From contig CAZXCB010000001.1 in NCBI GenBank assembly GCA_964639075.1, positions 9,602 to 73,601 of the forward strand: DNA of 64,000 bases. The letters are read 5' to 3'. The notes below the pieces were generated by a model. That model worked only from the letters and a program-made list of their open reading frames with translations, did not search any database and was not told the origin of the DNA. The stretch's first letter is position 1; the number at the start of each line of letters is the position of its first letter. This stretch comes from an uncultured Bifidobacteriaceae bacterium (GTDB lineage: Bacteria; Actinomycetota; Acidimicrobiia; IMCC26256; JAENVU01). This document shows positions 1-64,000 of this stretch, piece after piece. The translations under genes were made by a program, and so were the position numbers.

Positions 1-180
1 GAGCTCGAGCCCGGAGAACGTGCCGTCGGCCTCCTTGCGCACCACCAGCACGTCCCAGAGGCGCACGATCCCCGCCTCGATCAGGTTCGCGATCTCGGTG
101 GCCATCTCACCGGTGAACTTGTCGCCCGGGAACTCCATGAGCACGAAGTCGATGGGCCCGTGCACGTCCACGTTGGTCAT
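1..180 (-). CDS. Partial CDS (first 60 codons; C-terminus lies beyond window start): conserved hypothetical, DUF6325-like
   Basis: Reverse-strand ATG at 178-180 opens MTNVDVHGPIDFVLMEFPGDKFTGEMATEIANLIEAGIVRLWDVLVVRKEADGTFSGLEL with no stop before position 1. It is absent from the ORF track because it is truncated. The family name is from memory of the GPI.FV..EFPG..F.GE motif. Confidence 0.5.
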   Translation of the reverse strand, partial: MTNVDVHGPIDFVLMEFPGDKFTGEMATEIANLIEAGIVRLWDVLVVRKEADGTFSGLEL

Positions 181-252
181 CTGCGTTCCGCTTCTCGGTC
201 GGGGGCGGCGTGCCGCCCGGTCGGTTGCCCGTCGAACACTAGGACACGCGTG

Positions 253-684
253 TCAGTCGGAGCAGTTGGACAGGCCCTCGTCGAGGCCCTGGTAGAAGCG
301 CTGGGTCCGACCCTGGGTGACCCGGATCGCCTGCTGGACGTTGCGTCGGATCGCGGCGATGTCCTGCTGGCGCAACACGTCGTTGTCGTTCTCGACGTGC
401 TGGACGAGGTCCGACAGGTTCTCGTCGATGTCCCGGACGTCCTCGGACACCGGCCGTCCCGTCGTCTTCACGGCCTTGTCGGTCCACTTCTTCGCCTCCG
501 CGAGCGCCGACTGGGCGTCGCTCGCGCTCGACGCGTCCTTGAGGTCGCAGATCGCGTCACCGGTCTTGCGACCGTCGCGCTCCACGCGGAACCCCGCGCA
601 CCCGGCGGTGATCCCCACGACGACCGCGAGGCCGCACGCGGTCGCGGTCCACCGGCGGGCGCGCCCTGATCGGAGCCGACCCAT
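253..684 (-). CDS. Secreted lipoprotein, unknown function (143 aa)
   Basis: Last 143 codons of ORF 253..2394, with ATG at 682-684. Signal peptide plus lipobox (VVVGITAG/C). Composition is helical and protein-like, while the upstream part of the ORF is Arg-rich noise. The start overlaps the stop of the upstream gene (ATGA). Confidence 0.7.
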   Translation of the reverse strand: MGRLRSGRARRWTATACGLAVVVGITAGCAGFRVERDGRKTGDAICDLKDASSASDAQSALAEAKKWTDKAVKTTGRPVSEDVRDIDENLSDLVQHVENDNDVLRQQDIAAIRRNVQQAIRVTQGRTQRFYQGLDEGLSNCSD

Positions 685-1262
685 CACCCCACCACCTTTC
701 CGAGCTTCTTCACCTGGAAGGCCATCACGATCTGCGCGATCCCGCGGAACAGCGCGCCGAGGCCGACCCACAGGACGAGCAGATAGCCGGAGCGACCCGG
801 GTAGCCGATGGCCCAGAACGCGACCAGGATCATGGCGATCCCGACGACGAGCTCGAGCCACCACAGCTCGACGTCGCGGTTCGAGAGCGCGGCGACGACC
901 TCGAACGTCCCCCGGATCAGCAGGAACCAGCTGATCAGGATCGCGAGCGCGCCGAACGTCCACTCCGGGTACGCGAACGCCGCGACCGCGCCGCCGAGGA
1001 ACACGAGACCGAGCAGACCGTGCAGCCAGCGCCAGCCCGCCAGCACGACCGCGTGGAAGATCTCCTCGATCGAGGCGAGGATGAGCACGAAGCCCACCAG
1101 GAACGTGATCGTGTTGATCGACGTCTGGTCGAACTGCAGCACGAGCAGGCTCACGAAGATCCACAGGAGGCCCGTGACGAGGAAGATCCACCACGCCTTG
1201 CTGATGCCGCGGAGGTCGGCTCGGACCTCCGCGTCGGTCACGTCGACCGACAGGTACGTCAT
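684..1262 (-). CDS. HdeD/DUF308-family integral membrane protein
   Basis: ORF 684..1373, internal ATG at 1260-1262 (MTYLSVDVTDAE...). About six hydrophobic helices with the W/G-rich DUF308 pattern. Stop is coupled to the downstream lipoprotein start. Confidence 0.75.
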   Translation of the reverse strand: MTYLSVDVTDAEVRADLRGISKAWWIFLVTGLLWIFVSLLVLQFDQTSINTITFLVGFVLILASIEEIFHAVVLAGWRWLHGLLGLVFLGGAVAAFAYPEWTFGALAILISWFLLIRGTFEVVAALSNRDVELWWLELVVGIAMILVAFWAIGYPGRSGYLLVLWVGLGALFRGIAQIVMAFQVKKLGKVVG

Positions 1263-1382
1263 CTCCACTGTCACGTCGCTCCCCTTCCGTCGTCCCGGCT
1301 CGCGGCCGTCTTTGTACCAGCCCGGCGGGGACCGCGCCGCGATGACCACGCGCCGGCCGGGGCCGGGTCGCACGGGTCCGCC

Positions 1383-2294
1383 TCAGCGCGTGATCTGGGT
1401 GCCGCTGCGGCCCGAGAACACCGCGCCGCAGTCGTCGACCGAGCCGATCGCCGCGGTGCCACCCGTCGCCACGACGAAGCGACACGCGGCGACGACCTTG
1501 GGTCCCATCGAGCCGGGCGGGTACCGGTGCGCGGCGAGCTCCGCGGCGGTGGCGTCGGCGACCGGGCGTGCCCCCGGGCGGCCGAAGCCCTCCATCACGG
1601 CCTCGACGTCGGTGAGCAGGAGCAGCCGGTCGGCGCGCAGCCCGATGCCGAGCAGCGCGCTCGTGTGGTCCTTGTCCACCACCGCCTCGACCCCGGTGCG
1701 CACCCCGGCGTCGTCGAGCACGATCGGGATTCCACCACCCCCCGCGCACACGACCACGACCCCGGCGTCGACGAGCACCTCGATCGCGCGCAGCTCGAGC
1801 ACGCGCCGTGGCAAGGGTGACGGCACGACGCGGCGCGCCCGGGCTGCGCCCGACGGGTCCGGATCCACCGCGACGAACGTCCACCCGCGGGCGGCCGCCA
1901 GCGCGTCCGCGGCGCTCGTCGACACGGGCGGACCGACGGGCTTCTCCGGAGCCGCGAACGCGGTGTCGCTCGCATCGACCTCGACCTGGGTGAGCACCGC
2001 GGCGACGTCCCGCGGCCCGAGCGCGGAACCGAGCTCGCGCGCCAGCGCGTAGCCCAGCAGACCCTCGGTCTGTGCGTCGAGCACGTCGAGCGTCGTCGCC
2101 GGATCGCTTCGATCGGCGCCGCTGGTCGCGAGCAGGCCCACCTGCGGACCGTTGCCGTGGGTGACCACGACGTCGTGCCTCGCGGCGATCCGCGCGATCG
2201 CACGCCCCACCGACCGCAGGCGGTCCGGGTCGGGCGCGATCCGGTTCCCGTCGCCGGCCAGTGCATTCCCGCCCACGGCGACCACGACTCGCAC
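1383..2294 (-). CDS. arcC: Carbamate kinase
   Basis: C-terminal 303 codons of ORF 1383..3149, GTG at 2292-2294. Motifs VVAVGGNAL, THGNGPQVG, DKDHTSALL, GSMGPKV. Confidence 0.85.
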   Translation of the reverse strand: MRVVVAVGGNALAGDGNRIAPDPDRLRSVGRAIARIAARHDVVVTHGNGPQVGLLATSGADRSDPATTLDVLDAQTEGLLGYALARELGSALGPRDVAAVLTQVEVDASDTAFAAPEKPVGPPVSTSAADALAAARGWTFVAVDPDPSGAARARRVVPSPLPRRVLELRAIEVLVDAGVVVVCAGGGGIPIVLDDAGVRTGVEAVVDKDHTSALLGIGLRADRLLLLTDVEAVMEGFGRPGARPVADATAAELAAHRYPPGSMGPKVVAACRFVVATGGTAAIGSVDDCGAVFSGRSGTQITR

Positions 2295-2408
2295 CCCGGG
2301 ATGATCGACGCGAGACCGGTGCGCGCACAACCGCCGCGAGACCTCCGGTCCTCGGCCCGGACGGTCCGGCCTGCGAGCATCGGGGCCGGAGCATCCGGGA
2401 GGGTCCAC

Positions 2409-3749
2409 GTGCGGACGATCGTGATCATGGGCGCCGGCGGCCGCGACTTCCACGTCTTCAACACCGTGTTCCGGTCCGATCCGGGCCGGCGGGTCGTCGC
2501 CTTCACCGCCGCCCAGATCCCCGGCATCGCGGACCGGCGCTACCCGGCCTCGCTCGCCGGACCGCGGTACCCGGACGGCATCCCGATCGTCGCCGAGTCC
2601 GAGCTCGACCGCGTCGTGCGGGAGCACGAGGTCGACGAGGTCGTCCTCGCGTACAGCGACCTGGCGTACGACACGGTGATGCACCTCGCGGCGCAGGTGC
2701 TCGCGACGGGAGCCGACTTCCGGCTCGTCGGCCCGCGTGCGTCGATGCTGTGCTCGACGCGACCCGTCGTGGCGGTGTGCGCGACCCGCACCGGGAGCGG
2801 CAAGAGCCAGACCAGCCGGCGCATCGGACAGCTGCTGCGCGCGGCCGGGCTGCGCATCGCGCTCGTCCGCCATCCGATGCCCTACGGCGACCTCGAGGCG
2901 ATGCGGCTCCAGCGGTTCACGTCCCTCGCCGAGATCGACGCGTCGCACCCGACGATCGAGGAGCGCGAGGAGTACGAAGAGCCCGTCCGGCTCGGCATGA
3001 CGGTCTACGCCGGCGTCGACTACGAGGCGATCCTGCGCCGGGCCGAGCAGGATGCCGACGTCATCGTGTGGGACGGCGGCAACAACGACTTCCCGTTCTT
3101 CGCTCCCGACCTGTTCGTGACCGTTGCCGATGCGCTCCGGCCGGGTCATGAGCTCCGCTACTTCCCGGGCGAGGTCAACGTGCGTCTCGCCGACGTCGTC
3201 GTGGTGAACAAGGTCGACCGGGCGGCGCCGGCGGCGGTCGAGGAGGTCGTCGCGAACGTGCGGGCGCTCAACCCCACCGCGACGATCGTGCGCGCCGCGT
3301 CACCCGTCCGGCTCGATCCGGGACCGTCGCTCCGCGGCCGGCGGGCACTCGTCGTCGAGGACGGGCCGACCATCACCCACGGCGGCATGGCGTACGGAGC
3401 CGGGCTGGTCGCCGCGGAGGCCGAGGGCGCGATCGTGGTCGATCCGCGGCCGCACGCGACCGGTTCGATCGCCCAGACCTACGCCCGCTACCCCCACATC
3501 GGCGCGGTGCTCCCGGCCATGGGATACGGCGACGCGCAGACCCGCGACCTCGCGGCGACCATCGCCGCCGCCATCGCCGCGACCGGGTGCGACGTCGTGA
3601 TCAGCGGGACCCCCGTCGAGCTGGCGCACGTGGTGCCGATCGACGTGCCGGTCCGCCGGGCGCGCTACGAGCTCGCCGAGGTCGGCACGCCGGACCTGGC
3701 GAGTCTGCTGGCGCCGTTCGTCGAGGAATGGTCGACCGGTCGCGGTTGA
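2409..3749 (+). CDS. P-loop NTPase of the cyclic 2,3-diphosphoglycerate-synthetase-like family (COG2403-like predicted GTPase)
   Basis: Part of ORF 2157..3749. GTG at 2409 is preceded by GGGAGGG (2397-2403). Walker A CATRTGSGKSQTS, DGGNND, and an NKxD-type VVVNKVD. Confidence 0.75.
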   Translation: MRTIVIMGAGGRDFHVFNTVFRSDPGRRVVAFTAAQIPGIADRRYPASLAGPRYPDGIPIVAESELDRVVREHEVDEVVLAYSDLAYDTVMHLAAQVLATGADFRLVGPRASMLCSTRPVVAVCATRTGSGKSQTSRRIGQLLRAAGLRIALVRHPMPYGDLEAMRLQRFTSLAEIDASHPTIEEREEYEEPVRLGMTVYAGVDYEAILRRAEQDADVIVWDGGNNDFPFFAPDLFVTVADALRPGHELRYFPGEVNVRLADVVVVNKVDRAAPAAVEEVVANVRALNPTATIVRAASPVRLDPGPSLRGRRALVVEDGPTITHGGMAYGAGLVAAEAEGAIVVDPRPHATGSIAQTYARYPHIGAVLPAMGYGDAQTRDLAATIAAAIAATGCDVVISGTPVELAHVVPIDVPVRRARYELAEVGTPDLASLLAPFVEEWSTGRG

Positions 3750-3788
3750 ACGACGAGACTCGATGATCGGCCCGGACGAGGGAACGGC

Positions 3789-5450
3789 GTGAGACGCAGG
3801 TCCAGACGGGGTATCCGCCGCGCGCTCGACGTGCGGGACTACCGGCTGCTCCTCGCGGCGTCGACGGCCTCCCAGACCGGCGACTGGCTCTACAACGTCG
3901 CGCTCGTGGCGTGGGCGTACGAGGTCACCCGCTCCGCCGGCTGGGTCGCGGTCATCACGATCGTCCGGCTCGCGCCGTACCCGGTCTTCGGCCCCCTCGG
4001 CGGGCTGCTCGCCGACACGTTCGACCGCCGCCGGGTGCTCATCGTCTCCGACGTGCTGCGCGGTGGACTCGTCGCCGCGCTCGCGGTGGTCGCCGCATCC
4101 GACGGTCCGGTGGGCCTCGCCGTCGCGCTCGCCGGGGCCGCCGCGGTCGCGGGCACCGCGTACCGCTCGGCCGTGGTCGGCATGCTGCCCGACATCGTCG
4201 GGGAACGCAGCCTCGCGGCGGCGAACGCGCTCGAGAGCATGGTCGAGAGCGTCACCGTCGTGGTCGGCCCCATGGTCGGCGTCGCCCTGCTCGTCGCCGG
4301 GAGCCCTGCTCTCGCCTTCGCGGTGAACGCGGTGACCTTCTTCGCCTCCGCCATCGGGGCGGTCGCGATGCGGACGCGCAGCCGCGGCTCCGCCGCGGAC
4401 CAGGCGGCGGACGCACACTGGATCGGCCGGCTCGGCCGCGGCTTCCACGAGCTCGCGTCCGCGCGCGACGCCCGCGTGGTCGCAGCCTTCCTGCTCGGCA
4501 CGTCGTTCGTCTACGGCGCACAGTCCGTGATGCTCGTGCTCATCGCGAGCGAACACCTGCGCGCCGGTCCGGACGGAGTCGGCGTCCTCTACGCGGCGCT
4601 CGGCGTCGGGGGCCTGCTCGGCGCGGTCGGGGTCACGCCTCTGGCCCGCTCGCCGAGGGTCGGCGCGGCCATGCTCGTCGCATTGGCGGTGAACGCCGTG
4701 CCGATGGCCGCAGTCGTCGGGACCCGCGACGCGGCCAGCGCGTTCGCGCTGGTGCTCGTGAGCGGCATCGGGATGGTCGTGGTCAGCGTCTTGAGCCTCA
4801 CCCAGCTCCAACGCTCCTTGCCCGGATCCGTCCTCGGCCGCGTCTGGGGCGCGCTCGACGCCCTGACCGTGCTCGTGATGATCGTCGGCTCGCTGGTGGT
4901 AGGGCCGACGGTCGCCACGATCGGTCGGGACGGTGCGTTCGTGGCGCTCATGGTCGCGGTGCCGACACTGGGACTCGCCGGTCTCGGCCGGCTGCTCCAC
5001 GCCGACCGCGAAGCGGTCGCGCTGCTCGCCCGCATCGGCGGGATCCTCGCACTGCTCGAGCAGCTGCCGATCTTCGAGCACGCCGACCGTTCGGTCCTCG
5101 AACGCCTCGCCCTCTCGGCCACCGTCACCGAGCTCCCGATCGGTGCCGATGCCATCGTCCAGGGCGAGCCCGCGACCCACTTCTTCGTGATCCAGCACGG
5201 GCGCCTCGACGTCCTTCGCACCGACGGCGCCCTCACCCGCAAGATCGCCGTGCTCGGTGCAGGCGACTGGTTCGGCGAGATCGGCCTCCTCCACGACGTG
5301 CCACGCAACGCGACCGTCCGGGCCCGATGGCCGTCGGTCGTCTGGACCATCGAGGGGGCCGAGCTGCTCGACGCCGTGAGCGCGGCGCCGACGGTGTCGG
5401 CACGGTTGCTGGAGGGGGTGGCGACCCGCCTCGGCGCGGCCGAGCACTGA
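3789..5450 (+). CDS. MFS transporter fused to a C-terminal cyclic-nucleotide-binding domain
   Basis: ORF 3789..5450 (GTG start). About 12 TM helices, then a cNMP-binding fold (IVQGEPATHFFVIQHGRLDV...GDWFGEIGLL...RNATVRA). Confidence 0.85.
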   Translation: MRRRSRRGIRRALDVRDYRLLLAASTASQTGDWLYNVALVAWAYEVTRSAGWVAVITIVRLAPYPVFGPLGGLLADTFDRRRVLIVSDVLRGGLVAALAVVAASDGPVGLAVALAGAAAVAGTAYRSAVVGMLPDIVGERSLAAANALESMVESVTVVVGPMVGVALLVAGSPALAFAVNAVTFFASAIGAVAMRTRSRGSAADQAADAHWIGRLGRGFHELASARDARVVAAFLLGTSFVYGAQSVMLVLIASEHLRAGPDGVGVLYAALGVGGLLGAVGVTPLARSPRVGAAMLVALAVNAVPMAAVVGTRDAASAFALVLVSGIGMVVVSVLSLTQLQRSLPGSVLGRVWGALDALTVLVMIVGSLVVGPTVATIGRDGAFVALMVAVPTLGLAGLGRLLHADREAVALLARIGGILALLEQLPIFEHADRSVLERLALSATVTELPIGADAIVQGEPATHFFVIQHGRLDVLRTDGALTRKIAVLGAGDWFGEIGLLHDVPRNATVRARWPSVVWTIEGAELLDAVSAAPTVSARLLEGVATRLGAAEH

Positions 5451-5460
5451 TCCGCCGCGC

Positions 5461-6069
5461 TCAGCTCGACGCGACCTGCGGCTCGGGACGGGCGAGCCAG
5501 ATGCTCGCGACGAAGAAGCAGGCTCCGCCGAGGAAGGTCCCGGCGTTGGCCCAGCGGGTGTTGAGCAGGTCGCCGGTGGTGGGCAGCACGAACGCGCCGA
5601 TCGCGGAGACGCCGAAGAAGATCGACCCCAGCAGGTTCAGGACCGCCATGCCGCGGTCACGACGCGTCGCCGCGACGATCCACACCGCGATCACGCCGAT
5701 TCCGCTGGAGACGAGGAACAGGATCGATCCCACCGCGTCCGGCGACCAGACGAGCCGACGCTCCTGGGTGGCCGTGAGCCCCTGGACGATGGCGGCGAAC
5801 GTCGACACGTTGAACGCGAACGTGCCGATCCACTGCGTGACCGCGCTCCACCAGCCGAGTCGGCCCGGGTCGCGGGAGAAGAGGGGTGGGCCGCTCACCC
5901 GCGACGCCCGCTCCTGGAGGGTGGCGGCACTGGTGAAGAAGATGGACCCGACGAAGAACGTCGCGGCCGTGACCGTGACGTCGACGTGCTCGTAGTACGG
6001 CGGGAACGACCCGAGCATGAAGCAGAACGACCCGATCGTGAACAAGACCCCCATGCGCACGGTGCTCAT
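5461..6069 (-). CDS. Integral membrane protein with YrhK-like repeats
   Basis: ORF 5461..6069. Six hydrophobic helices with a repeated G.xFF.G/S pattern. Confidence 0.65.
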   Translation of the reverse strand: MSTVRMGVLFTIGSFCFMLGSFPPYYEHVDVTVTAATFFVGSIFFTSAATLQERASRVSGPPLFSRDPGRLGWWSAVTQWIGTFAFNVSTFAAIVQGLTATQERRLVWSPDAVGSILFLVSSGIGVIAVWIVAATRRDRGMAVLNLLGSIFFGVSAIGAFVLPTTGDLLNTRWANAGTFLGGACFFVASIWLARPEPQVASS

Positions 6070-6161
6070 GCCGCTGTCCCACCTCCCTCGGCCTCCGGGG
6101 CTCCGAGGCTATTGAACCCTCCGGGAGACGGTCGACGACAGGCACGCACGGCCGGTTCGGG

Positions 6162-7775
6162 ATGCGTACGATCCGCCGGATGAGCGCACCGACAGCCCCC
6201 GAGGTGGATCGCGTCCCCGACCGTCAGGGCCTCGTGCTGCTGGCGCTCATCCTGGTCGCCGCGGTCGCCAACCTGAACCTCGCGGTCGCGAACGTCGCGC
6301 TCCCCGACATCGGCAAGGCCTTCGACGCGAGCCAGACCGCGCTCGATCTCGTCGCCGTCGGCTATTCGCTCGGACTCGCGGCGTCGGTGCTGTGGCTGGG
6401 CGCGCTCGGCGACCGCTACGGCCGCAAGATGATGTTGATCCTCGGCGTGGCGATCTCCGTGCCGGCGTGCCTCCTCGCCGCGTGGGCACCGTCGGTCGAG
6501 GTGCTGTTCGCCGCCCGGCTGCTCGGCGGGGTGGCGGCGGGCATGGCCTACCCCACCACGCTCGCGCTGATCACCGCGCTGTGGTCCGGCCCGCCGCGAA
6601 CGCGTTCGATCGCGCTGTGGTCCGCGCTCGGCGGCGCGATCTCCGCGCTCGGCCCACTCGCGGCGGGCGCACTGCTCGAGTCGTACTGGTGGGGCTCGGT
6701 GTTCCTCATCACGCTGCCGCTCGCGGTCGTGGCGCTCGTGCTCGCCGTCCGGCTCGTCCCGTCCCACGTCGGCGAGGCCACCGAGCCGGTCGACAACCTG
6801 GGCGGCATCTTCTCCGCGCTGATGATCGGCGGCGTCGTCCTCGCGATCAACTTCGCGGCGGTACCGAACGAGGGCGCGCTCGTGCTCGGGCTGGTCGCGA
6901 TCGCGCTCGCGGCCGGCATCGGCTTCGTGATCCGTCAGCGCCGGGTCGCGAACCCCCTCTACGACCTGGACGTCGCGCAGCGCCGGATCTTCTGGGTGGC
7001 CGCCGTCGCCGGGATCGTGGTGTTCGGCTCGCTGATGGCCGCGATGTTCGTCGGCCAGCAGTTCCTCCAGAACGTGCTCGGGTACTCCACGCTCGACGCC
7101 GGGCTCGCGATCCTCCCCGCGGTCGTGGCCATGGTCATCGTCGCCCCGCGGTCGGCGAAGCTCGTGGAGGCGAAGGGCGCGCGCGTCACCCTGCTGATCG
7201 GCTACGTGTTCTGCTCGCTCGGGTTCCTCACGATGCTGCTGCTCTGGGACGAGGGCATCGCGTACTGGCCGGTCGGCCTCGGCTACCTGCTGGTCGGGGC
7301 GGGGGTCGGGTTCGCGGGGACGCCCGCCTCGCACTCGCTCACGGGCTCGGTCCCGGTCCGGCGCGCCGGCATGGCGTCGGGCACCGCCGACCTCCAGCGC
7401 GACCTCGGCGGGGCGATCATGCAGTCGATCCTCGGCGCGCTGCTCACGGCCGGCTATGCGAGCGCGTTCGCGAAGTCCATCGCGGCGTCGCCCAACGCGT
7501 CGAACATCACCGACAGCGTGCAGAGCCAGCTCGAGCACTCGTTCGCGAGCGCGGAGGCCACGGCGAGCCAGTACCCCGCGTACGCGAGCCAGATCACTGC
7601 GGCCGCGAAGGCGTCGTTCCTCCAGGGCGCGGACTGGGCCTACGCGGCCGGCCTGATCGCGGTGCTGCTCGGCGGCGTCCTCGTGTTCTTCATGTTCCCG
7701 CACGGCGCCGAGGAGAAGGCAAGGTTGGCCGAGTACCGGCGCGAGGACGAGGCCACGGCCGTCGCGAGCACATAG
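6162..7775 (+). CDS. MFS transporter, DHA2 (EmrB/QacA-like, 14-TM) family
   Basis: ORF 6162..7775. N-terminal motif LGALGDRYGRKMMLILG and 14 predicted helices. The alternative start at 6180 is not excluded. Confidence 0.85.
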   Translation: MRTIRRMSAPTAPEVDRVPDRQGLVLLALILVAAVANLNLAVANVALPDIGKAFDASQTALDLVAVGYSLGLAASVLWLGALGDRYGRKMMLILGVAISVPACLLAAWAPSVEVLFAARLLGGVAAGMAYPTTLALITALWSGPPRTRSIALWSALGGAISALGPLAAGALLESYWWGSVFLITLPLAVVALVLAVRLVPSHVGEATEPVDNLGGIFSALMIGGVVLAINFAAVPNEGALVLGLVAIALAAGIGFVIRQRRVANPLYDLDVAQRRIFWVAAVAGIVVFGSLMAAMFVGQQFLQNVLGYSTLDAGLAILPAVVAMVIVAPRSAKLVEAKGARVTLLIGYVFCSLGFLTMLLLWDEGIAYWPVGLGYLLVGAGVGFAGTPASHSLTGSVPVRRAGMASGTADLQRDLGGAIMQSILGALLTAGYASAFAKSIAASPNASNITDSVQSQLEHSFASAEATASQYPAYASQITAAAKASFLQGADWAYAAGLIAVLLGGVLVFFMFPHGAEEKARLAEYRREDEATAVAST

Positions 7776-7795
7776 CAGGAAGGACGGAGGACGAG

Positions 7796-8311
7796 ATGGG
7801 ACTGCTGAGGAACCGGGGTGGCGGCGATGACCATGTGCGTTACCGGATGCGCGAAAAGCTGATCTCGATCGGCGACGACTACTGGGTCGAGGACGCCGAC
7901 GGCAACAAGGCGTACAAGGTCGACGGGAAGGCCGCGCGCATCCGCGACACCTGGAAGCTGAAGGACGCATCCGGCAACGAGGTCGCGACCATCCGCGAGC
8001 GCAAGCTCAGCGTCCGCGACGCGATCACGATCGAGCTGGGCGACCGCAAGCTCGTCGTGAAGAAGGCACTCGTCGGCATCCGCGACCGGTTCCACATCGA
8101 CGTCGAGGACGGTCCGGACATGAAGGCACACGGCAACATCGTCGACCACGAGTACGAGATCGAACGGGACGGCGACACCGTCGCCGAGGTGTCGAAGAAG
8201 TGGTTCCGGATCCGCGACTCGTACGGCGTCGAGATCGACCGCGGCGTCGACCCCGCACTGATCCTGGCGATCACCGTGGCGATCGACGCGCTCTCCCACG
8301 ACGCCGTGTAG
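7796..8311 (+). CDS. LURP-one-related / DUF567 (tubby C-terminal-like) protein
   Basis: Last 171 codons of ORF 6392..8311, ATG at 7796. Sequence MREKLISIGDDYWVEDADGNKAYKVDGK... is typical of the family. Confidence 0.8.
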   Translation: MGLLRNRGGGDDHVRYRMREKLISIGDDYWVEDADGNKAYKVDGKAARIRDTWKLKDASGNEVATIRERKLSVRDAITIELGDRKLVVKKALVGIRDRFHIDVEDGPDMKAHGNIVDHEYEIERDGDTVAEVSKKWFRIRDSYGVEIDRGVDPALILAITVAIDALSHDAV

Positions 8312-8374
8312 ACCGCCGGGCGGAAGCGGCGCCGCGCCGAGCGCGTCGCGCAGTGGTGCGTCGTCGCAGCCGAC

Positions 8375-10102
8375 TCAGCCCGAGCGGGTCGGGAACCGCA
8401 TCCGCATGGTCGTCGTGCCGCGGTTGGCCCACTCCGCGTAGGGGACCGTCGGCACGGCGACCGGCCGCGGTGCGTCGCCAGCCCCGGTACCGGCGGGCCG
8501 GTGCAACGGTCGGTCGGGATCCCTCGCGACGACCGAGAACGCCCGGGCGGGCGGTGCGGCGGGGTCGACGACGAGGTCGCGCAGGTCGACGCGCGGCACG
8601 TCGACGCCTTCGACGCAGTGCACGACCGGGCCCCGCCGGAGATGGACCGATCCCGCGGCGCCCTCGACCCGGGCATCGGTCTCCCACCACTGCCAGTCGA
8701 TCGGGACCTCCACGCGACCGTCGGCGGCGAGCGGTTCGTGACCGCGACCCCCGGCCCATCCCGGCCGACGCACCCGGATCGTGCCGCCGGACGGCGCCCG
8801 GTGGGTCCGGATCCGGATCGCGCCGTCGTCGGGATACGCCGAGGTCACCTCGACGTCCCAACCCGCCCCCGTGATGCGGGACGCGAGGGGCATGTGGACC
8901 AGGAGATCACCGGCCGCGTCGACGCTCGCGACGTGGTCACCGACCGACGCGAACAGGCGCGCGAGGTTCGGTGGGCAGCACGGCACGACGAACCAACGAT
9001 GCCGGCGCGCCGGGAACCACGCCAGCGCCATCGCGTCGCCGTAGTCGAACGGGCTCACCCACGGGTTCGTCTCACCGGCCACCTCCGCGACCGCGTGCGG
9101 CTGCGAGTAGAACCACGTGTCGCCGGTCGCACCGACGCCGGCCGGCACCGCGTTGAACATGAGCAGCTCGATCTGGTCCAGCGCGCGCGGATCGGCGGTG
9201 AGTCGCCACGCGCGCTCGCAGAGCTGGACCGCGGCCACGGCCGCGCAGCTCTCCGCGTAGGCCATCGCGTCGGGGAGCTCGAAGGGCTTGCCCACCGCCT
9301 CGCCCAGCCAGCGGCCGCCGACCGCGCCGGTCGGGTAGGAGTGCTCGGCCAGCAGTGAGTCGAACAGGCCGACCGTCGCGCCGGTCCAGGTCGGGTCGCC
9401 GGTCGCGAGCGCGACCTCGGCGATCGCGGACGCGAGGTACAGCGCGCGCACCGCGTGCCCGTCGAGCCGGAACTCCGCCACGGACGAGCCCGACTCGCGC
9501 AGGCGCTGCTCGACGACCCAACGGGCGTGGTCGAGGTAGCGCGCCTCGCCGGTGGCGTCGGCGAGGCGGGCCAGCGCGAGCTCGACCTCGGGGTGCGCGT
9601 CGGTGCGCTCGTCCCGGCCCGGCCCGAACGTGTCGCAGAGGTGGTCGGCGAGCCGGGTCGCGACGCGCAGCAGGCGATCCGATCCCGTCACGCGGTGGTG
9701 CGAGACCGCGGCCTCGATGAGATGACCCGCGCAGTAGTGCTCGTGGCCGAAGTCGAGGTCGGCGTAACGCCCGATCGAACCGGACCCGGTGTCGTAGTAC
9801 GTGTGGACGTAGCCGTCGTCGTGCTGGACCGCCTCGATGAGATCGATCACCGGATCGGCGAGGTCGGCGCGACCCGCGAGCACCGCGGCCTCGAGCCACT
9901 TGGAGAGGTCGGAGTCGCTGAAGTGCATCGCGCGCCGCTCGACGTCGGCGTCGCCGACCAGGCGCCGGAAGTTGTCGACGACGCCCTGGGCCTCGAGCCG
10001 CTCGAGCATTACGGGCAGCGTGTGCGCGCCCAGCTGCTCGATCCGCGGTGCCCAGAACGAGTCGCGCAGCTCGACGCTCGGACCCGCCGCGCGATCACGC
10101 AC
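8375..10102 (-). CDS. Glycoside hydrolase family 127 (DUF1680, beta-L-arabinofuranosidase-like)
   Basis: C-terminal 575 codons of ORF 8375..10504, GTG at 10100-10102. HYCAGHLIEA and the Zn-site-type VVPCCPPN motif. Overlaps the upstream gene stop (10095-10097) by 8 nt. Confidence 0.85.
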   Translation of the reverse strand: MRDRAAGPSVELRDSFWAPRIEQLGAHTLPVMLERLEAQGVVDNFRRLVGDADVERRAMHFSDSDLSKWLEAAVLAGRADLADPVIDLIEAVQHDDGYVHTYYDTGSGSIGRYADLDFGHEHYCAGHLIEAAVSHHRVTGSDRLLRVATRLADHLCDTFGPGRDERTDAHPEVELALARLADATGEARYLDHARWVVEQRLRESGSSVAEFRLDGHAVRALYLASAIAEVALATGDPTWTGATVGLFDSLLAEHSYPTGAVGGRWLGEAVGKPFELPDAMAYAESCAAVAAVQLCERAWRLTADPRALDQIELLMFNAVPAGVGATGDTWFYSQPHAVAEVAGETNPWVSPFDYGDAMALAWFPARRHRWFVVPCCPPNLARLFASVGDHVASVDAAGDLLVHMPLASRITGAGWDVEVTSAYPDDGAIRIRTHRAPSGGTIRVRRPGWAGGRGHEPLAADGRVEVPIDWQWWETDARVEGAAGSVHLRRGPVVHCVEGVDVPRVDLRDLVVDPAAPPARAFSVVARDPDRPLHRPAGTGAGDAPRPVAVPTVPYAEWANRGTTTMRMRFPTRSG

Positions 10103-11783
10103 CGGACTGCTTCGCGCCCTCGCGCGCGGTCCGTCCGGCGGCGCGACGTGCCCGCAACGCCGCGCCCCGACTCCACTCGAGGGGGTCGAAGTCGGCGGGG
10201 TCGGCGGGGATCGCGGTCGGGTCCTGCACGAGTCGGGTCCCCATGACCATCTCGACGAGGAGCGGCCGATCGAGGATCTCGCCCGCGGCCGCGACGCCGC
10301 CGGCGACGGTTCCGCCGATGCCGTGGCCCGAGACCGTGCCCTGGCCGACGAGCCACAGACCCTCGATCTCGGTGCGGTGGTGCGGGCGGAGATCACCACT
10401 CTGCTCCGGCGAGTGGACCCAGCCGTAGCTCGTCCCGCCGGTCGACCCGGTGTAGCGCTCCTGGGTGGCGGGGGTCGCGGTCTCGATGTGCACGATGTGA
10501 TCACGGAACGGTCCGAGCACCCGCTCGGCCGCGTCCACGAGCGCGTCCGTGAGCTGCGCCTTCCGATCGCGGTAGCCCGGGTCCCGCCGGTAGGGACCGC
10601 CCTCGAGCGGGCCGTCGTCGAGCCCCCACCAGGCCCAGCCGCGTGGCGCCAACGTCATGATCTGGAAGTTCGTGTGCCCGGGCGGGCACAGGTGCGCGTT
10701 CGCCGGGTCCTTGCGCGAGGCCATCGCGACGTACGCGAACGTACCTCCGGCCGGAAGCTCACCCGCGTCGAGCGTGTCGTAGATCCCGTCGGTCTCGTAG
10801 TCGGGGAACAGGAAGTAGTTCGTGTTCGGTCCGGTGAGCTCGACGTCGACGACCACGTAGACGCACACCAGTCCGACGGTCATCTGCGCACGCTCCACCC
10901 AGCGGGGCGTGTCGGGATCCCACTGGTCGCGGTCGACCAGCTCGAGCACGGTGCGCGCGTGATCGGCATTGGAGAGGACGAGCGGCGCCTCGATCACGGT
11001 GCCGTCCACGAGGCGGACGCCGCGCGCGACGCGGTGCTCGACGACGATGTGGTCGACCGGCGTGAGCGTGCGCACCTCGCCGCCGAACGCCTCGATCACC
11101 TGCACGAGCCGGGCCGGTATGACCTGGCCCCCGCCCTCGGGGTAGTAGGCACCGCGCATGTAGTGGTCGACGATCATCGCGTGCATCGCGATCGCCGTGT
11201 GCCGGGGTCCGCTCCCGTAGAGGCCCGACCAGTGGTCGAGCACGGCCCGGGCGCGTGGCGAGATCTCGCACGTGTCGAACAGCTCCGACAAGGCCCGGAA
11301 CGCCCATCGGTCGAAGGTCGGGGTCTCGGCACCGGGCAGCAGCCGGGCCCGCGACTCCTCGGCGACCGCGTGCAGCACCTCCACGCAGCGCTCGACCCCG
11401 GCGCGATCGTCGGGGAACGCCTCCACGAGGCGGTCGCGGTACTCGTCCCAGCCCGCGGGCACCCGGAAGGTCAGGTCCGGGAACTCGAGCGTGTCGAAGC
11501 CGTCGGGATCGAGCGGCCGCCACCGCACCCGGTCGCCGACCCCGAGACTGCCGAGCACCGAGGGCAGGAGCCCACCGGGACCGCAGTCACCCACGTAGTG
11601 CAGTCCGACGTCGAACTCGTACTCGTCGCCCGCGTGATGGCGCCGGAAGACCTGGCAGTTGCCGCCCGCGACGTCGTGACGCTCCACCACGAGCACGCGC
11701 CGGCCCGCGGCCGCGAGGCACGCGCCGGCGGTGAGCCCGCCGGGACCCGAGCCGACCACCACCACGTCCCAGTGCTCCGCCAT
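10095..11783 (-). CDS. NAD(P)/FAD-dependent oxidoreductase, phytoene-desaturase (CrtI) family
   Basis: ORF 10095..11783. N-terminal dinucleotide fold VVVVGSGPGGLTAGACLAAAGRRVLVVE. Confidence 0.85.
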   Translation of the reverse strand: MAEHWDVVVVGSGPGGLTAGACLAAAGRRVLVVERHDVAGGNCQVFRRHHAGDEYEFDVGLHYVGDCGPGGLLPSVLGSLGVGDRVRWRPLDPDGFDTLEFPDLTFRVPAGWDEYRDRLVEAFPDDRAGVERCVEVLHAVAEESRARLLPGAETPTFDRWAFRALSELFDTCEISPRARAVLDHWSGLYGSGPRHTAIAMHAMIVDHYMRGAYYPEGGGQVIPARLVQVIEAFGGEVRTLTPVDHIVVEHRVARGVRLVDGTVIEAPLVLSNADHARTVLELVDRDQWDPDTPRWVERAQMTVGLVCVYVVVDVELTGPNTNYFLFPDYETDGIYDTLDAGELPAGGTFAYVAMASRKDPANAHLCPPGHTNFQIMTLAPRGWAWWGLDDGPLEGGPYRRDPGYRDRKAQLTDALVDAAERVLGPFRDHIVHIETATPATQERYTGSTGGTSYGWVHSPEQSGDLRPHHRTEIEGLWLVGQGTVSGHGIGGTVAGGVAAAGEILDRPLLVEMVMGTRLVQDPTAIPADPADFDPLEWSRGAALRARRAAGRTAREGAKQSGA

Positions 11784-11801
11784 GACGCCTCCTCGGAGGC
11801 G

Positions 11802-12611
11802 CTACTCGGCCTCGACGCCCTCAGCTTCGCGCTCACCGGTCTGGAATGCGTCGCCACCCGTGGCGAGCTTCCACACGACCGCGCCGACGACCCCACCGAT
11901 CAGCGGGGCGACGATGAACAACCACAGCTGCGAGAGCGCGGTCCCGCCCTCGAAGACGGCCGGGCCGAGCGAGCGGGCCGGGTTCACGCTCGTGTTCGTG
12001 ATCGGGATCGAGATCAGGTGGATCAGCGTGAGCATGAGGCCGATGCCGAGCGCGGCCATGCCCTTGGACGCGGCCTTGGTGGTGACACCGAGGATGACGA
12101 CGAGGAACAGCGCGGTGAGCAGAGCCTCCGCGATGAAGGCGCCCGTGAGGTCGTAGAAGATGCGGCCGCCGTGCTGGCCGTAGGCGTTCGACGCGAACGA
12201 GCCCTGGGTGATGGTGAAGCCACCGGGACGGCTGGACTGGATCGCCCACAGCGCGCCAACCGCGGCGATCGCGCCGACGCACTGCACGACGACGTACGCC
12301 GGGACCTCGCGCCACTCGAAGCGCTTGGCGGTCGCGAGGCCGATCGACACCGCGGGATTGAAGTGGCCCCCGGACACGTGTCCGAGCGCGTACGCGCTGC
12401 ACAGCACCGTGAGACCGAACGCGAGGCTGACGCCGAGGTAGCCGATGCCGGAGTTCACGACACCCGCGGCGCCGATCTTGACGGCGCCGACGAAGACGTC
12501 GTTGCGGGCCGGGGTCAGCGCCTTGGCCGCGAAGATCGCAGCCCCGCAGCCACCGAAGACCAACACGAACGTGCCGATGAGCTCGGCACCGAGCTTCTTG
12601 GCGAGCGCCAT
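11802..12611 (-). CDS. aqpZ: Aquaporin Z / MIP-family channel
   Basis: ORF 11802..12611. Two NPA boxes (HFNPAVS, VNPARS) and six TM helices. Confidence 0.9.
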   Translation of the reverse strand: MALAKKLGAELIGTFVLVFGGCGAAIFAAKALTPARNDVFVGAVKIGAAGVVNSGIGYLGVSLAFGLTVLCSAYALGHVSGGHFNPAVSIGLATAKRFEWREVPAYVVVQCVGAIAAVGALWAIQSSRPGGFTITQGSFASNAYGQHGGRIFYDLTGAFIAEALLTALFLVVILGVTTKAASKGMAALGIGLMLTLIHLISIPITNTSVNPARSLGPAVFEGGTALSQLWLFIVAPLIGGVVGAVVWKLATGGDAFQTGEREAEGVEAE

Positions 12612-12702
12612 GGGATTCCCTCTTTCGAGATCAGGCCGCCCGCCGGCGTGGAACTCTACGGGTGTGGGCGCCCGATGGCACGGAATTCCTCGGCGCGCCC
12701 CA

Positions 12703-14187
12703 TCAGGAGAGGGTCATCGTGCCGTCCGCCGTCACCCGCGCCGGCGTCCCGGCGACGTCGTCGGTGACGAAGCGTCGCATGAGGTCCGGATCGGTCGAAC
12801 CACCCCAGACGCGCACACCGTCGGGCGTCAGCGTGGCGGCGATGGCGCGGTCGGGCTCGCCGTCGCGGTCGTGCATCACCGTCCAGGCCTCGATCGTGAC
12901 CGGACCGTCGTAGTCCAGCGAGGCGCCGCGCCGGCCGCGCGCGTCGATCTCGTCCTGAGGGTGCTCGTGGCGGAACCCGCCCGTCGGCGGCTCGGTCGAG
13001 TAGACGCCGAACGCGTGCTTCTGCACGCTCCCGCCGTTGGCGGTCACCAACCCGAGGCTCCGCGGGTCCTCGCGCAGCACGCCGACCATCGTCGCGATCG
13101 CGTGGCTCACCGGGTTGTTCCACGGGCCACCCGCGAAGCAGAGCCCGCCGTACACGGTGAGACGCCGCCGCGGATCGATGCGGAGCTCCTTGCACGCGAG
13201 CTGCACGGCCGACGGGAAGCACGAGTAGAGGTCGAGATGTGCAAGGTCGTCGACGCCGACGCCCGCGAGCTGCAGCGCCCGGTTCCCCGCGATGCCGATG
13301 GCCGGCGACGCGGTGAACGCGAGCCGCTCGGACATGAACGGGTCGTAGCCGTCCGTCCCCGCGAGCGGGAACACCCAGCGGTCGCGCGACACCCCGAGGT
13401 CCCGGGCGCGCTCGACCGACGCGAGGATGCACCCGGCGGCCATGTCGACGTCGGGGTTCGACACCATCCGCTTCGTGTAGGGAGAGCCGATCATCCGGTT
13501 CTCCGCGGTCGGCGTCGTGATCTCCTCCGCCGTGAAGGACTCGCGCCGCCAGGCGTAGGGGTTCCCGGCCGCGACCACCGAGAAGTCGGCCCACATGCGG
13601 CCGACCTCGGCGAGGTGCTCGGCGAGCGTCCGTCCCGACGCGTGCCACAGCGCGTTCTCGTACATGGGGTACATGGCCGTGGCCGCGAGCACGCCACGCG
13701 CGGCCTCGGCCGGATGGAACATCTCGGTGATCGACACACCGTCGGACCACGTGGGCGTCACCTCGTCGGCCTGGCGGACCCAATCCGGCTCGGCGCCGGC
13801 CTTCTTGGCCTGCATCCGCGTGCGGAACGCCTCACCACCGACGACGACGCCCAGGTCCGTCTCGCCGCGCGCGATCGCGCCCGCGAGCCGGTTGACAAGC
13901 ATCTGGGGGGTGTTGCCGCCCATCGACGGGAACCACGTCGCGGCGTCGGTCGCGCCGATCCCGTCGGCCACGAGCCGGCCCGGGTCGCGGTAGCGCCACG
14001 AGAAGGGTGGCACGACCGCCACGATCTCGGCGTCGGTCGACGCGCGCGTCGTGCCGGCGTCGGCCGCCGCGAGGCGCGTCACCTCGGTCATGAGCTCGTG
14101 GGGTTCGAGCGGCTCTTCGCCCTCGTCGACGCGGTTGACGAGCTGCCCGACGCCGATGATCACCGGCGTGCGCGGATCGATGGTCAT
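12703..14187 (-). CDS. Thiolase-like protein (acetyl-CoA acetyltransferase / SCP-x-type)
   Basis: ORF 12703..14250. Internal ATG at 14185-14187 (MTIDPRTPVIIGVGQ) is preceded by GAGAGGA. LDLYSCFPSAVQ and GGLCFAGGPWNN motifs. Confidence 0.8.
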   Translation of the reverse strand: MTIDPRTPVIIGVGQLVNRVDEGEEPLEPHELMTEVTRLAAADAGTTRASTDAEIVAVVPPFSWRYRDPGRLVADGIGATDAATWFPSMGGNTPQMLVNRLAGAIARGETDLGVVVGGEAFRTRMQAKKAGAEPDWVRQADEVTPTWSDGVSITEMFHPAEAARGVLAATAMYPMYENALWHASGRTLAEHLAEVGRMWADFSVVAAGNPYAWRRESFTAEEITTPTAENRMIGSPYTKRMVSNPDVDMAAGCILASVERARDLGVSRDRWVFPLAGTDGYDPFMSERLAFTASPAIGIAGNRALQLAGVGVDDLAHLDLYSCFPSAVQLACKELRIDPRRRLTVYGGLCFAGGPWNNPVSHAIATMVGVLREDPRSLGLVTANGGSVQKHAFGVYSTEPPTGGFRHEHPQDEIDARGRRGASLDYDGPVTIEAWTVMHDRDGEPDRAIAATLTPDGVRVWGGSTDPDLMRRFVTDDVAGTPARVTADGTMTLS

Positions 14188-14224
14188 GATTCCTCTCGGA
14201 CGCCGCGCGACGGATCGGCGGGAG

Positions 14225-14503
14225 TCAGGCGCGGCGTTCGGCGCGGTCACGCAGGCGACGACCGATCGCGTACGCCACGAACGCGAGCACGACCACGGCG
14301 ATCACCACGGGGATCGCGCGCCGCAGCGCGCTGACGGCCGCGTGCTCGACGGTCTCCTCGAGCACCTCGAGGTCGTGCTCGAGCTCGCGCAGATGCCGCT
14401 CGTGGGGCGTCTCGGGCGCGGCGGTCTCGGGCGCGGCTGTCTCGGGCGCGGCGGGCTCGGACCCGTTCGGGGCACCGTCAGGGGGCGGGGCGCTGGATTC
14501 CAT
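14225..14503 (-). CDS. Small C-terminally membrane-anchored protein with (AAPET)3 repeat
   Basis: Last 92 codons of ORF 14225..14935, ATG at 14501-14503. Acidic coiled segment followed by one TM helix (IPVVIAVVVLAFVAYAIG). Confidence 0.5.
   Translation of the reverse strand: MESSAPPPDGAPNGSEPAAPETAAPETAAPETPHERHLRELEHDLEVLEETVEHAAVSALRRAIPVVIAVVVLAFVAYAIGRRLRDRAERRA
14409..14453. repeat. 15-bp tandem repeat x3 (gtctcgggcgcggcg), coding
   Basis: Read directly from the sequence. The middle copy has one substitution. Encodes AAPET x3 on the minus strand. Confidence 0.8.
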
Positions 14504-14591
14504 GCGGGGGAGTCTCCACTCCCGGGCCGCACACCGCCAACCGACGGGCCGATCGGCGCGGCACGGGTTGAGGCCCCGAGCGCGATCGTCT

Positions 14592-15671
14592 ATGACCGCG
14601 CCGATGACGGACTTCCTCACGGGAATGCGGGTGCTCGACCTGTCCGTGTGGCGCCCGATGCCGCACGCGACGCAGATCCTGGCGGACCTCGGCGCGGAGG
14701 TATTGAAGGTCGAACCACCCGGTGGCGACCCGATGCGGGGGTACCCGGAGATCTTCGCGTCGGTCGCGCGCGGCAAGCGCAGCATCGAGCTGGACCTGCG
14801 GACGCCGGCCGGGCGGGACCGCGCGCTCGCGCTCGCCGCCGAGGCCGACGTCGTCTGCGAGGCCTGGCGGCCGGGCGTGGCCGATCGTCTCGGCGTCGGG
14901 TACGAGTCCGTACGGGCCCGTCGCCCGGACGTCATCTACTGCTCGCTCTCCGGGTACGGAGCCGAAGGGCCGCTCCGTGACACCCCGGGCCACGACGTGA
15001 ACTTCCAGGCGCTGGCGGGCGCCCTGGCCGCGCGCGCCGGCAGCCCCGATGTTCCCCGCCTGCCCGTCGCGGACCTCGAGGGCGGCACGGTCTGCGCGCT
15101 GCTCGTGTGCGCGGCCTGGGCGCGTCGAGTGAGCTCGGGCGTCGGTGAGCGCATCGACGTGGCGATGACCGACGTCGTGGCATGGTGGGTCGGCACGACC
15201 ACCGGCGTCGTCCACACCGACGCCGCGGGACCCACGTTCGGGTCGCCGGGCTACGGGACGTTCCGCACGCTCGACGGCGAGTGGCTCGCGCTCGGCGTGC
15301 TCGGTGAGCAGCGGCTCTGGGACGCGATCGCGCGCGCGCTCGACCTCTCCGGGCTGGTCGGGCTCGAGTTCGCCGATCGGCTCGCACGCACGGCGGAGGT
15401 GAACGACGCCATCGCGCGCGCGATCGCGTCGCTCGATAGCGAGGACGCGCTCACGCGCCTGGAGTCCGAGGGTGCGCCCGTCTCCCCGGTCCTCACGCCG
15501 GAGCAGGCGGCCGCACACCCGCAGCTGCGCGGCCGCGGCATCCACGTCCCGACCGTCGCCGGGACCGTGGTCGGTCTCCCGGCTCGTCTCGGCGGCGCGA
15601 CGCCGGAGCGATCCGCCACCCTCCCCGGCATCGGCGCCCATCCCGAGGGGTTCGGACCCCGCACCGGCTGA
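14592..15671 (+). CDS. CoA-transferase family III (CaiB/BaiF)
   Basis: ORF 14502..15671, ATG at 14592 (MTAPMTDFLTGMRVLDLS). GAEVLKVEPPGGDP motif. Confidence 0.85.
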   Translation: MTAPMTDFLTGMRVLDLSVWRPMPHATQILADLGAEVLKVEPPGGDPMRGYPEIFASVARGKRSIELDLRTPAGRDRALALAAEADVVCEAWRPGVADRLGVGYESVRARRPDVIYCSLSGYGAEGPLRDTPGHDVNFQALAGALAARAGSPDVPRLPVADLEGGTVCALLVCAAWARRVSSGVGERIDVAMTDVVAWWVGTTTGVVHTDAAGPTFGSPGYGTFRTLDGEWLALGVLGEQRLWDAIARALDLSGLVGLEFADRLARTAEVNDAIARAIASLDSEDALTRLESEGAPVSPVLTPEQAAAHPQLRGRGIHVPTVAGTVVGLPARLGGATPERSATLPGIGAHPEGFGPRTG

Positions 15672-15715
15672 CCCGGTGGCCCGACGTGCTCGGCGCACGG
15701 GTCGGCCGGCAGCGA

Positions 15716-18016
15716 TCAGTCCTCGTCGAACACCGTGACGGTGCCGGTCGGCCGGGCCAGCGCGAGCGCGCTCGCGCTGTCGAGCACGACGGTGAGCCCC
15801 TCGGCTCCCTCGATCGACGTGTCACCGTTGACGACGACGGTGATGACACCCGTCCGCTTGCCGGCGACGATGTTCAGGGTTCCCGTCTTGCCCGTGTAGT
15901 CGCCGTCGTTGGTCGCGGTCCCGTTCACCGTGTGGTACCTGACGACCGTCGTCGTCGCCTGACTCGCCGACAGCGTCACGGTGAGGGTCACCGACTTCGC
16001 GCCGGTGTCGCCCTCGATCACCGACGTGTCGCCGATCGAAGCGCCGAGCGCGGGGGCGGTGTCGTCGTCGACGATCTTGCCGATCGCGGTGTCACGGTCG
16101 GTCGGGACGCCGGAGGTCCCCGTGCCGGTGACCTCGAGCTTGAACGTCTCGGTCCCCTCGGGCGTGATGTCGCCCTTGACGGGGATCGAGATCTTGGCGG
16201 TCACGGCACCCGCGGCGATGGAGGTCGTCGCGGTCTTGGCGGTGTAGTCGGACCCCGCGGCCGCGGTACGGGCGACGGTCTGGTACTGCACCGGCGTGCT
16301 CGTCGCGCTCGGAGCTGAGAGCGTGACGGTGAACACGGCGTTCTGCGTGCCACCGTTGCCCTCGACGAGCGTGGCGTCTCCGACCGAGATCGACGGAGTG
16401 ACGGCGGTGTCGTCGTCGAGCACGGTCGCGCTCGCCTGGGTCGTCCCTTGCGCGGCGCCGTTCACCGAGTTGACCGACAGGCCCAGCGTCTCGTCGCCCT
16501 CGACCGTCGCGTCACCCGCGACGACGACCGAGACGGTCGCCGACGTCTTGCCGGCACCGATCGAGACGGTTCCCGCCTTGGCCGTGTAGTCCGAACCCGC
16601 CGTCGCGGTTCCGGCGACGGTGGAATAGGACACCGTCGTCGTCGACAGGCGGGCGGCCGAGAGCACGACGCCGAACTTCAGGGTGTGAGTCGTCCCCGCC
16701 TTGCCCTCGTACGTCGACGCATCGGCCACGTAGACCGTGGTCGCGTCGGGCATGAAGGTCGCGGTCACGCCGGTCAGGCCGTTCGTGGTCACGTCACACG
16801 TGGAGGACGAGCCGGTGCACGCTCCGGACCAGCCCTGGAGGTGGTAGCCCGGGTTCGGGCTCGCGGTCAGGTGCACGACCGTCCCCCCGTCCACCGCGGT
16901 GAAGCACGTGGACCCGCAGTCGATCTCGCCCGGGTTCGCGTTCGCGGTTGCGCTGCTCGACACGGTGCCACCGTCGGTCGACACGCCCGGACCGGTCTTG
17001 ACGGTCACGTTCAGGGTCGCCCGGTTGACACCGGTGCCCAGGTTCGCGGCGACCATCTGCCGAGCGATCATCGTGCCGACGAAGTTGTTGCAGTTGTCCG
17101 GGTCACCGGGGGTCTCGTTGCACGTGATCGAGTTGTCGACCGGGTCGACGGGTCCCGTGTACCGGTACGTCTCGGTGACCGTCACGCTCGCCTGGTCGCC
17201 CGGATCGATCGGGTCGTCGGGCTCGGTCTCGGTCCCCTGGTTCGTGCCCGGGTCGGGCTGGAAGAGCTCGGCGACGGAGGAGATCTGCGAGTTCGCGATC
17301 GCGCTCTGGACCTCGGGATCCGTCGCGAGGAGCTGGTTCACGTCGACCGGGTTCGGGCTCGACGCCTGGTACTTCACCACCCAGACCGCGTCCGGGAACT
17401 GTGGTTCGGACGGTTCGGGCACGACGGCCGGCGCGATCTCCGCGCGGACGACCTCCCCGGTCGGCGTCGCCACCACCCGCGGCACCACCGCGGCGACACC
17501 CGGCTGGACGAAGTAGTTGCCGGTCGTGGTCCCGCCGTACGGCGTCAGCACGCCGGTCGAGCCCGCCGACGAGCCGCCGAGGTCGCAGAGCCAGGAGTAC
17601 CGCTGCGCCCCCACCGAGCCGTTGACGTGGACGCCGAAGTGGTTGACGCTGCCGATCGGCGTCCTCGCGCTCCACGCGCCGTTGACGTAGTTGGCCGAGT
17701 AGCGCACGACCACGCCGGAGTGTCCGTTCGGGAAGGTCGTGTTCACGGCGGGCTTGGCGGAGCCGTACGGGTTGCCCGGCCACGTGTAGCTGATCTGGGA
17801 GTCGGTGATGTCCTCGATCTCGACCTCGAACCCCTCGCACTCCTTGTCGGTCCCGTTCGCGACGTCGAAGTTCGTGGCGTACCCGAGGATCGTCGGTGAC
17901 GAGGCGTGCGCCGCGCGCTCCGCGAACCCGATCAGCCCGCCGCACACGGCGATCGCGGCGAGCGTGATGCGCAGGACGCGGCGCGCCGGAGCGACCGGCG
18001 AGAAGCAGGCGAGCAT
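15716..18016 (-). CDS. Secreted protein: unknown N-terminal module, Cys-bounded InlB-B-repeat-like domain, three Calx-beta domains
   Basis: ORF 15716..18064, ATG at 18014-18016 giving a signal peptide (...FAERAAHA). GWSGACTGSSSTCDV repeat. Three units of type GSDYTAK...I.V.GD...EG.E.F, each ending in DDD/DED. Confidence 0.85.
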   Translation of the reverse strand: MLACFSPVAPARRVLRITLAAIAVCGGLIGFAERAAHASSPTILGYATNFDVANGTDKECEGFEVEIEDITDSQISYTWPGNPYGSAKPAVNTTFPNGHSGVVVRYSANYVNGAWSARTPIGSVNHFGVHVNGSVGAQRYSWLCDLGGSSAGSTGVLTPYGGTTTGNYFVQPGVAAVVPRVVATPTGEVVRAEIAPAVVPEPSEPQFPDAVWVVKYQASSPNPVDVNQLLATDPEVQSAIANSQISSVAELFQPDPGTNQGTETEPDDPIDPGDQASVTVTETYRYTGPVDPVDNSITCNETPGDPDNCNNFVGTMIARQMVAANLGTGVNRATLNVTVKTGPGVSTDGGTVSSSATANANPGEIDCGSTCFTAVDGGTVVHLTASPNPGYHLQGWSGACTGSSSTCDVTTNGLTGVTATFMPDATTVYVADASTYEGKAGTTHTLKFGVVLSAARLSTTTVSYSTVAGTATAGSDYTAKAGTVSIGAGKTSATVSVVVAGDATVEGDETLGLSVNSVNGAAQGTTQASATVLDDDTAVTPSISVGDATLVEGNGGTQNAVFTVTLSAPSATSTPVQYQTVARTAAAGSDYTAKTATTSIAAGAVTAKISIPVKGDITPEGTETFKLEVTGTGTSGVPTDRDTAIGKIVDDDTAPALGASIGDTSVIEGDTGAKSVTLTVTLSASQATTTVVRYHTVNGTATNDGDYTGKTGTLNIVAGKRTGVITVVVNGDTSIEGAEGLTVVLDSASALALARPTGTVTVFDED

Positions 18017-18136
18017 GTGAGACCCCCAGACGGCACCCGATGAACCGAGCGAATCGTCCACCACCGCATCACAAGGGAACCTCCCGACTCGGCAAGCATT
18101 CGGCCAAGTCGGCGCCGCGCGATCCCGGTCCGACGC

Positions 18137-19927
18137 TCAGCGGGAGGTGCCGGCCACCGAACGCAACGGTGCGCGGCCGCGACGCACGAGGCGGCCCGGC
18201 CGTTCGCCGGTGTCGGCATCGTGGTCGCGCGTCGGGACGCCGGCGACCACGGTGGCGACGTACCCGGAGACGGGCTGCAGGTAGCGCTGCCCGCCGGCCG
18301 GGAGATCGGCGTGCATCACCGGCCGCCGCACGGTCAGGCCGTCGAGGTCGATGACGTTGAGATCCGCGCGGCGACCGACGTCGATGATGCCGCGGTCGAA
18401 GAACCCGTAGAGCGCGGCGGCGCGACTCGTCTGCTGCTCGACCATGTGCTCGAGTGGGATCGTCTCGCCGCGGGTGCGATCGCGGGTCCAGTGCGTGAGC
18501 TGGGTGGTCGGGCTCGAGCCGTCGCAGATGAGCTTCACGTGCGCGCCCGCGTCGGCGAGACCGACGACCGTGACGGGGTGCACGATCATCTCGCGCACCG
18601 CTTCGAGGTCGCCCTCCATGTAGCCCGCACCCGGGAGCGAGACGACGTTGGTGCCGTCGGCCTCGCCCAGGAAGTCGTAGACGGCCTCGATCGCCGGCAC
18701 GCCCCGCGCTGCGGCCACGAACCCGAATGCCCGCTCGAGCGGTGGCTCGTAGTCGACGACGTCGTCGAGCGGGAACAGGAAGGCGGCCGCGTCCTGCATC
18801 ACCGCCGCGAACATCTCCATCGACCCGGCCTCCTCGGGAGTCAGGTCGGTCTCGGCGAGGATGCGCGCCTTCACCTCGGGGTCGCGCATCCGCGCGGCAC
18901 GGTCCGCGAGCGGGAGCGCCGCGATCTCCCGGTAGGAGGGGCGGCGCATGAACGGGTGGTACCCGGCAAGGCTGCCGAGAATGCCCACCGGGCGCGAAGC
19001 CACCTGCGGGGACAGCTGCGCGCCCGCGGCGTTCGCGGCGACCGCGAAGTCGAGCACCGCGCGCCACGCCTGCGCGTCGTCCACGTGCTGGACGGTGGTG
19101 AACGTGACCCGCTGGCCGGTCGCCCGAGAGATCGCGGCGAGCAGGCGCAGCTCCTCGTCCTGGCTGAAGCGCTCCCCGCCGAGCATCGCCATCGTGCCGA
19201 TCGAGCTCGACGTGATCGCCTCGAAGACGCCTCCCCCGCCGGCGGCCATCCCCGCCACCAGCTCGGTGAGCTCGATGTCGCTCGCGTAGGTCCCCGGGAC
19301 CGCCTCCCCGCTGATGGAACGGTGGAAGATCGTGCGCGAGGTCGAGAATCCCACCGCACCGGCCGCGGTCGCCTCGGCCACCAGCGCGCGCATCGTGGCG
19401 ATGTCGTCCGCGGTCGCGTCCTCGTTGTGGACCCCGCGCTCGCGCATCACCTCGAACCGCAGCGAGCCGTGCGCGACCTGCGCGGCGACGTCGAGCGCGT
19501 AGTGCCGCGAATCCAGGAAGTCGAGGTACTCGGGGAACGTCCGCCACGCGCCCCAGGGCACCCCCTCGGACAACGCGGTCCCCGGGATGTCCTCGACGCC
19601 CTCCATGAGCTCGATCAAGGTCGCCTGCTCGCCCGGCGGGCACGGCGCGAAACCGACGCCGCAGTTGCCCATCACGAGCGTGGTCACCCCGTTGGCGAAG
19701 GACGGGTCGAGCGCGTCGTCCCACGTGACCTGACCGTCGTAGTGCGTGTGGACGTCGACCCAACCGGGAGTGACGATCGCGCCGGCGGCGTCGATGATGC
19801 GTCTCGCGTCGAGCCGCCCGCCGACGGCCGTGATGCGATCGCCGTCGATCCCGATGTCGCCGGTGAAGCGGGCGGCGCCGGTGCCGTCGACGATCGAGCC
19901 GCCGCGGATCACGAGATCGTGCGTCAT
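18137..19927 (-). CDS. N-acyl-D-amino-acid deacylase (D-aminoacylase) family amidohydrolase
   Basis: ORF 18137..19927. GWVDVHTHYD metal motif, MGNCGVGFAP, and the C-terminal ADLNVIDLD...DLPAGGQR pattern. Confidence 0.85.
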   Translation of the reverse strand: MTHDLVIRGGSIVDGTGAARFTGDIGIDGDRITAVGGRLDARRIIDAAGAIVTPGWVDVHTHYDGQVTWDDALDPSFANGVTTLVMGNCGVGFAPCPPGEQATLIELMEGVEDIPGTALSEGVPWGAWRTFPEYLDFLDSRHYALDVAAQVAHGSLRFEVMRERGVHNEDATADDIATMRALVAEATAAGAVGFSTSRTIFHRSISGEAVPGTYASDIELTELVAGMAAGGGGVFEAITSSSIGTMAMLGGERFSQDEELRLLAAISRATGQRVTFTTVQHVDDAQAWRAVLDFAVAANAAGAQLSPQVASRPVGILGSLAGYHPFMRRPSYREIAALPLADRAARMRDPEVKARILAETDLTPEEAGSMEMFAAVMQDAAAFLFPLDDVVDYEPPLERAFGFVAAARGVPAIEAVYDFLGEADGTNVVSLPGAGYMEGDLEAVREMIVHPVTVVGLADAGAHVKLICDGSSPTTQLTHWTRDRTRGETIPLEHMVEQQTSRAAALYGFFDRGIIDVGRRADLNVIDLDGLTVRRPVMHADLPAGGQRYLQPVSGYVATVVAGVPTRDHDADTGERPGRLVRRGRAPLRSVAGTSR

Positions 19928-19971
19928 GAGTCCCCCCAGCCGGGCTTCCGAGCCGGCAGCTCATCATGGCG

Positions 19972-19997
19972 CGGACGCCGCGAGCCCGCGGCGTCCG
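19972..19997. promoter_or_regulatory. GC-rich inverted repeat (11-bp arms, 4-nt spacer) in a divergent intergenic region
   Basis: CGGACGCCGCG-AGCC-CGCGGCGTCCG read directly. Lies between the aminoacylase start (19927) and the ArsR start (20058). Confidence 0.5.
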
Positions 19998-20057
19998 ATA
20001 CGAGTACGCCAACTACCTGACGATATTGTCATCTTGTTCACTGATGAAGGAGTTCAG

Positions 20058-20417
20058 GTGCCCGACCGCGAGCTGGGTCTCGCCCAGCCGATCTCGGAGA
20101 TCAAGGCCGAGCTGTTCCGTGCCCTCGCGCACCCGGCCCGGATCCGGGCCCTGGAGGTGCTCGCCGAGGGGGAGCACTCGGTCGGCGAGCTCCAGCCGCT
20201 CGTCGGCATCGAGTCCTCCCACCTGTCCCAGCAGCTCGGGGTGCTCCGGCGCGCCGGGCTCGTCACGACCCGGAAAGCCGGGTCGTCGGTCATCTACGCG
20301 ATCCGCGACCGCGAGCTGGTGAAGCTGCTCGCCGCCGCGAAGCGGCTGCTCGTCAACTCGCTCCGCGAGTCCAACGAGCTGCTCGCCGGTCTCGGCGTCG
20401 AGCCGACGTCGAGGTGA
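20058..20417 (+). CDS. ArsR/SmtB-family transcriptional regulator
   Basis: In frame within ORF 19746..20417. GTG at 20058 is preceded by GAAGGAG. Winged-HTH sequence LFRALAHPARIRALEVLAEGEHSVGEL...LSQQLGVLRRAGLV. Confidence 0.85.
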   Translation: MPDRELGLAQPISEIKAELFRALAHPARIRALEVLAEGEHSVGELQPLVGIESSHLSQQLGVLRRAGLVTTRKAGSSVIYAIRDRELVKLLAAAKRLLVNSLRESNELLAGLGVEPTSR

Positions 20418-22081
20418 GCCGCCTCGGCACGCTCGGCCGGCTGCTCCCGCGCCGGTCCGACTACACGGGCGTGCGCCGATCCTGGAAGCACGACGTCGTC
20501 GCCGGGGTGACCGTCGGGATCGTCGCACTCCCGCTCGCCCTCGCGTTCGGCGTCACCACCGGCATGGGTGCCGCGGCGGGGCTGATGACCGCGATCGTCG
20601 CCGGCACGGTTGCCGCGGTCTTCGGCGGATCGAACGTCCAGGTCTCGGGACCGACGGGGGCGATGACGGTCGTGCTCGTCCCGATCGTCGCCCGGTACGG
20701 GACACCGGCCGTCGCCGTCGTGGCGATGATGGCCGGCGTGCTCGTGATCGCGGCCGCGTTCCTCCGCGCCGGCCGCTACCTCGCGTACGTGCCCTGGCCG
20801 GTGATCGAGGGATTCACGGTCGGCATCGCGACGATCATCTTCCTCCAGCAGGTCCCGAACGCGCTCGGCGTGCCCAAGCCGGCCGGTGAGAACGCCGCCG
20901 CGGTCGCGGTGCGCGCGGTCGCGCGCTCCTTCGACTCGGGCACCCTCGCCGCCCTCGGCCTCGTCGCCGTCGTCGCCGTCCTCATGGTGCTGCTGCCGCG
21001 GCTGCACCGCACCCTCCCGGCGTCGCTCATCGCCGTGGCGGTCGCGACCGTCGTCGCCGAGGCGGCGTCGCTCGACGTCTCCCGCATCGGGACCCTGCCG
21101 TCGTCGCTCCCCCTCCCCGCCTTGCCGCCGGTGTCGCTCGACCAGGTGAGCCAGCTGTTCTCGGCGGCGCTGGCAGTGGCGCTGCTCGCCTCGCTCGAGT
21201 CCTTGCTCTCGGCCAAGGTCGCCGACGGCATGGCCGACACCGGGCGCCACGACCCCGACCGCGAGCTGTTCGGCCAGGGCCTCGCCAACCTCGCGTCGCC
21301 GCTGTTCGGGGGGATGCCCGCGACCGGCGCGATCGCCCGCACCGCGGTCAACGTCCGCGCGGGCGCCCGGACCCGCGTCTCGGCCCTCGTCCACGCGGCG
21401 GTCCTCGTCGCGGTCGTCTACCTGGGCAGCGGCCTCGTCGCGAAGATCCCGCTCGCCGCGCTCGCCGGGGTGCTGATGGTCACCGCGGTGCGGATGGTCG
21501 AGATGCACAACGTCCGAGCCGTCGTGCGCGCCACCCGCTCCGACGCGCTGGTGTTCGCGGCGACGGCGGTCGCGACGATCGCCTTCGATCTGATCGTCGC
21601 CGTCGAGCTCGGACTCGCGGTGGCCGCCGTCCTGGCGCTGCGGTCGCTCGTACAGACCAACACGATCGTCGCGGAGCCGGGCATCGTGGCGACCGACGAG
21701 ATCACGACCGACGCCGAAGCCGCCCTGATGGCCGAGCACATCGTCACGTATCGGATCGACGGAGCGCTCTTCTTCGGCGCGGCGCAGCGATTCCTCACCG
21801 AGCTGACGGCCGTCTCCGACGTCCGGGTCGTCATCCTGCGGCTCCCCCAGCTCCAGATGCTGGACGCGACCGGGGCGCAGGCACTGGGCGAGATCGTGTC
21901 CGAGCTCGAGAGCCGCCGCATCACCGTGCTGCTCAAGGGACCGCGACCGGAGCATCTCCGCGTGCTGCACACCGTGGGCGTCCTCGACCGCCTCGCCCAC
22001 GTGAACCACTGCTTCACCGACCTCGATGCTGCCCTCGCCCACGCACGGGTCCACCTGCGGCGCGACCAGATCGCGTGCTGA
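20414..22081 (+). CDS. SulP-family anion permease with C-terminal STAS domain
   Basis: ORF 20414..22081. GTG start overlaps the ArsR stop (GTGA). SulP TM core plus STAS (YRIDGALFFGAAQRF...VVILRLPQLQMLDATG). Confidence 0.9.
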   Translation: MSRLGTLGRLLPRRSDYTGVRRSWKHDVVAGVTVGIVALPLALAFGVTTGMGAAAGLMTAIVAGTVAAVFGGSNVQVSGPTGAMTVVLVPIVARYGTPAVAVVAMMAGVLVIAAAFLRAGRYLAYVPWPVIEGFTVGIATIIFLQQVPNALGVPKPAGENAAAVAVRAVARSFDSGTLAALGLVAVVAVLMVLLPRLHRTLPASLIAVAVATVVAEAASLDVSRIGTLPSSLPLPALPPVSLDQVSQLFSAALAVALLASLESLLSAKVADGMADTGRHDPDRELFGQGLANLASPLFGGMPATGAIARTAVNVRAGARTRVSALVHAAVLVAVVYLGSGLVAKIPLAALAGVLMVTAVRMVEMHNVRAVVRATRSDALVFAATAVATIAFDLIVAVELGLAVAAVLALRSLVQTNTIVAEPGIVATDEITTDAEAALMAEHIVTYRIDGALFFGAAQRFLTELTAVSDVRVVILRLPQLQMLDATGAQALGEIVSELESRRITVLLKGPRPEHLRVLHTVGVLDRLAHVNHCFTDLDAALAHARVHLRRDQIAC

Positions 22082-22197
22082 CCCGAGTGCTCGACGCGCC
22101 GACGCCGCAGGCATCCCGTGCCATCCTCGTCAGGGTGAGGTCAGGCTTCTAGCCTTCCGGTCGGGTGGAGTGCGGACCCTCGGAAAGGGGGAGGCAC

Positions 22198-22590
22198 ATG
22201 AAAGTCAGATCGGGCTGGTGGACCTTCGCCGGCGTCATGATCATGATCAGCGGTGTCATCAACGCGTTCGACGGCCTCGTCGCGATCACGCAGACCCGCT
22301 ACATCGAGCGCAACATCGGCGGCGAGCTGCCGATCACCAACAACGTCAAGAACTGGGGCTGGGCGGAGCTGATCATCGGCATCGTCATGATCCTCGCGGC
22401 GTACGGGATCTTCTCCGGCGCCAACTGGGCCCGCATCGTCGGAATCATCCTGGCGAGCGTGAACCTGATCTTCCAGTTCGCGTACCTCGGGCACTACCCG
22501 TTCTGGTCGTTCACGATGATCGTCATCGACCTGCTGATCATCTTCGGCCTCGCCGGCAACGCCGCGCTCGCCTACGAACAAGCCTGCGGC
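22198..22590 (+). CDS. Four-helix membrane protein (DUF7144/DUF308-like); 3' end undefined
   Basis: ATG at 22198 is preceded by AAGGGGGAGG. MKVRSGWWTFAGVMIMISGV... has 4 TM helices ending near 22590. The frame (ORF 22165..24216) has no stop until 24216 and becomes Arg/His-rich noise. The listed end marks the domain limit, not a stop codon. Confidence 0.5.
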
Positions 22591-22717
22591 GGGGTCGGCC
22601 GGGTCCGCAGCGACCCGGCCGACCTGTCCCAGGGGAGCTTCGCGGAGGTCATGGCGCTCGGGCCACGCGTCGTCCAGACTCTCCCCGAGACGTCACGTCG
22701 CCGGGGGGAGCCGCACC

Positions 22718-24112
22718 GTGAAGCGTCAGCTCATCGTCATCGTCGCGTGCACGACCATCGTCGCTGCCGCGTGCGGCCGGAGCGATTCCGAACGGGGTGG
22801 GGGCACCATGAGCTCGACCGCGGACGGCACACCGCCCACCGCGAAGTCCGCCGACTTCGGCACCGTGACCGACGTGTGCCAGAAGGGATCACCGTCGGGG
22901 TCGCCCACCACCGGCGTCACACCGACCGAGATCCGCGTCGCGACCTTCGCCGACGTGGGCTTCGTCGGCCGACCCGGGCTCGACCAGGAGTTCTTCGACA
23001 CCGCGGACGTGTTCTCGGAGTGGTGCAACGACCGCGGCGGCATCAACGGCCGCAAGATCGTCGTCGACAAGCGCGACGCGGCGTTGACCAACGTGAAGGC
23101 GCGCATGACCGAGTCGTGCACGGAGGACTTCGCCATGGTCGCCGGCGGTGCGGTGTTCGACCAGGACGGCGTCGACACGCGCCTGCAGTGCCTGCTCCCC
23201 GACGTGTCCGGCTACGTCGCCAGCAAGAAGGCCCGCGGTGCCGACCTCGTGGTGGGGCCGCTCCCGAACCCGCCGTCGAAGCTCCAGATGGGCATCCTCC
23301 GGTACCTCGGCGAGAAGTACCCGGCTGCCACCGACCACGTCGGCGTGTTGACCGGCGACATCGCGACCACCAAGGTCGTGGCCGACGACAACGCCGCGGC
23401 GGCGGAGTCGCTCGGCTGGAAGATCTCCTACAACGACGTCTACCCGGCCGCCGGCGTGACCGACTGGACCCCGTACGCGCAGAAGATCAAGGACAGCGGC
23501 ACCAAGGGGCTGATCTGGGTGGGCGAGGCGGAGAACCTGGCCGCGCTCCTCGGGGCACTGCGCGACATCGGCTACGAGCTCGACTTCATCCGCACGGATC
23601 CCAACCACTACGAGCAGAACCTCATCAAGACCGGCGGCGCGGCGCTGTCCGACAAGAACGTGTACGTGAGCAGCTCGTTCTACCCCTTCGAGCAGGCGAA
23701 GCCGACGAACGCGACCGGGGAGTACCTAAAGGCGTTCGCCGACTACAAGCCCGACGGCAAGAACCGCACGTACCTCGGGCTCCAGGCGTGGTCCGCGTGG
23801 CTGCTGTTCGCCAAGGCCGCCTCGAGCTGCGGGAACGACCTCACCCGCACCTGCTTCCACGACGCCGTGAGGAAGGTGACCAAGTGGACCGGCGGCGGAC
23901 TCCACGCGGAGACCTCGCCGGGCTCGAACAGCCCGACCCGGTGCTACGCGATCGAGCGCGCCACCCCGAAGGGCTTCGTGCTCGTGACCGACACACACCC
24001 CAACGCCGGCATCTACAACTGCAGCCCGAAGAACCTGTACGCGCTCACGGTGAACCCCGACGACGTCACCACCCTCGCCGACGTCGGCCAGAGCATCGAC
24101 AACCTCAAGTGA
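22718..24112 (+). CDS. ABC-transporter substrate-binding lipoprotein, LivK/branched-chain-amino-acid type
   Basis: ORF 22718..24112. GTG is preceded by GGGGGAG. Lipobox IVAAA/C. Periplasmic-binding-protein type I composition. No permease or ATPase genes are adjacent. Confidence 0.8.
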   Translation: MKRQLIVIVACTTIVAAACGRSDSERGGGTMSSTADGTPPTAKSADFGTVTDVCQKGSPSGSPTTGVTPTEIRVATFADVGFVGRPGLDQEFFDTADVFSEWCNDRGGINGRKIVVDKRDAALTNVKARMTESCTEDFAMVAGGAVFDQDGVDTRLQCLLPDVSGYVASKKARGADLVVGPLPNPPSKLQMGILRYLGEKYPAATDHVGVLTGDIATTKVVADDNAAAAESLGWKISYNDVYPAAGVTDWTPYAQKIKDSGTKGLIWVGEAENLAALLGALRDIGYELDFIRTDPNHYEQNLIKTGGAALSDKNVYVSSSFYPFEQAKPTNATGEYLKAFADYKPDGKNRTYLGLQAWSAWLLFAKAASSCGNDLTRTCFHDAVRKVTKWTGGGLHAETSPGSNSPTRCYAIERATPKGFVLVTDTHPNAGIYNCSPKNLYALTVNPDDVTTLADVGQSIDNLK

Positions 24113-25217
24113 GGGAGTCGATGCGCTCCAGGCAGCCGGCGGCCGAGCTCGACACGCCGTCCACCTCGGCGAGCGCCACGAACGGTGAGGTCATCGCCCG
24201 CATGAGCGCGCCGTAGTCGAGCCCGAACGACACCTCGGCGCCGACCGCGAGGTGTTCCGATCCGGTGTCCAGCACAACGTGGTCGCTGCTCGCGCCGAGG
24301 ACGCGCATGCCCGCCGGCGGCCCGAGACCGTCCGGGTCGACGTCCTGGCGGCCGAGCGCCAGCAACGCTTGCCGGACCGTGCCCGTGCCGGTCCGCGCCG
24401 AGGCCACACCGAACGCGGATCGCCCGACCGTGCCCCACGGGCGTGCCGGCTTGTCCTGGGACTCGATGACCTCGGCGACGAGCCTGAATGCGTCGGTGTG
24501 GAGCCCGCCGATGGCACCACGATGTACCGGGTCCCGACCGAGCAGGATGCTCTCGCCCAGACGCAGCTCGTTCACCCGCCCGACGTCGTCGGCTGCGAGA
24601 GCCCAGGCGAGGTTGGCCGAATTGCCTCCGGACACGGTCGCGAGCTCGACGCTCAGCTCGGATTCGATGGCGGTCGACAGCTCGCTGAGGACGCTCATGT
24701 TCGCCGCGTCGGGAACAACCCCGCTCTGACACGCGAGGTTCGTGCCGATACCGGCGAGCTCGAGCCCACGTCGGTCGCGCACCCAGCGCGCCAATGGCTC
24801 GACTGCGTCCGGCATGACACCTTCACGGAGATCCCCGAGCTCCACCATCAGGATCACCCGGTGCGCGCGCCCGAGGGCGAGCGCGGCCTCGGCGAGGTGC
24901 TCCAACACCACCCGTTCGCTGTTACAGCTCGCTGTCGCGAAGGCGACGACGCGCTCCGCCTGACTCACCATCGGGCTCCGCAGCAGGGTGACGGGCGCGG
25001 CACAGCCCGCGGCGCGCAGCGCCATGACGTTCTCGATTCGGGAATCGCCCAGCGCGCGCACGCCGCCATCGAGCATCGCCCGTGCGACGGCCGGCCGGCC
25101 GAGGCAGGCCTTGGTCACACCCGTGGCGGCGATGCCCTTCGGCGCGAGCCGGGTGACGAGCGCACGTGCGTTCTCGGCGACCCGGTCGAGCCGGACCTCG
25201 ACGCGCGGCGCCGTCAC
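24105..25217 (-). CDS. PLP-dependent alanine/ornithine-racemase-fold enzyme (alanine racemase N-terminal TIM barrel)
   Basis: ORF 24105..25217. Candidate PLP lysine in GVTKACLG. The VELGDLREG and GTNLAC patterns are typical of YhfX/ornithine-racemase-like proteins. Confidence 0.75.
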   Translation of the reverse strand: MTAPRVEVRLDRVAENARALVTRLAPKGIAATGVTKACLGRPAVARAMLDGGVRALGDSRIENVMALRAAGCAAPVTLLRSPMVSQAERVVAFATASCNSERVVLEHLAEAALALGRAHRVILMVELGDLREGVMPDAVEPLARWVRDRRGLELAGIGTNLACQSGVVPDAANMSVLSELSTAIESELSVELATVSGGNSANLAWALAADDVGRVNELRLGESILLGRDPVHRGAIGGLHTDAFRLVAEVIESQDKPARPWGTVGRSAFGVASARTGTGTVRQALLALGRQDVDPDGLGPPAGMRVLGASSDHVVLDTGSEHLAVGAEVSFGLDYGALMRAMTSPFVALAEVDGVSSSAAGCLERIDSLT

Positions 25218-25230
25218 CGGCCGGCCGCGG

Positions 25231-26364
25231 TCATGACGGCGTGAGGTCGGGGAACGCGCCCAGCACCATCTCGACCAAACGGTCCGGGGAGCTCGTCAGC
25301 GGATCACACACCGGAAGCCCGAGTCGCCGCGCGTGCGCCTCGATCTCGGGCTCGATCTCGGCGGGGGTCATGCCCTCGTGGTTCATGGTGAGGCCGACGA
25401 CGCGTGTCGGAGCGAACGTCTCGATGAGCGCGATCTCCGATTCGGGCGTCGGCATCGGCAGACTCGGGAAGTCGCTCAATGCCGCGCGCCGCGGCGCGTG
25501 TTGCAGCACCACCCCGGCGGGACGGCTCCCTCGCAGGATGTAGGCGGACGTCAGGTACGCGGGATGGCTCAACGCTCCCTGTCCCTCGACGACGATCACC
25601 GCCGGGTTCTCCGCCGCGGCCTCGACGACGGTGCGCTCGAGCTCGCCCGAGCAGAACTGGGGGGCGATCGCGTCCAGCGCGACGCCGTGCCGGGCACCCT
25701 GGATCAGGCTCGTCTGGCCGGTGCCGACCATCACGGACCGGACCCCGGCCGCGTTGAGCGCCTGCGTCATGAGGGTCGCGGGCGTCCGCTTGCCGATGGC
25801 GCCGTCGGTGCCGAGCACGGCGATCCGGGGGCACGTCACCGCGAAGATGTCCCCGGAGAAGATCCGCAGGTCCTCTTTCGCCCGCGGGCGGCGGACATCG
25901 AGCAGCACGACCCCGCTCGCCGCGCTCGCGGCGACGAACTCCGGGTCGTCGTTCAGGAACTCGTGCAGCCCGTTGACCACGCTCATACCGAGCGCGATTG
26001 CATCGAGCACGACCCGACGCTCCGCCGGTGACAGGCGGCCGCTGGCCGGGGCGACACCGAAGATGAAGTAGTCCGGCACGCGGCCGATCCCGGCAGCTAC
26101 CGCGGCCAGGCTCGCGTGGACGGGAACTCCGTTCGGCACGCCGTCGAGCACTTGGCCCGCGTCGCCGCCGGCACGGCGACTGTCGATCACACCGAGCACG
26201 TCGTACCGGTCGGAATGGCGAACCAGGCCGTTCGCGGTCTTGCCGTCGAGCTCGCCGAAGTTGCCCTCGCAGTACACGACTGCGGTGCTCCCCGTCGGCG
26301 CGGCAATCGGCGCCGGCTCGACGCGCGCGTCGACCAGGTCGGAGAACAGGGACATCGATCGCAT
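25231..26364 (-). CDS. DUF1611-domain protein (DgcN-like putative N-acetyltransferase family)
   Basis: C-terminal 377 codons of ORF 25231..26715. ATG at 26362-26364 is preceded by AGAGGAG. Sequence VVYCEGNFGELDGKTANGLVRHS...RIAVLGTDGAIGKRT. Lies 13 bp upstream of the racemase-like gene. Confidence 0.8.
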   Translation of the reverse strand: MRSMSLFSDLVDARVEPAPIAAPTGSTAVVYCEGNFGELDGKTANGLVRHSDRYDVLGVIDSRRAGGDAGQVLDGVPNGVPVHASLAAVAAGIGRVPDYFIFGVAPASGRLSPAERRVVLDAIALGMSVVNGLHEFLNDDPEFVAASAASGVVLLDVRRPRAKEDLRIFSGDIFAVTCPRIAVLGTDGAIGKRTPATLMTQALNAAGVRSVMVGTGQTSLIQGARHGVALDAIAPQFCSGELERTVVEAAAENPAVIVVEGQGALSHPAYLTSAYILRGSRPAGVVLQHAPRRAALSDFPSLPMPTPESEIALIETFAPTRVVGLTMNHEGMTPAEIEPEIEAHARRLGLPVCDPLTSSPDRLVEMVLGAFPDLTPS

Positions 26365-26370
26365 GACACT

Positions 26371-26388
26371 CCTCTGAAGGCTCAGAGG
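26371..26388 (-). promoter_or_regulatory. Hairpin (7-bp stem, 4-nt loop) overlapping the DUF1611 Shine-Dalgarno
   Basis: CCTCTGA-AGGC-TCAGAGG read directly. On the mRNA strand, UCAGAGG is part of the SD AGAGGAG located 4-5 nt before the ATG. Confidence 0.4.
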
Positions 26389-26781
26389 AGGCGACAAGGT
26401 CGACGGGGACATGAATCCCGAGCGGTGGCGAGGCGTCTTCCCTAAGAAGGGATGAACGGGGCCGACTCTACCAGCGATCCACGCCGTGACCGGTTCGCGA
26501 TCATTGCGACGCGTGGTCGGTCCGGTGCAGGTGACATCCGAGCCGAGCGAAGGGCAGCAGCGGTGAGTCCTTGGGCACCGACGCGCGTCCGGACCGGCAC
26601 CGGAACCGCGGCGAGCTCGCCAAGCCGATCCAGGGCGCGGCGCGATCGTCGTGGCAACATCGCGCATCTCGCGAAGTGGGCCAACCGACCTACGCGCGGG
26701 CGGAGAGCGATCCACCCTGACTCCTTCGGCGGCGGCGGGGTGCCGGTATCGTCCCGCCGGCGCCGACGGAGGGAAGCGGGC

Positions 26782-29727
26782 ATGAGGCAGGGGATCGTTC
26801 GTGGTCTGGCGGTCGGCGCGCTCCTCGCCCTCGCGCCGGCGTCACCCGCGGTGGGTGGCACCCTGGCTGCCGGCCGCGGCGCCGACCGCAACGCCCCCAG
26901 CAGCTCGGCCTCACGCGCACCGGCGACACCCTGGACGCGCGCGGCCTGGGATGACGCGGTCAAGTCGGCACCGAGGGCCGACACGGGCTCGGTCCGGTCC
27001 GGAGGGACGACGTCGGTGACGGCGGCCGCGGCTCCGGCGCTCGCCGTCACGCCCGACACGAACCTGGTGCGCGGCCAGGTCGTCTCGGTGACCGGCTCGG
27101 ACCTCGGCAGCGGTCAGATCGTGCTCGTGCAATGCCCGGTCGACGTCGCCCCGGCGTACTTCTGCGACTACCGGAGCGCCGCGGTCGTCACGCCCGACGC
27201 GTCGGGCTCCATCGCCGCGAGCTTCACCGTCCACCGCGTCATCGAGAGTCCCGTCGGTCGCGTCGACTGCGCGAGCGCTCCCGGCACGTGTGATCTCGTC
27301 GCCGCCAGTCTCGGCGCCGCGATCCTGGCGCGCCACGCGCTCGCGTTCGACCCGACCGCGCCCCCGCCGGACTCGAGGATCACCGTGACCCCGTCGACCG
27401 GCCTGCTCGGCAACCAGAGCGTGACCGTGGCCGGGAGCGGATTCCTCCCCGCCGACCAGGTCTGGGTCCGCGAGTGCGCGGTCGTCGACGCGGAGTGCCA
27501 GGGGTCCTTCCTCCAGGTCATCACCGATGCGGCCGGGGCCTTCTCGACGCCGCTGACCGTTCGGCTGCGTGTGAACGACGCCACCGGCACCACCACGCAC
27601 TGCCTCGCGGTCGACTGCATCGTGCGGGCGTCGAGCCACACGGATCTCGAGTTCGAGGCCAGCGCGCCCATCACCTTCGATCCGGGTCAGCCGCCACCCT
27701 CGCTGCCGTCGATCACCGTCACGCCGTCGACCGGCCTGCTCCACGACCAGACGGTGACGATCACCGGAACCGGGTTCGACCCCGCGGAGTACGTCGACAT
27801 CACCGAGTGCATCGCCACCGACCCGTACTGCTACGAGTACCTGGTGGGCGCCGAGCCCGACGCGGCCGGCAGCTTCACCGCCACCGCCCCTGTGACCCGA
27901 CTCGTCGCCGGCTACTCCCCCGGTGGCCTGGACGTCGTCGACTGCGCCCTCACGCCGTGTCGCATCACCGCGACCGGCTACACGAACGAGGACACCCTGG
28001 CGTTGCGGGCGAGCGCGCCCGTCTCCTTCGACGGCTCGGTCGCGCCGCCGGTCCCGCCCGCGGTGACCGTCACCCCCTCCACGAACCTGCCCTATCGCGC
28101 CGACGTCACGGTGCGCGGCACCGGCTACCGCCCGGGCTCCCCGATCTACGCGGACTACTGCGGCGGGTCGATGGAGACCGGCGGCTGCGCGTCCTACGCG
28201 GAGGGCACGGCCGACGCGTCGGGCACGGTCGAGCTCACCCTCACGGTCAAGCGCCGGATCTTCACGGGCGGCGTCGATCCGATCGACTGCGTCGAGGTGG
28301 GGACCACCTGCTCCGTGAACGTCTCCGGTGCGCGCGGCTACGAGCGCGCGCAGATCGACGTGTCGTTCGACCCGAACGCACCGATCCCTCCGTCACCGGT
28401 CGCGACCGTCACCCCCGATCACGACCTCGGGTACCGCCAGACGTTGGCCGTCACCGGGTCCGGCTTCGCCCCGGGCAGCGTGCCGGTGCAGCAATGCGGT
28501 CGCGTCGACCTCGGATTCGACTCGTTCGAGATCTGCGCCGGGTTCACCGAGCTCCAGGCCGGCGCAGACGGGGCCGTCTCGGGGACGGTCGAGGTGCGCC
28601 GATTCCCCTCGTTCTTCCCCGGTGAGTCGCTCGACTGCGCGACGAGCGCGACGCCGTGCACGCTCCGGATCGGATCCGGCGACCCGGACGAATCGGCGAT
28701 CGTGCCGCTCGCGTTCGACCCGAGCTCACAACCGCCGCCGCCGCCGGTCGTCACGGTCTCCCCGCGCACCCACCTGCACGACGGCCAGGAGGTGACCGCG
28801 CGTGGCAGCCGCTTCGGGGCCGGCGCCCTGCTCGGGCTGGCCCAGTGCCGGGCCGGCGTGACCCAGATCGCCGACGGGTGCGACATCTCCCACGCGAGCG
28901 TGGCCGTCACCGACGCCGCAGGCGCGTTCACGGCCACCCGGACGGTGGCCGGTGTGATCGGGACCTCCCAGGGACCGGTCGACTGCACCGTCGCCGGCGC
29001 GTGCGTCCTCGCGGTCGCCAACGCCGGCGAGCTCAGCGAGCTCGCGGTGGCCCCCCTGCAGATCGACGCGCCCACACTGGCGGTGCACGACGCCACGGTG
29101 ATGGAGGGCACCGGCGAGGACATGCACACCGAGGTCATGGTCGAGCTGTCGGCGCCGACCACCACGCCGTTGACCGTCGAATGGCAGGCGGCCGCCGCGA
29201 CCGCCGGCGACCAGGACTTCGCGCCGCGGCGGGGCCGCGTCACCATCCCGGCCGGGGCGGCCGAGGCGATGATCCCGCTCCACGTCGTCGGTGACCGGCT
29301 CGACGAGACGACCGAGCACTTCACGGTGGAGGTCACGCGGGCACTGGGCACGCGCGTCACCGACCGTCGCGCCACGGTCACGATCACCGACGACGACCGG
29401 GCGCCGAGCGTGTCGGTCCGCGACGGCCGGCGTCGCGAGGACCACGGCGAAGCCCACGCCGAGGTGCTGCTGTCCGCGCCCAGCGGCCAGACCGTGATCG
29501 TGCACTACGTGACCCACCACGGTACGGCCCGGGCCGGCTCCGACTACGTGCGCAAGGACAGCCGGCTCGTGTTCCTCCCGGGCGAGACCCGGCACCTGGT
29601 CCGCATCCTGCTGGTCGACGACCACGCGCACGAGCCCACGGAGTGGTTCCGCGTCGAGCTCGACCGGGCCGAGCACGCGCACCCGGCGGACGCCGTCGGC
29701 ATCGTGACCGTCACCGACGACGACTGA
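26782..29727 (+). CDS. Secreted protein: six tandem neocarzinostatin-fold-like four-Cys repeats plus two Calx-beta domains (981 aa)
   Basis: In frame within ORF 26452..29727. ATG at 26782 is preceded by GGAGGGA. Signal peptide MRQGIVRGLAVGALLALAPASPAVGG. Six ~105-aa repeats start with VTVTPSTxL...V.V.G.GF, each carrying C..C and DC....C pairs. The C-terminal Calx-beta pair ends in VTVTDDD. Confidence 0.85.
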   Translation: MRQGIVRGLAVGALLALAPASPAVGGTLAAGRGADRNAPSSSASRAPATPWTRAAWDDAVKSAPRADTGSVRSGGTTSVTAAAAPALAVTPDTNLVRGQVVSVTGSDLGSGQIVLVQCPVDVAPAYFCDYRSAAVVTPDASGSIAASFTVHRVIESPVGRVDCASAPGTCDLVAASLGAAILARHALAFDPTAPPPDSRITVTPSTGLLGNQSVTVAGSGFLPADQVWVRECAVVDAECQGSFLQVITDAAGAFSTPLTVRLRVNDATGTTTHCLAVDCIVRASSHTDLEFEASAPITFDPGQPPPSLPSITVTPSTGLLHDQTVTITGTGFDPAEYVDITECIATDPYCYEYLVGAEPDAAGSFTATAPVTRLVAGYSPGGLDVVDCALTPCRITATGYTNEDTLALRASAPVSFDGSVAPPVPPAVTVTPSTNLPYRADVTVRGTGYRPGSPIYADYCGGSMETGGCASYAEGTADASGTVELTLTVKRRIFTGGVDPIDCVEVGTTCSVNVSGARGYERAQIDVSFDPNAPIPPSPVATVTPDHDLGYRQTLAVTGSGFAPGSVPVQQCGRVDLGFDSFEICAGFTELQAGADGAVSGTVEVRRFPSFFPGESLDCATSATPCTLRIGSGDPDESAIVPLAFDPSSQPPPPPVVTVSPRTHLHDGQEVTARGSRFGAGALLGLAQCRAGVTQIADGCDISHASVAVTDAAGAFTATRTVAGVIGTSQGPVDCTVAGACVLAVANAGELSELAVAPLQIDAPTLAVHDATVMEGTGEDMHTEVMVELSAPTTTPLTVEWQAAAATAGDQDFAPRRGRVTIPAGAAEAMIPLHVVGDRLDETTEHFTVEVTRALGTRVTDRRATVTITDDDRAPSVSVRDGRRREDHGEAHAEVLLSAPSGQTVIVHYVTHHGTARAGSDYVRKDSRLVFLPGETRHLVRILLVDDHAHEPTEWFRVELDRAEHAHPADAVGIVTVTDDD

Positions 29728-29763
29728 ATCGAGCGCGCCCCGCGCGGCCTCGACCGGCGCGTC

Positions 29764-30525
29764 CTACGTGTGCATCTCCATCATCTCCCAGCACGCGTCG
29801 TCCGGTGCCGCCGGACCACTCGCGAGCAGGCACGGGTGGTGGCCGACGAAGACGTCGGGCTCGTGGAACCACTCGGGCACGACCCACGCGTGGAGGAGCC
29901 AGAAGTTGCCGAGGTAGACGGTGCTGCCGGCCACGCCGGGTGGGCACGGACCGTCGAAGATGACGAGGCCCGTCGAGCTGGAGATGCAGAGGTACTCGTG
30001 CCGGTGCCACCAGTCGTTGTCCCCGGGGAACCCGGCCGGGGGTCCGTCGGGGCCGTTGTTCACGTACCAGCTGAACCCGACGAGCTTCGCGTCGGGCCCG
30101 TTCCCGTCGTACTGGAGGAACGACGGGCGGGTCGGGTTGAACGTCCCTGCCAGCGGGCTGCCGAGCGCGTGGTGCGTGCCCATTCCCTCGGCGTAGTTCA
30201 CCGACGCGCGCCAGCCGGCGGCCTCCGCCTCACCGCGCGTGGGCCACTGCATCGCGTAGATCAACGCCGCGTCGAACGAGCCCGACACCGAGATGCAGTC
30301 GTCCCAGCTCAGGTCGCCCTTCTCGATCCCCCGGTCGATGTACCACTGCGCGCCCGGATCGTCGGGCATGAGCTCCGAGTGGCACCACCACGGGCGGGTG
30401 TTCGGGCTCGTCTCCTGGTGGTGCAGCGCCATCGGCTTGAAGCACGCCGTGAGCACCACCGCGGCGGCCGCGACGAGTGCGATCCGCCGGCCCACCGAGA
30501 CCGACCTTCGAAGTGGATGCGTCAT
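29764..30525 (-). CDS. Lipoprotein, unknown function (Trp/His/Cys-rich)
   Basis: ORF 29764..30615. ATG at 30523-30525 gives MTHPLRRSVSVGRRIALVAAAAVVLTA/C (lipobox). Confidence 0.7.
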   Translation of the reverse strand: MTHPLRRSVSVGRRIALVAAAAVVLTACFKPMALHHQETSPNTRPWWCHSELMPDDPGAQWYIDRGIEKGDLSWDDCISVSGSFDAALIYAMQWPTRGEAEAAGWRASVNYAEGMGTHHALGSPLAGTFNPTRPSFLQYDGNGPDAKLVGFSWYVNNGPDGPPAGFPGDNDWWHRHEYLCISSSTGLVIFDGPCPPGVAGSTVYLGNFWLLHAWVVPEWFHEPDVFVGHHPCLLASGPAAPDDACWEMMEMHT

Positions 30526-30620
30526 GCCGGACCCCCCGCTCGACGGTCGAAGGTACACCGGCGCCGGCCCCGGGCCAAGGGGAACCAGCCCCGGGGTCCG
30601 GGCGGCCCGGGACACAACGC

Positions 30621-32387
30621 CTAGGCCGGATCGGTGAAGGCGAGGTCGGCGACGGTGACGCTGCCGGACGCAGTCGGTCCGGCGACGAGCGCGACCGACC
30701 GGATCGCGTGCAGGTCCACCCCCGCGAACGCGCTGAGTGGGATCCGGACGGTCGCGTCGTAGAGCTTCGGCACCGAGAACGACGTCGTCGCGCCGGGCGG
30801 GTACCGCAGGGCCGGGCTGAAGCTCGCGATCGGCGCGAACGCGCGGCGACCCGCCGCGTCTTGCAGCCGCACGAACGCGTCCTGGCGCAGCCCGAGCAGG
30901 TTCAGCGGATTCGTGAACACGAGGCCGGCCCGCAACGTGAGCGCGCGGTAGCGCGCGACGTCACCCTTGGCCGCCGGGATGTCGAACTCGGCCCGCGCGC
31001 CGGGATCCGTCCACGTCAGTCGCAGCTGCGACAGACCGAGCGCCTGCGGCGCGAGGAAGCTGAACGACGAGTGCGGTTCCTGCTCGCCGCCGAAGGAATC
31101 GTTCGAGAGGCAGAACGGGTACGGGAACGTCGCGCCGCACATCGCGACCTCCGAGAACCCGGTGAAGTGCACGTTCCCACCCGCGGTGTCGCGCAGCAAC
31201 GCACTGCCGCTACGCATCCGGGCGACGTCGAGACGGGCTGTGCGTGACGCACCCGCGTGGTACGACACCGAGACGTCGGAGTGCGCGATGCGCGTGAGCG
31301 ACGGTGGACGCGCCGCCGAACCGTCGAGATACGGATCGAGCGCCTGCTCGCCACCGAGGTAGCGCCGGAAGAAGGTCGCGAAGACGATCGCACCGACCGC
31401 ACGTTGCCCGGCGGCGTCGAGCCGCCCGGTGCTCGGCACTCCCGGTCCGCAGAACGGCTCCTCGGGGTCCCACCAGTCGTCGCCGCCGCCGGGATACGGC
31501 GGCGTCCAGGCGGAGTTGAAGAAGTTGTGGTCGGCGCCGTAGACGAGCACCGCGTGCTTCGGCGCGCTGTCGGTCGAGTCGGTGTAGCGGGCGTCGTCGT
31601 AGAAGTGGATGCCCTGGAGGTCCGACACGTCGCCGTCGCAGTACGGCAGCACCACCTCGAGCGCCACGCGGTTGAGGACCACACGCGAGAAGTCGGTCGG
31701 CGCCAACGCGATCACGGCCCGGATCGAGTACGGCGAGCCGAACGCCTGGTTCAACGCCGCCGCCGCCACGACTCCCTCGCCACCCCGGCTGTGGCCCATC
31801 AGGCCGATGTTGCCCAGGTCGACGTGGCCGGCGAACTTCGTCCCGAACGGCGCACCGCCGGTGGTCTCCCACCTCCGCCAGAGATCGAGGTGGTGGAGCA
31901 CGAGCTGACCCCGTGCGTTCGCGCCGAGGTCGGCCGCGGCGTCGTCGTTGTAGTTGATCGAGTTCGCGCTGATCGACGCGACGATGTAGCCGCGGGACGC
32001 GAGCAGGGTCGCGGCGTCGGCGTAGCCGCGGTGGCTCGCGATCGGGACCCGCCCGGGGCCGCACGGCCACTCGAAGTACGGCACCCGGGTCGCCGGGTCG
32101 AAGCAGGTCAGATGCCGACCGTGCAGGAAGACCACCAACGGGAACGTCCCGTTCAGCGCGCGCGGGTAGTACACCCGGGCACGCACCTCGACCGGCGCCG
32201 GGAACCCGTTCGGCGTGAACGCGGTGTCGCCGAAGCCGTAGTCGGCGACGCCCACCGGGTACGCGCCCGCGAGCCCGGGATCCGGCGGTGACGCGGCCGG
32301 CGCCGCCGCGGTGGTGCCGAGCGCGCCGACGAGGCCGACGACGACGGCGACCGCGATCACCACGCGCCGGAGCCGCGCGCCGCTCAC
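30621..32387 (-). CDS. Secreted alpha/beta hydrolase (lipase/PAF-acetylhydrolase/cutinase-like) with C-terminal beta-rich domain
   Basis: C-terminal 588 codons of ORF 30621..34940. GTG at 32385-32387 overlaps the upstream stop (GTGA). Signal peptide present, nucleophile elbow GLMGHSRGGEG. Confidence 0.8.
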   Translation of the reverse strand: MSGARLRRVVIAVAVVVGLVGALGTTAAAPAASPPDPGLAGAYPVGVADYGFGDTAFTPNGFPAPVEVRARVYYPRALNGTFPLVVFLHGRHLTCFDPATRVPYFEWPCGPGRVPIASHRGYADAATLLASRGYIVASISANSINYNDDAAADLGANARGQLVLHHLDLWRRWETTGGAPFGTKFAGHVDLGNIGLMGHSRGGEGVVAAAALNQAFGSPYSIRAVIALAPTDFSRVVLNRVALEVVLPYCDGDVSDLQGIHFYDDARYTDSTDSAPKHAVLVYGADHNFFNSAWTPPYPGGGDDWWDPEEPFCGPGVPSTGRLDAAGQRAVGAIVFATFFRRYLGGEQALDPYLDGSAARPPSLTRIAHSDVSVSYHAGASRTARLDVARMRSGSALLRDTAGGNVHFTGFSEVAMCGATFPYPFCLSNDSFGGEQEPHSSFSFLAPQALGLSQLRLTWTDPGARAEFDIPAAKGDVARYRALTLRAGLVFTNPLNLLGLRQDAFVRLQDAAGRRAFAPIASFSPALRYPPGATTSFSVPKLYDATVRIPLSAFAGVDLHAIRSVALVAGPTASGSVTVADLAFTDPA

Positions 32388-32869
32388 CCCACCACCACCG
32401 CGATCGTCCGGGCACCGGACTGCGGGCCGTTCTCGCCGTAGCTCCAGGTGACCTGCGCGCCGACGCGCAGCCACGACCGGTCGAAGCTGACCGTCGACGC
32501 CGCGGAGAGGTCGGGGCTCGGACGCGCCCGTCCGATGACGCGACCGTCGACGCGCACGACGATCGGCATGGCCCGCACCGCGAACGGTCCCCCGTGCAGC
32601 GTGAGTCGCAGCGGTGCCGTGGACGCGCCCTCCGACGGCGCCGGCGCCTCGACCGCTTCGACGGAGACGCCGTCGCCGGTGGCGACGACCGCGCCGGGCG
32701 CCGCGAGACCCTCGGTGGTCCGCTGCGCCTGCGCCGCGTCGGGAGGTGGAGGGACGCGGTCGCCGATCGGCCCGCCCGGGTCGTCGTTCGCACCCGCGGT
32801 CGCGAGCCCGACCGTCACGAGCACCGCCGCGACCACCCCGATCCCCGTCGCCAGCACGCTGCGTCGCAT
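32384..32869 (-). CDS. Small secreted hypothetical protein
   Basis: ORF 32384..32947. ATG at 32867-32869 is preceded by GGGGGAGGG. Signal-like N-terminus MRRSVLATGIGVVAAVLVTVGLATAGA. Coupled to the hydrolase gene. Confidence 0.55.
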   Translation of the reverse strand: MRRSVLATGIGVVAAVLVTVGLATAGANDDPGGPIGDRVPPPPDAAQAQRTTEGLAAPGAVVATGDGVSVEAVEAPAPSEGASTAPLRLTLHGGPFAVRAMPIVVRVDGRVIGRARPSPDLSAASTVSFDRSWLRVGAQVTWSYGENGPQSGARTIAVVVG

Positions 32870-32974
32870 CGGCCCTCCCCCGAACCGATCGGGGCCTGCC
32901 ACCCTCGACTGGTCGCCCACTCGGATCGCCGAGGTTGGCAGCCGCACCGCCGCCGCGCAAGACGGCCGCGCGGC

Positions 32975-34609
32975 TCAGGCCGTCGAGACGGCCTCGGATG
33001 GAGGTGCGGCAGGCCGCATCGGGAGCCCGCGGCTGAAGAACAGCGCGACGAGCGCGAGCACGGCGAGCACCGACAAGGAGGCGCGGAGTCCGTCGATGCG
33101 CGCCTGCGCGTTCTCGTCGACGATCTCGGCCGCGGTCTCGTCGCTCACCCCCGCGTCCACCAACGCGGCCTCGAGGTCGGCGTCGGAGACGAACGGCACG
33201 CCGCTCTCGAGCTGCACCTGCGCCTGCGAGCTGAGGTCGTCGGGGACGGCCGGGTTGCTCTCGATGCCGGTGAAGAACGACGCCGTCAGCGCGGACATCA
33301 GGACCGCGCCCGCGAGCGCGGTGCCGATCGAGATGCCCAGGTTGGATGCCGTGTTCTGGAGCCCGCCCACCTCGCCGCTCTGCTCGTCGGAGACCGACGA
33401 GACCGTGACCGCCCCGAGCTGTGACGCCAACGCGCCGATGCCGAGACCGGCCAGGAGCATCGGCCACGTGGTGATCTCCGGCCCGGCCCCGATGTCGAGC
33501 AGGGCGACGAAGACGACCAGGCCGAGGAACAACCCGGTGAAGCCGATCTGGGACACCCGCCGCGGCGAGGCCTGCGGGAACAGCTTCGGGACCCCGACCG
33601 CGGCGATCACGAGGGTCACCGACAAGGGCAGGAGCCGCACGCCCGTGTCGATCGCGCTGAGGCCGAGGGCGATGGACAGGAACAGCGGCACCGCGAAGAA
33701 CAGTCCGGCCTGGAGCAGGTACTGGAAGAAGAACGCGACCAGACCGGCGCGGAGCAGCGCCACGCGCAGGATCGCCGGGTCGAGCAGCGCGGGCTTGCCG
33801 GCGTCGCGGCGGTGCTGCTCCCACGCGAGGAACCCGAGCAGCACTGCGCCGCCGCCGAGCAGGAGCCAGATCACGGGCGAGACGCCCAACCACGTCGGCG
33901 CGCCGGACTTGGGCTGCACGAAGCCCCACGTACCCGAGCGCAGGATGCCGTAGACGATCAGGCCCAGCCCGAGCGCGGAGAGTGCCGTGCCGACGAGGTC
34001 GAGGCGCGCGCCCTCTTCCTTCGGCGTGTCGGCCGTGCGCCGGTTCAGCAGGAGGACCACGCCGATGATGAGGACCTCGCCCACGAACACGTAGCGCCAC
34101 GACCAGTACGTGGTGAACAGCCCACCGATCAGCGGGCCGACCCCGACCGCGATCGCACCGCCGACGGCGACGAGCCCGTAGGCCTTGGGGCGCGCGGGCG
34201 TGTCGAAGTTCGACGCGACCAGTGCCACGATCGCCGGGAGCACGAGCGCCGCGCCGGTGCCCTCGAGGAACGACCAGCCGAACAGCATGACCGGGAGGTT
34301 CGGCGAGATCGCCGTGATGAACGATCCGCACCCGTAGATCACACAGCCGATCGCGAACGCGCGCTTGCGACCGAGGATCTGACCCATCCGCCCGCCCGTG
34401 ATCATCAACGATGCCATCACCAACGTGTACAGCGTGATCGCGGTCTGGATGCCGGTCACCGTCGTCCCGAGGTCCTTGGCGACCGTCGCGATCGACACGT
34501 TCATGACCGACGAGTCCAGGATCATCACGAACTGGGCCGACGCGAGCGTCAGCAGCACGAGCCTGGCCGCGGCGCTCGGGCCGGCGGTCGTTGCATTCGT
34601 GTCGGTCAA
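32975..34609 (-). CDS. MFS transporter, DHA2 (14-TM) family
   Basis: ORF 32975..34702. Proposed TTG start at 34607-34609 lies 5 nt after GGAGG. MILDSSVMNVSIATVAKDLG and GGRMGQILGRKRAF motifs. Confidence 0.85.
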   Translation of the reverse strand: MTDTNATTAGPSAAARLVLLTLASAQFVMILDSSVMNVSIATVAKDLGTTVTGIQTAITLYTLVMASLMITGGRMGQILGRKRAFAIGCVIYGCGSFITAISPNLPVMLFGWSFLEGTGAALVLPAIVALVASNFDTPARPKAYGLVAVGGAIAVGVGPLIGGLFTTYWSWRYVFVGEVLIIGVVLLLNRRTADTPKEEGARLDLVGTALSALGLGLIVYGILRSGTWGFVQPKSGAPTWLGVSPVIWLLLGGGAVLLGFLAWEQHRRDAGKPALLDPAILRVALLRAGLVAFFFQYLLQAGLFFAVPLFLSIALGLSAIDTGVRLLPLSVTLVIAAVGVPKLFPQASPRRVSQIGFTGLFLGLVVFVALLDIGAGPEITTWPMLLAGLGIGALASQLGAVTVSSVSDEQSGEVGGLQNTASNLGISIGTALAGAVLMSALTASFFTGIESNPAVPDDLSSQAQVQLESGVPFVSDADLEAALVDAGVSDETAAEIVDENAQARIDGLRASLSVLAVLALVALFFSRGLPMRPAAPPSEAVSTA

Positions 34610-34731
34610 GCGGGCCTCCGCGGGCCGGGTTCGGAGCGTCGCCCTGGGTGGCGGCCGGCACACAGTACGCGCGGGCCCGCGCCGGCGGCGGCCGCAGTAC
34701 ATTGCCCACTCCGGTCACCGAGGGGGCACGT

Positions 34732-36234
34732 GTGAGCAGCGACATCAGCCGGCGCGACATCCTCCGCTGGTCATTGCTCGGCGGCGCCGCGATCCCGATG
34801 ACGTCGCTGCTGGCCGCGTGCGGCGGCGACGGCACGTCCTCGGCCACTCGGCGCCAGCCAGTTCCCGGCGGTCCGACCACGACCTCCGTCTCCGGAACGA
34901 CCGACGCGTGGTGGCTGCAGGGGAACTTCGCCCCCGTCACCCGGGAGGTGGAGGCGTTCGACCTCGAGGTGGTCGCGGGGGCGATCCCGCCGACGTTGCG
35001 CGGCCTCTACGTGCGCAACGGCTCGAATCCCCAGTCGGGCGACTCGACGCACTGGTTCTTCGGCGACGGCATGGTGCACGGCGTCAAGCTCGAGGACGGC
35101 ACGGCCGCGTGGTACCGCAACCGCTACGTGCGCACCGCGTTGTACGAGTCGAGGACCGGTTTCGGTGAGGGTCCTCCCGGCGGCGCGGCGAACCAGTCGA
35201 ACGTCTCGGCGATCTGGCACGGGGGTCGACTGCTCACCAGCGGCGAGGTCGGCCTGCCGTTCGAGCTGTCGACCGCGGATCTCGGCACGATCGGCACCCA
35301 CGACTTCGGCGGTCGCCTCACCACCGCGTTCACCGCCCACCCGAAGGTGGATCCGGCGACCGGTCGGCTCCACTTCTTCGGCTACGGGTTCACGCCGCCC
35401 TACCTCACGTACCACGTTGCTGCGCCCGACGGCACGTTGGTCTCGAGCACCGAGGTGCCCGTCGGCGCGTCCACGATGATCCACGACTTCACGATCACCG
35501 AGACCGACGCCGTGTTCTGGGAGCTCCCGGTGCTGTTCGACCTCGAGGCCGCGACCAGGTGGATCCGGGACAAGAGCTCCGGCGTCTTCCCGTACCGGTG
35601 GGCACCCGAGTACGGCGCACGCATCGGTGTGATGCCGCTCGACGGGCCCGGGACCGCGATCCGATGGTTCGACATCGACCCGTGCTACGTGTTCCACGGC
35701 GTGAACGCGCATCGCTCCGGGGACGACGTCGTGCTCGACGTGTGCCGGCTCTCCTCGATGTTCGCGCCGAACCAGCGGCTCGGCGGCGACCTGAGCCTCC
35801 GGCGATGGACGGTCGACACCGTGCGGGGCTCCGTGCGCGACGAGGTCGTCGACGCCGACCGACCGGGTGAGCTCCCGTCACGGGACCCGCGCCGCGTCGG
35901 GCGCAAGCAGCGCTACGGCTACTTCGTGCAGACGCGCGACAACCCCGACACCGTGGACCTCGGTGGCCTGGTCAAGCGCGACTACCGCACCGGCCGGGTC
36001 GAGACCTGGGACCCGGGGCCGTCGGGGCACACCGGCGAGTGGCTCTTCGTCCCCGACGGCAGCTCGGCGGACGAGGACGCCGGCTACCTGCTCACCTTCC
36101 TCTACGACGACACCCGCCGTACGAGCCAGCTCGTGATCGTGGACGCGACCGACGTCCGCGCGGGCCCCGTCGCGCGCATCGCGATCCCCCAGCGGGTCCC
36201 CTATGGCTTCCACGCCACGTGGGTCGAGGCCTGA
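34732..36234 (+). CDS. Carotenoid-cleavage-oxygenase (RPE65/lignostilbene dioxygenase) family enzyme with Tat signal and lipobox
   Basis: In frame within ORF 34591..36234. GTG at 34732 is preceded by GAGGGGG. SRRDILRWSLLGGAA...SLLAA/CGG. Four His-containing blocks: TAHPKVDP, MIHDFTITE, YVFHGVNA, PYGFHATW. Confidence 0.85.
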   Translation: MSSDISRRDILRWSLLGGAAIPMTSLLAACGGDGTSSATRRQPVPGGPTTTSVSGTTDAWWLQGNFAPVTREVEAFDLEVVAGAIPPTLRGLYVRNGSNPQSGDSTHWFFGDGMVHGVKLEDGTAAWYRNRYVRTALYESRTGFGEGPPGGAANQSNVSAIWHGGRLLTSGEVGLPFELSTADLGTIGTHDFGGRLTTAFTAHPKVDPATGRLHFFGYGFTPPYLTYHVAAPDGTLVSSTEVPVGASTMIHDFTITETDAVFWELPVLFDLEAATRWIRDKSSGVFPYRWAPEYGARIGVMPLDGPGTAIRWFDIDPCYVFHGVNAHRSGDDVVLDVCRLSSMFAPNQRLGGDLSLRRWTVDTVRGSVRDEVVDADRPGELPSRDPRRVGRKQRYGYFVQTRDNPDTVDLGGLVKRDYRTGRVETWDPGPSGHTGEWLFVPDGSSADEDAGYLLTFLYDDTRRTSQLVIVDATDVRAGPVARIAIPQRVPYGFHATWVEA

Positions 36235-36264
36235 ACGGACGACGCCGGGACGATCAACGGACGC

Positions 36265-36298
36265 GACGGGGCGCGGGACTCGCGTCCCGCGCCCCGTC
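36265..36298. terminator. Bidirectional intrinsic-terminator-like hairpin between convergent genes
   Basis: Perfect 15-bp arms GACGGGGCGCGGGAC / GTCCCGCGCCCCGTC with a 4-nt loop, followed by TCGTCTCGTC. Lies between stops at 36234 (+) and 36329 (-). Confidence 0.65.
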
Positions 36299-36328
36299 TC
36301 GTCTCGTCGACGGATCCCTCGGCGTCGA

Positions 36329-37537
36329 TCAGCCGAAGCTCATGTTCGGCTCGCCCCGTGCGTTCAGGCCCGTCCCCGGCGTGCACGCACCGCCGCGCGG
36401 CGTCCCGCTGTTGTAGGCCTGACGGACGCAGTTGCGCATCGCGAGCTGACCCCAGTAGCTCGCGTGGAAGTCCTCCTGGAGCTGGTACGGACCGAACAGC
36501 GTCGACGTCGTGCGGATCTGGCTGACCCACTCCGTCTTGTCCGACGCGCCCGCGGCCGTCCAGGACGACACGCCCTTCTCCTCGAGCAGACCCACCGTCT
36601 TCTCGCAGAGGCGGTGCCCGACGAGCGCGTTCTGAGCGTCGAGGATCTTCGTGTTGCTCAGCGCGGCCTGCGTCACCGCGTTGCGGACCGAGGTGTTGAA
36701 CGCGGCGAGCGCGGTGCTGTTCGCCCAGTTGGCATCCGCGTTCCATACGCCGCACCCACCGGTGCTCTGGCGCGTGTAGCCGGATTCGGAGTACCGGATC
36801 CCCGTGCCGTTCGGGAGCGGCGACCAGTACGTCTGCACCATCAACGTGTACTGGGAGTCGGCGTAGCCGGCGTTCGCCATCGCCTGGCGGATGTTGAGGA
36901 TGCCGTTCTTGATGTTGGTGGTCTGGGCCGTCTTGTTGGCGGTGGTGAAGTTGGCGGTCACGCTCGAGTCGTCGTTGCAGTAGTTCTTCCACCATGTCGG
37001 CGACGTGAGGAAGTCGACGACGCAGCTCTGGATCAGGTCCGCGAAGTGGTAGTTGTTCGCGCCGATCAGGATCATGACCATCTTCACGTTGTGCGTCGCC
37101 GCGAAGCTCTGCAGCGCCAACGCCTGGCCCTGGCCTGCCGACCCGTTGTAGAAGTCGAGACCCGGCTTGAAGTCGCTCCCGCTCGCGTCGGTGGAGGTTT
37201 TGGCTCCTGAGCACGCGAGGTTCTGGCTGTTCACGCCGCCGCCGATGTGGATCTGCGCCGACTTCGAGCGGTGGCAGCCGCGGATCGTCTCCGCGGTGTT
37301 CGCGGCGTTGTCGTAGTACGCGGTGGAACCGAGCGCGTCGACCGTCGACGGGCTCCCGTTGGTGTTCCCGGCCCAGCGGCCGGCTTCACCCGAGATCGCG
37401 GAGTCGCCGACGCTCACGACCCACGGCGTGCCCGCGCCAGGGCCGTCGGCGGCGGCCGGACCGGAGCCGACTGCGGCGAGACCGCCCGCACTCATCACCA
37501 CTGCCGCGAGCGCGACAGTCAGACGTCGTCTTCTCAT
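36329..37537 (-). CDS. Secreted SGNH/GDSL-family hydrolase (lipase/esterase)
   Basis: ORF 36329..37567, ATG at 37535-37537, signal peptide present. Block I VSVGDSAISGE, block III ILIGANNY, block V EDFH. Confidence 0.8.
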   Translation of the reverse strand: MRRRRLTVALAAVVMSAGGLAAVGSGPAAADGPGAGTPWVVSVGDSAISGEAGRWAGNTNGSPSTVDALGSTAYYDNAANTAETIRGCHRSKSAQIHIGGGVNSQNLACSGAKTSTDASGSDFKPGLDFYNGSAGQGQALALQSFAATHNVKMVMILIGANNYHFADLIQSCVVDFLTSPTWWKNYCNDDSSVTANFTTANKTAQTTNIKNGILNIRQAMANAGYADSQYTLMVQTYWSPLPNGTGIRYSESGYTRQSTGGCGVWNADANWANSTALAAFNTSVRNAVTQAALSNTKILDAQNALVGHRLCEKTVGLLEEKGVSSWTAAGASDKTEWVSQIRTTSTLFGPYQLQEDFHASYWGQLAMRNCVRQAYNSGTPRGGACTPGTGLNARGEPNMSFG

Positions 37538-37659
37538 CTGTGATCCCCCCGGGTCACCAGGCCGCAACCGAACGTGCGGCGCCCGGCGTGGAATCTAGGG
37601 AACCCGACAGCAGGTGTCACGGACTCCCGAGCCGCTCACCGACCGCGGCGGCCGGCCGG

Positions 37660-38484
37660 TCAGCGACCGAGCAGGAACTCGACGATCGGGGTCGCGGCCG
37701 GAAACGACTTCGTCACGCCGGCGCTGAAGTAGCCCGAGTCGGTGACCATCGTGGTGCCGGTCACCGCGACCGCGGCGTCGCTGCACAGGAAGACGAGCGG
37801 GTAGGCCTGCTCCAGCGGGGTCGCCGCATCGACACCGACCGCGGCGCGGTAGTCGGACCCGAACCCGAGCCACATCTCCTTGTTGGCCTGGGCGAGCGGT
37901 GTGTCGGTGGGGCCGGGACAGATCGCGTTGATCCGGATCCCCTGCTCGAGCAACGCCATCGCCTCGCGCGCGACGTAGGCACAGATCGCCTGCTTGCTCC
38001 ACATGTAGTCGGCCTTGCCCTGCTCCTGTGCCCACCGCGCGGCCGCCTCGAAGTCGGTGATGTCGAGGTACTCCTCGAGGAGCAGGAGGTTCGGTTCCCA
38101 CCCGAGGCCCGCCGCCGACGAGATGAACCCGATGGCGGAGCCGCGGGCGAGCATGCCCTTCGAGCGGAGTCGATCGATGAGATACCGGTGCCCGATGAAG
38201 TTGATCTTCTCGATGTTCGGCGTTCCGTCGGCGACGCCGGCGCACGAGAAGAGCGCGTCCACGGGCCCGCCGCACTCCTCGACCGCGGCGTCGATCGAAG
38301 CCGGGTCGGCCAGGTTCACGTGGATCGCCGTCGCACCCGGCAGCGAGATCTCGGCAAAGTCCATCGCGACGACCTCCGCGCCCGCGTCCTGCACGAGCGT
38401 CGCGACGGCCGCCCCCATCCCGCTGGCACCACCGACCACGAGGGCACGCTTGCCGTCGTAGCGAAAGGCGCTGAACAGTGCCAT
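37660..38484 (-). CDS. Short-chain dehydrogenase/reductase (SDR) family oxidoreductase
   Basis: C-terminal 274 codons of ORF 37660..39195. ATG at 38482-38484 is preceded by GAGGAGAGG. Cofactor motif VVGGASGMGAA and catalytic YMWSK. Confidence 0.85.
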   Translation of the reverse strand: MALFSAFRYDGKRALVVGGASGMGAAVATLVQDAGAEVVAMDFAEISLPGATAIHVNLADPASIDAAVEECGGPVDALFSCAGVADGTPNIEKINFIGHRYLIDRLRSKGMLARGSAIGFISSAAGLGWEPNLLLLEEYLDITDFEAAARWAQEQGKADYMWSKQAICAYVAREAMALLEQGIRINAICPGPTDTPLAQANKEMWLGFGSDYRAAVGVDAATPLEQAYPLVFLCSDAAVAVTGTTMVTDSGYFSAGVTKSFPAATPIVEFLLGR

Positions 38485-38667
38485 GGTCGTCCTCTCCTCG
38501 TTCGCGCCGCGGCGCAGGGACCGGGAGTGTGTCACGCGTGCCGGGGGGAGCCTCAACCTCGCGACCACCGACGGTGGCGGGTGGCGCGCTCGTCGGGCTC
38601 GACGAGCGCGGCGATCCCCGACGGGCGCGGACCCGGTCGGGACTGGGGAATCGTCCGGGAGCGGGGC

Positions 38668-39102
38668 ATGATAGGAGGCGTGCAGATCGAACTCGGACCG
38701 TGCTCGCCGGGCAGCGCCCGGGCCTGGGTCGAGTACGCGACGAGCACGCTCGAGCTGCTGCGCGCGCTCCCCGACGGCCAGCTTCCTGCCCACGCGCTCG
38801 ACTCCTTCACCGAGCTCCTCGACCAGTGGCGCCCGATCGCGATGCGGCCGGAGCCGTTCCGATGGTCGGCCGAGCTGCCGTCGGAGCAGGTGCAGTACCT
38901 CCTCCACGCCCTCTACGTCGCCGGCACGGTCGTCGAGACCGAAGCGGAGTCCGGTCGGGCCGAGCTCCGCCCCGCCGCGGCCGACGAGTTCCACATCGTC
39001 CTCGTCCACGAGGCGTTGGCCGCGCTCGAGCACGGGAACGACGCCGACGCCCAGTTCGTCGCGCAGATGCGCAACGTCTGGGACATCGCCCGACGCGACT
39101 GA
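38668..39102 (+). CDS. Hypothetical protein (144 aa)
   Basis: In frame within ORF 37540..39102. ATG at 38668 lies 6 nt after GGGAG. Composition is balanced (W, F, Y, H, E, L). No family recognised. Confidence 0.45.
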   Translation: MIGGVQIELGPCSPGSARAWVEYATSTLELLRALPDGQLPAHALDSFTELLDQWRPIAMRPEPFRWSAELPSEQVQYLLHALYVAGTVVETEAESGRAELRPAAADEFHIVLVHEALAALEHGNDADAQFVAQMRNVWDIARRD

Positions 39103-39295
39103 GGGATGGCGGGTCGGCCGCGGTGCAGGCCCGCGACCCGCGAGATGGCGTTGCGCAGATGACCGAGTGGGAGGTCGACCGGGAGCACGCGACACTCTCC
39201 CCCACCTCGGCGGTGCGCGGCTGGGAGCGGCTCCCCGTGCTCACGCCGTGACCGAAGGCGAGCCGCTCCGGGAACGGCGGCCGTAGGACAGCCCG

Positions 39296-40402
39296 CTGCG
39301 CCGCACGCGCGCGGCCGAGACCCGCGAGCGCATCGTCTCGGCCGGCGCCGAGCTCCTTCACGGGTTCCCCGTCTGGAACTGGTGCGCGCTGACCGTGGGT
39401 CGCGTCGCCGAGCGGGCCGACGTGAACCAACGGACGATCTACTGCCACTTCGCGGGCGAACGCGAGTTGCGAGACGCGGTGTTCGCCCGGCTCGAGGAGG
39501 AAGCCGGTGTGGACCTCGAGGGGCTCACGCTCGAGGAGCTCACCGCGTTCACGGCTCGCGTGCTCGGGTTCGTGTCGTCGTTCCCACTCGAGTCGCGCGC
39601 ACCGCGGGACGAGACTCTCGTCGTCGCCCATCGTCGCCAGCGCGACGCACTGCTCGCGGCGGCGACGCCGGCCGTGGCGGAGTGGTCCGACGCCGACCGC
39701 ACGACCGCGGCGGCGATGCTGGACGTCCTGTGGAGCGTCGTCTCCTACGAGCGCCTGGTGGCCGACTGGGACCTCTCGCCGCGGCAGGCCATCGAGGCGG
39801 TCACGTGGGTCATCGGCTTGGTCGAGGACACGATCCGTACGACCGGCGACCCCGTCGCTGAACCGCTCCCGCGGGTTCACGCCTCCTGCACTCGTGCCCG
39901 GACCGGCTCGATGCGGACCATCGTCCGCTTGTACTCGGGCGTGTTCGTCACCCGGTCTCGGTACGGCCCGGTGAGCCGGTTCACGTGCGATTCCGGATCG
40001 CTGAACGTCGCGAAGACCTCGCCGGCGCGCACGGCTGCGCTCACCCGGATCGGCAGCACCGTCGTGCCGTGGCGGCTCGTGACCTCGACCAGGTGGCCGT
40101 CGCCGACGCCGAGCCGGGCGGCGTCGGGAGCGGCGATGTCGAGCGTGTCGGTCGTCCGCAGCTCGTTCGTGAGGGATCGGCGCGTCATGGTGCCGGCGTT
40201 GAACTGGTCGAGGGCGCGCCCGGTGACGAGCAGGAACGGGAACCCGGGATCGGATCGCTCGGGACTCGGCTCGTACGCGATCGGATGGAGCATCGCCGGA
40301 CCGCCGCGCGTGAACGCGGCGGTGTGCAGGATCGTGGTGCCCGGATGGTCCTCGGTCGGGCACGGCCATTGCAGCCCGCCGGGAGCGTCGAGCCGGCCGT
40401 AG
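39296..40402 (+). CDS. TetR/AcrR-family regulator, probably disrupted (in-frame TAG upstream, no stop at the expected C-terminus)
   Basis: The HTH (RERIVSAGAELLHGFPVWNWCALTVGRVAERADVNQRTIYCHF) begins upstream of the first canonical start (GTG 39395). The only in-frame candidate start is CTG 39296. GTG 39248 is in frame but is followed by TAG at 39284-39286. The recognisable TetR fold ends near 39880, yet the frame stays open to 40402, antisense to the FDH gene. Confidence 0.5.
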   Translation: MRRTRAAETRERIVSAGAELLHGFPVWNWCALTVGRVAERADVNQRTIYCHFAGERELRDAVFARLEEEAGVDLEGLTLEELTAFTARVLGFVSSFPLESRAPRDETLVVAHRRQRDALLAAATPAVAEWSDADRTTAAAMLDVLWSVVSYERLVADWDLSPRQAIEAVTWVIGLVEDTIRTTGDPVAEPLPRVHASCTRARTGSMRTIVRLYSGVFVTRSRYGPVSRFTCDSGSLNVAKTSPARTAALTRIGSTVVPWRLVTSTRWPSPTPSRAASGAAMSSVSVVRSSFVRDRRVMVPALNWSRARPVTSRNGNPGSDRSGLGSYAIGWSIAGPPRVNAAVCRIVVPGWSSVGHGHCSPPGASSRP

Positions 40403-42558
40403 CTCATGCCGGCTCCCACGGGCCAGACCGCTCGGATCTCGTCCCAGATCGCGGCCGGCTCCGCGAAGTCGAACTGAGCACCGTGACCCATCGCGTGGGC
40501 GACCGCGCGCACGATCTCCCAGTCGGGGCGCGAACCTCCGAGCGGTTCGATGACCTTGCGGACCCGCTGCACGCGCCGCTCCCCGTTCATGAACGTGCCG
40601 TCCTTCTCGAAGGTCGAGCAGGCGGGGAGGAAGACGGTGGCGTGCTCCCTCGCGGTCTCGTTGAGGAAGAGGTCCTGCACGACGAGCGTGTCGAGCTGCG
40701 CGAGCGCACGGTCGGTCGCGGTCGCGTTCGGTTGGGTCTGGAGGATGTCCCAGCCGACGACCCAGAGCGCGTGCACGGCTCCGGCCGACGCGGCGTCGAG
40801 CATCTGCACGGCGTCGAGACCAGCCGCGTCCGGGAGGGCCGCGCCCCACACGTCTGCGAACCAGGGCGCGTCACCGACCGGCGCGAAGCCGGTGACGAAG
40901 TCGGGTTCGCAGCCCATGTGGGCGCAACCCTGGACGTTGTTCTGCCCGCGCAAGGGGTTCACTCCGCTGCCGGGGCGGCCGACGTTGCCGGTGAGCAGCG
41001 CCAGGTTCGCGAGGCAGACGACCGCGTCCGTGCCCTGGGTGTGCTCGGTGACCCCGAGGCCGTGCAGGATCATCGACGGCGTCTGCGTCGCGTACAGCCG
41101 GGCGGCTGCGCGCATGCTGGCAGCGTCGACGCCGCACGCGTCGGCGACGAGCTCGGGACGGTACGCGCGGAGGAAGGTCGCGCAGCCGTCGAGGTTCTCG
41201 ACCCGGGTCGCCAGGAAGTCCGCGTCGACGAGCGACTCCTCGACGATCGTGGCGGCGATCGCGTTCAGCACCAGCACGTTCGTGCCCGGCTCCGGCCGGA
41301 GATGCACCGTCGCGTCGTCGGCGAGCTCGATCCGGCGCGGATCGATCACGATCAAGGAGGTGCCGCGCCGCGCGGCCTGCCTGATCCGCGCCCCCAGGAC
41401 CGGGTGGTTCTCGGTGGCGTTCGCGCCGACCACCATGATCGTCCGCGCGTGCTCGATGTCCGCGAAGGAGTTGGTCGCGGCGCCGGTTCCGAACGCGAGT
41501 CGGAGCCCCGCGGCGCTCGGCGCGTGACAGACCCGCGCACAGCAGTCGACGTTGTTCGTGCCGAGCACCAAGCGGGCGAACTTCTGGAGCAGGTAGTTGT
41601 CCTCGTTCGTCGCGCGCGCCGAGCCGAAGACGCCGACCCCGGCCGGTCCCCACCGTTCGAGGGCGCGGCGGAAGCCGTCCGCCACCGCGACGGTCGCCTC
41701 GTCCCACGACACCGCGCGCCAGCCGTCACCGTCCCGGACCATCGGTTCGGTCACCCGCTCGTCGGAATGGACGAACCCGTGCCCGTACCGTCCCTTCACG
41801 CAGGCATGGCCACGGTTGACGGGCGCGTCGGGCGCCGGGACGGCCGTGACGACGTGGTCGTCGCGAGTGCCGATGAGGAGCTCGCAGCCCACCCCGCAGT
41901 ATGGGCACGTCGTGCGCGTCCAACGGTCCGGCGGGCCGCCGATCAGCACGGGTCGGTCCTCGAGCGCGCCCGTCGGGCAGGTGTCCACGCAGGCGCCGCA
42001 CGAGACGCACGCGCTCTCCCGCAGGGTGGACGCGCCGCTCGGCACCACGTGGGTGTCCGTCCCCCGCCCGACGATCTGCCAGGCGCGCTGGCCCTGCACC
42101 TCGTCGCAGATCCGGACGCACCGGAAGCAGTCGATGCACCGATTCATGTCGATCACGATGCACGGATGGGTGTCGTCGCGCAGCTCGGGCCGACCGGCCC
42201 CACCGGTCGCCGACACGTCGTGGTCGACGAGCAACCGGTGGAATCGCTCGTCCGGTGCCGCCGCCACCGCGTCCGCGGGGTAGCGAAGCGCCATCATCGT
42301 GAGCAGGCCGCGGCGCGCCGATTCGGCATCGTCCGGCGCGGTCTCGATCACCATGCCCGGTGTGGCCAGCACCGCGCACGAGGCGACCAGCTGCGGCCGG
42401 CCGTCGACGCGCACCAGGCACATCCGACATTCTCCGTACGGCTCGAGCCGGTCGTCGTCGCACAACGACGGCAGGTCGACCCCGAGCGCGCGCAGCCCGT
42501 GCAGAATCGAGACGCCGTCGGGGACCTCGGCATCCACACCGTCGACCGTCACGCGCAT
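39877..42558 (-). CDS. Formate dehydrogenase alpha subunit-like molybdopterin oxidoreductase (N-terminal 2Fe-2S and 4Fe-4S domains; Cys type)
   Basis: ORF 39877..42558. Cys clusters: 2Fe-2S (C..C...C), CIDCFRCVRIC, CVSCGACVDTCP, CPYCGVGC. Active-site block NNVDCCARVCHAPS has Cys in the Sec position. Confidence 0.9.
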   Translation of the reverse strand: MRVTVDGVDAEVPDGVSILHGLRALGVDLPSLCDDDRLEPYGECRMCLVRVDGRPQLVASCAVLATPGMVIETAPDDAESARRGLLTMMALRYPADAVAAAPDERFHRLLVDHDVSATGGAGRPELRDDTHPCIVIDMNRCIDCFRCVRICDEVQGQRAWQIVGRGTDTHVVPSGASTLRESACVSCGACVDTCPTGALEDRPVLIGGPPDRWTRTTCPYCGVGCELLIGTRDDHVVTAVPAPDAPVNRGHACVKGRYGHGFVHSDERVTEPMVRDGDGWRAVSWDEATVAVADGFRRALERWGPAGVGVFGSARATNEDNYLLQKFARLVLGTNNVDCCARVCHAPSAAGLRLAFGTGAATNSFADIEHARTIMVVGANATENHPVLGARIRQAARRGTSLIVIDPRRIELADDATVHLRPEPGTNVLVLNAIAATIVEESLVDADFLATRVENLDGCATFLRAYRPELVADACGVDAASMRAAARLYATQTPSMILHGLGVTEHTQGTDAVVCLANLALLTGNVGRPGSGVNPLRGQNNVQGCAHMGCEPDFVTGFAPVGDAPWFADVWGAALPDAAGLDAVQMLDAASAGAVHALWVVGWDILQTQPNATATDRALAQLDTLVVQDLFLNETAREHATVFLPACSTFEKDGTFMNGERRVQRVRKVIEPLGGSRPDWEIVRAVAHAMGHGAQFDFAEPAAIWDEIRAVWPVGAGMSYGRLDAPGGLQWPCPTEDHPGTTILHTAAFTRGGPAMLHPIAYEPSPERSDPGFPFLLVTGRALDQFNAGTMTRRSLTNELRTTDTLDIAAPDAARLGVGDGHLVEVTSRHGTTVLPIRVSAAVRAGEVFATFSDPESHVNRLTGPYRDRVTNTPEYKRTMVRIEPVRARVQEA

Positions 42559-42882
42559 CGGGAGCTCCCGGATCGCCCGCAGCGATCATACGAAGATCCG
42601 ATCGGAGCCGGCACGCTCCGCCGGACCGCCGGGCGCACGCCGGTAGGTTCCTCGGCGGTCAGGCGCTCGCCGTCCGCCGGGAAATCCCGGACGCGTCGCA
42701 GCGGCCCGGTGCCCACCGTCTGCGGATCGAACACGCACACGTCAGCCCAGCAGGTCGGTGGCGAGCGGAGCGTCGAGCGGGCTGGCGCCGCGCTCGCTCG
42801 CGAGCTCGCTCACCCGCCGGCCCTCGAGCTCGGGGAACCGCGCCGACTCCGGCACCTCGAAGGTCTCCCAGCGCAGCTTCAT
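42549..42882 (-). pseudogene. Remnant of the C-terminal part of a D-aminoacylase-family amidohydrolase (two frames)
   Basis: MKLRWETFEVPESARFPELEGRRVSELASERGASPLDAPLATDLLG (42742..42882) is followed in another frame by VFDPQTVGTGPLRRVRDFPADGERLTAEEPTGV (ORF 42549..42740). Both resemble conserved C-terminal blocks of this family (compare ADLNVIDLD...DLPAGGQR in the intact gene at 18137). About 130 aa between the blocks and the whole N-terminus are missing. Confidence 0.35.
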
Positions 42883-43243
42883 CGTCGATCGCTCGAGGTC
42901 GGCCGCCGCCAGCGCCCGCCAGGCGGGATCGCGATGCGGCGCGCTCGGCGAACCACCGTGCGTACGGCAGCGGTGTGTCGAACTGGAGTGCCTGGGCGAT
43001 CGGTCGCGCCGAGCCGGCTTCGCTCGACGACGGTCCCTGGCCCCGGAGGTCGCCCCGTACTCCGCTCGCTTTCGGTCGGACGGTGCTGGGAGACGGGGTG
43101 ACACCACTTGAGAACCCCGTTCTCCTCGTTATGGAAACGGGCTATGCCGCGCAGGACGCCGAGACGAGCGACGAGTCCGAGAGCGGTATTATCCACCACG
43201 ACCACGGAATCCGGGCGTCGCCTCGAAGGAAAGCAGGAGCGAC

Positions 43244-43921
43244 ATGGCTGGAGTTGACGCCGCCGCCGGCTCGATCGAGCCGGGCTGGCGCGAACGTGCG
43301 GTCTCCAAGAGCCTGAACGCCGCCCGCTCTCGCGCCGAGCAGCGGGCACAACGCTACCTCGACGCCGCGTTCGAGCTGATCGACGAGAAGGGCACGACGG
43401 AGTTCACGATCCAGGAGGTCATCGACCGGTCGAAGCAGTCGCTGCGCGGCTTCTACGAGTACTTCACCGGCAAGGACGAGCTCGTGCTCGCCCTGTTCGA
43501 GGAGACGCTGCGCGAAGCCGGGGACGACATCCGCAAGGCCGTCGACGCCGAGACCGATCCGTTCGCGCGGCTGCGCGCGTTCACGATCCGCCTGCACGAG
43601 TGGTGTGACCCCGTCGAGGCACCGAGGAAGCGGGGTGCCCACAACCGTCGCGCCATCTCCGAGTTCTCCATGCAGCTGGCGGTGAACCACGCAGCGCGGA
43701 TGCGGACCGCGCTGGCACCGATGTCGCACCTGCTCCGCGAGCTCGTCGACGCGGCCGCCGAGGCGGGCGCGATCCACGTCGGCGACACCCGGCGCGCCAC
43801 GGCGCTCGTCCAGCAGACGGTGATGTACAGCTGGTTCGGCAACCGCCTGGTGGACAACCCGAAGTTGCGGCTCACCGCCGAGGAGACGTGGGAGTTCTGC
43901 CTCCACGGCCTCGGCGGTTGA
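43244..43921 (+). CDS. TetR/AcrR-family transcriptional regulator
   Basis: ORF 43244..43921. ATG is preceded by AGGAG. HTH sequence FTIQEVIDRSKQSLRGFYEYFTGKDELV. Confidence 0.85.
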   Translation: MAGVDAAAGSIEPGWRERAVSKSLNAARSRAEQRAQRYLDAAFELIDEKGTTEFTIQEVIDRSKQSLRGFYEYFTGKDELVLALFEETLREAGDDIRKAVDAETDPFARLRAFTIRLHEWCDPVEAPRKRGAHNRRAISEFSMQLAVNHAARMRTALAPMSHLLRELVDAAAEAGAIHVGDTRRATALVQQTVMYSWFGNRLVDNPKLRLTAEETWEFCLHGLGG

Positions 43922-44889
43922 CGCGGGTGCCCCGAGCCGACATCCCCTCCCCGCAGCTCTCGGCCGCGCTCGTCACCTACTCGGCCGAGGCTCCGGACGA
44001 CTGGACCTCGATGCTCGACACCGCGCGGCTCTACGACCGCGCCGGGATCGACCGGCTCGTCGTCTCGGACCACGTCGTGTTCGGGGAGCGGCTCGACGCC
44101 TACGGTCGACCCGAGGTGGGAGGTCAACGCGGCGGGCGCCAGCCCACCGGCCCCGACGGGCACTGGCTGGAGCCGCTGACGACCCTCGGTGTCGTCGCCG
44201 GTGCCACCGAACGCGTGCGTCTGGCGACCGGCATCCTCATCGCGGCGCTCCGGCGTCCCGTCGTCCTCGCGAAGACGGCCGCGACCCTCGACGTGCTGTC
44301 CGGGGGGCGGCTCGACCTCGGCGTCGGTGTCGGATGGCAACGTGAGGAGTACGAGGCGGCGGGACTCGACTTCGACCGGCGCGGTCGCCTGCTCGACCAC
44401 ACCCTCGAGGTGTGCACCGCGCTGTGGACCGAGCCGGTCACGGCCTACCGGTCGCCGGAGCTCGGATTCGACCGGATCCACATGATGCCCAAGCCGCTCC
44501 GACCGGGCGGGGTACCGATCTGGGTCAGCGGCCAGATCAACGCGCGCGTCGTCGACCGCCTGTGCCGCTTCGGCCTGCGGTGGATCCCGTGGGGTGACGA
44601 CGCGACCGAGCTCGAGCGGTCGATCCCGGCCCTGCGCGAACGGATCGCCGCCGCGGGCATCTCACCCGACGGCCTGCAGGTCGTCGCGAACCTGCGCGCC
44701 GTGCGCACCGACGACGGGCTCGTGGACGTCGAACGGACGATCGAGCCGGTGCCGCGCCTCGTGGAGGCGGGCGCGACGGACTTCCTCACGCGGCTTCCGG
44801 CGCGCGAGCCGGACGCCGGCACCGAGACCAGCGTGCGCGACCTCGTCGCGGCGTTCCGCGCCCTCACCGGCCGCGACGCGACGCCGTGA
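43918..44889 (+). CDS. Luciferase-like (LLM class, probably F420-dependent) oxidoreductase
   Basis: In frame within ORF 43888..44889. TTG at 43918 overlaps the TetR stop (TTGA); GTG at 43927 is an alternative start. Sequence LDVLSGGRLDLGVGVGWQREEYEAAG. Confidence 0.75.
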   Translation: MTRVPRADIPSPQLSAALVTYSAEAPDDWTSMLDTARLYDRAGIDRLVVSDHVVFGERLDAYGRPEVGGQRGGRQPTGPDGHWLEPLTTLGVVAGATERVRLATGILIAALRRPVVLAKTAATLDVLSGGRLDLGVGVGWQREEYEAAGLDFDRRGRLLDHTLEVCTALWTEPVTAYRSPELGFDRIHMMPKPLRPGGVPIWVSGQINARVVDRLCRFGLRWIPWGDDATELERSIPALRERIAAAGISPDGLQVVANLRAVRTDDGLVDVERTIEPVPRLVEAGATDFLTRLPAREPDAGTETSVRDLVAAFRALTGRDATP

Positions 44890-44926
44890 GGGGCGCCGAA
44901 CCCGACCGGCGATGCGTCCCGGGCGG

Positions 44927-45373
44927 TCAGAGTCCGGCGACGCGATCGGCGTAGTCGAGCGGGAGCAGCTCGACGAGCTGCCCGTCCGGATCGCGGATGA
45001 AGACGGCGACACCGATGTCGGTGCCGGCGACCACCTCGCCGCCGAACTCGGTCACCCGATCGCGCACCTCGTCGACGTCGCACGAGAGCGAGAGGTGCGT
45101 GAGACCGGGTTCGTCCATGGCGCGCCGCGCCGGAACCTGTCGGTGGGACGGCTCGGAGAAGTGGATGAGCTCGAGCACGAAGCCGTCGCGGCGCAGGTAG
45201 CAGACCCGGCCTCCGAGCGGTGCCTCCAGTCCGAGCAGGCGATCCGACGGCTGATCGGTCAGGGTCAGCTCGCGCCAGTGCTCGAACCCGAGCAGTTCCT
45301 CGTAGAAGCGACGCGAGCGATCGAGGTCGGTCACGCAGTGCCCGATGTGGTTCACCACCATGCGTCCACCCAT
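44927..45373 (-). CDS. VOC (glyoxalase/bleomycin-resistance/dioxygenase) family protein
   Basis: ORF 44927..45478. ATG at 45371-45373 (MGGRMVVNHIGHCVTDLDRSRRFYEELLGF); 45361 is an alternative start. Confidence 0.8.
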   Translation of the reverse strand: MGGRMVVNHIGHCVTDLDRSRRFYEELLGFEHWRELTLTDQPSDRLLGLEAPLGGRVCYLRRDGFVLELIHFSEPSHRQVPARRAMDEPGLTHLSLSCDVDEVRDRVTEFGGEVVAGTDIGVAVFIRDPDGQLVELLPLDYADRVAGL

Positions 45374-45407
45374 GCGCGCATCCTGGCATGTGCGGCTGGT
45401 CCGGCGC

Positions 45408-45447
45408 CTGAACGAACGTTTGCTTGACTTCTGAACGAACGTTTGCT
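45408..45447. promoter_or_regulatory. Two perfect 17-bp direct repeats (CTGAACGAACGTTTGCT), 23-bp period; candidate TetR operators
   Basis: Copies at 45408-45424 and 45431-45447, read directly. Each contains the AACGTT palindrome. TTGACT (45424-45429) lies between them. Located between the VOC start (45373) and the P450 start (45459). Confidence 0.6.
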
Positions 45448-45458
45448 CAGATGTCCGG

Positions 45459-46745
45459 ATGACGATCTCTCCGCCCACCCGGTCACTCGACGCCCTCGAC
45501 TTCTGCGACCCGGCGCTCTACGACGATCCCTGGGACGTCTACCGCGAGCTGCGCGACGCGGGTCCGCTCCACCGCGACGAGGCGAACGACCTGTGGGTCG
45601 CCGGTCGCCACGAGGATGTCTTCCACCTCTCCCGCCACCCCGAGCTGTACTGCAACCGGTTCGGCGTCCGGCCCGTCGTCGCCGGCGACATGTCGATCAT
45701 CACGCTCGACGGCGAGGAGCACATCCGGACCCGCCGGCTGGTGAACCCCGGCTTCACGCCGCGGCGCGTCCGCGAGCTCGTCCCGCACATCCGCGAGCTG
45801 TCGAACCAGCTCATCGACGACATCGAGGCGAAGGGATCGATCGACTTCGTCGAGGACTTCGCGATCCACGTCCCGCTGATCATCATCTGCGAGCTGATGG
45901 GACTCGACCCCGAGCAGCGCATGAAGATGTACCGCTGGTCCGACGACATGATGGCGGGCGACGGGCACAGCGCCGCCGACTCCCCCGAGCTGCATGCGGC
46001 GGGCGTCGCGTTCGGCGAGTACGCGGAGATGTGCCTCGAGCTCATCGCCGAGCGCCGCGCGAACCCGACCGACACCGACCTGATCGGCCTGCTGACCCAG
46101 GCCTTCGACAACGGCGAGCTCACCAAGGAGTTCAAGGCGATGCCCGGCGTCTCCGAGGAGCGGCTCGCCGAGATCCTCGAGGAGCGCAGCCAGCTCTCCG
46201 ACGACGAGCTGCTCGCGTTCCTCACCATCCTGCTCGTCGCCGGGAACGAGACCACCCGCAACGCGATCTCCGGTGGCCTGCTCGCGCTGAGCCTGTTCCC
46301 GGAGGAGAAGCGGCGCCTCGCGGAGCGCATCGAGGACGACGCGTTCGTGGACCTGACGGTCGAGGAGATCCTCCGCTACGTCTCACCGGTGCTCGGCTTC
46401 ATCCGTACCGTCACCGAGGACCACACGTACCAGGACACGGAGCTGCGTGCGGGCGACCGCGTGCTCATGCTCTACCAGTCGGCCAACCGCGACGAGCGCG
46501 TCTTCGACCGCCCCGACGAGATGATCCTCGACCGCGACCCGAACCCCCACCTCGCGTTCGGGATCGGACCGCACTACTGCATGGGATCCAACCTCGCCCG
46601 CACGGAGGTCAAGGTCGTGTTCCAGGAGCTGTTCCGCCGCCTCCCCGACATCACGGTTCCCGACGGCGTGAAGCTCCAGCGCGGTGCGTCGACGCTCGTG
46701 CTCGCGCTCCAACATCTGCCCGCCCAGTGCCCGGTCGCGCACTGA
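45459..46745 (+). CDS. Cytochrome P450
   Basis: ORF 45459..46745. I-helix LLVAGNETTRN, EEILRY (ExxR), heme loop FGIGPHYCMGSNLA. Confidence 0.9.
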   Translation: MTISPPTRSLDALDFCDPALYDDPWDVYRELRDAGPLHRDEANDLWVAGRHEDVFHLSRHPELYCNRFGVRPVVAGDMSIITLDGEEHIRTRRLVNPGFTPRRVRELVPHIRELSNQLIDDIEAKGSIDFVEDFAIHVPLIIICELMGLDPEQRMKMYRWSDDMMAGDGHSAADSPELHAAGVAFGEYAEMCLELIAERRANPTDTDLIGLLTQAFDNGELTKEFKAMPGVSEERLAEILEERSQLSDDELLAFLTILLVAGNETTRNAISGGLLALSLFPEEKRRLAERIEDDAFVDLTVEEILRYVSPVLGFIRTVTEDHTYQDTELRAGDRVLMLYQSANRDERVFDRPDEMILDRDPNPHLAFGIGPHYCMGSNLARTEVKVVFQELFRRLPDITVPDGVKLQRGASTLVLALQHLPAQCPVAH

Positions 46746-47329
46746 TGAGCGCGTCCGCCGCGCCGACGACCCAACGGGATCGCATCCTCGACACCGCGCT
46801 CGACCTCATGGCCGAGCACGGCGCGTCGGCCACGTCGATGCGTCAGCTCGCGAGCGCGTGCAACCTCAACGTCGCCGCGCTGTACCACTACTTCCCGTCC
46901 AAGGCCGAGCTACTGCGCTCGGTCATCGAGGAGCGCCGCTACGCCCTGCGGCTCCGCGAGCTGCCCGAGGTCGACCCCTCGCTGCCCCCGCGCGAGCGTC
47001 TCGTCGCGCTGATCCTCGCGATCTGGGACGGCGTCCGCGAGGAGGAGGCGATCTGGCGCCTGCTGCTCGGCGAGGCGCTCCGCGGCGACGAGACCGCGGC
47101 ATCCGTCGGCCACGAGATCCTCGACGTGCTGCAACCCGCGCTCCGCGGCTGGATCGAGACGCTGTTCCCGGCCGACGTCGTACCCGCCGTCGACGCGGAC
47201 GCGGTGGCCACCGTGCTCCTCGGCCAGGTGGTCAGCTTCTTCATCAGCCAGCTGTTCCTCCCCCCGGACGACCGGGAGGCCGCGGCCCGCCGCGAGGCAG
47301 AGGCGCTCGTCGCCCTCGCGTTGGCGTAG
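46745..47329 (+). CDS. TetR/AcrR-family transcriptional regulator
   Basis: In frame within ORF 45443..47329. ATG at 46745 overlaps the P450 stop (TGATG). HTH sequence RDRILDTALDLMAEHGASATSMRQLASACNLNVAALYHYFPSK. Confidence 0.85.
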   Translation: MSASAAPTTQRDRILDTALDLMAEHGASATSMRQLASACNLNVAALYHYFPSKAELLRSVIEERRYALRLRELPEVDPSLPPRERLVALILAIWDGVREEEAIWRLLLGEALRGDETAASVGHEILDVLQPALRGWIETLFPADVVPAVDADAVATVLLGQVVSFFISQLFLPPDDREAAARREAEALVALALA

Positions 47330-47365
47330 CACCCGGACCGGACCTCGAGCACCGGCATCGGGGCG

Positions 47366-49114
47366 TCACATCAGTCCGACGCGCGCCAGCGCCGCGGCCG
47401 CGCCGAGGTCGCCGTCGATGGTGAGGCGGCGGGTCGCGAACGCGTCGGGACCACTCAGGTCCCCGTTCGCGATCAGCACGTAGTCGTCGCCGCTGGCGCG
47501 GATCGTGACCGTCACGTCGTCGCGCTCCGAGGGACTCGTCTCGACCTCGAGGGTGCCGTCGCGCAGCGTGACGATCCAGATCCCGCCGGCATCCCCGGTC
47601 AGTGCGAATTGCACGACGAGATCGACTCCATCGGCGCGAGCCGGGTCGAACCGGTCCGGCATGCGGGCGAACAGCGCCTCGGCCGACGCCACCCGCTCCG
47701 ACGCGGGCCTGGAGGCGATCTGGCGCTCCCGAGGCATGACGTCGGCTTCCATCGCCGCGATCGACTCGACGAGGATGTCGACGATCCGGTCGGCGATCGC
47801 CCGATCGATCGTGAGCGGCGGCGCCACGCCGACCGTCTCCATGCCCATCGCCCGGCAGTAGAGGCCGCGGTCCCAGGCCTCGAGCTCGACCTGGGTGCAC
47901 GCCTGGTGCGGGTGCGCGAATCCCCGCTTGGTGGTCTTCTCCGCGACGAGCTCGATCCCGATCATCAACCCGACGCCGCGGATGTCGCCCACGGTCTCGA
48001 ATCCATCGAGGCGATCACGCAGCTGCTCCTGGAGGTACGTGCCGACGTCGCGCGCGTTCGCGGCGAGGTCCTCGCGTTCGATCAGGTCGATGTTGGCGAT
48101 GGCCGCGGCACAGCACGTGGGGTGCCCCGAGTAGGTGAAGCCGTGACTGACCGGCATCTGATCGGGCAGACCTTCCGCGATCGTGGTCCAGACGTGACCG
48201 CCGACGACCGACGCGCCGAGCGGGAGATAGCCACTCGTGATGCCCTTGGCCAGGGTGACGATGTCCGGGCGGACGTCGTAGAGCTCCATGCCGAACATCG
48301 CACCCGCTCGACCGAACCCGGTCACGACCTCGTCGAGGATGAGCAGGATCCCGTGCTCGTCGCAGATCTCGCGGATGCGCTGGAAGTAGCCCGCCGGTGG
48401 CGGGACGATACCGGCGGCGCCGATGACCGGCTCCGCGATGAACGCGGCGATCGTGTCGGGGCCCTCGCGCTCGACGAGCCGGGCGAGCTCCTCGGCGCAC
48501 GCGATGCCGCACTCCGGGTACTCGAGACCGAGCTCGCACTTGTAGCAGTACGGCGCGGCGACGTGGTCGAAGCCCGGGGCTTCCGGCCCGAAGTTCCATC
48601 GCATGGGCATGATGCCGGTCGCGGTCATCGTCGCGATCGTGAGTCCGTGGTAGCCGTGGTGGCGGGCGACGATCGTGCACCGCTGCGGCTCGCCCTGCAC
48701 CGACCAGTACATCCGGGCGAGCTTGATGTTGGTCTCGTTGGCCTCCGAGCCGCCCGAGCTGAACATCACGTGGTCGAGCCCGTACTCGGGCGGGAACATC
48801 GACGTCAGCTTCTCGGCGAGCTCGATCGCACGGGGATGCGACTGGCCGTGGAACGTCGTGAAGTACTCGAGCTCCTCCATCTGCGCGGTGACCGCGGCGA
48901 TGATCTCGGGTCGGCGGTGCCCGACCGCGACGCACCACAGACCGGCGAACCCGTCGATGAGGCGTCGACCGCGATCGTCCGTGATCCACACGCCGTCTCC
49001 TTCGACGACGACGCGCGCGCCGACGTCGGTCATCTCCCTCGGCGCGGTCACCGGATGGATGACGTGGGCGGCGTCACGCACCGCGAGCGGTGTCATCGGC
49101 AGGGATCCGGTCAT
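47366..49114 (-). CDS. Class-III (omega-type) PLP aminotransferase fused to a C-terminal SCP2 sterol/lipid-binding domain
   Basis: C-terminal 582 codons of ORF 47366..49402, ATG at 49112-49114. LILDEVVTGFGRAG, and the PLP lysine in VTLAKGITSGY. The last ~110 aa, VQFALTGDAGGIWIVTLRDGTLEV...RRLTIDGDLGAAAALARV, are SCP2-like. Confidence 0.85.
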   Translation of the reverse strand: MTGSLPMTPLAVRDAAHVIHPVTAPREMTDVGARVVVEGDGVWITDDRGRRLIDGFAGLWCVAVGHRRPEIIAAVTAQMEELEYFTTFHGQSHPRAIELAEKLTSMFPPEYGLDHVMFSSGGSEANETNIKLARMYWSVQGEPQRCTIVARHHGYHGLTIATMTATGIMPMRWNFGPEAPGFDHVAAPYCYKCELGLEYPECGIACAEELARLVEREGPDTIAAFIAEPVIGAAGIVPPPAGYFQRIREICDEHGILLILDEVVTGFGRAGAMFGMELYDVRPDIVTLAKGITSGYLPLGASVVGGHVWTTIAEGLPDQMPVSHGFTYSGHPTCCAAAIANIDLIEREDLAANARDVGTYLQEQLRDRLDGFETVGDIRGVGLMIGIELVAEKTTKRGFAHPHQACTQVELEAWDRGLYCRAMGMETVGVAPPLTIDRAIADRIVDILVESIAAMEADVMPRERQIASRPASERVASAEALFARMPDRFDPARADGVDLVVQFALTGDAGGIWIVTLRDGTLEVETSPSERDDVTVTIRASGDDYVLIANGDLSGPDAFATRRLTIDGDLGAAAALARVGLM

Positions 49115-49734
49115 CGTGTCCTCGCTCTCGCTCGGGCCGGACGGGACGCGCCCGGCGGGCTCGCCGGCCGGAGCGATCGGACGAGGTGCTCGACCACCGC
49201 GACCGCGGCGTCGCGGTCGCCGGTGCGCAACACATGCAACGTCGCCTCGGCCCACGCGCCGCTCAACACGCGTGCCAGGGCGTCCGGGTCGAGCTCCACG
49301 ATCTCGCCGCGTGCGGCGGCCGCGGCGAGGACGTCGCGCACCATCGTCACGGCGTTCTCGTGATCGGCGCGGCCGGCCTCGTCCAATGCGGGGATGACCC
49401 ATGCGTCGCGCAGGAAGAAGCGGGCTTCGTCGAGGTCGTGCAGCGCCGCCAGGTACGCGTGGAACGACGCCAGCATCTTCGACACGATGTCGCCCTCGAC
49501 CGGCATCGCCGCGATCGAGATGGTGCTCAGGCGCTCGTAGAGGCGGTGTTGGAGCTCGCGACCGATCTCGTCCTTGTCGGCGAACCAGTAGTAGACCGCG
49601 CCCTTCGTCACGTCGGCGGCCGCGGCGATCTCCTCGATCGACACCGCCGCGTAGCCGCGCCGGGCGAACTCGCGCAGCGCGGTCGCCAGAATGCGGTCGC
49701 GCGTCTCCTGGCCTCGCGGCATCCGGCGGGCCAT
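49111..49734 (-). CDS. TetR/AcrR-family transcriptional regulator
   Basis: ORF 49111..49806, ATG at 49732-49734 (MARRMPRGQETRDRILATALREFARRGYAAVSIEEIAAAADVTKGAVYYWF). The stop overlaps the aminotransferase start (ATGA). Confidence 0.8.
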   Translation of the reverse strand: MARRMPRGQETRDRILATALREFARRGYAAVSIEEIAAAADVTKGAVYYWFADKDEIGRELQHRLYERLSTISIAAMPVEGDIVSKMLASFHAYLAALHDLDEARFFLRDAWVIPALDEAGRADHENAVTMVRDVLAAAAARGEIVELDPDALARVLSGAWAEATLHVLRTGDRDAAVAVVEHLVRSLRPASPPGASRPARARARTR

Positions 49735-49810
49735 CGTCAACCCGCCATGCGAAGTGGGTCGTTCACGGAGGCTCCTCGCCCGGCCCGATCCGGCCGGCTC
49801 GACCACGGAA

Positions 49811-49841
49811 CATACGTAGCGTATGTATTTCGTACGCTACG
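49811..49841. promoter_or_regulatory. Nested dyads in an AT-richer patch upstream of the TetR-aminotransferase operon
   Basis: CATACG-TAG-CGTATG (49811-49825) and CGTAGCGTA-N9-TACGCTACG (49815-49841), read directly. They lie 77-107 bp upstream of the TetR ATG and 29 bp downstream of the PPOX-like stop. Confidence 0.5.
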
Positions 49842-49869
49842 CAGCAAGCCGCGATCGAGGAGCCCGCGC

Positions 49870-50322
49870 TCAGTCGGTCATGACGATTCGTCGGCCCGAC
49901 ACGAGCTCGCACCGGATCCGCACGACGTGGTCGCGGGCGCCGCGCGCCCACGGGCGGACCGGGAGGGGTTCGAGCGGCGCGAGCTCCTCGGCCCCGACCT
50001 CGGTCGCCTGACCGATCATCAGCACGCTCCAACCGGCGTGACCGGCGGCGTCGAAGTCGTCGACCTCGAACGCGACCACGGTGCGATCGAGCGCGGCCGA
50101 GAGCTTCGTGCCGGCGGCCGTCCGGAAGATGACGTCGTGGCCGACCAGGCAGAAGTTGACGGGGAAGACCGCGGGGAGCGCACCGCACGAGACCGCGACG
50201 CGGCCGATCGGGCGGCGGGCCGCGAGTGCGAAGCACTCCGCCTCGCTCAGGGTCTCGAGCCCGGCATCGACGACCCCCGAGGTCTCGAACTCCGAGTACG
50301 GATCGTACGAACCCCCTCGCAT
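49870..50322 (-). CDS. Pyridoxamine 5'-phosphate oxidase-family (flavin/F420-binding split-barrel) protein
   Basis: ORF 49870..50322. The pattern LSEAECFALAARRPIGRVAV...PAVFPVNFCLVGHDVIFRTAAGTKL is typical of the family. Confidence 0.75.
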   Translation of the reverse strand: MRGGSYDPYSEFETSGVVDAGLETLSEAECFALAARRPIGRVAVSCGALPAVFPVNFCLVGHDVIFRTAAGTKLSAALDRTVVAFEVDDFDAAGHAGWSVLMIGQATEVGAEELAPLEPLPVRPWARGARDHVVRIRCELVSGRRIVMTD

Positions 50323-50501
50323 CGCCCCACGGTGGGCGCGCCTGCGTTGCGTCGCCAGGGGCGAAGGACCCGGGCGAGTCGCCGGCGGATCACCCCTTGC
50401 GGCGGGGGCGGTCTGCCGTCATGCTGGGAGACCTCGCCGGGGCGTCACGGCGCCCGGGACGGCCCGGCGCGATGTTGCCGACCGGGTGCCCGGAGGTGCC
50501 C

Positions 50502-50933
50502 ATGCTCGTCGAGGCGATCCTCGCTCGGAAGGGCCGCGAGGTCTTCACCGTCGATCCCTACGCGACCATCGGCACGGTGACCGAGCTCCTCCGAACCCAC
50601 CACGTCGGCGCCCTCGTCGTGTCGACCGACGGCGTCGCGGTCGGGGGCATCGTGTCCGAACGTGACATCGTCCGCGCCATCGCGGAGACCGGGCACCAGG
50701 CGCTGGGCGCGCCGGTCGCGTCGGTCATGACCGAGGACGTCGTCACCTGCACTCCGGCGACGACGACCGAAGAGCTGATGGGAACGGTCACCACCCGCCG
50801 CATCCGTCACGTGCCCGTCGTCGACGAGAGCCGGCTGATCGGCCTGGTCTCGATCGGCGACATCGTCGCGGCGCGGGTCCACGAGCTGGAGGAGGAGGCG
50901 CACCTCCTGCACGAGTACATCAACTCGCGCTGA
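50502..50933 (+). CDS. CBS-domain pair protein
   Basis: In frame within ORF 50226..50933. ATG at 50502 lies 5 nt after GGAGG. Two CBS repeats (HHVGALVV...GIVSERDIV; RRIRHVPVV...GLVSIGDIV). Confidence 0.85.
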   Translation: MLVEAILARKGREVFTVDPYATIGTVTELLRTHHVGALVVSTDGVAVGGIVSERDIVRAIAETGHQALGAPVASVMTEDVVTCTPATTTEELMGTVTTRRIRHVPVVDESRLIGLVSIGDIVAARVHELEEEAHLLHEYINSR

Positions 50934-50934
50934 G

Positions 50935-51162
50935 GCGTACCGACCTTCGGCGGTCGCGGGCCGTCAGTCGATCCACGCGATCACCTCGGCGATCGCGGCA
51001 ACCGACACGGACATCCACGCGGCGAGCGTCGCCACGTGTGACGGCATCGCGCAGGACCGCTTCGACCTCGCCGATCGGACCGGCGGGAAGATCGACGCCG
51101 CGCGTCAGCAGGAGATCCGCCGCGCGCTCACCGGCGTCGTCGACGCCGTGGCGGCTCGATAG
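50935..51162 (+). pseudogene. Start-less ACT-domain remnant (GlnD/ACT-protein C-terminus-like)
   Basis: The frame reads ...SIHAITSAIAATDTDIHAASVATCDGIAQDRFDLADRTGGKIDAARQQEIRRALTGVVDAVAAR and ends at TAG 51160-51162. No ATG/GTG/TTG occurs in frame back into the CBS gene, so it is absent from the ORF track. Confidence 0.35.
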
Positions 51163-51207
51163 CGCGTCGGTGCGCGTCCGCGTGGAGATCCTGCGGCGAG
51201 GGTCCGG

Positions 51208-52986
51208 TCAGGTGTCGTCGTTCATGACCCGCACCGTGCCGATGCCGTCGCGGACACCGGCACCGGTGACGGTGACCGTGAACGTCTCCGCGGAGAAGGC
51301 CCCGTTCTCGTCGGTGTTGTCGCCGAAGACCGTCACCAGGAGCGCGAGGCTCGTCTTCCCGGCCCTGAGCGTCTTGACCTTGGCGATCGTCACGGGCAGG
51401 AAGTCGTCGCCGACGGTCTTGCCGTTGACGGCCGTCGCGCCCTTGAAGACGCCGACGACATCCGAGCCGTTCGTGATCGTGTAGGTGAGCGCCGTGTCGA
51501 GCAGGACCGGACTCGACGCCTGGATCGGGATGACGGCAGTGCCCTTGCACCGCAACGCACCACCGCAGGCGACGGCTTCTCCCGTCTCGTAGACCGTCGC
51601 GTCGCCGACGGAGATCCCGGTGTCGGGCTCGATCGTGTCATCGTCGTCGACGATCGTGACCATCCCGACATCGTCGTTGGCGACGAGCCCACTCGACACG
51701 CTGACGACCTGGACGATGATCGTCTCGGTCGACTCCGCGCTCTGGTCGGGAGTGATCGGGATGGTGAACTTGGCAGTGCTCTTGCCGGCCAGGATCTTGA
51801 GGACCTTCGGCTTCGTCGCAGGCGTGTGCTTGTAGTCCGACGCCGTCGGGACGGTCTCGGTGCCCTTCAGGGTGCCGTTGGCCGATCCGCCCGTCGTGTT
51901 GTCGGCGATGACCGTCACCGTGGAGTCGACCACAGCCGGCTGGCTCAGTGAGACGACGACGCTCGCCGAGCTCTTGCAGTCGATGCCGGCGCAACCGTGC
52001 GCGCCGAGGCCGCCGTCGCCCTCGTGGACGGTGACGTCACCGACGTTGACGTCGATGCCCGACTGATCCGCATAGTCGTGGGTCGACGTGATGAACGCCC
52101 ATTGCGAGGTGCTGTTGTCGACCGACGCCGTACCGAAGACGAAGAAGTTGAAGAAGCCGCACCGCGTGTCCGGCGAGGTCAGGGGCACGGCGTCGAAGAC
52201 GTCGCCGAACAGCAGCACCGGCTTCGCGTTCTTGCCGGCCATCGGGTTGGCGACGGTCGGGTCCTGGACCTTGGTGAGGCTGCCCGGAGCGGTGTCACCG
52301 CTGAGCGAGGCGTTCGTCGACGTGACGTCGGCCGCGCACTGGACCGGTGTCGGCCCACCCCACGGATCCATGCCCCCGGCACCGTCGAAGTCGAACACGA
52401 CCCAGCTCTGGCCGGCGGTGAGGTCGGTGTCGCACCGGATGTCGAGCGTCGTGTCGAGTCGCAGCCGCATGGTGAGCGTGCCCGCGTTGAGGTTGCCCGT
52501 GTGCGCCCCGAGGTCGCTGAATGCCGTCGTCACCTTCGCCACGAGCAGGTCGTCGTCGCAGACGCCCGCGGTCGGCGACGCCGATGCCCGCACGAACTCG
52601 AACGGCGTGAACGACGACGACACCGAGAAGTTCGTCGCGCCGTCGATCGTTCCGGTGAACTCGATCGGGTCCGGAGCCTGGAAGCCCGCGGTGGTCTCGT
52701 CGTCGTCGTAGATGCTCGTGCAGGCCGGGTCGGACCCGAAGTCGACCAGACCGTCGGGGGCGCCGAACGGCGCCAGGAACTCGTTGTCGGCGCCGTCCTG
52801 GCATTGCGTCGACGCGCCGCCGAGCGACGAGCTCTGCTGGCTCCCGAAGCCGAATGCGCCGCCGACGAGGGACATCTGGAACGCCGCCGCGTGGGCCGCC
52901 GGTGCCGCAGCGATCGAAGCCCCGGCCAGGAGGGCGAGCGTGGCGCCGAGGCCGGCGACGCGTCGGCCGATACGTCCGTTCACCAT
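51208..52986 (-). CDS. Secreted protein: unknown N-terminal module plus two Calx-beta-like domains
   Basis: ORF 51208..53022. ATG at 52984-52986 is preceded by GGGGGAGGG. Signal peptide ends ...AAPAAHA. The C-terminal domains end in VTIVDDDD and VRVMNDDT. Confidence 0.8.
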   Translation of the reverse strand: MVNGRIGRRVAGLGATLALLAGASIAAAPAAHAAAFQMSLVGGAFGFGSQQSSSLGGASTQCQDGADNEFLAPFGAPDGLVDFGSDPACTSIYDDDETTAGFQAPDPIEFTGTIDGATNFSVSSSFTPFEFVRASASPTAGVCDDDLLVAKVTTAFSDLGAHTGNLNAGTLTMRLRLDTTLDIRCDTDLTAGQSWVVFDFDGAGGMDPWGGPTPVQCAADVTSTNASLSGDTAPGSLTKVQDPTVANPMAGKNAKPVLLFGDVFDAVPLTSPDTRCGFFNFFVFGTASVDNSTSQWAFITSTHDYADQSGIDVNVGDVTVHEGDGGLGAHGCAGIDCKSSASVVVSLSQPAVVDSTVTVIADNTTGGSANGTLKGTETVPTASDYKHTPATKPKVLKILAGKSTAKFTIPITPDQSAESTETIIVQVVSVSSGLVANDDVGMVTIVDDDDTIEPDTGISVGDATVYETGEAVACGGALRCKGTAVIPIQASSPVLLDTALTYTITNGSDVVGVFKGATAVNGKTVGDDFLPVTIAKVKTLRAGKTSLALLVTVFGDNTDENGAFSAETFTVTVTGAGVRDGIGTVRVMNDDT

Positions 52987-53128
52987 AACGAGCCCTCCCC
53001 CAGGGTCGGTCAGCGACCCCATGTAAGCATCTCGACACGGTCGCGCGCCCGCGTGAGCCGAGATCGTGCGCTTCTCGGCGTCCTCGAGGGCGTGACCGAG
53101 GCCGTCGCCGTCCGTCGGATGCGGGCGG

Positions 53129-54145
53129 TCACCGCGCGAGGCGCGCTCCGGTCACCGCCGTCAGCGCGGCCGTCGCCGCCGGGATCAACACCCCGAACGG
53201 GTGGTCGCCACCCGCGCCGTCGCGTGCCTCGATGCCGGCGGCCTCGAGGAGGATCCGGGTGCCGTGCAGCGCGCGGTACCAGTCCAGGTGGGCCAGGTCG
53301 TGCCCCGGTGCGAGCGCTCGATACCGGGCCTCGAACCGCCGCGCGACGCGAGCCCCGACGCGACGGATGACCGCCGCGAGTGGCGCCGGCGCGGCGAGCG
53401 GCGGGTTGGCGAGGAGGAGCGCGGTGAACGCGACGTCGTAGGCCGGCTCGGCCCGGATGGACGCGGTCCAGTCGATCACCGTGACCTCACCGGTCTCCTG
53501 CACGAGGAGGTTGAACGGATGCAGATCGCCATGACAGATCACGGTCGGGCCTTCGAGGGGACGACGCCCGGTGAGCGCGCGCAGCGCACCGACGAGGTCG
53601 GACCGACCGAGCGCCTCGGCGCCTTCGCCGAAGTGGTGCAGCAGCTGGTCGACGCTCCACGCCGCCGTCGGCGCGGCCGCGCGCACCGCGTCGCTCACCG
53701 GCCCGGGATCGAGCGCGTGCAACGCCGTCATCGGCGCGGCGAGCTGCCCCGGCAGCCGCGACAGCAGTCGTGGCGCCCGGCGCAGCGCGCCGATACCGTC
53801 GAGGTCGCCGAGCGGCGGTGCCCCGACCGCGAAGTCCATCACCGACCAGGTGCCTCCGAGCTCCGCGTCGGCCGGTCCGATCAACCTGACGTGCGGGGTC
53901 GGGCACCCGAGCTCGGCCACGACGTGCTGCACGGCGAGCTCCTTCGCTCCCATCGTGGCGTCGGGCGCGATCCGGAACACCAGCTCGGTGGGCACGTCGG
54001 CCGGCTGGCCGCGGAGCCGGATCCGGTACATCGAGGCCCAGAACCCACCGGTGAGCGCGACAGGGTCCGACAGGAGGGACACCCCCGGCCAGGCGTCCGC
54101 CACCCGCGCCTCGATCAGACCTGCGATATCGGATTTGAGCGTCAC
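53129..54145 (-). CDS. Aminoglycoside/antibiotic phosphotransferase (APH) family kinase
   Basis: In frame within ORF 53129..54289. GTG at 54143-54145 (MTLKSDIAGLIEAR...). Catalytic loop ICHGDLHPFNLLV followed by VIDW. Confidence 0.75.
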   Translation of the reverse strand: MTLKSDIAGLIEARVADAWPGVSLLSDPVALTGGFWASMYRIRLRGQPADVPTELVFRIAPDATMGAKELAVQHVVAELGCPTPHVRLIGPADAELGGTWSVMDFAVGAPPLGDLDGIGALRRAPRLLSRLPGQLAAPMTALHALDPGPVSDAVRAAAPTAAWSVDQLLHHFGEGAEALGRSDLVGALRALTGRRPLEGPTVICHGDLHPFNLLVQETGEVTVIDWTASIRAEPAYDVAFTALLLANPPLAAPAPLAAVIRRVGARVARRFEARYRALAPGHDLAHLDWYRALHGTRILLEAAGIEARDGAGGDHPFGVLIPAATAALTAVTGARLAR

Positions 54146-54181
54146 GGTCTTTACCGTAACAGTGATATCTGGTATCGTCCA
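54144..54181. promoter_or_regulatory. Compact divergent control region: dyad ACGGT-CTTT-ACCGT plus candidate overlapping back-to-back promoters
   Basis: Plus strand: TTTACC (54150-55), 17 nt, TATCGT (54173-78), then 7 nt to the MerR ATG. Minus strand: TGGACG (54176-81), 17 nt, TACGGT (54153-58), then 7 nt to the APH GTG. Promoter assignment is by eye only. Confidence 0.4.
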
Positions 54182-54185
54182 CCCG

Positions 54186-54959
54186 ATGCCCGCCACTTCT
54201 CCAGCTGGTTCCTCACACGCCGCCACCCCGTCCGCCACCGGGTGGACGATCGACGAGCTCGCGGGCCGGGCCGGCCTGCCGGTCCGCACGATCCGGGAGT
54301 ACCAGACCCTCGGGGTGCTGCCACCACCGCGCCGGGAGGGCCGCGTCGGACGGTACGGCTCGAGCCACCTCCGCCGGCTCGAGCTGATCGCACGCCTGCG
54401 CGCTCGCGGCTACTCGCTCGCCGGCATCGGCGACCTGCTCGGACGCTGGCGCGACGGCGCGGACCTCGGCGAGGTGCTCGGGCTCGAACCCGACCAGCTC
54501 GTGCACATCGACGAACCGGGGGCGCCGGCCACCCTCGAGCAGCTCTGCTCGCTCCTGCCGACGATGCTCCCCGAGCATCTCGACGCCCTCGAAGCCACCG
54601 GTGTGGTCGAGCGGTGTGGCCCCGACCACTACTGCATCCCGAGCCCGTCGCTGCTCCAGCTCGCGAGAGAGGCGATGGCCGCCGGGCTCGGACCCGACGA
54701 CGTGCTCACGCTGCTCGGCGCGATCCGTCGCGCCGCCGACACCGTCGTCGACGACGTGGTGCGCCAGCTCGACCGGCTGCCCGCCACTGCCACCGCGGAC
54801 ACCACGGCGGCGTTCCTCCAGCGCGGTCGGGGTCTCCTCGCCCACGGTGTCGGTCGGCTCACCCTCCATCGGATCGGCCGACGCCTCGGCATCGCCGACG
54901 AAGCCGACGTCGATCCGACGATCCGTCGCATCGTCGAACCCCGGGGCACCACCGCATGA
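54186..54959 (+). CDS. MerR-family transcriptional regulator with long C-terminal domain
   Basis: In frame within ORF 53571..54959 (codon 206), ATG at 54186. HTH sequence WTIDELAGRAGLPVRTIREYQTLGVLPPPRREGRVGRYGSSHLRRLELIARLRARGYSLAGI. Confidence 0.85.
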   Translation: MPATSPAGSSHAATPSATGWTIDELAGRAGLPVRTIREYQTLGVLPPPRREGRVGRYGSSHLRRLELIARLRARGYSLAGIGDLLGRWRDGADLGEVLGLEPDQLVHIDEPGAPATLEQLCSLLPTMLPEHLDALEATGVVERCGPDHYCIPSPSLLQLAREAMAAGLGPDDVLTLLGAIRRAADTVVDDVVRQLDRLPATATADTTAAFLQRGRGLLAHGVGRLTLHRIGRRLGIADEADVDPTIRRIVEPRGTTA

Positions 54960-55801
54960 CGGTCTCGGAGAATCTCGAACAGTTCGAATCCTGGAACGGC
55001 GACAGCGGGAACCGCTGGGTCGCGCGCGCGGACGAACGCGATCAGGTCCTCGCACCGGTGGCCGACGCCCTCTTCGCGGCCGCCGCCCTCACGCCGGGAT
55101 GCCGGGTCCTCGACCTCGGGTGCGGCTGCGGGGCGACCACGCTCCGGGCCGCGGCGCTCGTCGGCGCCGCGGGATCGACGACGGGGATCGACCTCTCGGA
55201 GCCGATGCTCGACGTCGCGCGTCGGCGCGCGCTCGACCAGCGCGCCGACACGGACCTGGTGCACGGCGACGCGCAGACGTATCCGTTCGCGTCCGGGTCG
55301 GTCGACGTGGTCATCGGTCGCTTCGGGACGATGTTCTTCTCCGACCCGGTCGCCGCCTTCGCCAACATCGCCACGGCACTTCGACCCGGCGGCCGCCTCG
55401 TCCTCGCCACGTGGCAGCCGCTCGGAGCCAACGAATGGCTGCTCGTGCCGGGTGCTGCACTCCTCGCCCACACCCACCTGCCCGACCAGCCGCCGGGTGG
55501 ACCGGGGATGTTCGCGCAGTCGGATCCCGACACCGTCACCACGGTGCTGCGCGACGCCGGATTCACCGACATCGCGCTCGAGGCCACCGAGGTCACCTTC
55601 GTCGTCGGGCCGACGATCGACGCGGCGGTCGAGTACCTCGCCGACAGCGGGCCGGGACGACTCCTCCTCGACGCCATCCCCGAGGGGCCGGCCCGCGAGG
55701 CCGCACTCGCCGACGTCGGCGCGGCGCTCGTGCCGCATCTCCACGGATCCGGCGTCGAGCTCCGCGGCGGCATCTGGCTCGTCACGGCGCGCCGACCCTG
55801 A
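54956..55801 (+). CDS. Class I SAM-dependent methyltransferase
   Basis: In frame within ORF 53201..55801. ATG at 54956 overlaps the MerR stop (ATGA). Motif I is VLDLGCGCGATT. Confidence 0.85.
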   Translation: MTVSENLEQFESWNGDSGNRWVARADERDQVLAPVADALFAAAALTPGCRVLDLGCGCGATTLRAAALVGAAGSTTGIDLSEPMLDVARRRALDQRADTDLVHGDAQTYPFASGSVDVVIGRFGTMFFSDPVAAFANIATALRPGGRLVLATWQPLGANEWLLVPGAALLAHTHLPDQPPGGPGMFAQSDPDTVTTVLRDAGFTDIALEATEVTFVVGPTIDAAVEYLADSGPGRLLLDAIPEGPAREAALADVGAALVPHLHGSGVELRGGIWLVTARRP

Positions 55802-55845
55802 ACGGGAGAGACTCGGGGCGCAACGAGCCTGCGAGAGGAGCAGTC

Positions 55846-56211
55846 ATGAACGTTCGGATGGGTCTCGTGTTGGACTGCGGTGAGCCCGAAGCGTTGGCGG
55901 AGTTCTGGGCGGCGGCGCTCGGATACACCAACGTCGGGAGTGCCGGCAGCTACGTGATGCTCCTGCCGGTCGAGGGCGATGGACCCCAGCTGCTGTTGCA
56001 GAAGGTGCCGGAGCCGAAGGCGGGCAAGAACCGCATGCACCTCGACATCCACGTGGCGGACATCGAGGCCGAGGCGGCGCGCTTGACCGCGCTGGGTGCC
56101 CGTCGGGTCGCGGTGGAGCCGATGGGCGAGCACGGGACCCATTGGGTGTTGATGGCCGACCCGGAGGACAACGAGTTCTGCGTGTGCGACTCCGGCGCGG
56201 GCACCGACTGA
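55846..56211 (+). CDS. VOC/glyoxalase-like domain protein
   Basis: In frame within ORF 54601..56211. ATG at 55846 is preceded by GAGAGGAG. Sequence GLVLDCGEPEALAEFWAAALGY...RMHLDIHV...HWVLMADPEDNEFCV. Confidence 0.8.
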   Translation: MNVRMGLVLDCGEPEALAEFWAAALGYTNVGSAGSYVMLLPVEGDGPQLLLQKVPEPKAGKNRMHLDIHVADIEAEAARLTALGARRVAVEPMGEHGTHWVLMADPEDNEFCVCDSGAGTD

Positions 56212-56237
56212 GGCGCACGCGTCTCCAGGACGCGGAC

Positions 56238-56726
56238 TCAGTCGTGCGCGTTCGAGCCGTGGTCCATGAGCTGGGCGTCGAACCAGTCGTGGAGCGCGGC
56301 GACCAGGTCGGCGTCGTCGGTGCGGTACGTGATCCGGGCGCCGCGTGGGATCGTCGAATACCGGACCTGCACCCGCGGCGCGCCACGCCGCAGCGCGGCG
56401 AGGCCGGGCATCCGCATGCCGTGGATCGCCATCGGATCCGTGAAGTCCCCGGCCGCGAAGCGCGTCGCCTCCTTCCGGAGGTGCTCCCGGACGAGGCGGA
56501 GCTGGTGTCGGTCCGTCGGATCCTTCACGACCACTCGCTGCACCCCACCGGTGGAGGTCCGGTGGAAGACGTGCGTCGTCTTCGCCTGGTCGAAGGGCAT
56601 CACCGCGGCGCCGCGCGCTTCGACCTCGTCCTGGCGGGTGGTCGTCGCGTCCGAGCCCTGCCCGCAGGCGGACACCAGGGCGAGGAGCGGCGCGACCGCG
56701 AGCAGCCAGGGCGTCCGTGGTCTCAT
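56238..56726 (-). CDS. Lipoprotein, unknown function (His-containing, possible metal-related)
   Basis: ORF 56238..56798. ATG at 56724-56726 gives MRPRTPWLLAVAPLLALVSA/C (lipobox). Conserved-looking blocks GDFTDPMAIHGMRMPGL and HDWFDAQLMDHG. Confidence 0.7.
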   Translation of the reverse strand: MRPRTPWLLAVAPLLALVSACGQGSDATTTRQDEVEARGAAVMPFDQAKTTHVFHRTSTGGVQRVVVKDPTDRHQLRLVREHLRKEATRFAAGDFTDPMAIHGMRMPGLAALRRGAPRVQVRYSTIPRGARITYRTDDADLVAALHDWFDAQLMDHGSNAHD

Positions 56727-56769
56727 GCCGCGGCGGTCAGCCCGGTGTCCACCGCCGGGGGGCGGGCCG

Positions 56770-57168
56770 TCATGCGACGGTCTCCGAGACTGCGCCACCG
56801 AGCGCAGCGAGTGCCGCGGTGAGTCGGTCGGCGGCTTCGGCTGCGAGCCGGGTGAACGCGGGGTCGGTGATCAGCTCGCGGGGGTCGATGACCGCGACGT
56901 GGGTCCCGGAGCCATCGGGCTCGAGCACGACGTTGCACGGCAGCAGCAGCGCGACCGACGGGTCGATCTCCAGGGCCTCCTGGGCGAACGCCGGGCTGCA
57001 GGCTCCCAGGATCTTGAGCGGGGTGCGGTCGACGCCCAGCGCCGCATGCAGGTTCGCGGCGACGTCGATCTCGCTCACGACCCCGAAGCCTTCGGTCGCG
57101 AGCGCAACCCGTGTCGCCGCCTCCACCTCGTCCATCGGGCGGTCGACCGTGGTCTGAATGCTGTGCAT
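56770..57168 (-). CDS. DUF302-domain protein
   Basis: Last 132 codons of ORF 56770..59481. ATG at 57166-57168 is preceded by GAGGAG. Sequence VALATEGFGVVSEIDVAANL...PLKILGACSPAFA...LLLPCNVVL. Confidence 0.85.
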   Translation of the reverse strand: MHSIQTTVDRPMDEVEAATRVALATEGFGVVSEIDVAANLHAALGVDRTPLKILGACSPAFAQEALEIDPSVALLLPCNVVLEPDGSGTHVAVIDPRELITDPAFTRLAAEAADRLTAALAALGGAVSETVA

Positions 57169-57229
57169 CGTGGCGCTCCTCGTCGTGATCGGTCGCCCCT
57201 CGGTTTGCCCGGGCTCGATGCCGGGAACA

Positions 57230-57245
57230 ATACCCCATGGGGTAT
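57230..57245. promoter_or_regulatory. Perfect 16-bp palindrome ATACCCCATGGGGTAT (CsoR/RicR-type operator candidate)
   Basis: Read directly, in the DUF302/MMPL divergent region. Overlaps a minus-strand TATTGT (-10-like, 57227-57232). Confidence 0.6.
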
Positions 57246-57262
57246 GGTTCCCTCCAGTCGCT

Positions 57263-57278
57263 ATACCCCATAGGGTAT
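57263..57278. promoter_or_regulatory. Second operator copy ATACCCCATAGGGTAT (arms ATACCC/GGGTAT)
   Basis: Read directly, 33 bp centre-to-centre from the first copy. Overlaps a plus-strand TAGGGT (-10-like, 57271-57276), 25 nt before the MMPL ATG. Confidence 0.6.
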
Positions 57279-57300
57279 CCACCTCGATCTGGGAGCCACG

Positions 57301-59484
57301 ATGCAGACCACACCACGACCCGCTGCGCCCGCACCGGCCGAGCTTCACCAGCCGTCGGCGCCGCCGGATCCGAAGGCGCTGTTCTCCCGGCTCGCGGCCG
57401 CGATGGCCCGCCATCGCCGCGCCGTCATCGTGGTCTGGCTGCTCGTCTCCTTCGTGGCCGCACCGCTCGCGCTGACCCTCACGGGAGCCCTCTCGGGAGC
57501 CGGGTGGGAAGCGCAGGGGTCGACGGCTCAGCAGGTGCGCGACGAGCTGCGGCGGGACTTCCCTGCGCTCGGCGCGGAGAACCCGGTCGTCGTCTACTCC
57601 CAGCGCGCGCCGATCGCCTCCGACCCGACCGGACTCCGGACGTTGGTCGATGCGCTCGCCGACGCGCCCCGCGCGCGGTCGGTCGCCGATCCCCTCGCGC
57701 TGCCCGCCGACGCCGGCCTCATCGCTCGCGACGGCCGCACCGCGATCGTCCCGGTGGAGCTCGCCGTCGGTGCCGACGCGACGAGGCCGACCGCGGCGGG
57801 CACGCTCGGCGACTACGTCGCCGGGCTCGCGCTCGCACCGGGCGCGCAGGCCGAGGTCACCGGTGAGTGGCCGGTGTGGAGCGACTTCAACACGGTGAAC
57901 GAGGAGGCGCTGCACAAGGCCGAGCTCCTGAGCGGCCTCCCGACGCTCGTCCTGTTGTTCCTCGCGTTCGGCTCGTTGATCGCGGCGGGCATCCCCCTCC
58001 TGCTCGCGCTCGCCGGGATCGCGGTCGGGTTCGCCGCGCTCCATCTCCTGAGCCTGGTCACACCGCTGTCGGTGTGGTCGATGAACTTCTCGATGATGAT
58101 CGGGCTCGCTGTCGGCATCGACTACAGCCTGTTCATCGTCAGCCGCTACCGTGAGGAACGCGTCGAGGGCAAGGATGCGATCGCGGCGATCGAGAACACC
58201 CTGTCGACCGCGGGCAAGGCCGTGTTCCTCTCGGCCCTCACGGTGGTGCTCGCGTTGTCCGCCGTGTTCCTCGTGCCCATCATGGTGTTCCGTTCGATGG
58301 CGCTCGGGATGATCCTCTCGGTCCTGGCCGTGGCCCTCGCGTCGCTCACGCTCCTCCCCGCGGTGCTCGTCGCACTCGGCGACCGGGTGCTCGTGACCCG
58401 CGGCAAGCAGGATCCCGACATCGTCGCCGAGAGCCGCTGGGCGCGGTGGACGAGCATCTCGCTGCGCCGTCCGGGGACCGTCCTCGCGATCGGGCTGCTG
58501 CTCCTCGGCCTGCTCGTCCTCCCCGCGGTCGGGATGCATCTCGGGATGCCCGGCGCCCGCGTCGTCGACCGGGGTCGCACGAGCCGCGACGGCTACGAGC
58601 TCCTCGTGAAGTCGTTCGGACCCGGCGCGGCCGCGCCCGCGTTCGTGACGGTACCGGCCACGGACGCTGCTGCGGTCGTGCGCATCGCCGCCTCGGATCC
58701 GGCCGTCGTCGACGCCCGGGTCGTGAGTCGCCCCGCGGCGAACGGGAGGACGGTCGTGCGGGTCATCGGGTCGACCGCGGTCGACGACTCGCACACCGCC
58801 GCGCTCGTGCACCGCCTGCGCGACCGGTTGGATCGTGCCGTGCCCGCCGCTCGCGTCGGTGGACCCGCCGCGCAGAACGCCGACCTGACGTCGGTGCTCA
58901 CCGGGCGCGCGCCGGTCGCGATCGGCGTGATCCTGCTCATGGCCTTCGTGTTGCTGCTCGTCGTGTTCCGCAGTCTCGCGATCGCCGTCGCGTCGATCCT
59001 CATGAACCTCGTGACCGTGGGCGCGGCGTTCGGCTTCGCGACCCTCGTGTTCCAGCGGGGTGTCGGCACGGGCCTGCTCGGCATCGAGCATCAGGGATTC
59101 GTCGACGCCTGGGCGCCGCTGTTCTTCTTCGCGCTGCTGTTCGGGCTCTCGATGGACTACCAGCTGTTCCTGCTGGCGGCGATCCGCGAGCGCTACGAGG
59201 CGACCGGCGACACGAAGCAGGCCATCCGCGAGGGCATCGCCCGGACCGGCCGACCCATCACCAACGCGGCGCTCATCATGATCGTGGTGTTCATCGCGTT
59301 CGGCGTCACCGGTCCGATCCCACCGACGGAGCTCGGCCTCACCCTGGCCGTGGCCGTGCTGCTCGACGCGACCGTCGTCCGCGTGCTGCTCGTCCCGGCG
59401 ACGATGGCCCTGCTCGGCGAGCGCAACTGGTACCTGCCGAGGTGGCTCGGCCGGATCCTCCCCGTGGTGAGGTTCAGCCACTGA
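57301..59484 (+). CDS. MMPL-family (RND superfamily) transporter
   Basis: ORF 57301..59484. ATG is preceded by GGGAG. Two 6-TM bundles, each with a periplasmic loop. MNFSMMIGLAVGIDYSLFIVSRYREE and FGLSMDYQLFLLAAIRERY motifs. Confidence 0.9.
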   Translation: MQTTPRPAAPAPAELHQPSAPPDPKALFSRLAAAMARHRRAVIVVWLLVSFVAAPLALTLTGALSGAGWEAQGSTAQQVRDELRRDFPALGAENPVVVYSQRAPIASDPTGLRTLVDALADAPRARSVADPLALPADAGLIARDGRTAIVPVELAVGADATRPTAAGTLGDYVAGLALAPGAQAEVTGEWPVWSDFNTVNEEALHKAELLSGLPTLVLLFLAFGSLIAAGIPLLLALAGIAVGFAALHLLSLVTPLSVWSMNFSMMIGLAVGIDYSLFIVSRYREERVEGKDAIAAIENTLSTAGKAVFLSALTVVLALSAVFLVPIMVFRSMALGMILSVLAVALASLTLLPAVLVALGDRVLVTRGKQDPDIVAESRWARWTSISLRRPGTVLAIGLLLLGLLVLPAVGMHLGMPGARVVDRGRTSRDGYELLVKSFGPGAAAPAFVTVPATDAAAVVRIAASDPAVVDARVVSRPAANGRTVVRVIGSTAVDDSHTAALVHRLRDRLDRAVPAARVGGPAAQNADLTSVLTGRAPVAIGVILLMAFVLLLVVFRSLAIAVASILMNLVTVGAAFGFATLVFQRGVGTGLLGIEHQGFVDAWAPLFFFALLFGLSMDYQLFLLAAIRERYEATGDTKQAIREGIARTGRPITNAALIMIVVFIAFGVTGPIPPTELGLTLAVAVLLDATVVRVLLVPATMALLGERNWYLPRWLGRILPVVRFSH

Positions 59485-59556
59485 CGTCCGAGGGACGTTC
59501 GGCCCTGGTCGGCACCCGACCCCAGATACGACAGTGCGTAGGAGGAGGTGTTGGAG

Positions 59557-59799
59557 ATGATGTGGAACAACGGTTGGGGCGGCGGTGAGTGGGTCGCGAT
59601 GTCGATCATGATGGTGGCGTTCTGGAGCATCGTGGTCGTCGCCATCGTGCTGCTCGTGCGAGCAACGAGGTCCGACTCACACCCCTCGCCGACGCCCACG
59701 GGTGCCGATGCTCGGAGGATCCTCGACGAGCGGTTCGCCCGCGGCGAGATCGAAGCGGAGGAGTACACCCGACGGCGAGATCTTCTCGGTCGGTCGTAG
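59557..59799 (+). CDS. SHOCT-domain small membrane protein
   Basis: Within ORF 59548..59799. ATG at 59557 lies 8 nt after GGAGGAGG. One TM helix, then the SHOCT motif ARRILDERFARGEIEAEEYTRRRDLL. Confidence 0.75.
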   Translation: MMWNNGWGGGEWVAMSIMMVAFWSIVVVAIVLLVRATRSDSHPSPTPTGADARRILDERFARGEIEAEEYTRRRDLLGRS

Positions 59800-59803
59800 C
59801 ACC

Positions 59804-60334
59804 GTGCGTTCGCGGAACGTCACGATCGTCGCGGTCGGGTTCGTGGTGGTGCTCGCCGCACTCTCGACGGTCGTCATCGGGGGGTTCGCGAGCGGTTTCG
59901 CGCGTTCCGATTGCGCACCGCGGCGCGTGTCCGGGACGGGTGTTCGGGTGGCGTTGATGGATGCCGGCGGCTCGATGATGGGGCGGGTGCAGGGCGGGAC
60001 CATGCGCCTGGCCGCGGACCGCAGCCGCGTGGAGCAGGGTCTCGTCACGTTCGTCGCGGCGAACGTCGGATCGATCGGCCACGAGCTGCTAGTGCTTCGA
60101 CTGCCTCGCCGACAGATCGTCGGGACGAGGCCGATCGGAGCCGACGGCGCGGTGGACGAGCGGGGCGATGTCGGCGAGGCCTCGAACGACTGCGCGCGCG
60201 GGACCGGCGACGGCATACCGCCCGGCCGCGCGAGCTGGACGAGCCTGCAACTCCGGCGCGGGAGCTACGAGCTGCTCTGCAACCTCCCCGGCCACTACGC
60301 GGCCGGCATGTACACCCGGTTGACCGTCACGTAG
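59804..60334 (+). CDS. Membrane-anchored cupredoxin-like (type-1 copper site) protein
   Basis: In frame within ORF 59702..60334. GTG at 59804 lies 4 nt after the SHOCT stop. N-terminal TM helix. Ligand pattern is H (GHELLV) ... C-x2-P-G-H-x4-M (CNLPGHYAAGM). Confidence 0.7.
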   Translation: MRSRNVTIVAVGFVVVLAALSTVVIGGFASGFARSDCAPRRVSGTGVRVALMDAGGSMMGRVQGGTMRLAADRSRVEQGLVTFVAANVGSIGHELLVLRLPRRQIVGTRPIGADGAVDERGDVGEASNDCARGTGDGIPPGRASWTSLQLRRGSYELLCNLPGHYAAGMYTRLTVT

Positions 60335-60361
60335 CAGTCCCCGGCGCGGGTCGGAGGCCGG

Positions 60362-61285
60362 CTATGCGGGGCAGCGTCCGAGCACCGCGATCAGCTGGAC
60401 CGCCGAGGCGACCGAGAGCCCGAGCATCGCGGCCAGACCCGTCATGGCGATTGCGGAGTAGACGAGCCGGGAACGAGCGAGACCGCTGGGAGCGGTCGAG
60501 CGGCGCCGCCCGAGCCGGTCGAGGCGTCGTTGGATCGCCCGCTTCGTGGGGGTCGTCCCGTCGATCGCACCGATGCGTGCCAGCGCCGACCGGAGACCGG
60601 CCACTCGATCTCGGGAGCCGGCGGTGCTGACCTCGTCCGCCCAGTGCTCGATCGCGTCCCGCAACGCCCGCGTGCTGGCCCGCACCGCCGGGATCCAGCC
60701 GAGCACCCGGTCGACGGCCGCGGCGATGACGAGGTAGTGCCGATGGCGGAGCCGATGGTGCGCCATCTCGTGACGGATCACGGCATGCACCTCGGCGTCG
60801 TCCAGGTTGGACACGAGCCCTTCGGAGAGGACGATCTGGGGTGCGTCACCGGAGACGGCGACCGCGAGCAGGCGCGTGCTCGGCACGATGACGACGTCGA
60901 ACTCCGCGACCTGGCGGTGGTTGCCGATGAACGCGTCGACCCGAGCGTTGCGGAGACCTCGGATCGCGAGCGCCACCGCGCCCGCCAAACGGGCGGCGAC
61001 GACCGCGGCCACGATCAGGACCGCCGCCGCGAGGTAGACGCCGCCGAGGGGCAGGGCATGGACCGCGTCGTCGCAGAAGCCGGTGAGACCCGACCCGTCC
61101 GCGACGTGCAACACCGCCGGCGCACCCCAGAGGACGAGTCCGGTCACGACGAGCGCCAGCCCCAACGCCAGGGAGTTGCGACACGACCGGGCCCATTGCG
61201 CGACGGTCAGTCCGCTCGGTGCGGAGGACATGGCGCCCGGGAGGACGAGGAACAGCAGACCGAGACCGATGAGGGCGAGGGTCAT
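60362..61285 (-). CDS. M56-family (BlaR1-like) membrane metalloprotease without a penicillin-sensor domain
   Basis: Last 307 codons of ORF 60362..61714. ATG at 61283-61285 overlaps the BlaI stop (ATGA). TM helices and the zinc motif VIRHEMAHHRLRH. Confidence 0.8.
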   Translation of the reverse strand: MTLALIGLGLLFLVLPGAMSSAPSGLTVAQWARSCRNSLALGLALVVTGLVLWGAPAVLHVADGSGLTGFCDDAVHALPLGGVYLAAAVLIVAAVVAARLAGAVALAIRGLRNARVDAFIGNHRQVAEFDVVIVPSTRLLAVAVSGDAPQIVLSEGLVSNLDDAEVHAVIRHEMAHHRLRHRHYLVIAAAVDRVLGWIPAVRASTRALRDAIEHWADEVSTAGSRDRVAGLRSALARIGAIDGTTPTKRAIQRRLDRLGRRRSTAPSGLARSRLVYSAIAMTGLAAMLGLSVASAVQLIAVLGRCPA

Positions 61286-61662
61286 GCGCGCCGCGGCCTT
61301 CGCGTGAGCGCGCGACGCAGCTCCGCTCGCGTCTCCGGATCGATCGACTCGACGAAGTGCACGAGCGCGGAACGCGAATCGCCCGCGGCGGCGAGCAGCG
61401 CCGACATGCGTTCGGCGGCGTACTCCGATCGAGTCGCGAACGGGTGGTACTCGAACGCGCGTCCCCGACGGCGCCGGTCGAGCCGGCCCTTCTCCCACAG
61501 CCGGGACATCGTCGTCATGACCGTCGTGTACGCAAGCGTGCGACGACGGCCGACCGCTTCGTGCACCTCGCCCGGTGTCAGCCAGCCGTCCTGGTCCCAC
61601 AGCACGTCGAGGACCATCGCCTCGAGCTCCCCACGACCGAGGGGGCGGCGCTTCGCTGCCAT
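61282..61662 (-). CDS. blaI: BlaI/MecI/CopY-family transcriptional repressor
   Basis: ORF 61282..61716, ATG at 61660-61662. Winged helix sequence LGRGELEAMVLDVLWDQDGWLTPGEVHEAVGRRRTLAYTTVMTTMSRLWEKG. No C-terminal CxC metal motif. Confidence 0.85.
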   Translation of the reverse strand: MAAKRRPLGRGELEAMVLDVLWDQDGWLTPGEVHEAVGRRRTLAYTTVMTTMSRLWEKGRLDRRRRGRAFEYHPFATRSEYAAERMSALLAAAGDSRSALVHFVESIDPETRAELRRALTRRPRRA

Positions 61663-61714
61663 CCGTGCATCGTCGCGGCCGCGCCGCCGCGCCGCAAGCA
61701 CCGCCGACTTGCAC

Positions 61715-61753
61715 AACGGTTGTGCTACGACCTAACGTCGTAGCACAACCGTT
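61715..61753. promoter_or_regulatory. Perfect 39-bp inverted repeat (17-bp arms, 5-bp spacer) containing TACGAC-N5-GTCGTA; candidate BlaI operator
   Basis: AACGGTTGTGCTACGAC-CTAAC-GTCGTAGCACAACCGTT read directly. Lies between the blaI start (61662, -) and the NlpC/P60 start (61843, +). Confidence 0.65.
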
Positions 61754-61754
61754 C

Positions 61755-61791
61755 GGAGGCGCGGCTTTCGCCGTGCCTCCGTGACGTCACG
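61755..61791 (+). promoter_or_regulatory. 11-bp-stem hairpin followed by the 12-bp palindrome CGTGACGTCACG
   Basis: GGAGGCGCGGC-TTTC-GCCGTGCCTCC (one G.U pair) at 61755-61780. CGTGACGTCACG at 61780-61791. Both read directly. Confidence 0.45.
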
Positions 61792-61842
61792 AACCAGAGC
61801 TCCGCAAGGACGAACAGCCGCCGACCGGCACAGGGAGTCCCC

Positions 61843-62943
61843 ATGAAGCGCCGATTCGCACGGTTGACAGCGCTCGCTGTCGCGGGCGCGAGCGTCATCT
61901 CGATCGTCCCACCGATCGCCGGTGCCGAACCGATCGACTCCAAACGCGCCGAGGCCACGCGCCTCCAGCAGCAGATCGACGCGAACGGCATGCGGATCGC
62001 CGCCCTCGGCGAGCGCTACAACGGAGCCCAGCTCGCCTACGAGCAGGCCCGTCAGCAGATCGAGATCGCGCAACAGCGCCTCGCCGCGGCCCGCGAGCGG
62101 AAGCAACGAATCGAGGACATCCTCCGGCGTCGCGCTGTCGCGCTCTACCAATCCGTGGGATCGTCGACGCCGCTCGAATCGCTGGATGCCCGCGACCTGA
62201 ACGAGCGCGCGACCCGCACGGCGTACACCGCGGCCGCGGGCGAGCGCGACTCCGAGCTCGTCGCGGAGCTGGTTCGCGCCCGCGAACGGTTCAACGCGGA
62301 CCGCCGCGTCGCGCAGCGCCGTCTGCAGGACGCGCAGCGCCAGCGCGACGAGGCCCGCCAGGCCCAGAACCAGATCCAAGCCGCGAATGCACAGGAACAG
62401 CGGCTGCTCTCCAAGGTCAAGGGCGAGATCGCGACGTTGATGGCCGAACAGCAGCGTCAGCGTGACGAGGCGGCGCGCCGTTCGGCGCTCGCCCGCGTCA
62501 CCCGCTCCCCCGGGTCATCGGCCGGGCGCAGTCCCGCGAGATCCGGTGTGGACCCGGGCACGGTCGGCGGCAACTTCCCGCAGGTGCCGGTCTCCGGGCG
62601 CGTCGCCGCAGTCATCGCGTACGCCCGTGCACAGATCGGCAAGCCCTACGTCTACGCGACCGCCGGTCCGAACACCTTCGACTGCTCGGGCCTGACGATG
62701 ATGGCCTGGCGTCAGGCGGGCGTCGGGATGGCCCATTTCTCGGGCTCGCAGTTCAACAGCTTCCCCCACGTGGCGATCTCGAACCTCCAACCCGGAGACC
62801 TCGTCTTCAAGGGACCCGGCGGCGTCGACCACGTCGCGCTCTACATCGGCGGCGGCATGCAGATCGCGGCGACCCACACCGGCAGCTACGTCAAACTGCA
62901 ACCGCTCGGCTCCGGACTCAGCGGAGCCGTTCGTCCCGGCTGA
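61843..62943 (+). CDS. Secreted NlpC/P60 (C40) peptidoglycan endopeptidase with long N-terminal coiled coil (RipA-like)
   Basis: ORF 61843..62943. Signal peptide, about 200 aa of Q/R/E/A heptad-like sequence, then a catalytic domain with FDCSGL and VDHVALYIG. Confidence 0.9.
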   Translation: MKRRFARLTALAVAGASVISIVPPIAGAEPIDSKRAEATRLQQQIDANGMRIAALGERYNGAQLAYEQARQQIEIAQQRLAAARERKQRIEDILRRRAVALYQSVGSSTPLESLDARDLNERATRTAYTAAAGERDSELVAELVRARERFNADRRVAQRRLQDAQRQRDEARQAQNQIQAANAQEQRLLSKVKGEIATLMAEQQRQRDEAARRSALARVTRSPGSSAGRSPARSGVDPGTVGGNFPQVPVSGRVAAVIAYARAQIGKPYVYATAGPNTFDCSGLTMMAWRQAGVGMAHFSGSQFNSFPHVAISNLQPGDLVFKGPGGVDHVALYIGGGMQIAATHTGSYVKLQPLGSGLSGAVRPG

Positions 62944-63000
62944 CCCTGGCGGAGCTCCCGGGTCGATTCCGGCACTGAGCTGCTCGGAGGACGTCGAAGC

Positions 63001-64000
63001 GTGAAGCGCGGATCGACCCTGGAGACCGTCGTCATGGACACGCGCGGCCTGCATTGGGCGAGCTCGAAGGCGCGTGTCGAGGCAGTGCTCGGTCGCCGGC
63101 CGGGGGTGGAGGCGGTCGACGCCAATCCGGTGGCCCAGACCGCGACGGTGACGTTCGATCCCGCGTCGACCGACGTCGCGGAGCTCGTCGGCTGGATCCG
63201 CGAGTGCGGGCTGCACTGCCGCGGGCAATCCGTGCCCGGGCACGTGTGCGATCCGTTGGCCGCACCCCATGAGGACGGTGCCGCACCGCGCTCGCCGCAC
63301 GAGGTCATGGGACACGGCGGGCACGGCGCGATGTCGATGGAGTCGATGGTCGCGGACATGCGGCGGCGCTTCCTCGTCGCAGCGATCTTCTCCGTGCCGA
63401 TCGTGCTCTGGTCGCCCATCGGACGCGAGGTGCTGTCGTTCGACGTCCCGGCGCCGTTCGGGCTCCGCGACGACGTCTGGTCCCTGATCCTCAGCCTGCC
63501 GGTGATCCTCTACTCGTGCTCGATCTTCTTCGTCGGCGCGTACCGGGCGCTCCGCGCGCGGACGCTCGACATGATGGTCCTGGTCGCCGTGGCGGTCGGC
63601 ACCGGTTGGGGCTACTCGGTCATCGTGACGGCCACCGGTGGCGGCGATGTCTTCTACGAGGCCGCGAGCGTGCTCGCCGCGTTCGTGCTCCTCGGCCACT
63701 GGTTCGAGATGCGCGCCCGCGGCGGCGCGAACGATGCGATCCGGACCCTGCTCGACCTCGCGCCGCCGCTGGCCCTCGTCGTCCGCGACGACCACACCGT
63801 CGAGATCCCGACCGCGGACGTGGTCGTCGGCGACCTGCTCCTCGTACGCCCGGGAACCAAGATCGCAGTCGACGGAGTCGTCGAGGCGGGCGAGGGCGAC
63901 GTCGACGAGTCGATGGTGACGGGCGAGAGCCTCCCGGTCCACAAGGTCGCGGGCTCCGAGGCGGTCGGGGCCACGATCAACACGAACGGCACCTTGCGGA
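63001..64000 (+). CDS. Heavy-metal (probably copper) P1B-type ATPase, 5' partial (continues beyond window end)
   Basis: Open frame from GTG 63001 (8 nt after GGAGGA) to the window end; absent from the ORF track because it has no stop. HMA-like fold without Cxx[28 protein letters not shown] helices, and the actuator motif [11 protein letters not shown]. Confidence 0.85.

Follow-up and report, generated by a model that had tools for sequence, protein, structure and literature searches.

The neocarzinostatin (NCS) family is usually seen as a handful of single-domain carriers of enediynes, and its very stable scaffold is already in use in protein engineering. The enediyne chromoprotein apoproteins (neocarzinostatin, macromomycin/auromomycin, C-1027 CagA, actinoxanthin and kedarcidin) belong to the Pfam family PF00960 and are found as single domains in enediyne PKS clusters; their chromophore cleft combines a glycine floor with a long hairpin wall. 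Literature searches on PF00960, on neocarzinostatin together with Calx-beta and on neocarzinostatin-like proteins found no study of repeat proteins of the kind described here, and a single mention of CwpG. CwpG of Actinoplanes missouriensis is described as a cell-wall protein dependent on the sortase SrtE and containing a neocarzinostatin-like domain, IPR002186 (PMC13251363). The closest described counterpart of the other domain type treated below is the CBD1-CBD2 tandem of NCX1 and Drosophila CALX (PDB 3us9, 3rb5), which in these membrane transporters forms a regulatory loop inside the cell. In CBD1 of NCX1, Ca2+ is bound by E385, D421, D446/447, E451, E454 and D498-500 (PMC3386913).

Here we describe a gene encoding a 981-aa protein in which six NCS-fold repeats are followed by two Calx-beta domains. 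It lies in a 64-kb stretch of DNA, the whole of which is called the window below, and its bearer is a probable Acidimicrobiia bacterium. The NCS fold appears in this case as a repeated building block of large, apparently secreted proteins of the poorly known Acidimicrobiia. Like CwpG, the protein would place NCS-like domains in an actinobacterial surface protein outside any enediyne context; CwpG, however, is described with one such domain and a sortase anchor, whereas six domains, Calx-beta modules and no sorting signal are found here.

Domain architecture and fold

The open reading frame spans 26452..29727 on the + strand and its likely start is the ATG at 26782 (Table 1), where Met1 aligns with the starts of the orthologues. 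GC3 is 0.91 in the frame of 26782..29727, and the NCBI collection holds an identical protein (P0001). Scans for promoters and terminators between 26200 and 30900, and for Rfam RNA families across the whole window, found none.

Table 1. Features of the NCS/Calx-beta gene and its convergent neighbour (window coordinates)
Feature	Position	Strand	Basis or remark
Coding sequence, 981-aa protein	26782..29727, stop codon included	+	ORF list
Shine-Dalgarno-like GGAGG	26768..26772	+	9 nt before ATG 26782; direct sequence reading
Signal-peptide-like N-terminus, MRQGIVRGLAVGALLALAPASPAVGG	26782..26859	+	Translation by inspection; pattern conserved in orthologue consensus
Low-complexity Ala/Ser/Arg/Pro-rich segment, aa 27-85	26860..27036	+	No Pfam match
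NCS-fold repeat R1, aa 86-192; Cys118, 128, 163, 170	27037..27357	+	PF00960 47.5 bits
NCS-fold repeat R2, aa 198-302; Cys232, 239, 274, 279	27373..27687	+	PF00960 44.5 bits; AF2; Foldseek
NCS-fold repeat R3, aa 309-418; Cys343, 350, 388, 393	27706..28035	+	PF00960 49.0 bits
NCS-fold repeat R4, aa 426-532; Cys460, 469, 503, 510	28057..28377	+	PF00960 41.7 bits
NCS-fold repeat R5, aa 539-648; Cys572, 585, 619, 626	28396..28725	+	PF00960 29.3 bits
NCS-fold repeat R6, aa 655-763; Cys689, 700, 735, 741	28744..29070	+	PF00960 35.9 bits
Calx-beta domain 1, aa 764-872	29071..29397	+	PF03160 34.8 bits; alignment to CALX/NCX1 CBD12 tandem
Calx-beta domain 2, aa 873-981	29398..29724	+	PF03160 63.0 bits; alignment to NCX1 CBD1
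Putative lipoprotein gene, 253 aa, lipobox LTAC, His/Trp/Cys-rich	29764..30525	-	Uncharacterised family

The chain begins with a signal-peptide-like N-terminus, in which an n-region with Arg2 and Arg7, a hydrophobic core of ~13 residues and Ala-x-Ala-type sites can be recognised by eye; export and signal-peptide cleavage are presumed. The 24 Cys residues and the extracellular-type domains of the protein are consistent with export. Residues 27-85 are the least conserved segment (mean top-residue fraction 0.34) and probably form a disordered tether. They are followed by six repeats of ~105 aa each, which start with (L/I/V/A)(A/T/V)V(T/S)P, share the motif V-x-V-x-G-x-G-(F/Y/L) and account for all the Cys residues at exactly four per repeat. 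Five Pro-rich linkers separate R1 to R6; the joint between R6 and Calx-beta 1 is a short 'DAPT' that is not Pro-rich. Pairwise identity among the repeats is 26-40% and TRF detected no DNA-level tandem repeat at the domain period, which together indicate that the duplications are old. Calx-beta 2 closes the chain ('...VTVTDDD*'), which has neither a sorting signal (LPXTG type plus hydrophobic tail) nor a C-terminal transmembrane segment and shows no recognisable cell-wall or membrane anchor; a sortase substrate is thereby ruled out.

Scanned alone, each repeat exceeds the PF00960 gathering threshold of 25 bits (29.3-49.0 bits), and both Calx-beta domains lie above the PF03160 threshold of 27 bits (34.8 and 63.0 bits); from these scores, the combined signal of six repeats and two Calx-beta domains is far beyond chance. 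A profile built from 91 repeats matches NCS (1nco) over its full length with an E-value of 1e-18. R2, the sole repeat modelled, was predicted by AF2 with a pLDDT of 95.9 and a pTM of 0.88, and a Foldseek search of the PDB with this model returned enediyne-apoprotein chains as its first 14 matches (TMq 0.64-0.85, 0.84 to 1nco; E 5e-7 to 9e-5); after a steep fall in significance, generic Ig-like domains come next, at E >= 5e-3. A generic bacterial Ig (Big/TIG) domain was rejected, TIG reaching only 14-18 bits, below its own threshold. The repeats thus share family and fold with the chromoprotein apoproteins, which they also resemble in length (~105-110 aa), in the N-terminal 'TVTPSxGL...V.V.G.G' strands and in the Cys positions of both pairs, C37-C47 and C88-C93; identity to the solved apoprotein structures is 23-34%, with TM values of 0.64-0.85. 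All four Cys columns coincide with those of NCS. In 99.4% of 927 repeats of the family, the number of Cys is exactly four, and these align with the disulfides of NCS; in the HMM alignment of these repeats the columns at C37, C47 and C93 are 99-100% Cys, and C88 is matched in the alignment of the 91-repeat profile. Two disulfides may be expected in each of R1 to R6.

The Calx-beta tandem matches the CBDs of NCX1 and CALX in a phmmer search of PDB sequences, down to an E-value of 1e-14, and residues 772-963 align to the whole tandem (3rb5 residues 20-213). Calx-beta 1 has an invariant acidic cluster (E775, D812, D838, E842, E845, D870-872), and Calx-beta 2 has the complete CBD1-type acidic set (E886, D921, D946, D947, E951, E954, D979-981). 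Both domains contain equivalents of NCX1 E385, D421, D447, E451, E454 and D498-500, which do not vary across 13 orthologues; that of D446 is found in Calx-beta 2 only. With this ligand set and a 'DDD' closing each domain, both shared with the NCX tandem, the bacterial tandem probably binds Ca2+. It differs from the NCX tandem in forming the C-terminal end of a predicted secreted bacterial protein, so that the second DDD is the very C-terminus, and in the interdomain Arg (NCX1 R532), which shows no clear conservation: a Gly is aligned with it and an Arg follows one position later in the orthologue consensus. Elsewhere in the window, a second secreted-type Calx-beta protein is encoded.

An earlier note on this DNA had described six four-Cys repeats of ~105 aa with Pro-rich linkers, a neocarzinostatin-like fold and two Calx-beta domains. 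The translation, with its six units and five linkers, bears out the first of these, and the scan with the family model, the 1nco profile match and the R2 model agree on the second; the PF03160 scores and the NCX1/CALX matches confirm the third. The 6+2 architecture, for which it had advised a database search, is conserved in about 30 clusters.

Distribution of the repeats and a possible stalk or adhesin role

A profile of the NCS repeat matches 5,674 clusters at 50% identity, and in the best 150 of these there are 3-10 repeats per protein. By profile search, the use of the fold as a repeat is numerically dominant, its clusters numbering in the thousands where known chromoproteins are few, and these thousands of diversified variants constitute a natural library for protein engineering. 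In 40 family members with extra sequence, the partner domains are BD-FAE/COesterase (12), Calx-beta (11), Peptidase_S9 (3), RTX (2), PKD (2), LysM (1) and Big_9 (1). Such partners are typical of secreted or surface proteins, and the NCS repeat is a common extracellular module. The homologous genome loci that were recovered come, every one, from Acidimicrobiia or other Actinomycetota MAGs. The six repeats show strict positional orthology (168/168 best matches) and each has conserved polar or aromatic residues specific to its position, for example N435-A440, R491 and E521 in R4.

We favour a Sec-exported extracellular structural or adhesive protein, a semi-rigid stalk or adhesin whose C-terminal head is made rigid by Ca2+, and give this reading about an even chance. 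After export, the six Ig-like NCS-fold domains would be locked by two disulfides each, 12 in total, and held apart by short, conserved polyproline-type linkers ('FDPxxPxPPxP'), to give a semi-rigid rod of perhaps tens of nanometres. The C-terminal tandem would bind several Ca2+ ions through its invariant Asp/Glu clusters, and the ions would make this head more ordered and stiffer, as they do in cadherins and the NCX CBD12 tandem; PMC3386913 draws the parallel with cadherins. The head could then be the Ca2+-dependent end through which the protein makes contact or is anchored, whether to the cell envelope, to a polymer of the matrix or to a further protein. Bacterial Ig-like repeat adhesins or stalks and cadherin-type rods offer the nearest parallel, with their beads-on-a-string arrangement of beta-sandwich modules and, presumably in common with the protein described here, Ca2+-dependent stiffening and an extracellular location. 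Unlike them, this protein uses the NCS fold, with two predicted disulfides per module and no known anchor, and its putative Ca2+ sites are confined to the C-terminal tandem, whereas in cadherin-type rods they lie between the stalk modules. The earlier note had offered an adhesin as an alternative to ligand binding, and it is the better fit of the two. The 981-aa protein is a candidate for a part in the envelope or in adhesion, in a soil lineage that is abundant and has for the most part not been cultured.

In pure spacers, the number of copies usually varies or the copies become homogenised. The six distinct repeats are individually conserved, position-specific residues included, an observation that runs against a stalk-only model; this per-repeat conservation hints at specific binding surfaces, which a stalk does not explain. 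It also fits an array that, like CBMs, binds an insoluble substrate (for example a cell wall, a hydrophobic surface, or a polymer from plants or microbes), acting by avidity in this protein and by targeting the enzyme in the fusions. A BD-FAE or carboxylesterase domain is fused to four or more NCS repeats in 12 of the 40 extended members, and there are three Peptidase_S9 fusions and one with a beta-lactamase-fold hydrolase. In the tandem-NCS esterase and peptidase fusions (P0064, P0076 and P0084 among them), also from uncultured Actinomycetota/Acidimicrobiia, the repeats belong to the same family, with Pro-rich 'FDP...P' linkers and four Cys per repeat, but there are two to four or more of them, and a catalytic alpha/beta-hydrolase stands where the 981-aa protein has its Calx-beta tandem. 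In the second tier of its Foldseek matches, R2 resembles beta-sandwich domains that are accessory to GH3 glucosidases and to a carbohydrate acetylesterase, albeit weakly (E >= 5e-3, TM ~0.5). However, no defined CBM family resembled the protein in domain scans, the cleft positions show no evident aromatic platform that is conserved, and spacer Ig-like modules show such a fusion pattern equally. Substrate binding of this kind appears unlikely.

The convergent lipoprotein gene

A candidate partner on the cell surface is encoded next door. Just downstream, at a distance of 36 bp in the window, lies a convergent gene for a putative lipoprotein, and the same gene directly follows the NCS/Calx gene in 10 of 10 orthologue loci, whereas all other neighbours vary between loci. 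The lipoprotein has no match among Pfam, NCBIfam or PDB sequences, and its AF2 model (pLDDT 92.3) has none in a Foldseek search of the PDB. Its invariant His, Asp and Cys residues suggest a metal site. A cupin-like fold was considered for the G-x5-H-x-H string and rejected, Foldseek having returned neither a cupin nor any other match. In Proteobacteria, versions of the lipoprotein contain thrombospondin type 3 repeats, which bind Ca2+.

The two proteins might therefore form a two-component surface complex, in which the lipoprotein, tethered to the membrane, would be the partner or receptor onto which either the repeat rod or the Calx-beta head docks. The recurrent adjacency, the lipobox with its candidate metal site and the thrombospondin type 3 repeats would suit such a complex. 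Against it, the genes lie on opposite strands and are therefore not co-transcribed; the family of the lipoprotein extends far beyond the NCS group (at least 125 clusters) and, in Iamia sp. and two MAGs, is encoded with no NCS gene beside it, even where identity is 66-72%; more distant NCS paralogues have no lipoprotein neighbour; and the adjacency may simply reflect descent from one ancestral arrangement. The lipoprotein is possibly linked in function to the NCS/Calx protein, but a complex of the two strikes us as decidedly improbable. A second paralogue group has a Trp-tRNA synthetase-like gene as its neighbour, identified by the class-I HLGN and KMSKS motifs alone; it was rejected as a functional link, and this adjacency is probably due to shared descent among related genomes.

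A bolder combination of these elements can be imagined, in which the tandem NCS repeats of uncultured Actinomycetota would be more than spacers and would serve for extracellular recognition, as a large class of modules not yet studied. The protein would then have six distinct binding surfaces and, in R1 and R6, a groove lined by small residues, and rod and lipoprotein together would make up a new Ca2+- and metal-dependent surface system. We regard it as a long shot.

The ligand cleft and the enediyne question

The remaining alternative is that the protein binds small molecules. The cleft residues compared were those given for the chromophore of NCS (PMC2694159, PMC5952040), namely the floor glycines G35 and G96, the aromatic and hydrophobic contacts W39, L45 and F52, and the long F76/F78 hairpin, and at the sequence level this set is not kept in the repeats. 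The C2-C3 segment, which includes the hairpin wall, is ~6 residues shorter: its median length is 35 residues, compared with 41-42 for three chromoproteins, and the extra residues of NCS can also be seen in the alignment of the 91-repeat profile. The equivalent of G96 is Gly in just 13% of the 927 repeats; R2 to R5 have R/T/D/Q at NCS position 35 and R/T/N/R at position 96, and their cleft-facing positions are polar and variable among 28 orthologues, in contrast to the glycine floor of the chromoproteins. R1 and R6 are ambiguous in this comparison, their cleft-side residues (G685, A687, A744 and A746 in R6) being small and fairly conserved, so that a groove could persist there.

The NCBIfam model NF040680, the enediyne chromoprotein equivalog, points in the same direction: against a cutoff of 86 bits, and with 136.1 bits for NCS as a positive control, R1 to R6 score 54.8, 69.8, 69.4, 58.2, 37.2 and 54.6 bits, respectively. 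The whole protein reaches 293 bits, but only by the summing of six sub-threshold domains. Ketosynthase and acyltransferase (KS/AT) signatures are absent from all six frames of the 64-kb window, as the earlier note had said of an enediyne PKS; PKS motifs are likewise missing from 280 kb of sequence from 19 homologous loci, and no PKS domain was found in 20 neighbouring or large ORFs. With no PKS and sub-threshold equivalog scores, a role as an enediyne carrier or self-resistance gene was rejected; the 981-aa protein, with its six domains and Calx-beta tandem in one chain, does not look like an enediyne carrier.

The earlier note, which had proposed multivalent binding of small hydrophobic ligands, was right in placing the repeats in no other Ig family, whereas a conserved ligand pocket finds no support: cleft features are lost, the equivalog cutoff is missed and the repeats also serve as modules on secreted esterases and peptidases. 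That their hydrophobic clefts act as a sponge, sequestering enediyne-like or other hydrophobic compounds and, for example, protecting the cell from its neighbours' toxins, is hardly probable, even though both sequence and fold mark the repeats as genuine members of the NCS family, the scaffold accepts other ligands (testosterone-binding variants 2cbq, 2cbo and 2cbt) and the cleft-side sheet of R1 and R6 has small and fairly conserved residues. For genome mining, the consequence is that an 'NCS apoprotein' domain, or an equivalog score summed over repeats, must not be counted as evidence for an enediyne producer. The genes neighbouring this one have unrelated functions.

Architecture and fold of the 981-aa protein

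G+C content is uniform along the window at ~72%, and the ORF at 26452..29727 (+) displays a strong bias, with a third-position GC of 0.91 in the frame of the neocarzinostatin (NCS) gene. ATG 26782 is the likely start, with GGAGG 9 nt upstream and Met1 in register with the starts of the orthologues. The N-terminus of the product, MRQGIVRGLAVGALLALAPASPAVGG, looks like a signal peptide and is followed by ~60 aa of poorly conserved, low-complexity sequence, six repeats (R1-R6) and two C-terminal domains. The protein contains 24 cysteines, four per repeat. The five inter-repeat linkers are Pro-rich (DPTAPPPDSR, DPGQPPPSLPS, DGSVAPPVPPA, DPNAPIPPSPVA and DPSSQPPPPPV), that between R6 and Calx-1 is short and not Pro-rich, and the chain terminates in the second DDD, that of Calx-2, with no anchor motif at its end. 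Translation and ORF agree with the description in the earlier note of six four-Cys repeats, Pro-rich linkers and two C-terminal domains, coordinates included. Pairwise identity among the six repeats is 26-40%, and their duplications are ancient, since Tandem Repeats Finder found no repetition of domain length in the DNA.

Features of the NCS protein (aa) and other genes of the window (nt). Repeats were scanned singly; for the Calx-beta domains, the corresponding NCX1 ligands are given in brackets.
Feature	Position	Strand	Bits	Details
R1	86-192		PF00960, 47.5	G35/G96 equivalents V/V
R2	198-302		PF00960, 44.5	R/R
R3	309-418		PF00960, 49.0	T/T
R4	426-532		PF00960, 41.7	D/N
R5	539-648		PF00960, 29.3	Q/R
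R6	655-763		PF00960, 35.9	A/A
Calx-1	764-872		PF03160, 34.8	E775 (E385), D812 (D421), G837, not acidic (D446), D838 (D447), E842 (E451), E845 (E454), D870-D872 (D498-D500)
Calx-2	873-981		PF03160, 63.0	E886 (E385), D921 (D421), D946 (D446), D947 (D447), E951 (E451), E954 (E454), D979-D981 (D498-D500)
NCS gene	26782..29727	+		981 aa
Lipoprotein gene	29764..30525	-		convergent, 36 bp past NCS-gene stop codon
Second Calx-beta protein	15716..18136	-	112	three Calx-beta domains; divergent InlB B-repeat (Flg_new_2) domain
RPE65/carotenoid-oxygenase family	34591..36234	+	381	
Formate-dehydrogenase-like molybdopterin oxidoreductase	39877..42558	-		fused Fe-S domains
ORF	1821..3749	+		642 aa; no Pfam/NCBIfam match; coding-like GC3
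ORF	31210..32793, in 30621..32974	-		527 aa; no Pfam/NCBIfam match; coding-like GC3
ORF	36329..37567	-		412 aa; no Pfam/NCBIfam match; coding-like GC3
ORF	51208..53151	-		647 aa; no Pfam/NCBIfam match; coding-like GC3

All repeats score above the Pfam cutoff of 25 bits for PF00960 (neocarzinostatin family), and both C-terminal domains above that of 27 bits for PF03160 (Calx-beta). A generic IPT/TIG identity of the repeats was rejected, the IPT/TIG model scoring below its own threshold. A profile built from 91 repeats of the protein and its homologues matched holo-neocarzinostatin (1nco) over its full length (E 1e-18), followed by macromomycin, C-1027 apoprotein, kedarcidin and actinoxanthin. 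The AlphaFold2 model of R2 is very confident (pLDDT 95.9, pTM 0.88), and the top 14 PDB structures that Foldseek found for it are without exception enediyne apoproteins or engineered NCS (TMq 0.64-0.85, identity 23-34%, E 5e-7 to 9e-5); after a sharp gap come generic Ig-like accessory domains (E >= 5e-3, TM ~0.5). By Pfam scores, profile match and structural ranking, the NCS fold proposed earlier for the repeats is therefore correct and specific, and the two Calx-beta domains are likewise confirmed.

The repeats are individual. Among 28 orthologues, the best match in another protein occupied the same ordinal position for 168/168 repeats, with ~45-50% identity at the same position versus 31-36% between different positions. 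The six-domain array is therefore older than the divergence of the orthologue lineages, and constraint acts on each position separately. R4, for example, has N435-L436-P437-Y438-R439-A440, R491 and E521 as invariant residues specific to its position, and such conservation is an argument that the array does more than span a distance.

Over its C-terminal 210 aa, the protein aligns in tandem with Drosophila CALX CBD12 (3rb5; query 772-963) and NCX1 CBD1/CBD2 (3us9). In NCX1 CBD1, the Ca2+ ligands are E385, D421, D446, D447, I449, E451, E454 and D498-D500, and binding of Ca2+ makes the CBD1-CBD2 pair rigid, for which its authors drew a comparison with cadherins (PMC3386913). Because the equivalents of these ligands are nearly all invariant in 13 orthologues, we infer on good grounds that the Calx-beta head would bind Ca2+ and be stiffened by it. 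The second large Calx-beta protein of the window hints at several Ca2+-dependent surface proteins in the organism.

Proposed extracellular role and the neighbouring lipoprotein

The most likely reading, to which we give about even chances, is that the NCS protein is an extracellular stalk or adhesin: it would be exported, its disulfide-stabilised NCS-fold beads would be strung on proline-rich linkers, and the C-terminal Calx-beta tandem would form a Ca2+-stiffened head for contact or anchoring. That the repeats instead constitute a CBM-like array binding a polymer is unlikely.

A third reading involves the convergent neighbour, a putative lipoprotein of 253 aa (lipobox LTAC) rich in His, Trp and Cys. 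In the window, as at 10/10 orthologue loci (L001-L009, L013), its gene is the next one downstream of the NCS gene, and the remaining flanks vary from locus to locus. The sequence had no match in Pfam, NCBIfam or PDB; its invariant residues (H118, D171, W173, H174, H176, C180, C194, H212 and W214) suggest a metal site and a disulfide. The AF2 model is confident (pLDDT 92.3) and found no match in the PDB with Foldseek (best E 0.33, TM <= 0.15), and the lipoprotein may be a metal-binding surface protein with a new fold. The family comprises at least 125 clusters, and its proteobacterial relatives are fused to thrombospondin type 3 repeats. Functional coupling with the NCS protein is possible: the two genes adjoin at all ten loci, but Iamia sp. 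and two other MAGs carry members of the lipoprotein family with no NCS gene alongside. A complex of the two proteins, which would overlap in part with the stalk or adhesin model, seems quite improbable.

Evidence against enediyne-type ligand binding

NF040680, the NCBIfam equivalog 'enediyne antibiotic chromoprotein' (cutoff 86 bits), gives 293 bits on the whole 981-aa protein, but only because six sub-threshold repeat scores are summed (37-70 bits each; NCS itself, 136 bits). The sum is an annotation trap: genome mining with cutoffs applied to whole proteins could wrongly label those with tandem repeats as enediyne chromoproteins. Aligned with the profile, the chromoproteins show 5-6 residues that the repeats lack (NCS 'flfdg', macromomycin 'avvgad', C-1027 'stpeg'); this insertion belongs to the hairpin bearing NCS F76/F78, which is shortened in the repeats. 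From Cys2 to Cys3, the median spacing is 35 (IQR 35-37) in 927 full-length repeats from 203 proteins, versus 41-42 in three chromoproteins.

The bottom of the NCS cleft is formed by V34, G35, Q36, L45, V95, G96 and V108, with F52 and the C37-C47 disulfide beneath the enediyne ring (PMC2694159); W39 and F52 contact the naphthoate (PMC5952040), and D33 and D99 are also among the published cleft residues (PMC6100412). In 2cbq, engineered to bind testosterone, the residues at positions 33, 35, 37, 39, 45, 47 and 52 are not those of wild type. Only 13% of the 927 repeats have Gly in the G96 column. Across 28 orthologues, R2-R5 have polar, variable residues at the cleft-facing positions, as on any ordinary surface, whereas R1 and R6 have small ones (G/A/V/L) with greater conservation, which could reflect a groove that has been kept or a face packed against an adjacent domain. 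The Cys1-Cys2 loop of R6, 'GVTSIADxCD', is highly conserved.

Neither six frames of the 64-kb window nor 280 kb surrounding 19 homologues contain a KS or AT signature, and 20 scanned ORFs encode transporters, oxidoreductases and similar functions, in line with the earlier statement that no enediyne PKS cluster is nearby. Multivalent small-molecule binding, also suggested in the earlier note, is very unlikely, as score, hairpin, cleft residues compared at sequence level and PKS search, independent of one another, speak against it or lend it no support.

Gene surroundings and family distribution

Apart from the lipoprotein gene, the neighbours of the NCS gene are unrelated (periplasmic binding protein, alanine-racemase-N-domain protein, DUF1611 protein, MFS transporter, RPE65-type oxygenase and SDR). 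The RPE65 and molybdopterin oxidoreductase genes show no synteny with the NCS gene elsewhere, save weak RPE65 matches at two homologous loci (L005, L009). The four sizeable ORFs of the window devoid of Pfam/NCBIfam matches encode uncharacterised proteins, as is typical for such a poorly studied lineage.

NCBI holds the exact protein (P0001). Automated annotation already supplies its domains as well as the label 'neocarzinostatin apoprotein domain-containing protein', and the protein is no new kind of system. The architecture of six NCS and two Calx-beta domains is found in ~30 clusters (37-63% identity), with two eight-repeat variants. A one-genome-per-species scan gave 19 homologous loci, titled Acidimicrobiia (17), Actinomycetota (1) and Bifidobacteriaceae (1; L009), which points to an Acidimicrobiia genome as the probable source of the window. 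The repeat profile matched 5,674 clusters at 50% identity (E <= 1e-3), 2,651 at E <= 1e-10 and 661 at E <= 1e-30; all of the best 150 of the 5,674 contain 3-10 repeats per protein, and 99.4% of the 927 repeats have exactly four Cys. In 40 members with substantial extra sequence, partner domains were BD-FAE (12/40), Calx-beta (11), Abhydrolase_3 (10), COesterase (10), Peptidase_S9 (3), RTX repeats (2), PKD (2), and Beta-lactamase fold, Big_9, LysM and TIG (1 each), a set of partners that fits a module of general extracellular use.

CwpG of Actinoplanes missouriensis, a sortase-dependent cell-wall protein with an NCS-like domain (PMC13251363), is the sole case in the literature searched where such a domain is mentioned apart from enediynes; that literature yielded no paper treating NCS domains in tandem or combined with Calx-beta. 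It is under-appreciated that the main use of the NCS fold is in uncultured Actinomycetota, where it serves in tandem as an extracellular module whose hairpin is shortened and whose cleft floor is not glycine.

A second, more distant group with six NCS and Calx-beta domains (~40% identity; loci L010, L012, L014 and L017) adjoins a Trp-tRNA synthetase-like gene (class-I, by the HLGN and KMSKS motifs only) and not the lipoprotein gene. Some MAGs, for example JBKJIQ01 (L001 and L012) and JANYLF01 (L002 and L010), contain both paralogues, as a result of family duplication within genomes.

Follow-up and report, generated by a model that had tools for sequence, protein, structure and literature searches.

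CsoR-family proteins with two cysteines are persulfide sensors, which are not switched by Cu(I) (PMC8643695). One of them, ScCsoR, recognises pairs of ATACC-N6-GGTAT sites, and its targets are PDO-rhodanese, TauE and rhodanese genes (PMC7533328). Known examples of such regulons are the cst operon of S. aureus, SCO0618-0621 of S. coelicolor and those of the 'cluster 3' actinomycete CsoR-family proteins. In the PetR/PetP system of Synechocystis, copper-dependent proteolysis derepresses plastocyanin; the genes overlap, the protease is of the sensor-less M48/M56 type and the operator core is GAC-N5-GTC. CenIR of C. difficile and BlaI/BlaR of M. tuberculosis (Rv1846c/Rv1845c) are sensor-less BlaIR pairs, like the one described here, and the operator of the mycobacterial BlaI resembles TACGAC-N5-GTCGTA.

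The window analysed here is a DNA stretch of 64,000 nucleotides, in which positions 56238-64000 were described preliminarily as a candidate copper supercluster of ten genes. We find nine genes; the features of the supercluster are present, but its unity is not supported. We suggest, with a probability of about 0.6, that two separately controlled envelope modules are juxtaposed here by rearrangement. Module A (56238-59484), with leftward DUF302 and lipoprotein genes, two boxes and a rightward MMPL gene, would be a reactive-sulfur-regulated exporter. Module B (59557-64000), with the SHOCT-cupredoxin pair, leftward BlaI and M56 genes, an operator and rightward NlpC/P60 and P1B ATPase genes, would be a PetR/PetP-like, likely copper-sensing switch. 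What the sequences show directly is the gene content, the operators and how far these are conserved, and the patterns of synteny. The features are the following.

56238-56726, minus strand: lipoprotein, module A (162 aa; signal peptide and Cys, lipobox LVSAC)
56770-57168, minus strand: DUF302 protein, module A (132 aa; PF03625, E 1e-18)
57230-57245: box 1, CsoR-family operator, ATACCCCATGGGGTAT
57263-57278: box 2, CsoR-family operator, ATACCCCATAGGGTAT
57301-59484, plus strand: MMPL-family RND transporter, module A (727 aa; PF03176, E 2e-77; MmpL3-like core)
59526-59542: degenerate BlaI-type site, TACGACAGTGCGTAGGA
59557-59799, plus strand: SHOCT-domain small membrane protein (80 aa; PF09851, E 5e-6, slightly under cutoff)
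59804-60334, plus strand: membrane-anchored type-1 cupredoxin, sulfocyanin-like (176 aa; SoxE 21.2 bits)
60362-61285, minus strand: sensor-less M48/M56 membrane metalloprotease, module B (307 aa; HEMAH motif)
61282-61662, minus strand: BlaI/CopY-family repressor, module B (126 aa; PF03965, E 9e-25)
61715-61753: 39-bp perfect palindrome, presumed BlaI operator (core TACGAC-CTAAC-GTCGTA)
61754-61842, plus strand: NlpC/P60 gene leader (hairpin 61754-61781, then ~60 nt nearly invariant)
61843-62943, plus strand: RipC-like coiled-coil NlpC/P60 peptidoglycan endopeptidase, module B (366 aa; PF00877)
63001-64000, plus strand: P1B-type ATPase, module B, N-terminal 333 aa (HMA and E1-E2 domains; cut by the window end)

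Neither BlaI nor M56 was found near MMPL across 79 MMPL loci (tblastn and jackhmmer). The closest MMPL relatives, L097, L096 and L032 (92, 89 and 87% MMPL identity), keep the divergent lipoprotein-DUF302 and MMPL genes with a cstR-like gene within ~4.5 kb, and BlaI/M56 is absent nearby. TauE and persulfide dioxygenase-like genes occur at the MMPL loci of L097 and L032, whereas that of L096 has a CMD gene. L080 keeps the SHOCT-cupredoxin-M56-BlaI-NlpC/P60 genes and also the APH-MerR-methyltransferase-glyoxalase genes, without MMPL in the block; the MMPL gene of this genome, with two boxes of its own, is 165 kb distant. The lack of BlaI/M56 in the closest MMPL relatives and this distance make the modules separable. 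The module B block is kept without MMPL nearby in relatives, where YHS-domain genes lie near it. Thus, the nine-gene order, on whose conservation the preliminary description had staked the supercluster, is not kept in relatives.

In module B the end of the BlaI gene and the beginning of the M56 gene share 4 bp, so that stop and start codon overlap. The 39-bp operator reported in the gap between blaI and the NlpC/P60 gene is indeed a perfect palindrome, whose arms of 17 nt each are separated by 5 nt, and the divergent arrangement of BlaI-M56 and the endopeptidase, as described earlier, is real and kept in L080-L086 together with the core TACGAC-N5-GTCGTA in the same intergenic region. A second operator stands in L080-L086, in two lineages, after M56 and before the cupredoxin_1 gene or operon. 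About 12 M56 homologs were available in total, with contexts from four distinct lineages; at 51% identity, the NlpC/P60 neighbour is just a fragment. The repressor has CopY_TcrY as its best NCBIfam match, under cutoff; read directly, it contains no Cys and therefore no CopY metal site. The protease matches M48 over cutoff and M56 under cutoff. H60, C71, D72 and H76 of the TM2-TM3 loop and C305 are invariant in 11 homologs, the most distant of which is 44% identical. In the HEMAHH stretch, H172, E173, H176 and H177 are likewise invariant, and position 174 is M, V or A.

The endopeptidase, named RipA-like in the preliminary description, is better fitted by the RipC model, which aligns over the full length (residues 3-358). 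Its L080 counterpart, which is encoded at the corresponding divergent site, shares 71% identity with it. The ~60 nt after the leader hairpin are nearly invariant among relatives, and the leader has no Rfam match. The ATPase gene follows as closely as reported, the exact gap being 57 nt instead of 58 bp, with no terminator-like site in it. The best NCBIfam match of the ATPase is ATPase-IB1_Cu; its HMA-like domain is without CxxC and reads GLHWASS, and a His/Met-rich stretch is present. It shares just 34% identity with the CopB-type ATPase of L080, where a CopZ-like HMA gene comes after NlpC/P60. The claim that copper proteins are present, namely a type-1 cupredoxin and a Cu-type P1B ATPase, was correct.

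This makes the pair similar to PetR/PetP in described features, rather than by sequence comparison with PetP: a BlaI/CopY-family repressor without the CopY Cys site, a ~300-aa protease that has four TM helices and HEXXH but lacks a sensor domain, a stop codon that overlaps the next start codon, an operator core that fits GAC-N5-GTC and, in relatives, a cupredoxin gene under the operator. However, unlike PetR/PetP, the pair is actinobacterial, not cyanobacterial, the His/Cys/Asp/His of the TM2-TM3 loop replaces two Met of PetP, and the presumed target genes encode a peptidoglycan endopeptidase, either CopZ or a P1B ATPase, and cupredoxins, in place of petE/petJ. From these features we conclude that the BlaI/M56 switch of module B is probably copper-sensing. 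An envelope cue, as in CenIR, is the alternative signal.

The alternative that survives best, although we regard it as unlikely, is an envelope homeostasis system (CenIR-like) or a beta-lactam-related one (like M. tuberculosis BlaI/BlaR), in which BlaI/M56 mainly restrains the endopeptidase and the nearby copper genes are coincidental. CenIR represses a peptidoglycan hydrolase, as is predicted here, mycobacterial BlaI affects cell-division genes, and NlpC/P60 is the most conserved BlaI/M56 partner. The hydrolase is of the NlpC/P60 class, unlike the amidase of CenIR, and the regulon includes copper proteins, unlike those of both systems. The second conserved operator, the CopZ-like gene or Cu-ATPase behind NlpC/P60, the invariant outer-loop residues with the C-terminal Cys and the absence of a penicillin-binding domain in the M56 protease argue against this alternative.

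The SHOCT protein is 66% identical to the one in the BlaI/M56 block of L080, and the cupredoxin 53% identical to its L080 counterpart. The cupredoxin matches SoxE narrowly over the cutoff of 21 bits and Copper-bind under its cutoff; read directly, its ligand pattern H...C-x4-H-x4-M is H(ELLV)...C-NLPG-H-YAAG-M. Cupredoxin genes also follow MMPL in L024 and L054. Directly upstream of the SHOCT ribosome-binding site lies the degenerate site, with TACGACGATACGTAGGA at the homologous position of L080; it is a possible internal BlaI-type operator.

In module A both ATACCC-N4-GGGTAT boxes described in the DUF302/MMPL gap are perfect, and they are genuine CsoR-family operators. Box 1 sits within a 30-bp palindrome (57223-57252), 62 bp from the DUF302 start codon; box 2 follows box 1 at 33 bp and lies 23 bp ahead of the MMPL start codon. 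These are the only matches in the 64 kb, even at 2 mismatches (chance expectation 0.32; at least two matches in 6 of 100 shuffles). Their reality is better shown by conservation than by the shuffle statistics, as boxes precede MMPL at 30 of 33 ortholog loci with upstream DNA, versus 1 of 46 paralog loci. The 33-34 bp pair spacing recurs in L032, L042, L088, L090, L095 and L096. In relatives the boxes also stand ahead of PDO-rhodanese, TauE, YgaP-like TM, thioredoxin and CMD genes, of cupredoxin genes and of multicopper oxidase genes (L027, L042), and reactive-sulfur genes are the commonest box-linked neighbours. No box precedes the P1B ATPase of the window, a canonical CsoR target. By sequence, CsoR and CstR operators are indistinguishable.

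The reported absence of a csoR-like gene holds for the whole window, where a six-frame motif scan, hmmsearch and tblastn with one relative's regulator found no CsoR-family ORF; the hmmsearch profile, made of three regulators from relatives, covered the six-frame ORFs of the window as well as those of the 79 loci. Since no regulator gene shows in the window, we predict the regulator type from relatives. A CsoR-family gene adjoins 21 of 38 MMPL orthologs (the window, itself without one, is counted). Aligned to 4m1p, 4adz and CstR 7mq1, all 21 regulators are of the two-Cys x-C-x-C, no-His, CstR/persulfide-sensor type, with Asp instead of Tyr or Asn ahead of Cys1 and Gly, Ser or Asn where the copper-ligand His would stand. 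L042 has a cstR-like gene beside MMPL and a true C-H-C CsoR behind a P-type ATPase gene. MMPL operons in relatives include YgaP-like, PDO-rhodanese, rhodanese and cstR-like genes. Thus, the two-Cys regulators and the boxes at persulfide dioxygenase-rhodanese, TauE, thioredoxin and YgaP-like genes suggest that the signal of module A is likely reactive sulfur, which leaves the copper side unexplained.

This makes module A similar to the CstR/ScCsoR regulons: divergent promoters carry paired 16-bp operators of the form ATACC-N6-GGTAT, relatives have an autoregulated two-Cys, no-His repressor, and the same boxes stand ahead of genes for PDO-rhodanese, TauE, rhodanese and thioredoxin. However, unlike in those regulons, the window has neither the classical enzymes nor the regulator, cupredoxins and multicopper oxidases join, and the conserved core is MMPL, DUF302 and the unnamed lipoprotein, often with LPG_synthase_TM-like and YgaP-like TM proteins; in the literature searched we found none of these five described as CstR targets. 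The actinobacterial CsoR/RicR Cu(I) regulons share the operator shape and, among targets, a lipoprotein and an oxidase or cupredoxin, but the regulators that accompany MMPL have neither the His ligand nor a Tyr ahead of Cys1, and the copper ATPase is not box-controlled, the true CsoR of L042 being elsewhere, beside an ATPase.

The lipoprotein has no Pfam or NCBIfam match and 425+ homologs; its conserved residues include M43-P-F45, H52, H82, H102, D155 and H156, and its AF2 model (pLDDT 90.5) has no fold match in the PDB. The family is uncharacterised and often annotated 'aspartate carbamoyltransferase' in sources. It occurs together with DUF302, MMPL and cstR-like genes in L032, L088, L090, L096 and L097. 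DUF302 is the first gene of the leftward operon, stands behind a cstR-like gene in L028 and L090 and belongs to the 'SUL' sulfur module of an Arthrobacter plasmid (PMC6305408). MMPL has MmpL3 as its nearest solved structure (E 2e-56) and shares with it Pfam MMPL, twelve predicted TM helices, two periplasmic domains and the D-Y proton-relay pairs in TM4 and TM10 (GIDYSLF and SMDYQLF, read directly). Unlike MmpL3, it is shorter, at 727 aa, without the C-terminal domain, and under a CsoR-family operator instead of lipid-synthesis regulators. Unlike MmpL3 and the paralogs, it has four ortholog-specific invariant Trp and six such Met (261, 265, 328, 333, 337 and 416; Fisher p=0.009). By predicted secondary structure, the Met lie where TM4 and TM6 begin and close to where TM7 ends, positions at which MmpL3 has none; we take these TM ends to be periplasmic from the MmpL3-type topology. 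The MMPL structure model is of low confidence. Invariant Met are a feature typical of Cu(I) carriers. The preliminary description knew of no MMPL-metal link; however, an MmpL-copper link is published for M. bovis TbD1 mmpS6/mmpL6 (PMC9048740).

At 7 loci, among them the window, L024, L032, L054, L088 and L096, a cupredoxin gene is part of a box-controlled operon or a neighbour of MMPL. The cupredoxins, the multicopper oxidases and the methionine ring of MMPL would fit a copper role for module A. We consider it doubtful that module A is a copper-sulfur interface, a reading with the same regulatory part as ours that commits to a copper substrate: the two-Cys regulator would sense reactive sulfur or Cu-S species, MMPL would extrude outer-leaflet Cu(I) or copper sulfide, a cupredoxin or multicopper oxidase would oxidise copper and the lipoprotein would bind it, the rationale being that sulfide reduces and mobilises copper. 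Sulfur genes and copper proteins do meet in one regulon, a PDO-rhodanese/ArsR-rhodanese/DsrE island lies within 10 kb of the L080 copper block, and the Met at predicted periplasmic TM ends and the conserved His/Met/Asp of the lipoprotein fit as well. However, the MMPL model is of low confidence, the Met enrichment is modest, a cupredoxin or multicopper oxidase accompanies MMPL in just ~8 of 38 loci, and no metal exporter of the MMPL family is known to us. Last, the supercluster, a coordinated copper/envelope-remodelling response of all nine genes with a Cu(I)-sensing CsoR/RicR from elsewhere on the boxes, is improbable: the boxes fit such a regulator equally well, the MMPL operon contains a type-1 cupredoxin, a Cu-type ATPase is 3.5 kb away, multicopper oxidase genes carry the boxes, as mmcO does in the RicR regulon, and the methionine ring and the MmpL6-copper link agree with it, but it is opposed by the 21 of 21 MMPL-adjacent regulators without the copper-ligand His, by the sole true CsoR seen, which accompanies a P-type ATPase rather than MMPL, by the box-less ATPase, by the unconserved gene order and by the prevalence of reactive-sulfur genes at the boxes.

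Returning to the two-module reading, we propose the following mechanism, where both effectors, the cleavage step, the co-transcription and the MMPL substrate are our suggestions. In module A, a CsoR-family tetramer on the two boxes would repress both divergent operons, lipoprotein-DUF302 and MMPL, the latter with read-through into SHOCT-cupredoxin. The repressor would be encoded outside the window and, by analogy with every relative examined, would be a CstR-type two-cysteine sensor, which reactive sulfur species would release from DNA by persulfidating or cross-linking its cysteines, and which Cu(I) binding would not release. The induced products, a proton-driven MMPL exporter, the secreted His/Met/Asp-rich lipoprotein and DUF302, would act in the envelope. 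Our best guess for the MMPL substrate is a soft, thiophilic species, e.g. Cu(I) or a copper-(poly)sulfide product, which would form where sulfide meets envelope copper.

In module B, the BlaI-family repressor on the 39-bp palindrome would repress its own blaI-M56 operon and the divergent operon of the RipC-like endopeptidase and the P1B ATPase, and possibly also SHOCT-cupredoxin via the weak site. The sensor-less M56 protease would sense an extracytoplasmic signal, most likely copper, via His60/Cys71/Asp72/His76 and Cys305, and would then cleave the repressor. A regulatory link that leads from a metal-type switch to a cell-wall hydrolase is plausible.

The region carries nine genes by ORF reading with Pfam and NCBIfam and by targeted ORF scans, one fewer than the ten of the preliminary description. 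The GC content is 71%, and the relatives of its MMPL transporter place the source in Acidimicrobiia.

Genes of the region (window coordinates, strand, product)
56238-56726, minus: lipoprotein, no family match
56770-57168, minus: DUF302 protein (ORF and Pfam)
57301-59484, plus: MMPL transporter (ORF and Pfam)
59557-59799, plus: SHOCT protein
59804-60334, plus: membrane-anchored cupredoxin, H...C-x4-H-x4-M ligands readable
60362-61285, minus: M48/M56-superfamily HEXXH protease of 307 aa, no sensor domain
61282-61662, minus: BlaI-family repressor, 4-bp overlap with the protease gene
61843-62943, plus: coiled-coil NlpC/P60 endopeptidase
from 63001, plus: P1B ATPase, truncated by the window end

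A scan for sigma-70 promoters and terminators found nothing, as is expected for an actinobacterium of this GC content, and an Rfam search of 56000-64000 gave chance-level matches only. A block of an APH-like kinase (minus), a MerR-family regulator, a methyltransferase and Glyoxalase_6 (plus) is located at 53129-56211. It is syntenic, at 59-70% identity, with a block in L080, a locus fetched from the genome of an M56 relative, and adjoins the copper block in both, with the relative orientation inverted.

The preliminary description had read these genes as a candidate copper supercluster and had counted a gene order not kept in relatives among the refuting outcomes. The nine-gene order is not kept in relatives, where the MMPL and BlaI/M56 blocks are separate. 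Around MMPL relatives 79 loci were collected, ~33 with orthologs (58-87% identity) and the rest with paralogs (33-42%). By tblastn and iterative HMM searches, BlaI and M56 are absent from all 79, and the remaining window genes are rare there. In the closest MMPL relatives, L097 (92%), L096 (89%) and L032 (87%), the divergent arrangement of lipoprotein and DUF302 genes, boxes and MMPL gene is kept in 3/3, and a CsoR-family gene is found at most ~4.5 kb away in each; none of these loci has BlaI/M56. An LPG_synthase_TM-like protein is encoded downstream in L097, together with a YgaP-like membrane protein, and in L032; both loci carry TauE and a persulfide dioxygenase-like gene, and in L096 a CMD gene is convergent. 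In the closest M56 relatives (L080-L086, 57-64% identity) the NlpC/P60 gene diverging from BlaI and M56 is kept. L080 retains SHOCT-cupredoxin beside the BlaI/M56 block, as well as the APH-MerR-methyltransferase-glyoxalase block, and has no MMPL gene there; the MMPL ortholog of that genome lies on the same contig, 165 kb off, with its own two boxes. These differing contexts mean that the window joins two units: module A, comprising lipoprotein, DUF302, boxes and MMPL (56238-59484), and module B, from SHOCT to the ATPase (59557-64000). That they are adjacent here reflects a rearrangement in this lineage rather than a conserved supercluster; the co-occurrence figures cover 38 loci for MMPL and ~5 for M56.

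Both CsoR/RicR-type boxes of module A noted in the preliminary description are perfect, and ATACCCCATGGGGTAT (57230-57245) and ATACCCCATAGGGTAT (57263-57278) are the sole matches in 64 kb. Box 1 is centred in a 30-bp palindrome, GGGAACAATACCCCA|TGGGGTATGGTTCCC, at 57223-57252, and box 2 has no such extension, so the two may differ in affinity or partner. TACCC-N4-GGGTA boxes, mostly paired and spaced 20-34 bp, are located within 600 bp upstream of MMPL in 30 of the 33 ortholog loci with upstream DNA; one of the 46 paralog loci has a box. Where the box lies ~400 bp upstream, the gene in between encodes a CsoR-family repressor. The 64-kb window itself holds no CsoR-family ORF by six-frame motif scan, profile search and tblastn, in line with the earlier remark that a csoR-like gene is missing.

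A CsoR-family gene is present within a few kb in 21 of 38 MMPL ortholog loci, the window being counted among the 38. All 21 regulators read ...(R/K)(D/E)C(R/K)(D/E)(V/I)...(G/S/N)(L/M)(T/S/V/I)xC..., an x-C-x-C type seen in relatives only. In the alignment to solved CsoR structures the position of the Cu(I)-ligand His is Gly, Ser or Asn (21/21), and the residue before Cys1 is Asp (21/21), versus Tyr or Asn in CsoR; at both positions they align with CstR (7mq1). Two-Cys proteins of the CsoR family, among them an actinomycete cluster with 3175 members, sense persulfide and bind Cu(I) without release from DNA (PMC8643695). The Streptomyces coelicolor member binds each promoter at two ATACC-N6-GGTAT sites, and its targets are a PDO-rhodanese (persulfide dioxygenase-rhodanese) fusion, TauE and rhodanese (PMC7533328). 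The same operator stands before PDO-rhodanese, TauE or rhodanese genes in seven MMPL-side loci (L009, L013, L027, L028, L032, L088, L097), and in the fetched loci genes for YgaP-like TM proteins, thioredoxin and CMD have the boxes in front as well. Operons with MMPL also contain cstR-like, YgaP-like, PDO-rhodanese and rhodanese genes. In L028 and L090 DUF302 comes after a cstR-like gene, and it belongs to the 'SUL' module of an Arthrobacter plasmid (PMC6305408). The 64-kb window has no PDO-rhodanese, TauE or rhodanese gene.

The alternative is a Cu(I)-sensing CsoR/RicR regulon, which likewise has a palindromic TACCC-N4-6-GGGTA operator in the target promoter. The operator motif is common to CsoR and CstR-type proteins, so the boxes alone do not discriminate; separation by core sequence was rejected as well, since boxes before cstR-like, PDO, TauE, MMPL and multicopper oxidase genes are alike. 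However, the x-Cys-His-Cys site and the Tyr before Cys1 of the copper sensors are not found in the 21 regulators. In the regulons of copper sensors the operator also precedes copA/copZ, whereas no box is found before the window ATPase, within 62944-63000 or elsewhere nearby. In the MMPL-relative locus L042 a canonical Cys-His-Cys CsoR gene (50-647) comes right after the 3' end of a P-type ATPase gene, and ~9 kb from it is an MMPL gene accompanied by a separate two-Cys paralog and, divergently oriented, a multicopper oxidase gene; thus both CsoR-family types coexist in one genome. Because the relatives' regulators are of the two-Cys type, sulfur genes carry the boxes, CsoR in L042 accompanies the ATPase and the window ATPase has no box, we consider it rather likely that the window boxes belong to a CstR-type regulator encoded elsewhere. 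We suggest that module A represents a CstR-type regulon in which MMPL, DUF302, the lipoprotein, flippase-like proteins and YgaP-like proteins are members not previously reported. Full-text literature searches gave no publication that places an MMPL under CstR or a CsoR-type regulator.

Four features of module A are at odds with a role in sulfur stress alone. In L027 and L042 multicopper oxidase genes carry the boxes too, and cupredoxins are found in box-controlled operons or beside MMPL in the window and in L024, L032, L054, L088 and L096. In the window protein the type-1 ligands are read directly (HELLV ... CNLPGHYAAGM), and the SoxE match is 21.2 bits against a cutoff of 21. Six Met of MMPL (M261, M265, M328, M333, M337, M416) are invariant in orthologs and absent from paralogs and MmpL3, an enrichment of 6/15 Met versus 98/727 positions overall (Fisher p=0.009). 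They are predicted at the outer ends of TM4, TM6 and TM7, with low-confidence boundaries from an AF2 model of pLDDT 61 on a shallow alignment, used for helix boundaries only. The lipoprotein family, with at least 425 members and no Pfam or NCBIfam model, conserves M-P-F, several His and Asp/Glu. In its AF2 model (pLDDT 90.5) a long N-terminal helix is followed by two beta-beta-alpha units, and the model has no Foldseek match in PDB; the frequent source name 'aspartate carbamoyltransferase' is probably a propagated misannotation. Taken together, the oxidase boxes, cupredoxins, MMPL Met and lipoprotein residues suggest a soft, thiophilic substrate. That module A is a sulfur-sensed envelope branch handling copper or copper-sulfide is a tentative proposal, which we put forward as the less probable outcome. 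The preliminary description knew of no link between an MMPL and metals, but one is described: M. bovis TbD1 (mmpS6/mmpL6) influences the copper response (PMC9048740).

The MMPL orthologs are without any cysteine. Four Trp (W69, W190, W193, W259) are invariant in them and specific to orthologs, and at the C-terminus an F-x-H (F725, H727) is invariant. In L027 (7780-7990) the box TACCCTGGAGGGTA stands directly before a 65-aa Cys-rich ORF (MCRQITCSKCKKPTWAGCGAHIEQVL...CQC) without Pfam match, which could encode a small metal- or sulfur-binding protein of the same regulon. L080 carries another reactive-sulfur island at 1-4300, with PDO-rhodanese, an ArsR(HTH_5)-rhodanese fusion regulator, two DsrE genes and an MFS transporter. 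It lies <10 kb from the BlaI/M56 copper block and ~5.4 kb from the blaI gene, so copper and sulfur-stress genes are neighbours there too, under another sulfur-sensor family.

Module B is built around the BlaI repressor (PF03965, E 9e-25), whose gene has the 4-bp overlap with the M56 gene. The reported 39-bp operator is a perfect palindrome (61715-61753) with the core GCTACGAC-CTAAC-GTCGTAGC at 61723-61745. The TACGAC-N5-GTCGTA core is conserved in the spacer between NlpC/P60 and BlaI genes of all relatives (L080-L086), where a second copy follows just after M56. In L084, another M56-side locus, that copy is located at 2785, 62 nt before cupredoxin_1; in L080 it is located at 10936, and between it and cupredoxin_1 lies a short ORF, apparently for a membrane protein with His and Cys. 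This uncalled L080 ORF of ~130 aa (10960-11370, MLRPPTTGACRRPRISLLAIVLLLAAGVLVMHGGG...CH...HHAH) has no window counterpart. A degenerate site, TACGAC-N5-GTAGGA, overlaps the SHOCT ribosome-binding region in the window (59526-59542) and in L080 (12724-12740), and is conserved despite different upstream genes. SHOCT-cupredoxin may therefore answer to module B plus read-through from MMPL.

The M56 protein ends ~15 residues past TM4, and its Pfam matches are M48, M56 and SprT only, in the HEXXH region. Across 11 homologs, down to 44% identity, the TM2-TM3 loop is invariant at H60, C71, D72 and H76, and the C-terminus at C305. In the catalytic stretch HEMAHH, H172, E173, H176 and H177 are invariant too, and position 174 varies (M/V/A). 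By analogy to BlaR1 topology, the TM2-TM3 loop and the C-terminal segment would be extracytoplasmic. A metagenome scan with the M56 alignment gave one uninformative 1.2-kb locus only, and among plasmids M56 has no tblastn match.

In its anatomy module B matches PetR/PetP of Synechocystis, in which copper-dependent proteolysis derepresses plastocyanin. Common to both are a repressor of the BlaI/CopY family that lacks the CopY cysteines, an M48/M56 protease with four TM helices and no sensor domain, overlapping genes and the operator core GAC-N5-GTC. The operator precedes a cupredoxin gene in relatives as well, and in the window only the degenerate site at 59526-59542 does so. However, the TM2-TM3 loop of PetP has two Met, in place of H60, C71, D72 and H76 here. 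By this analogy module B could be a copper-triggered proteolytic switch, for which we see about even odds. The main alternative is an undefined envelope cue instead of copper; CenIR is a sensor-less BlaIR pair known to control a peptidoglycan hydrolase. We suggest that module B represents, in an actinobacterium, a system like PetRP or CenIR whose putative metal site and targets differ from theirs. The BlaI/BlaR1 beta-lactam sensor also combines a winged-helix Penicillinase_R repressor with an HEXXH membrane protease in one transcript, but the 307-aa window protease has no C-terminal penicillin-binding domain, which agrees with the sensor-less pair first described. CopY/TcrY does not fit, since its C-terminal CxCx4CxC site faces a window repressor without cysteine, its TACAnnTGTA cop box differs from TACGAC-N5-GTCGTA, and the NCBIfam CopY_TcrY match reaches 32 bits, well short of the cutoff of 122.

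The PetRP-like or CenIR-like pair faces a coiled-coil NlpC/P60 endopeptidase, as first described. Its architecture, an N-terminal coiled coil and a C-terminal NlpC/P60 domain, agrees with that of RipA and RipC, and it resembles RipC more than the RipA first named: the RipC model covers residues 3-358 of 362, though weakly (97 bits versus a cutoff of 425), and the RipA model scores 70 bits versus 625. By sequence the protein is RipC-like, not a named ortholog. Its leader (61754-61842; also L080 9441-9540 and L084 1293-1385, both reverse complement) has two parts. A hairpin with 12-nt arms (61754-61781) directly follows the operator, and the next ~60 nt (GAACCAGAGCTCCGCAAGGACGAACAGCCGCCGACCGGCACAGGGAGTCCCC-ATG) are near-invariant although the proteins are 60-70% identical. 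The leader has no Rfam match and could be a promoter/UTR element or a new cis-regulatory RNA; a c-di-AMP (ydaO) riboswitch was rejected on the same search.

A Cu-type ATPase gene follows NlpC/P60 after 57 nt in the window. In L080 a CopZ-like HMA gene with CxxC follows it, and YHS-domain genes are close by in L080 and L084. The window ATPase has the His/Met-rich stretch first described and an HMA domain that reads GLHWASS in place of CxxC. Its best subfamily model is IB1_Cu, and TM4, the place of the CPC motif in P1B-1 (CopA) ATPases, lies beyond the window end. Orthology to the CopB-type pump of L080 was rejected, given 34% identity and a different N-terminal architecture.

We propose the following scheme, with persulfide and copper as the effectors that we infer for modules A and B, respectively. 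In Acidimicrobiia a CstR-type repressor regulon would have gained an envelope branch, consisting of a methionine-lined MMPL exporter, the unclassified His/Met-rich lipoprotein, DUF302, flippase-like and YgaP-like proteins, and blue-copper/multicopper oxidases. Jointly, these products would handle copper-sulfide chemistry where sulfide meets envelope copper. In the window this branch would adjoin a second sensor, an actinobacterial PetRP-like switch tying copper to peptidoglycan remodelling. To this whole reading, a persulfide-sensed branch coupling sulfide stress to copper beside a PetRP-like switch, we assign a probability of roughly 25%.

The known targets of CstR-type sensors are a few cytoplasmic enzymes of sulfur detoxification and a sulfite exporter. 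The MMPL family has >4000 homologs at E<=1e-50; the 120 listed are 77-100% identical and come largely from Acidimicrobiia and other environmental assemblies. In the ortholog loci this subfamily is almost always box-controlled, often in one operon with the sensor gene. Box control gives the orphan MMPL subfamily, DUF302 and the lipoprotein family of at least 425 members a testable inducer. Module A points to an export or envelope step absent from models of reactive-sulfur defence, and to an overlap with copper. If true, sulfide stress and copper handling would be coupled directly at the level of regulation, and this would be the first metal or sulfur substrate of an MMPL. Module B bears on what the sensor-less majority of 'BlaR' proteins detect and, if copper is its signal, would mean that the copper-triggered PetRP mechanism of cyanobacteria also operates in actinobacteria, linked there to a RipC-like hydrolase.

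Follow-up and report, generated by a model that had tools for sequence, protein, structure and literature searches.

Two palindromic sites between the divergent DUF302 and MMPL genes are probably operators of a CsoR-family x-C-x-C repressor (ScCsoR/"CstR-like", SSN cluster 3), predicted to sense sulfane sulfur/persulfides and not copper. The switch is a known one, and the window, i.e., the whole 64-kb stretch of DNA that we analyzed, would be a further example of it, with the DUF302-lipoprotein and MMPL-SHOCT units as its predicted targets. A sequence-only reading of the same DNA had assigned the sites to CsoR-family regulators and, within that family, to copper-responsive proteins such as RicR. 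The family assignment was borne out by the TAC...GTA/G-tract dyads and by the presence of the 16-mer upstream of PF02583 genes in ~40% of the listed loci, whereas the copper/RicR assignment was unsupported, given that 45/50 listed regulators are x-C-x-C, that the neighbors are sulfur genes, and that the sites match those of ScCsoR.

Twin sites and their flanking genes

The DUF302/MMPL intergenic region spans 132 bp (57169-57300). Site 1, ATACCCCATGGGGTAT (57230-57245), lies roughly in the middle of it as the DUF302-proximal site and is a perfect ATACC-N6-GGTAT palindrome that reads the same on either strand (0 mismatches); it is enclosed by an extended 30-bp imperfect palindrome, GGGAACAATACCCCATGGGGTATGGTTCCC (57223-57252), that is 93% complementary. 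Site 2, ATACCCCATAGGGTAT (57263-57278), is MMPL-proximal and one central mismatch away from a perfect palindrome. With a start-to-start distance of 33 bp, the twin dyads were confirmed by direct reading as the earlier reader had described them. Both match ATACC-N6-GGTAT at 10/10 specified positions. When the 64-kb window was searched with the 16-mer at up to 3 mismatches, 4 strand-matches were obtained at these 2 sites, versus 0.04 expected, and no third site was found anywhere; the same count was reached in 0/100 shuffles. Likewise, TACCC-N(2-8)-GGGTA occurs 2 times in the window, versus 0.01 expected. The "type 2" operator feature of the CsoR family (PF02583), defined along with its TAC...GTA/G-tract architecture in previous work (PMC3902906), is present in the form of TACCCCATGGGGTA and TACCCCATAGGGTA, as is the occurrence of multiple sites per promoter region known from ScCsoR-type regulons.

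Orthologous loci in Acidimicrobiia MAGs were identified with the DUF302 protein as the query, so that the motif played no part in their selection. Every orthologous locus examined (L121-L131) has site 1 in front of DUF302, and those in which DUF302 diverges from MMPL also retain a second site, at a distance of 33 bp in L121 and L129 and 35 bp in L126. The GGAACA...TGTTCC flanks of site 1 are kept in L124, L121, L126, and L127, and not in L129.

A simple sigma-70 scan detected no consensus promoter in the intergenic region, a negative that carries no information in an actinobacterium with 72% G+C, and a terminator scan found nothing, including no terminator-like T-run. Promoters were therefore placed by conserved TAnnnT hexamers only. 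The candidate -10 of the DUF302 promoter, TATTGT (57227-57232, minus strand), shares 3 bp with the outer end of site 1, and this position reads TATTGT or TATCGT in the window, L124, L121, L126, and L127. In the MMPL direction, the candidate -10 TATGGT (57243-57248, plus strand) overlaps the other end of site 1, and the TAnnnT pattern is kept there as TATTGT, TATTGT, and TATGCT in L121, L126, and L129; if this hexamer is the MMPL -10, site 2 would span roughly +8 to +23. The sequence-only reading had instead proposed TAGGGT (57271-57276, plus strand), inside site 2, so that each operator would lie on one divergent -10. Both of its hexamers are present and TATTGT is conserved, but TAGGGT is not: no TAnnnT stands at the equivalent place in L121, L126, or L129.

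The DUF302 gene (56770-57168, minus strand; 132 aa) matches Pfam PF03625 (E 1e-18) and PDB 1j3m (TT1751; E 4e-24), and the alignment reveals two invariant cysteines, C57 and C78. Downstream of it, after a 43-nt gap, is a lipoprotein gene (56238-56726, minus strand; 162 aa; lipobox LVSAC), which is probably co-transcribed with DUF302; its orthologs in L124 (79% identity) and L129 (65%) likewise follow DUF302. This His/Met-rich protein, with invariant His and Met residues, has no Pfam or NCBIfam match and no detectable relative of solved structure. A parallel with the RicR-regulon lipoprotein (lpqS), as drawn earlier, finds no support here; the protein represents an uncharacterized family that is co-conserved with DUF302.

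On the other side, the MMPL-family RND transporter (57301-59484, plus strand; 727 aa; Pfam PF03176, E 2e-77) is followed by a SHOCT-domain membrane protein (59548-59799, plus strand; Pfam SHOCT, E 5e-6), which is probably in the same operon; the MMPL-SHOCT gene order is also found in L126. Related MMPL genes with the motif upstream and/or beside C-x-C regulators were identified in L036, L055, L091, L100, L121, L126, and L129. The gene that starts 5 nt past the SHOCT stop (59804-60334, plus strand) encodes a cupredoxin-like protein, which contains a type-1 Cu motif (C..PGH....M) and has weak SoxE/Copper-bind matches as well as CopI/rusticyanin matches; judging from this packing, the gene may also belong to the MMPL operon. 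The cupredoxin-like gene after MMPL-SHOCT and the His/Met-rich lipoprotein after DUF302 could hint at metal handling, which would run against a sulfur reading.

Dyad spacing and regulator signatures across genomes

A genome scan with the 16-mer ATACCCCNNGGGGTAT (hereafter N6) returned at least 120 loci, about 80% of them from Actinomycetota, and a contrast scan with the N7 17-mer, in another sequence collection, also returned at least 120; neighboring ORFs were clustered after a GC3 filter against spurious high-GC ORFs. CsoR-family ORFs, 50 in total, occur in 48/120 listed N6 loci (~40%), many of them ≤200 bp from the motif. Among the matches listed, their signatures are CGC (29), CAC (8), CSC (6), CNC (1), CRC (1), and CHC (1), and the Cu-ligand His is absent from 45/50. 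By contrast, the regulators listed beside N7 comprise 44 C-H-C and 5 C-H-H (His at the Y position) versus 7 C-x-C, a difference between the two collections with a Fisher p = 2.8e-20. The only C-H-C case at the N6 motif, among the matches listed, lies outside Actinomycetota, in L082 (Kiritimatiellaeota), where a C-H-C CsoR and a P1B ATPase stand beside an identical 16-mer.

The gene neighborhoods follow the same division. Within the 120 listed N6 loci, persulfide dioxygenase (PDO)-rhodanese genes are present at 57, TauE at 15, and SQR-like genes at 9, and 75 of the 120 have a PDO-rhodanese, CsoR-family, TauE, or SQR-like gene within 2.5 kb. A P1B copper ATPase was found at 1/120 listed N6 loci versus 17/120 listed N7 loci. 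Site arrays are frequent in N6 loci, with spacings of 21-26, 32-38, and 41-42 bp being common. DUF302 and MMPL also recur beside the N6 motif in the listed loci, and clusters of csoR-like and DUF302 genes (some with MMPL) carrying the motif are present in Nocardia, Mycobacterium gastri, Mycolicibacterium, and Geodermatophilus, as well as in Arthrobacter, Isoptericola, Georgenia, and Tersicoccus. Nocardia sp. CA-145437 (L091) and M. gastri (L083) are examples of relatives that can be cultivated and are arranged in the same way.

Among the closest known systems, ScCsoR of Streptomyces coelicolor recognizes the same ATACC-N6-GGTAT 16-bp dyad at bsI and bsII in the pdo promoter (Lu et al., 2020; PMC7533328). 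ScCsoR binds these EMSA-defined ATACCn6GGTAT sites, of which the promoter has two (-48 and -9), and polysulfide releases the protein through Cys37/Cys66 (PMC7533328); the intergenic region of the window likewise has two sites. The regulator resembles those described above in having two Cys and no His and in being autoregulated, and its motif also occurs at the promoters of PDO, rhodanese, and TauE genes elsewhere in Actinomycetota. However, the pdo sites are 39 bp apart, while those in the window are 33 bp apart and serve two divergent promoters; ScCsoR targets pdo/rhod/tauE, and the window targets are DUF302-lipoprotein and MMPL-SHOCT; and a Streptomyces host contrasts with an Acidimicrobiia-like MAG lineage, whose probable regulator, P0139, shares only 36% identity with a Streptomyces ortholog.

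CstR of Staphylococcus aureus, Enterococcus faecalis, and Streptococcus mitis (Fakhoury et al., 2021; PMC8643695) is a persulfide-sensing x-C-x-C protein, as proposed here, and x-C-x-C CsoR proteins of actinomycetes are predicted RSSH sensors (PMC8643695). Its cst operators are G-tract dyads bound by two tetramers, which are not released by Cu(I) (PMC8643695). The CstR proteins, however, belong to the Firmicutes SSN clusters 4 and 10 and have a "wedge" Asn, whereas the regulators here are C-G-C and cluster-3-like, and ATACCCTTATGGGGTAT, the core operator of S. mitis, has N7 spacing (PMC8643695), unlike the N6 sites of the window.

The type-2 operators of the Cu(I)-sensing CsoR of S. lividans (Tan et al., 2014; PMC3902906) share with our sites the TAC/GTA repeat, the G-tracts, and the A/T-rich outer flanks, and are bound at a 2:1 tetramer:DNA ratio (PMC3902906). 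Their consensus, ATATACCCCTNAGGGGTATAT, reads TAC-N9-GTA, and the window is one base shorter (TAC-N8-GTA); the regulator is C-H-C, with copZA and csoR as its regulon. A comparison with published motifs, suggested earlier as a check, thus places the sites in the CsoR family, where they match the ScCsoR site ATACCn6GGTAT, but not with the N7 consensus of Streptomyces Cu-CsoR: the N6 sites of the window lack the spacing of the actinobacterial Cu-CsoR consensus (ATACC-N7-GGTAT; TAC-N9-GTA).

RicR of M. tuberculosis (Festa, 2011; Shi, 2014; PMC3944814) has a 14-nt core, TACCC-N4-GGGTA, of the same length as in the window, represses several dispersed promoters, and has a site that has been cited as similar to the ScCsoR site; it differs in being a C-H-C Cu(I) sensor with a regulon (lpqS, mymT, mmcO, socAB, and Rv2963) found only in pathogenic mycobacteria. 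Since RicR's own promoter is N6-like, the N6/N7 spacing alone is not decisive, and this shared spacing together with the C-H-C case of L082 means that the effector is not fixed by the DNA sequence alone.

Finally, Rv1766-type pairs of csoR-like and DUF302 genes and the plasmid-borne "SUL" modules of Arthrobacter, in which a CsoR-family regulator is linked to DUF302, sulfur dioxygenase, rhodaneses, and TauE (PMC6305408), are known from genes alone; such pairs have the same motif upstream in M. gastri, Nocardia, Arthrobacter, Geodermatophilus, and others. Unlike in these pairs and modules, the DUF302 gene of the window is uncoupled from a regulator gene and divergent to MMPL.

The probable regulator and its predicted signal

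No CsoR-family gene was detected in the window by tblastn with CsoR sequences of M. tuberculosis, B. subtilis, and S. lividans, nor with the L121 regulator as a query or a profile built from 50 matches, and the regulator is therefore not local. A candidate is P0139, a C-G-C CsoR-family protein with 89% identity to the L121 regulator; it is an NCBI singleton, and its contig measures 86,566 bp. The DUF302 protein and the lipoprotein of the window have 100% identical counterparts in P0001 and P0241, for which a contig of the same length is given; from this shared length of 86,566 bp, P0139 is probably encoded on the window's own contig, outside the window. The genome thus probably has a CsoR-family protein, whose lack would have counted against the sequence-only reading, but this protein is of the C-G-C type. 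The C-H-C ligand set is absent from P0139, from the L121 and L129 regulators, and from nearly all listed regulators beside N6 (45 C-x-C vs. 1 C-H-C). With only 36% identity between P0139 and the Streptomyces regulator, its effector is predicted from signature, operator, and gene neighborhood.

The orthologous loci indicate what accompanies the regulator. An autoregulated C-G-C regulator is nearby in 2/3 twin-site lineages (L121 and L129). In L121, the CGC regulator is 5.6 kb from the twin sites and has an N6 site upstream, and another N6 site lies upstream of thioredoxin and rhodanese/MBL (PDO-like) genes. In L129/L130, the divergent DUF302 and MMPL genes with twin sites 33 bp apart are followed by a divergent AhpD-like gene and CGC regulator gene with a 9/10 N6 site; L129 also has cupredoxins near DUF302. 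In L127, DUF302 is preceded by just one N6 site (9/10); another N6 site, a perfect one, and TauE lie close by, and no regulator was detected in that locus. In L131, the motif is upstream of the regulator and TauE is near it. Sulfide/sulfite detoxification neighbors are therefore present in relatives (L121, L127, and L131) and absent from the window, where no PDO, rhodanese, TauE, or SQR genes were found in the 64 kb.

These neighborhoods also bear on whether the same x-C-x-C repressor, acting at the same operators, might respond to another thiol-reactive stress (peroxide, disulfide, or electrophiles) and control an envelope/redox regulon, a reading that we consider unlikely. It would be compatible with the low identity of P0139 to the Streptomyces regulator, with the observation that an AhpD-like CMD protein and thioredoxin, not PDO, are the most constant regulator neighbors in the Acidimicrobiia clade, and with the fast reaction of CstR with H2O2 in vitro and the lack of the "wedge" Asn in cluster-3 proteins (PMC11672702). 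However, rhodanese and MBL (PDO-like) genes are directly behind an N6 site in L121, TauE is near the regulator in L131 and near the DUF302 N6 site in L127, and PDO-rhodanese, TauE, and SQR genes dominate the listed motif loci across Actinomycetota. In addition, sulfur-oxidation clusters repeatedly include DUF302 (PMC5037610; PMC6305408).

A Cu(I)-sensing C-H-C regulator of the CsoR/RicR type, with DUF302-lipoprotein and MMPL-SHOCT-cupredoxin forming a copper-stress regulon, is in our view very unlikely. Contrary to what it predicts, the C-H-C regulators go with the N7 motif instead (p = 3e-20), 45/50 listed N6 regulators lack the Cu-ligand His, and the lone C-H-C protein is outside Actinomycetota, while at orthologous DUF302/MMPL loci the autoregulated regulators are C-G-C. 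The window contains no CopZ/HMA motif and no DKTGT/CPx P-type ATPase, and no members of the M. tuberculosis RicR regulon, which has been described as confined to pathogenic mycobacteria (PMC3944814), were found in it. CstR-type proteins do bind Cu(I), yet Cu(I) does not release them (PMC8643695). These points stand against a G-tract dyad that is common to Cu-CsoR operators, a ricR promoter core, TACCCCGCTGGGTA, of equal 14-nt length, the pairing of a C-H-C CsoR and a P1B ATPase with the identical 16-mer in L082, the cupredoxin-like gene downstream of MMPL and the cupredoxins near DUF302 in L129, and the invariant His and Met residues of the lipoprotein.

It is scarcely credible that another local regulator, e.g., the BlaI/CopY-family repressor encoded 4 kb away (61282-61716), or RNA hairpins in 5' leaders account for the dyads, even though transcribed palindromes can fold and one promoter model puts site 2 in the MMPL leader: the motif recurs in >100 loci without BlaI, ScCsoR binds ATACCn6GGTAT DNA in vitro (PMC7533328), the ATACC/GGTAT arms are invariant in the orthologous loci while the center varies, with no compensatory arm changes, and there is neither an Rfam match (56900-57600) nor a terminator-like T-run. 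The BlaI/CopY-family repressor was rejected as the binder because its gene has its own distinct palindrome, GTTGTGCTACGAC-N5-GTCGTAGCACAAC, immediately upstream.

Predicted switch and regulon

If the sites are operators of a persulfide-sensing x-C-x-C repressor, tetramers of the reduced regulator (probably P0139) would sit on both of them and occlude two divergent core promoters, one for the DUF302-lipoprotein unit and one for the MMPL-SHOCT(-cupredoxin) unit. A conserved TATTGT/TAnnnT hexamer, the candidate -10, overlaps site 1 at each end, and site 2 might be the MMPL-proximal operator or a roadblock shortly after the start of MMPL transcription. As persulfide/polysulfide rises, the two conserved cysteines would be persulfidated or cross-linked, and the modified repressor would leave the DNA, allowing both units to be expressed.

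A broader, two-part proposal is put forward tentatively, and as a whole we hold it with less than even confidence. In Actinomycetota, N6 may mark persulfide-sensor and N7 copper-sensor regulons, kept apart by one bp of central spacing, and the persulfide branch may control an undescribed envelope module, consisting of the MMPL/RND transporter, DUF302 with its two invariant cysteines, and the secreted His-rich lipoprotein, that handles or exports sulfane sulfur or sulfur-modified envelope components.

It follows that a gene preceded by a "CsoR box" is not necessarily copper-regulated, and annotating it as such is an easy mistake; in these data, the sulfur and copper branches are separated by dyad spacing (N6/N7) together with ligand signature (C-x-C/C-H-C). 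DUF302, the MMPL transporter, and the unnamed lipoprotein family, all three poorly understood, would join a predicted reactive-sulfur regulon in uncultured Acidimicrobiia, and sulfide or polysulfide stress offers a concrete condition under which to study them. The same predicted regulon reaches several cultivable actinobacteria, including Nocardia and Mycobacterium.

Twin dyads and their orthologues

Two 16-bp dyads lie in the 132-bp gap between a DUF302 gene (56770-57168, minus strand), with a lipoprotein gene downstream of it (56238-56726, minus), and an MMPL gene (57301-59484, plus). Site 1 (57230-57245, ATACCCCATGGGGTAT) is by direct reading a perfect palindrome, and site 2 (57263-57278, ATACCCCATAGGGTAT) lies 33 bp beyond it; sequence reading and Pfam agree on this arrangement, as the sequence-only reading had described it. 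Within the 64-kb window, where G+C is about 71% all along, TACCC-N(2-8)-GGGTA occurs at these two sites only (expected 0.01), no third site fits nine or more of the ten positions fixed in ATACC-N6-GGTAT, and no further likeness to the 16-mer was found with three mismatches allowed (expected 0.04). No Rfam match or terminator features were found around the dyads. Site 1 is enclosed by a 30-bp imperfect palindrome (GGGAACAATACCCCATGGGGTATGGTTCCC) whose flanks are kept in four other lineages. The DUF302 and MMPL start regions (57159-57174 and 57295-57310) are mirror images, GGAGC(G)CCACGATGCA, 88% complementary, so that site 1 is the approximate centre of symmetry of the whole intergenic region; the orthologous L121, L124, and L129 share these translation-start contexts.

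Orthologous loci were reached via the DUF302 protein, independently of the motif, and its homologues are for the most part from Acidimicrobiia MAGs. Divergent MMPL and DUF302 genes in L121 (82% identity) have ATACCCGAAGGGGTAT and ATACCCCCCGGGGTAT between them at the same 33-bp distance, which also separates the sites between the DUF302-lipoprotein unit and MMPL in L129/L130 (70%), while L126, with the MMPL-SHOCT order, has 35 bp between its twin sites. Site 1 is unchanged at the contig edge of L124 (91%), and L127, which has no MMPL, carries one near-perfect site (9 of 10 positions) upstream of DUF302. Across these loci the arms ATACC/GGTAT are intact or one position off and the six central bases vary, as expected of a dyad that a protein recognises. 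Judged from sequence, sites 1 and 2 are real, conserved operators of a predicted CsoR-family repressor.

Operator spacing in the CsoR family

In Streptomyces, Cu(I)-CsoR sites have the consensus ATATACCCCTNAGGGGTATAT, i.e., TAC-N9-GTA or ATACC-N7-GGTAT (PMC3902906); the window dyads agree with it as CsoR-family dyads but not in its N7 spacing. They do match the M. tuberculosis ricR promoter core (TACCCCGCTGGGTA; PMC3944814) in length, with a 14-nt spacing common to both. The 16-bp ATACCn6GGTAT is the site bound by the S. coelicolor sulfane-sulfur sensor ScCsoR, a CsoR-like protein with Cys37 and Cys66 and without the ligand His; the pdo promoter has two such sites, at -48 and -9, and polysulfide releases ScCsoR, which represses pdo-tauE, rhod, and its own gene (PMC7533328). 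Fakhoury et al. (PMC8643695) group ScCsoR and Rv1766 with other candidate persulfide sensors of the x-C-x-C type from actinomycetes, a cluster with 3,175 members, and note that CstR, the Firmicutes persulfide sensor, binds Cu(I) without release from DNA. The S. mitis cst operator has the N7 form (PMC8643695), and therefore N6 or N7 spacing is no family-wide rule.

The N6 form (query ATACCCCNNGGGGTAT) was scanned in one genome per species, yielding at least 120 loci, about 80% of them from Actinomycetota, and the N7 form (ATACCCCNNNGGGGTAT) was scanned in metagenome contigs as a contrast and positive control, also yielding at least 120. The two scans drew on different collections, and since each locus was a fixed 8-kb block and counts are for the 120 loci listed per scan, the counts are lower bounds. 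Among the 120 N6 loci listed, 48 contain 50 CsoR-family ORFs, many no more than 200 bp from the motif, whose X-Y-Z residues, read from an alignment to M. tuberculosis CsoR, are CGC (29), CAC (8), CSC (6), CNC (1), and CRC (1) against one CHC. A CsoR-family gene is present in 57 of the 120 N7 loci listed, with 44 CHC, 5 CHH, and 1 CHD against seven non-His C-x-C. Signature thus follows spacing among the loci listed (2x2 table, 45/1 for N6 vs. 7/49 for N7; p = 2.8e-20), and this very clean parting of the sulfur and copper branches in the sampled data is modestly new.

Neighbours of the N6 motif (GC3-filtered ORFs within 2.5 kb, clustered, with Pfam run on representatives) point the same way. Lactamase_B plus Rhodanese proteins (persulfide dioxygenase-rhodanese) occur at 57 of the 120 N6 loci listed, and the clusters include CsoR-family (31), TauE (15), SQR-like flavoprotein (9), DUF302 (5, or 10 by tblastn over entire 8-kb loci), and MMPL (4); 75 of the 120 have at least one of PDO-rhodanese, CsoR-family, TauE, or SQR-like genes. 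A copper-type ATPase was found at a single N6 locus listed, L082 from a Kiritimatiellaeota MAG, which also has the lone CHC regulator, vs. CPx ATPases at 17 of the 120 N7 loci listed. Clusters of csoR-like and DUF302 (and in some cases MMPL) genes with the motif occur in Nocardia (L036, L091), Mycobacterium gastri (L083), Mycolicibacterium, Geodermatophilus, Arthrobacter, Isoptericola, Georgenia, and Tersicoccus, which fits the finding of DUF302 in Arthrobacter 'SUL' modules (PMC6305408) and in sox clusters (PMC5037610). The placement of DUF302-lipoprotein and MMPL units in the regulon of the N6 motif, both for Acidimicrobiia and for several further actinobacteria, is likewise modestly new.

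Several copies of the motif often stand together in the motif loci, 21-26, 32-38, or 41-42 bp apart, so that the 33-bp pair is typical. Triple N6 arrays in some actinobacterial loci (L006, 513-555; L103, 5102-5144; L115, 3086-3128; L109, 6031-6099) repeat precisely every 21 bp (Arthrobacter, Tersicoccus) or every 34 bp (Mycolicibacterium), which suggests that repressors form higher-order, helically phased assemblies.

The candidate regulator and its signal

No CsoR-family gene was found in the window by tblastn with Cu-type CsoR queries or by a profile from 50 CsoR-family matches, and P-type ATPase and HMA-type copper chaperone motifs are absent from it. L121 has a C-G-C regulator at 5.6 kb with ATACCGACTGGGGTAT upstream, together with a thioredoxin and a rhodanese/MBL protein with ATACCCTAGGGGGTAT upstream, and next in L129/L130 is an AhpD-like gene whose divergent neighbour, a C-G-C regulator, is preceded by ATACCCCATGGGGTAC. 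The L121 regulator as query led to P0139 (89% identity), whose signature ...RDCREIV...SAGLTWC... is C-G-C. Like P0001 and P0241, which are 100% identical to the window's DUF302 and lipoprotein, P0139 is an NCBI singleton on a contig of 86,566 bp, a length common to all three, and we infer that its gene lies in the approximately 22 kb of source contig beyond the window.

The branch is best assigned as actinobacterial x-C-x-C sulfane-sulfur control. The same regulator might instead answer another thiol-reactive signal, given that P0139 is just 36% identical to the Streptomyces protein and that the regulator's steadiest neighbours are AhpD-like and thioredoxin genes, but we consider this unlikely. 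Copper control, as proposed in the sequence-only reading, is highly improbable: the ricR core length, the CHC regulator with a copper-type ATPase at the N6 motif of L082, the cupredoxin-like gene after MMPL-SHOCT, and the His/Met-rich lipoprotein would accord with it, whereas the signatures of the regulators, the genes around the motif, and the orthologous loci are at odds with it, leaving the CsoR family as the part of that proposal that stands. A BlaI/CopY-family repressor 4 kb off was rejected as the binder, having a distinct putative operator of its own.

Promoter layout and neighbouring proteins

Each end of site 1 is overlapped by a TAnnnT hexamer. Of the two -10 elements claimed earlier, the DUF302-ward TATTGT over site 1 is kept in five of five close orthologues, whereas the TAGGGT in site 2 retains the TAnnnT form in none; the MMPL-ward hexamer of site 1 is TATGGT in the window and TATTGT, TATTGT, and TATGCT in L121, L126, and L129. 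Back-to-back -10s might lie at the two ends of site 1, which would put site 2 at about +8 to +23 in the MMPL transcript, or, in the symmetric layout proposed earlier, each promoter might have one proximal and one distal site, resembling the -9/-48 layout of ScCsoR. For MMPL, sequence conservation favours the former. If it works like ScCsoR and CstR, the regulator would repress as reduced tetramers and be released by persulfidation or cross-linking of its two cysteines.

DUF302 has invariant C57 (GxC.P) and C78 (LPCN) in homologues down to 43% identity; lying in a predicted persulfide regulon here and found in sox clusters elsewhere, it is a candidate for a sulfur-carrier or thiol-redox role. 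Conservation of the lipoprotein goes with that of DUF302 (identity of 79% in L124 and 65% in L129). At E <= 1e-5 the lipoprotein has 425 homologues; those with names come mostly from Acidimicrobiia/Actinomycetota MAGs, and the protein is at times mis-named 'aspartate carbamoyltransferase'. Neither Pfam nor NCBIfam has a family for it; H52, H82, E86, H102, H146, W148, Q152, D155, H156, and M43-P44-F45 are invariant, and its confident AF2 model (pLDDT 91), a duplicated helix + beta-hairpin unit, has no PDB relative by Foldseek.

An LPG_synthase_TM (lysyl-phosphatidylglycerol synthase/flippase-like) gene recurs by MMPL/DUF302 (L121, 6576-7667; L126, 1133-2182; L127, 2919-3929), in L127 taking MMPL's place divergent from DUF302, which hints at a module acting on envelope lipids. 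Directly upstream of the BlaI/CopY-family gene (61282-61716, minus), itself overlapping an M56/M48 peptidase gene (60362-61714), is the long palindrome GTTGTGCTACGAC-CTAAC-GTCGTAGCACAAC (61718-61752). This palindrome appears to be an operator for the BlaI/CopY-family repressor itself and is unrelated to the TACCCC..GGGGTA dyads; its core, TACGAC-N5-GTCGTA, matches the mycobacterial BlaI box. After MMPL come a SHOCT membrane protein and, 5 nt past its stop, a membrane-anchored cupredoxin-like protein with the type-1 copper motif LLCNLPGHYAAGM (59548-60334, plus). Blue-copper proteins recur near the DUF302/MMPL module, as L129 has a Cupredoxin_1 gene (4277-4663) a few genes downstream of DUF302.
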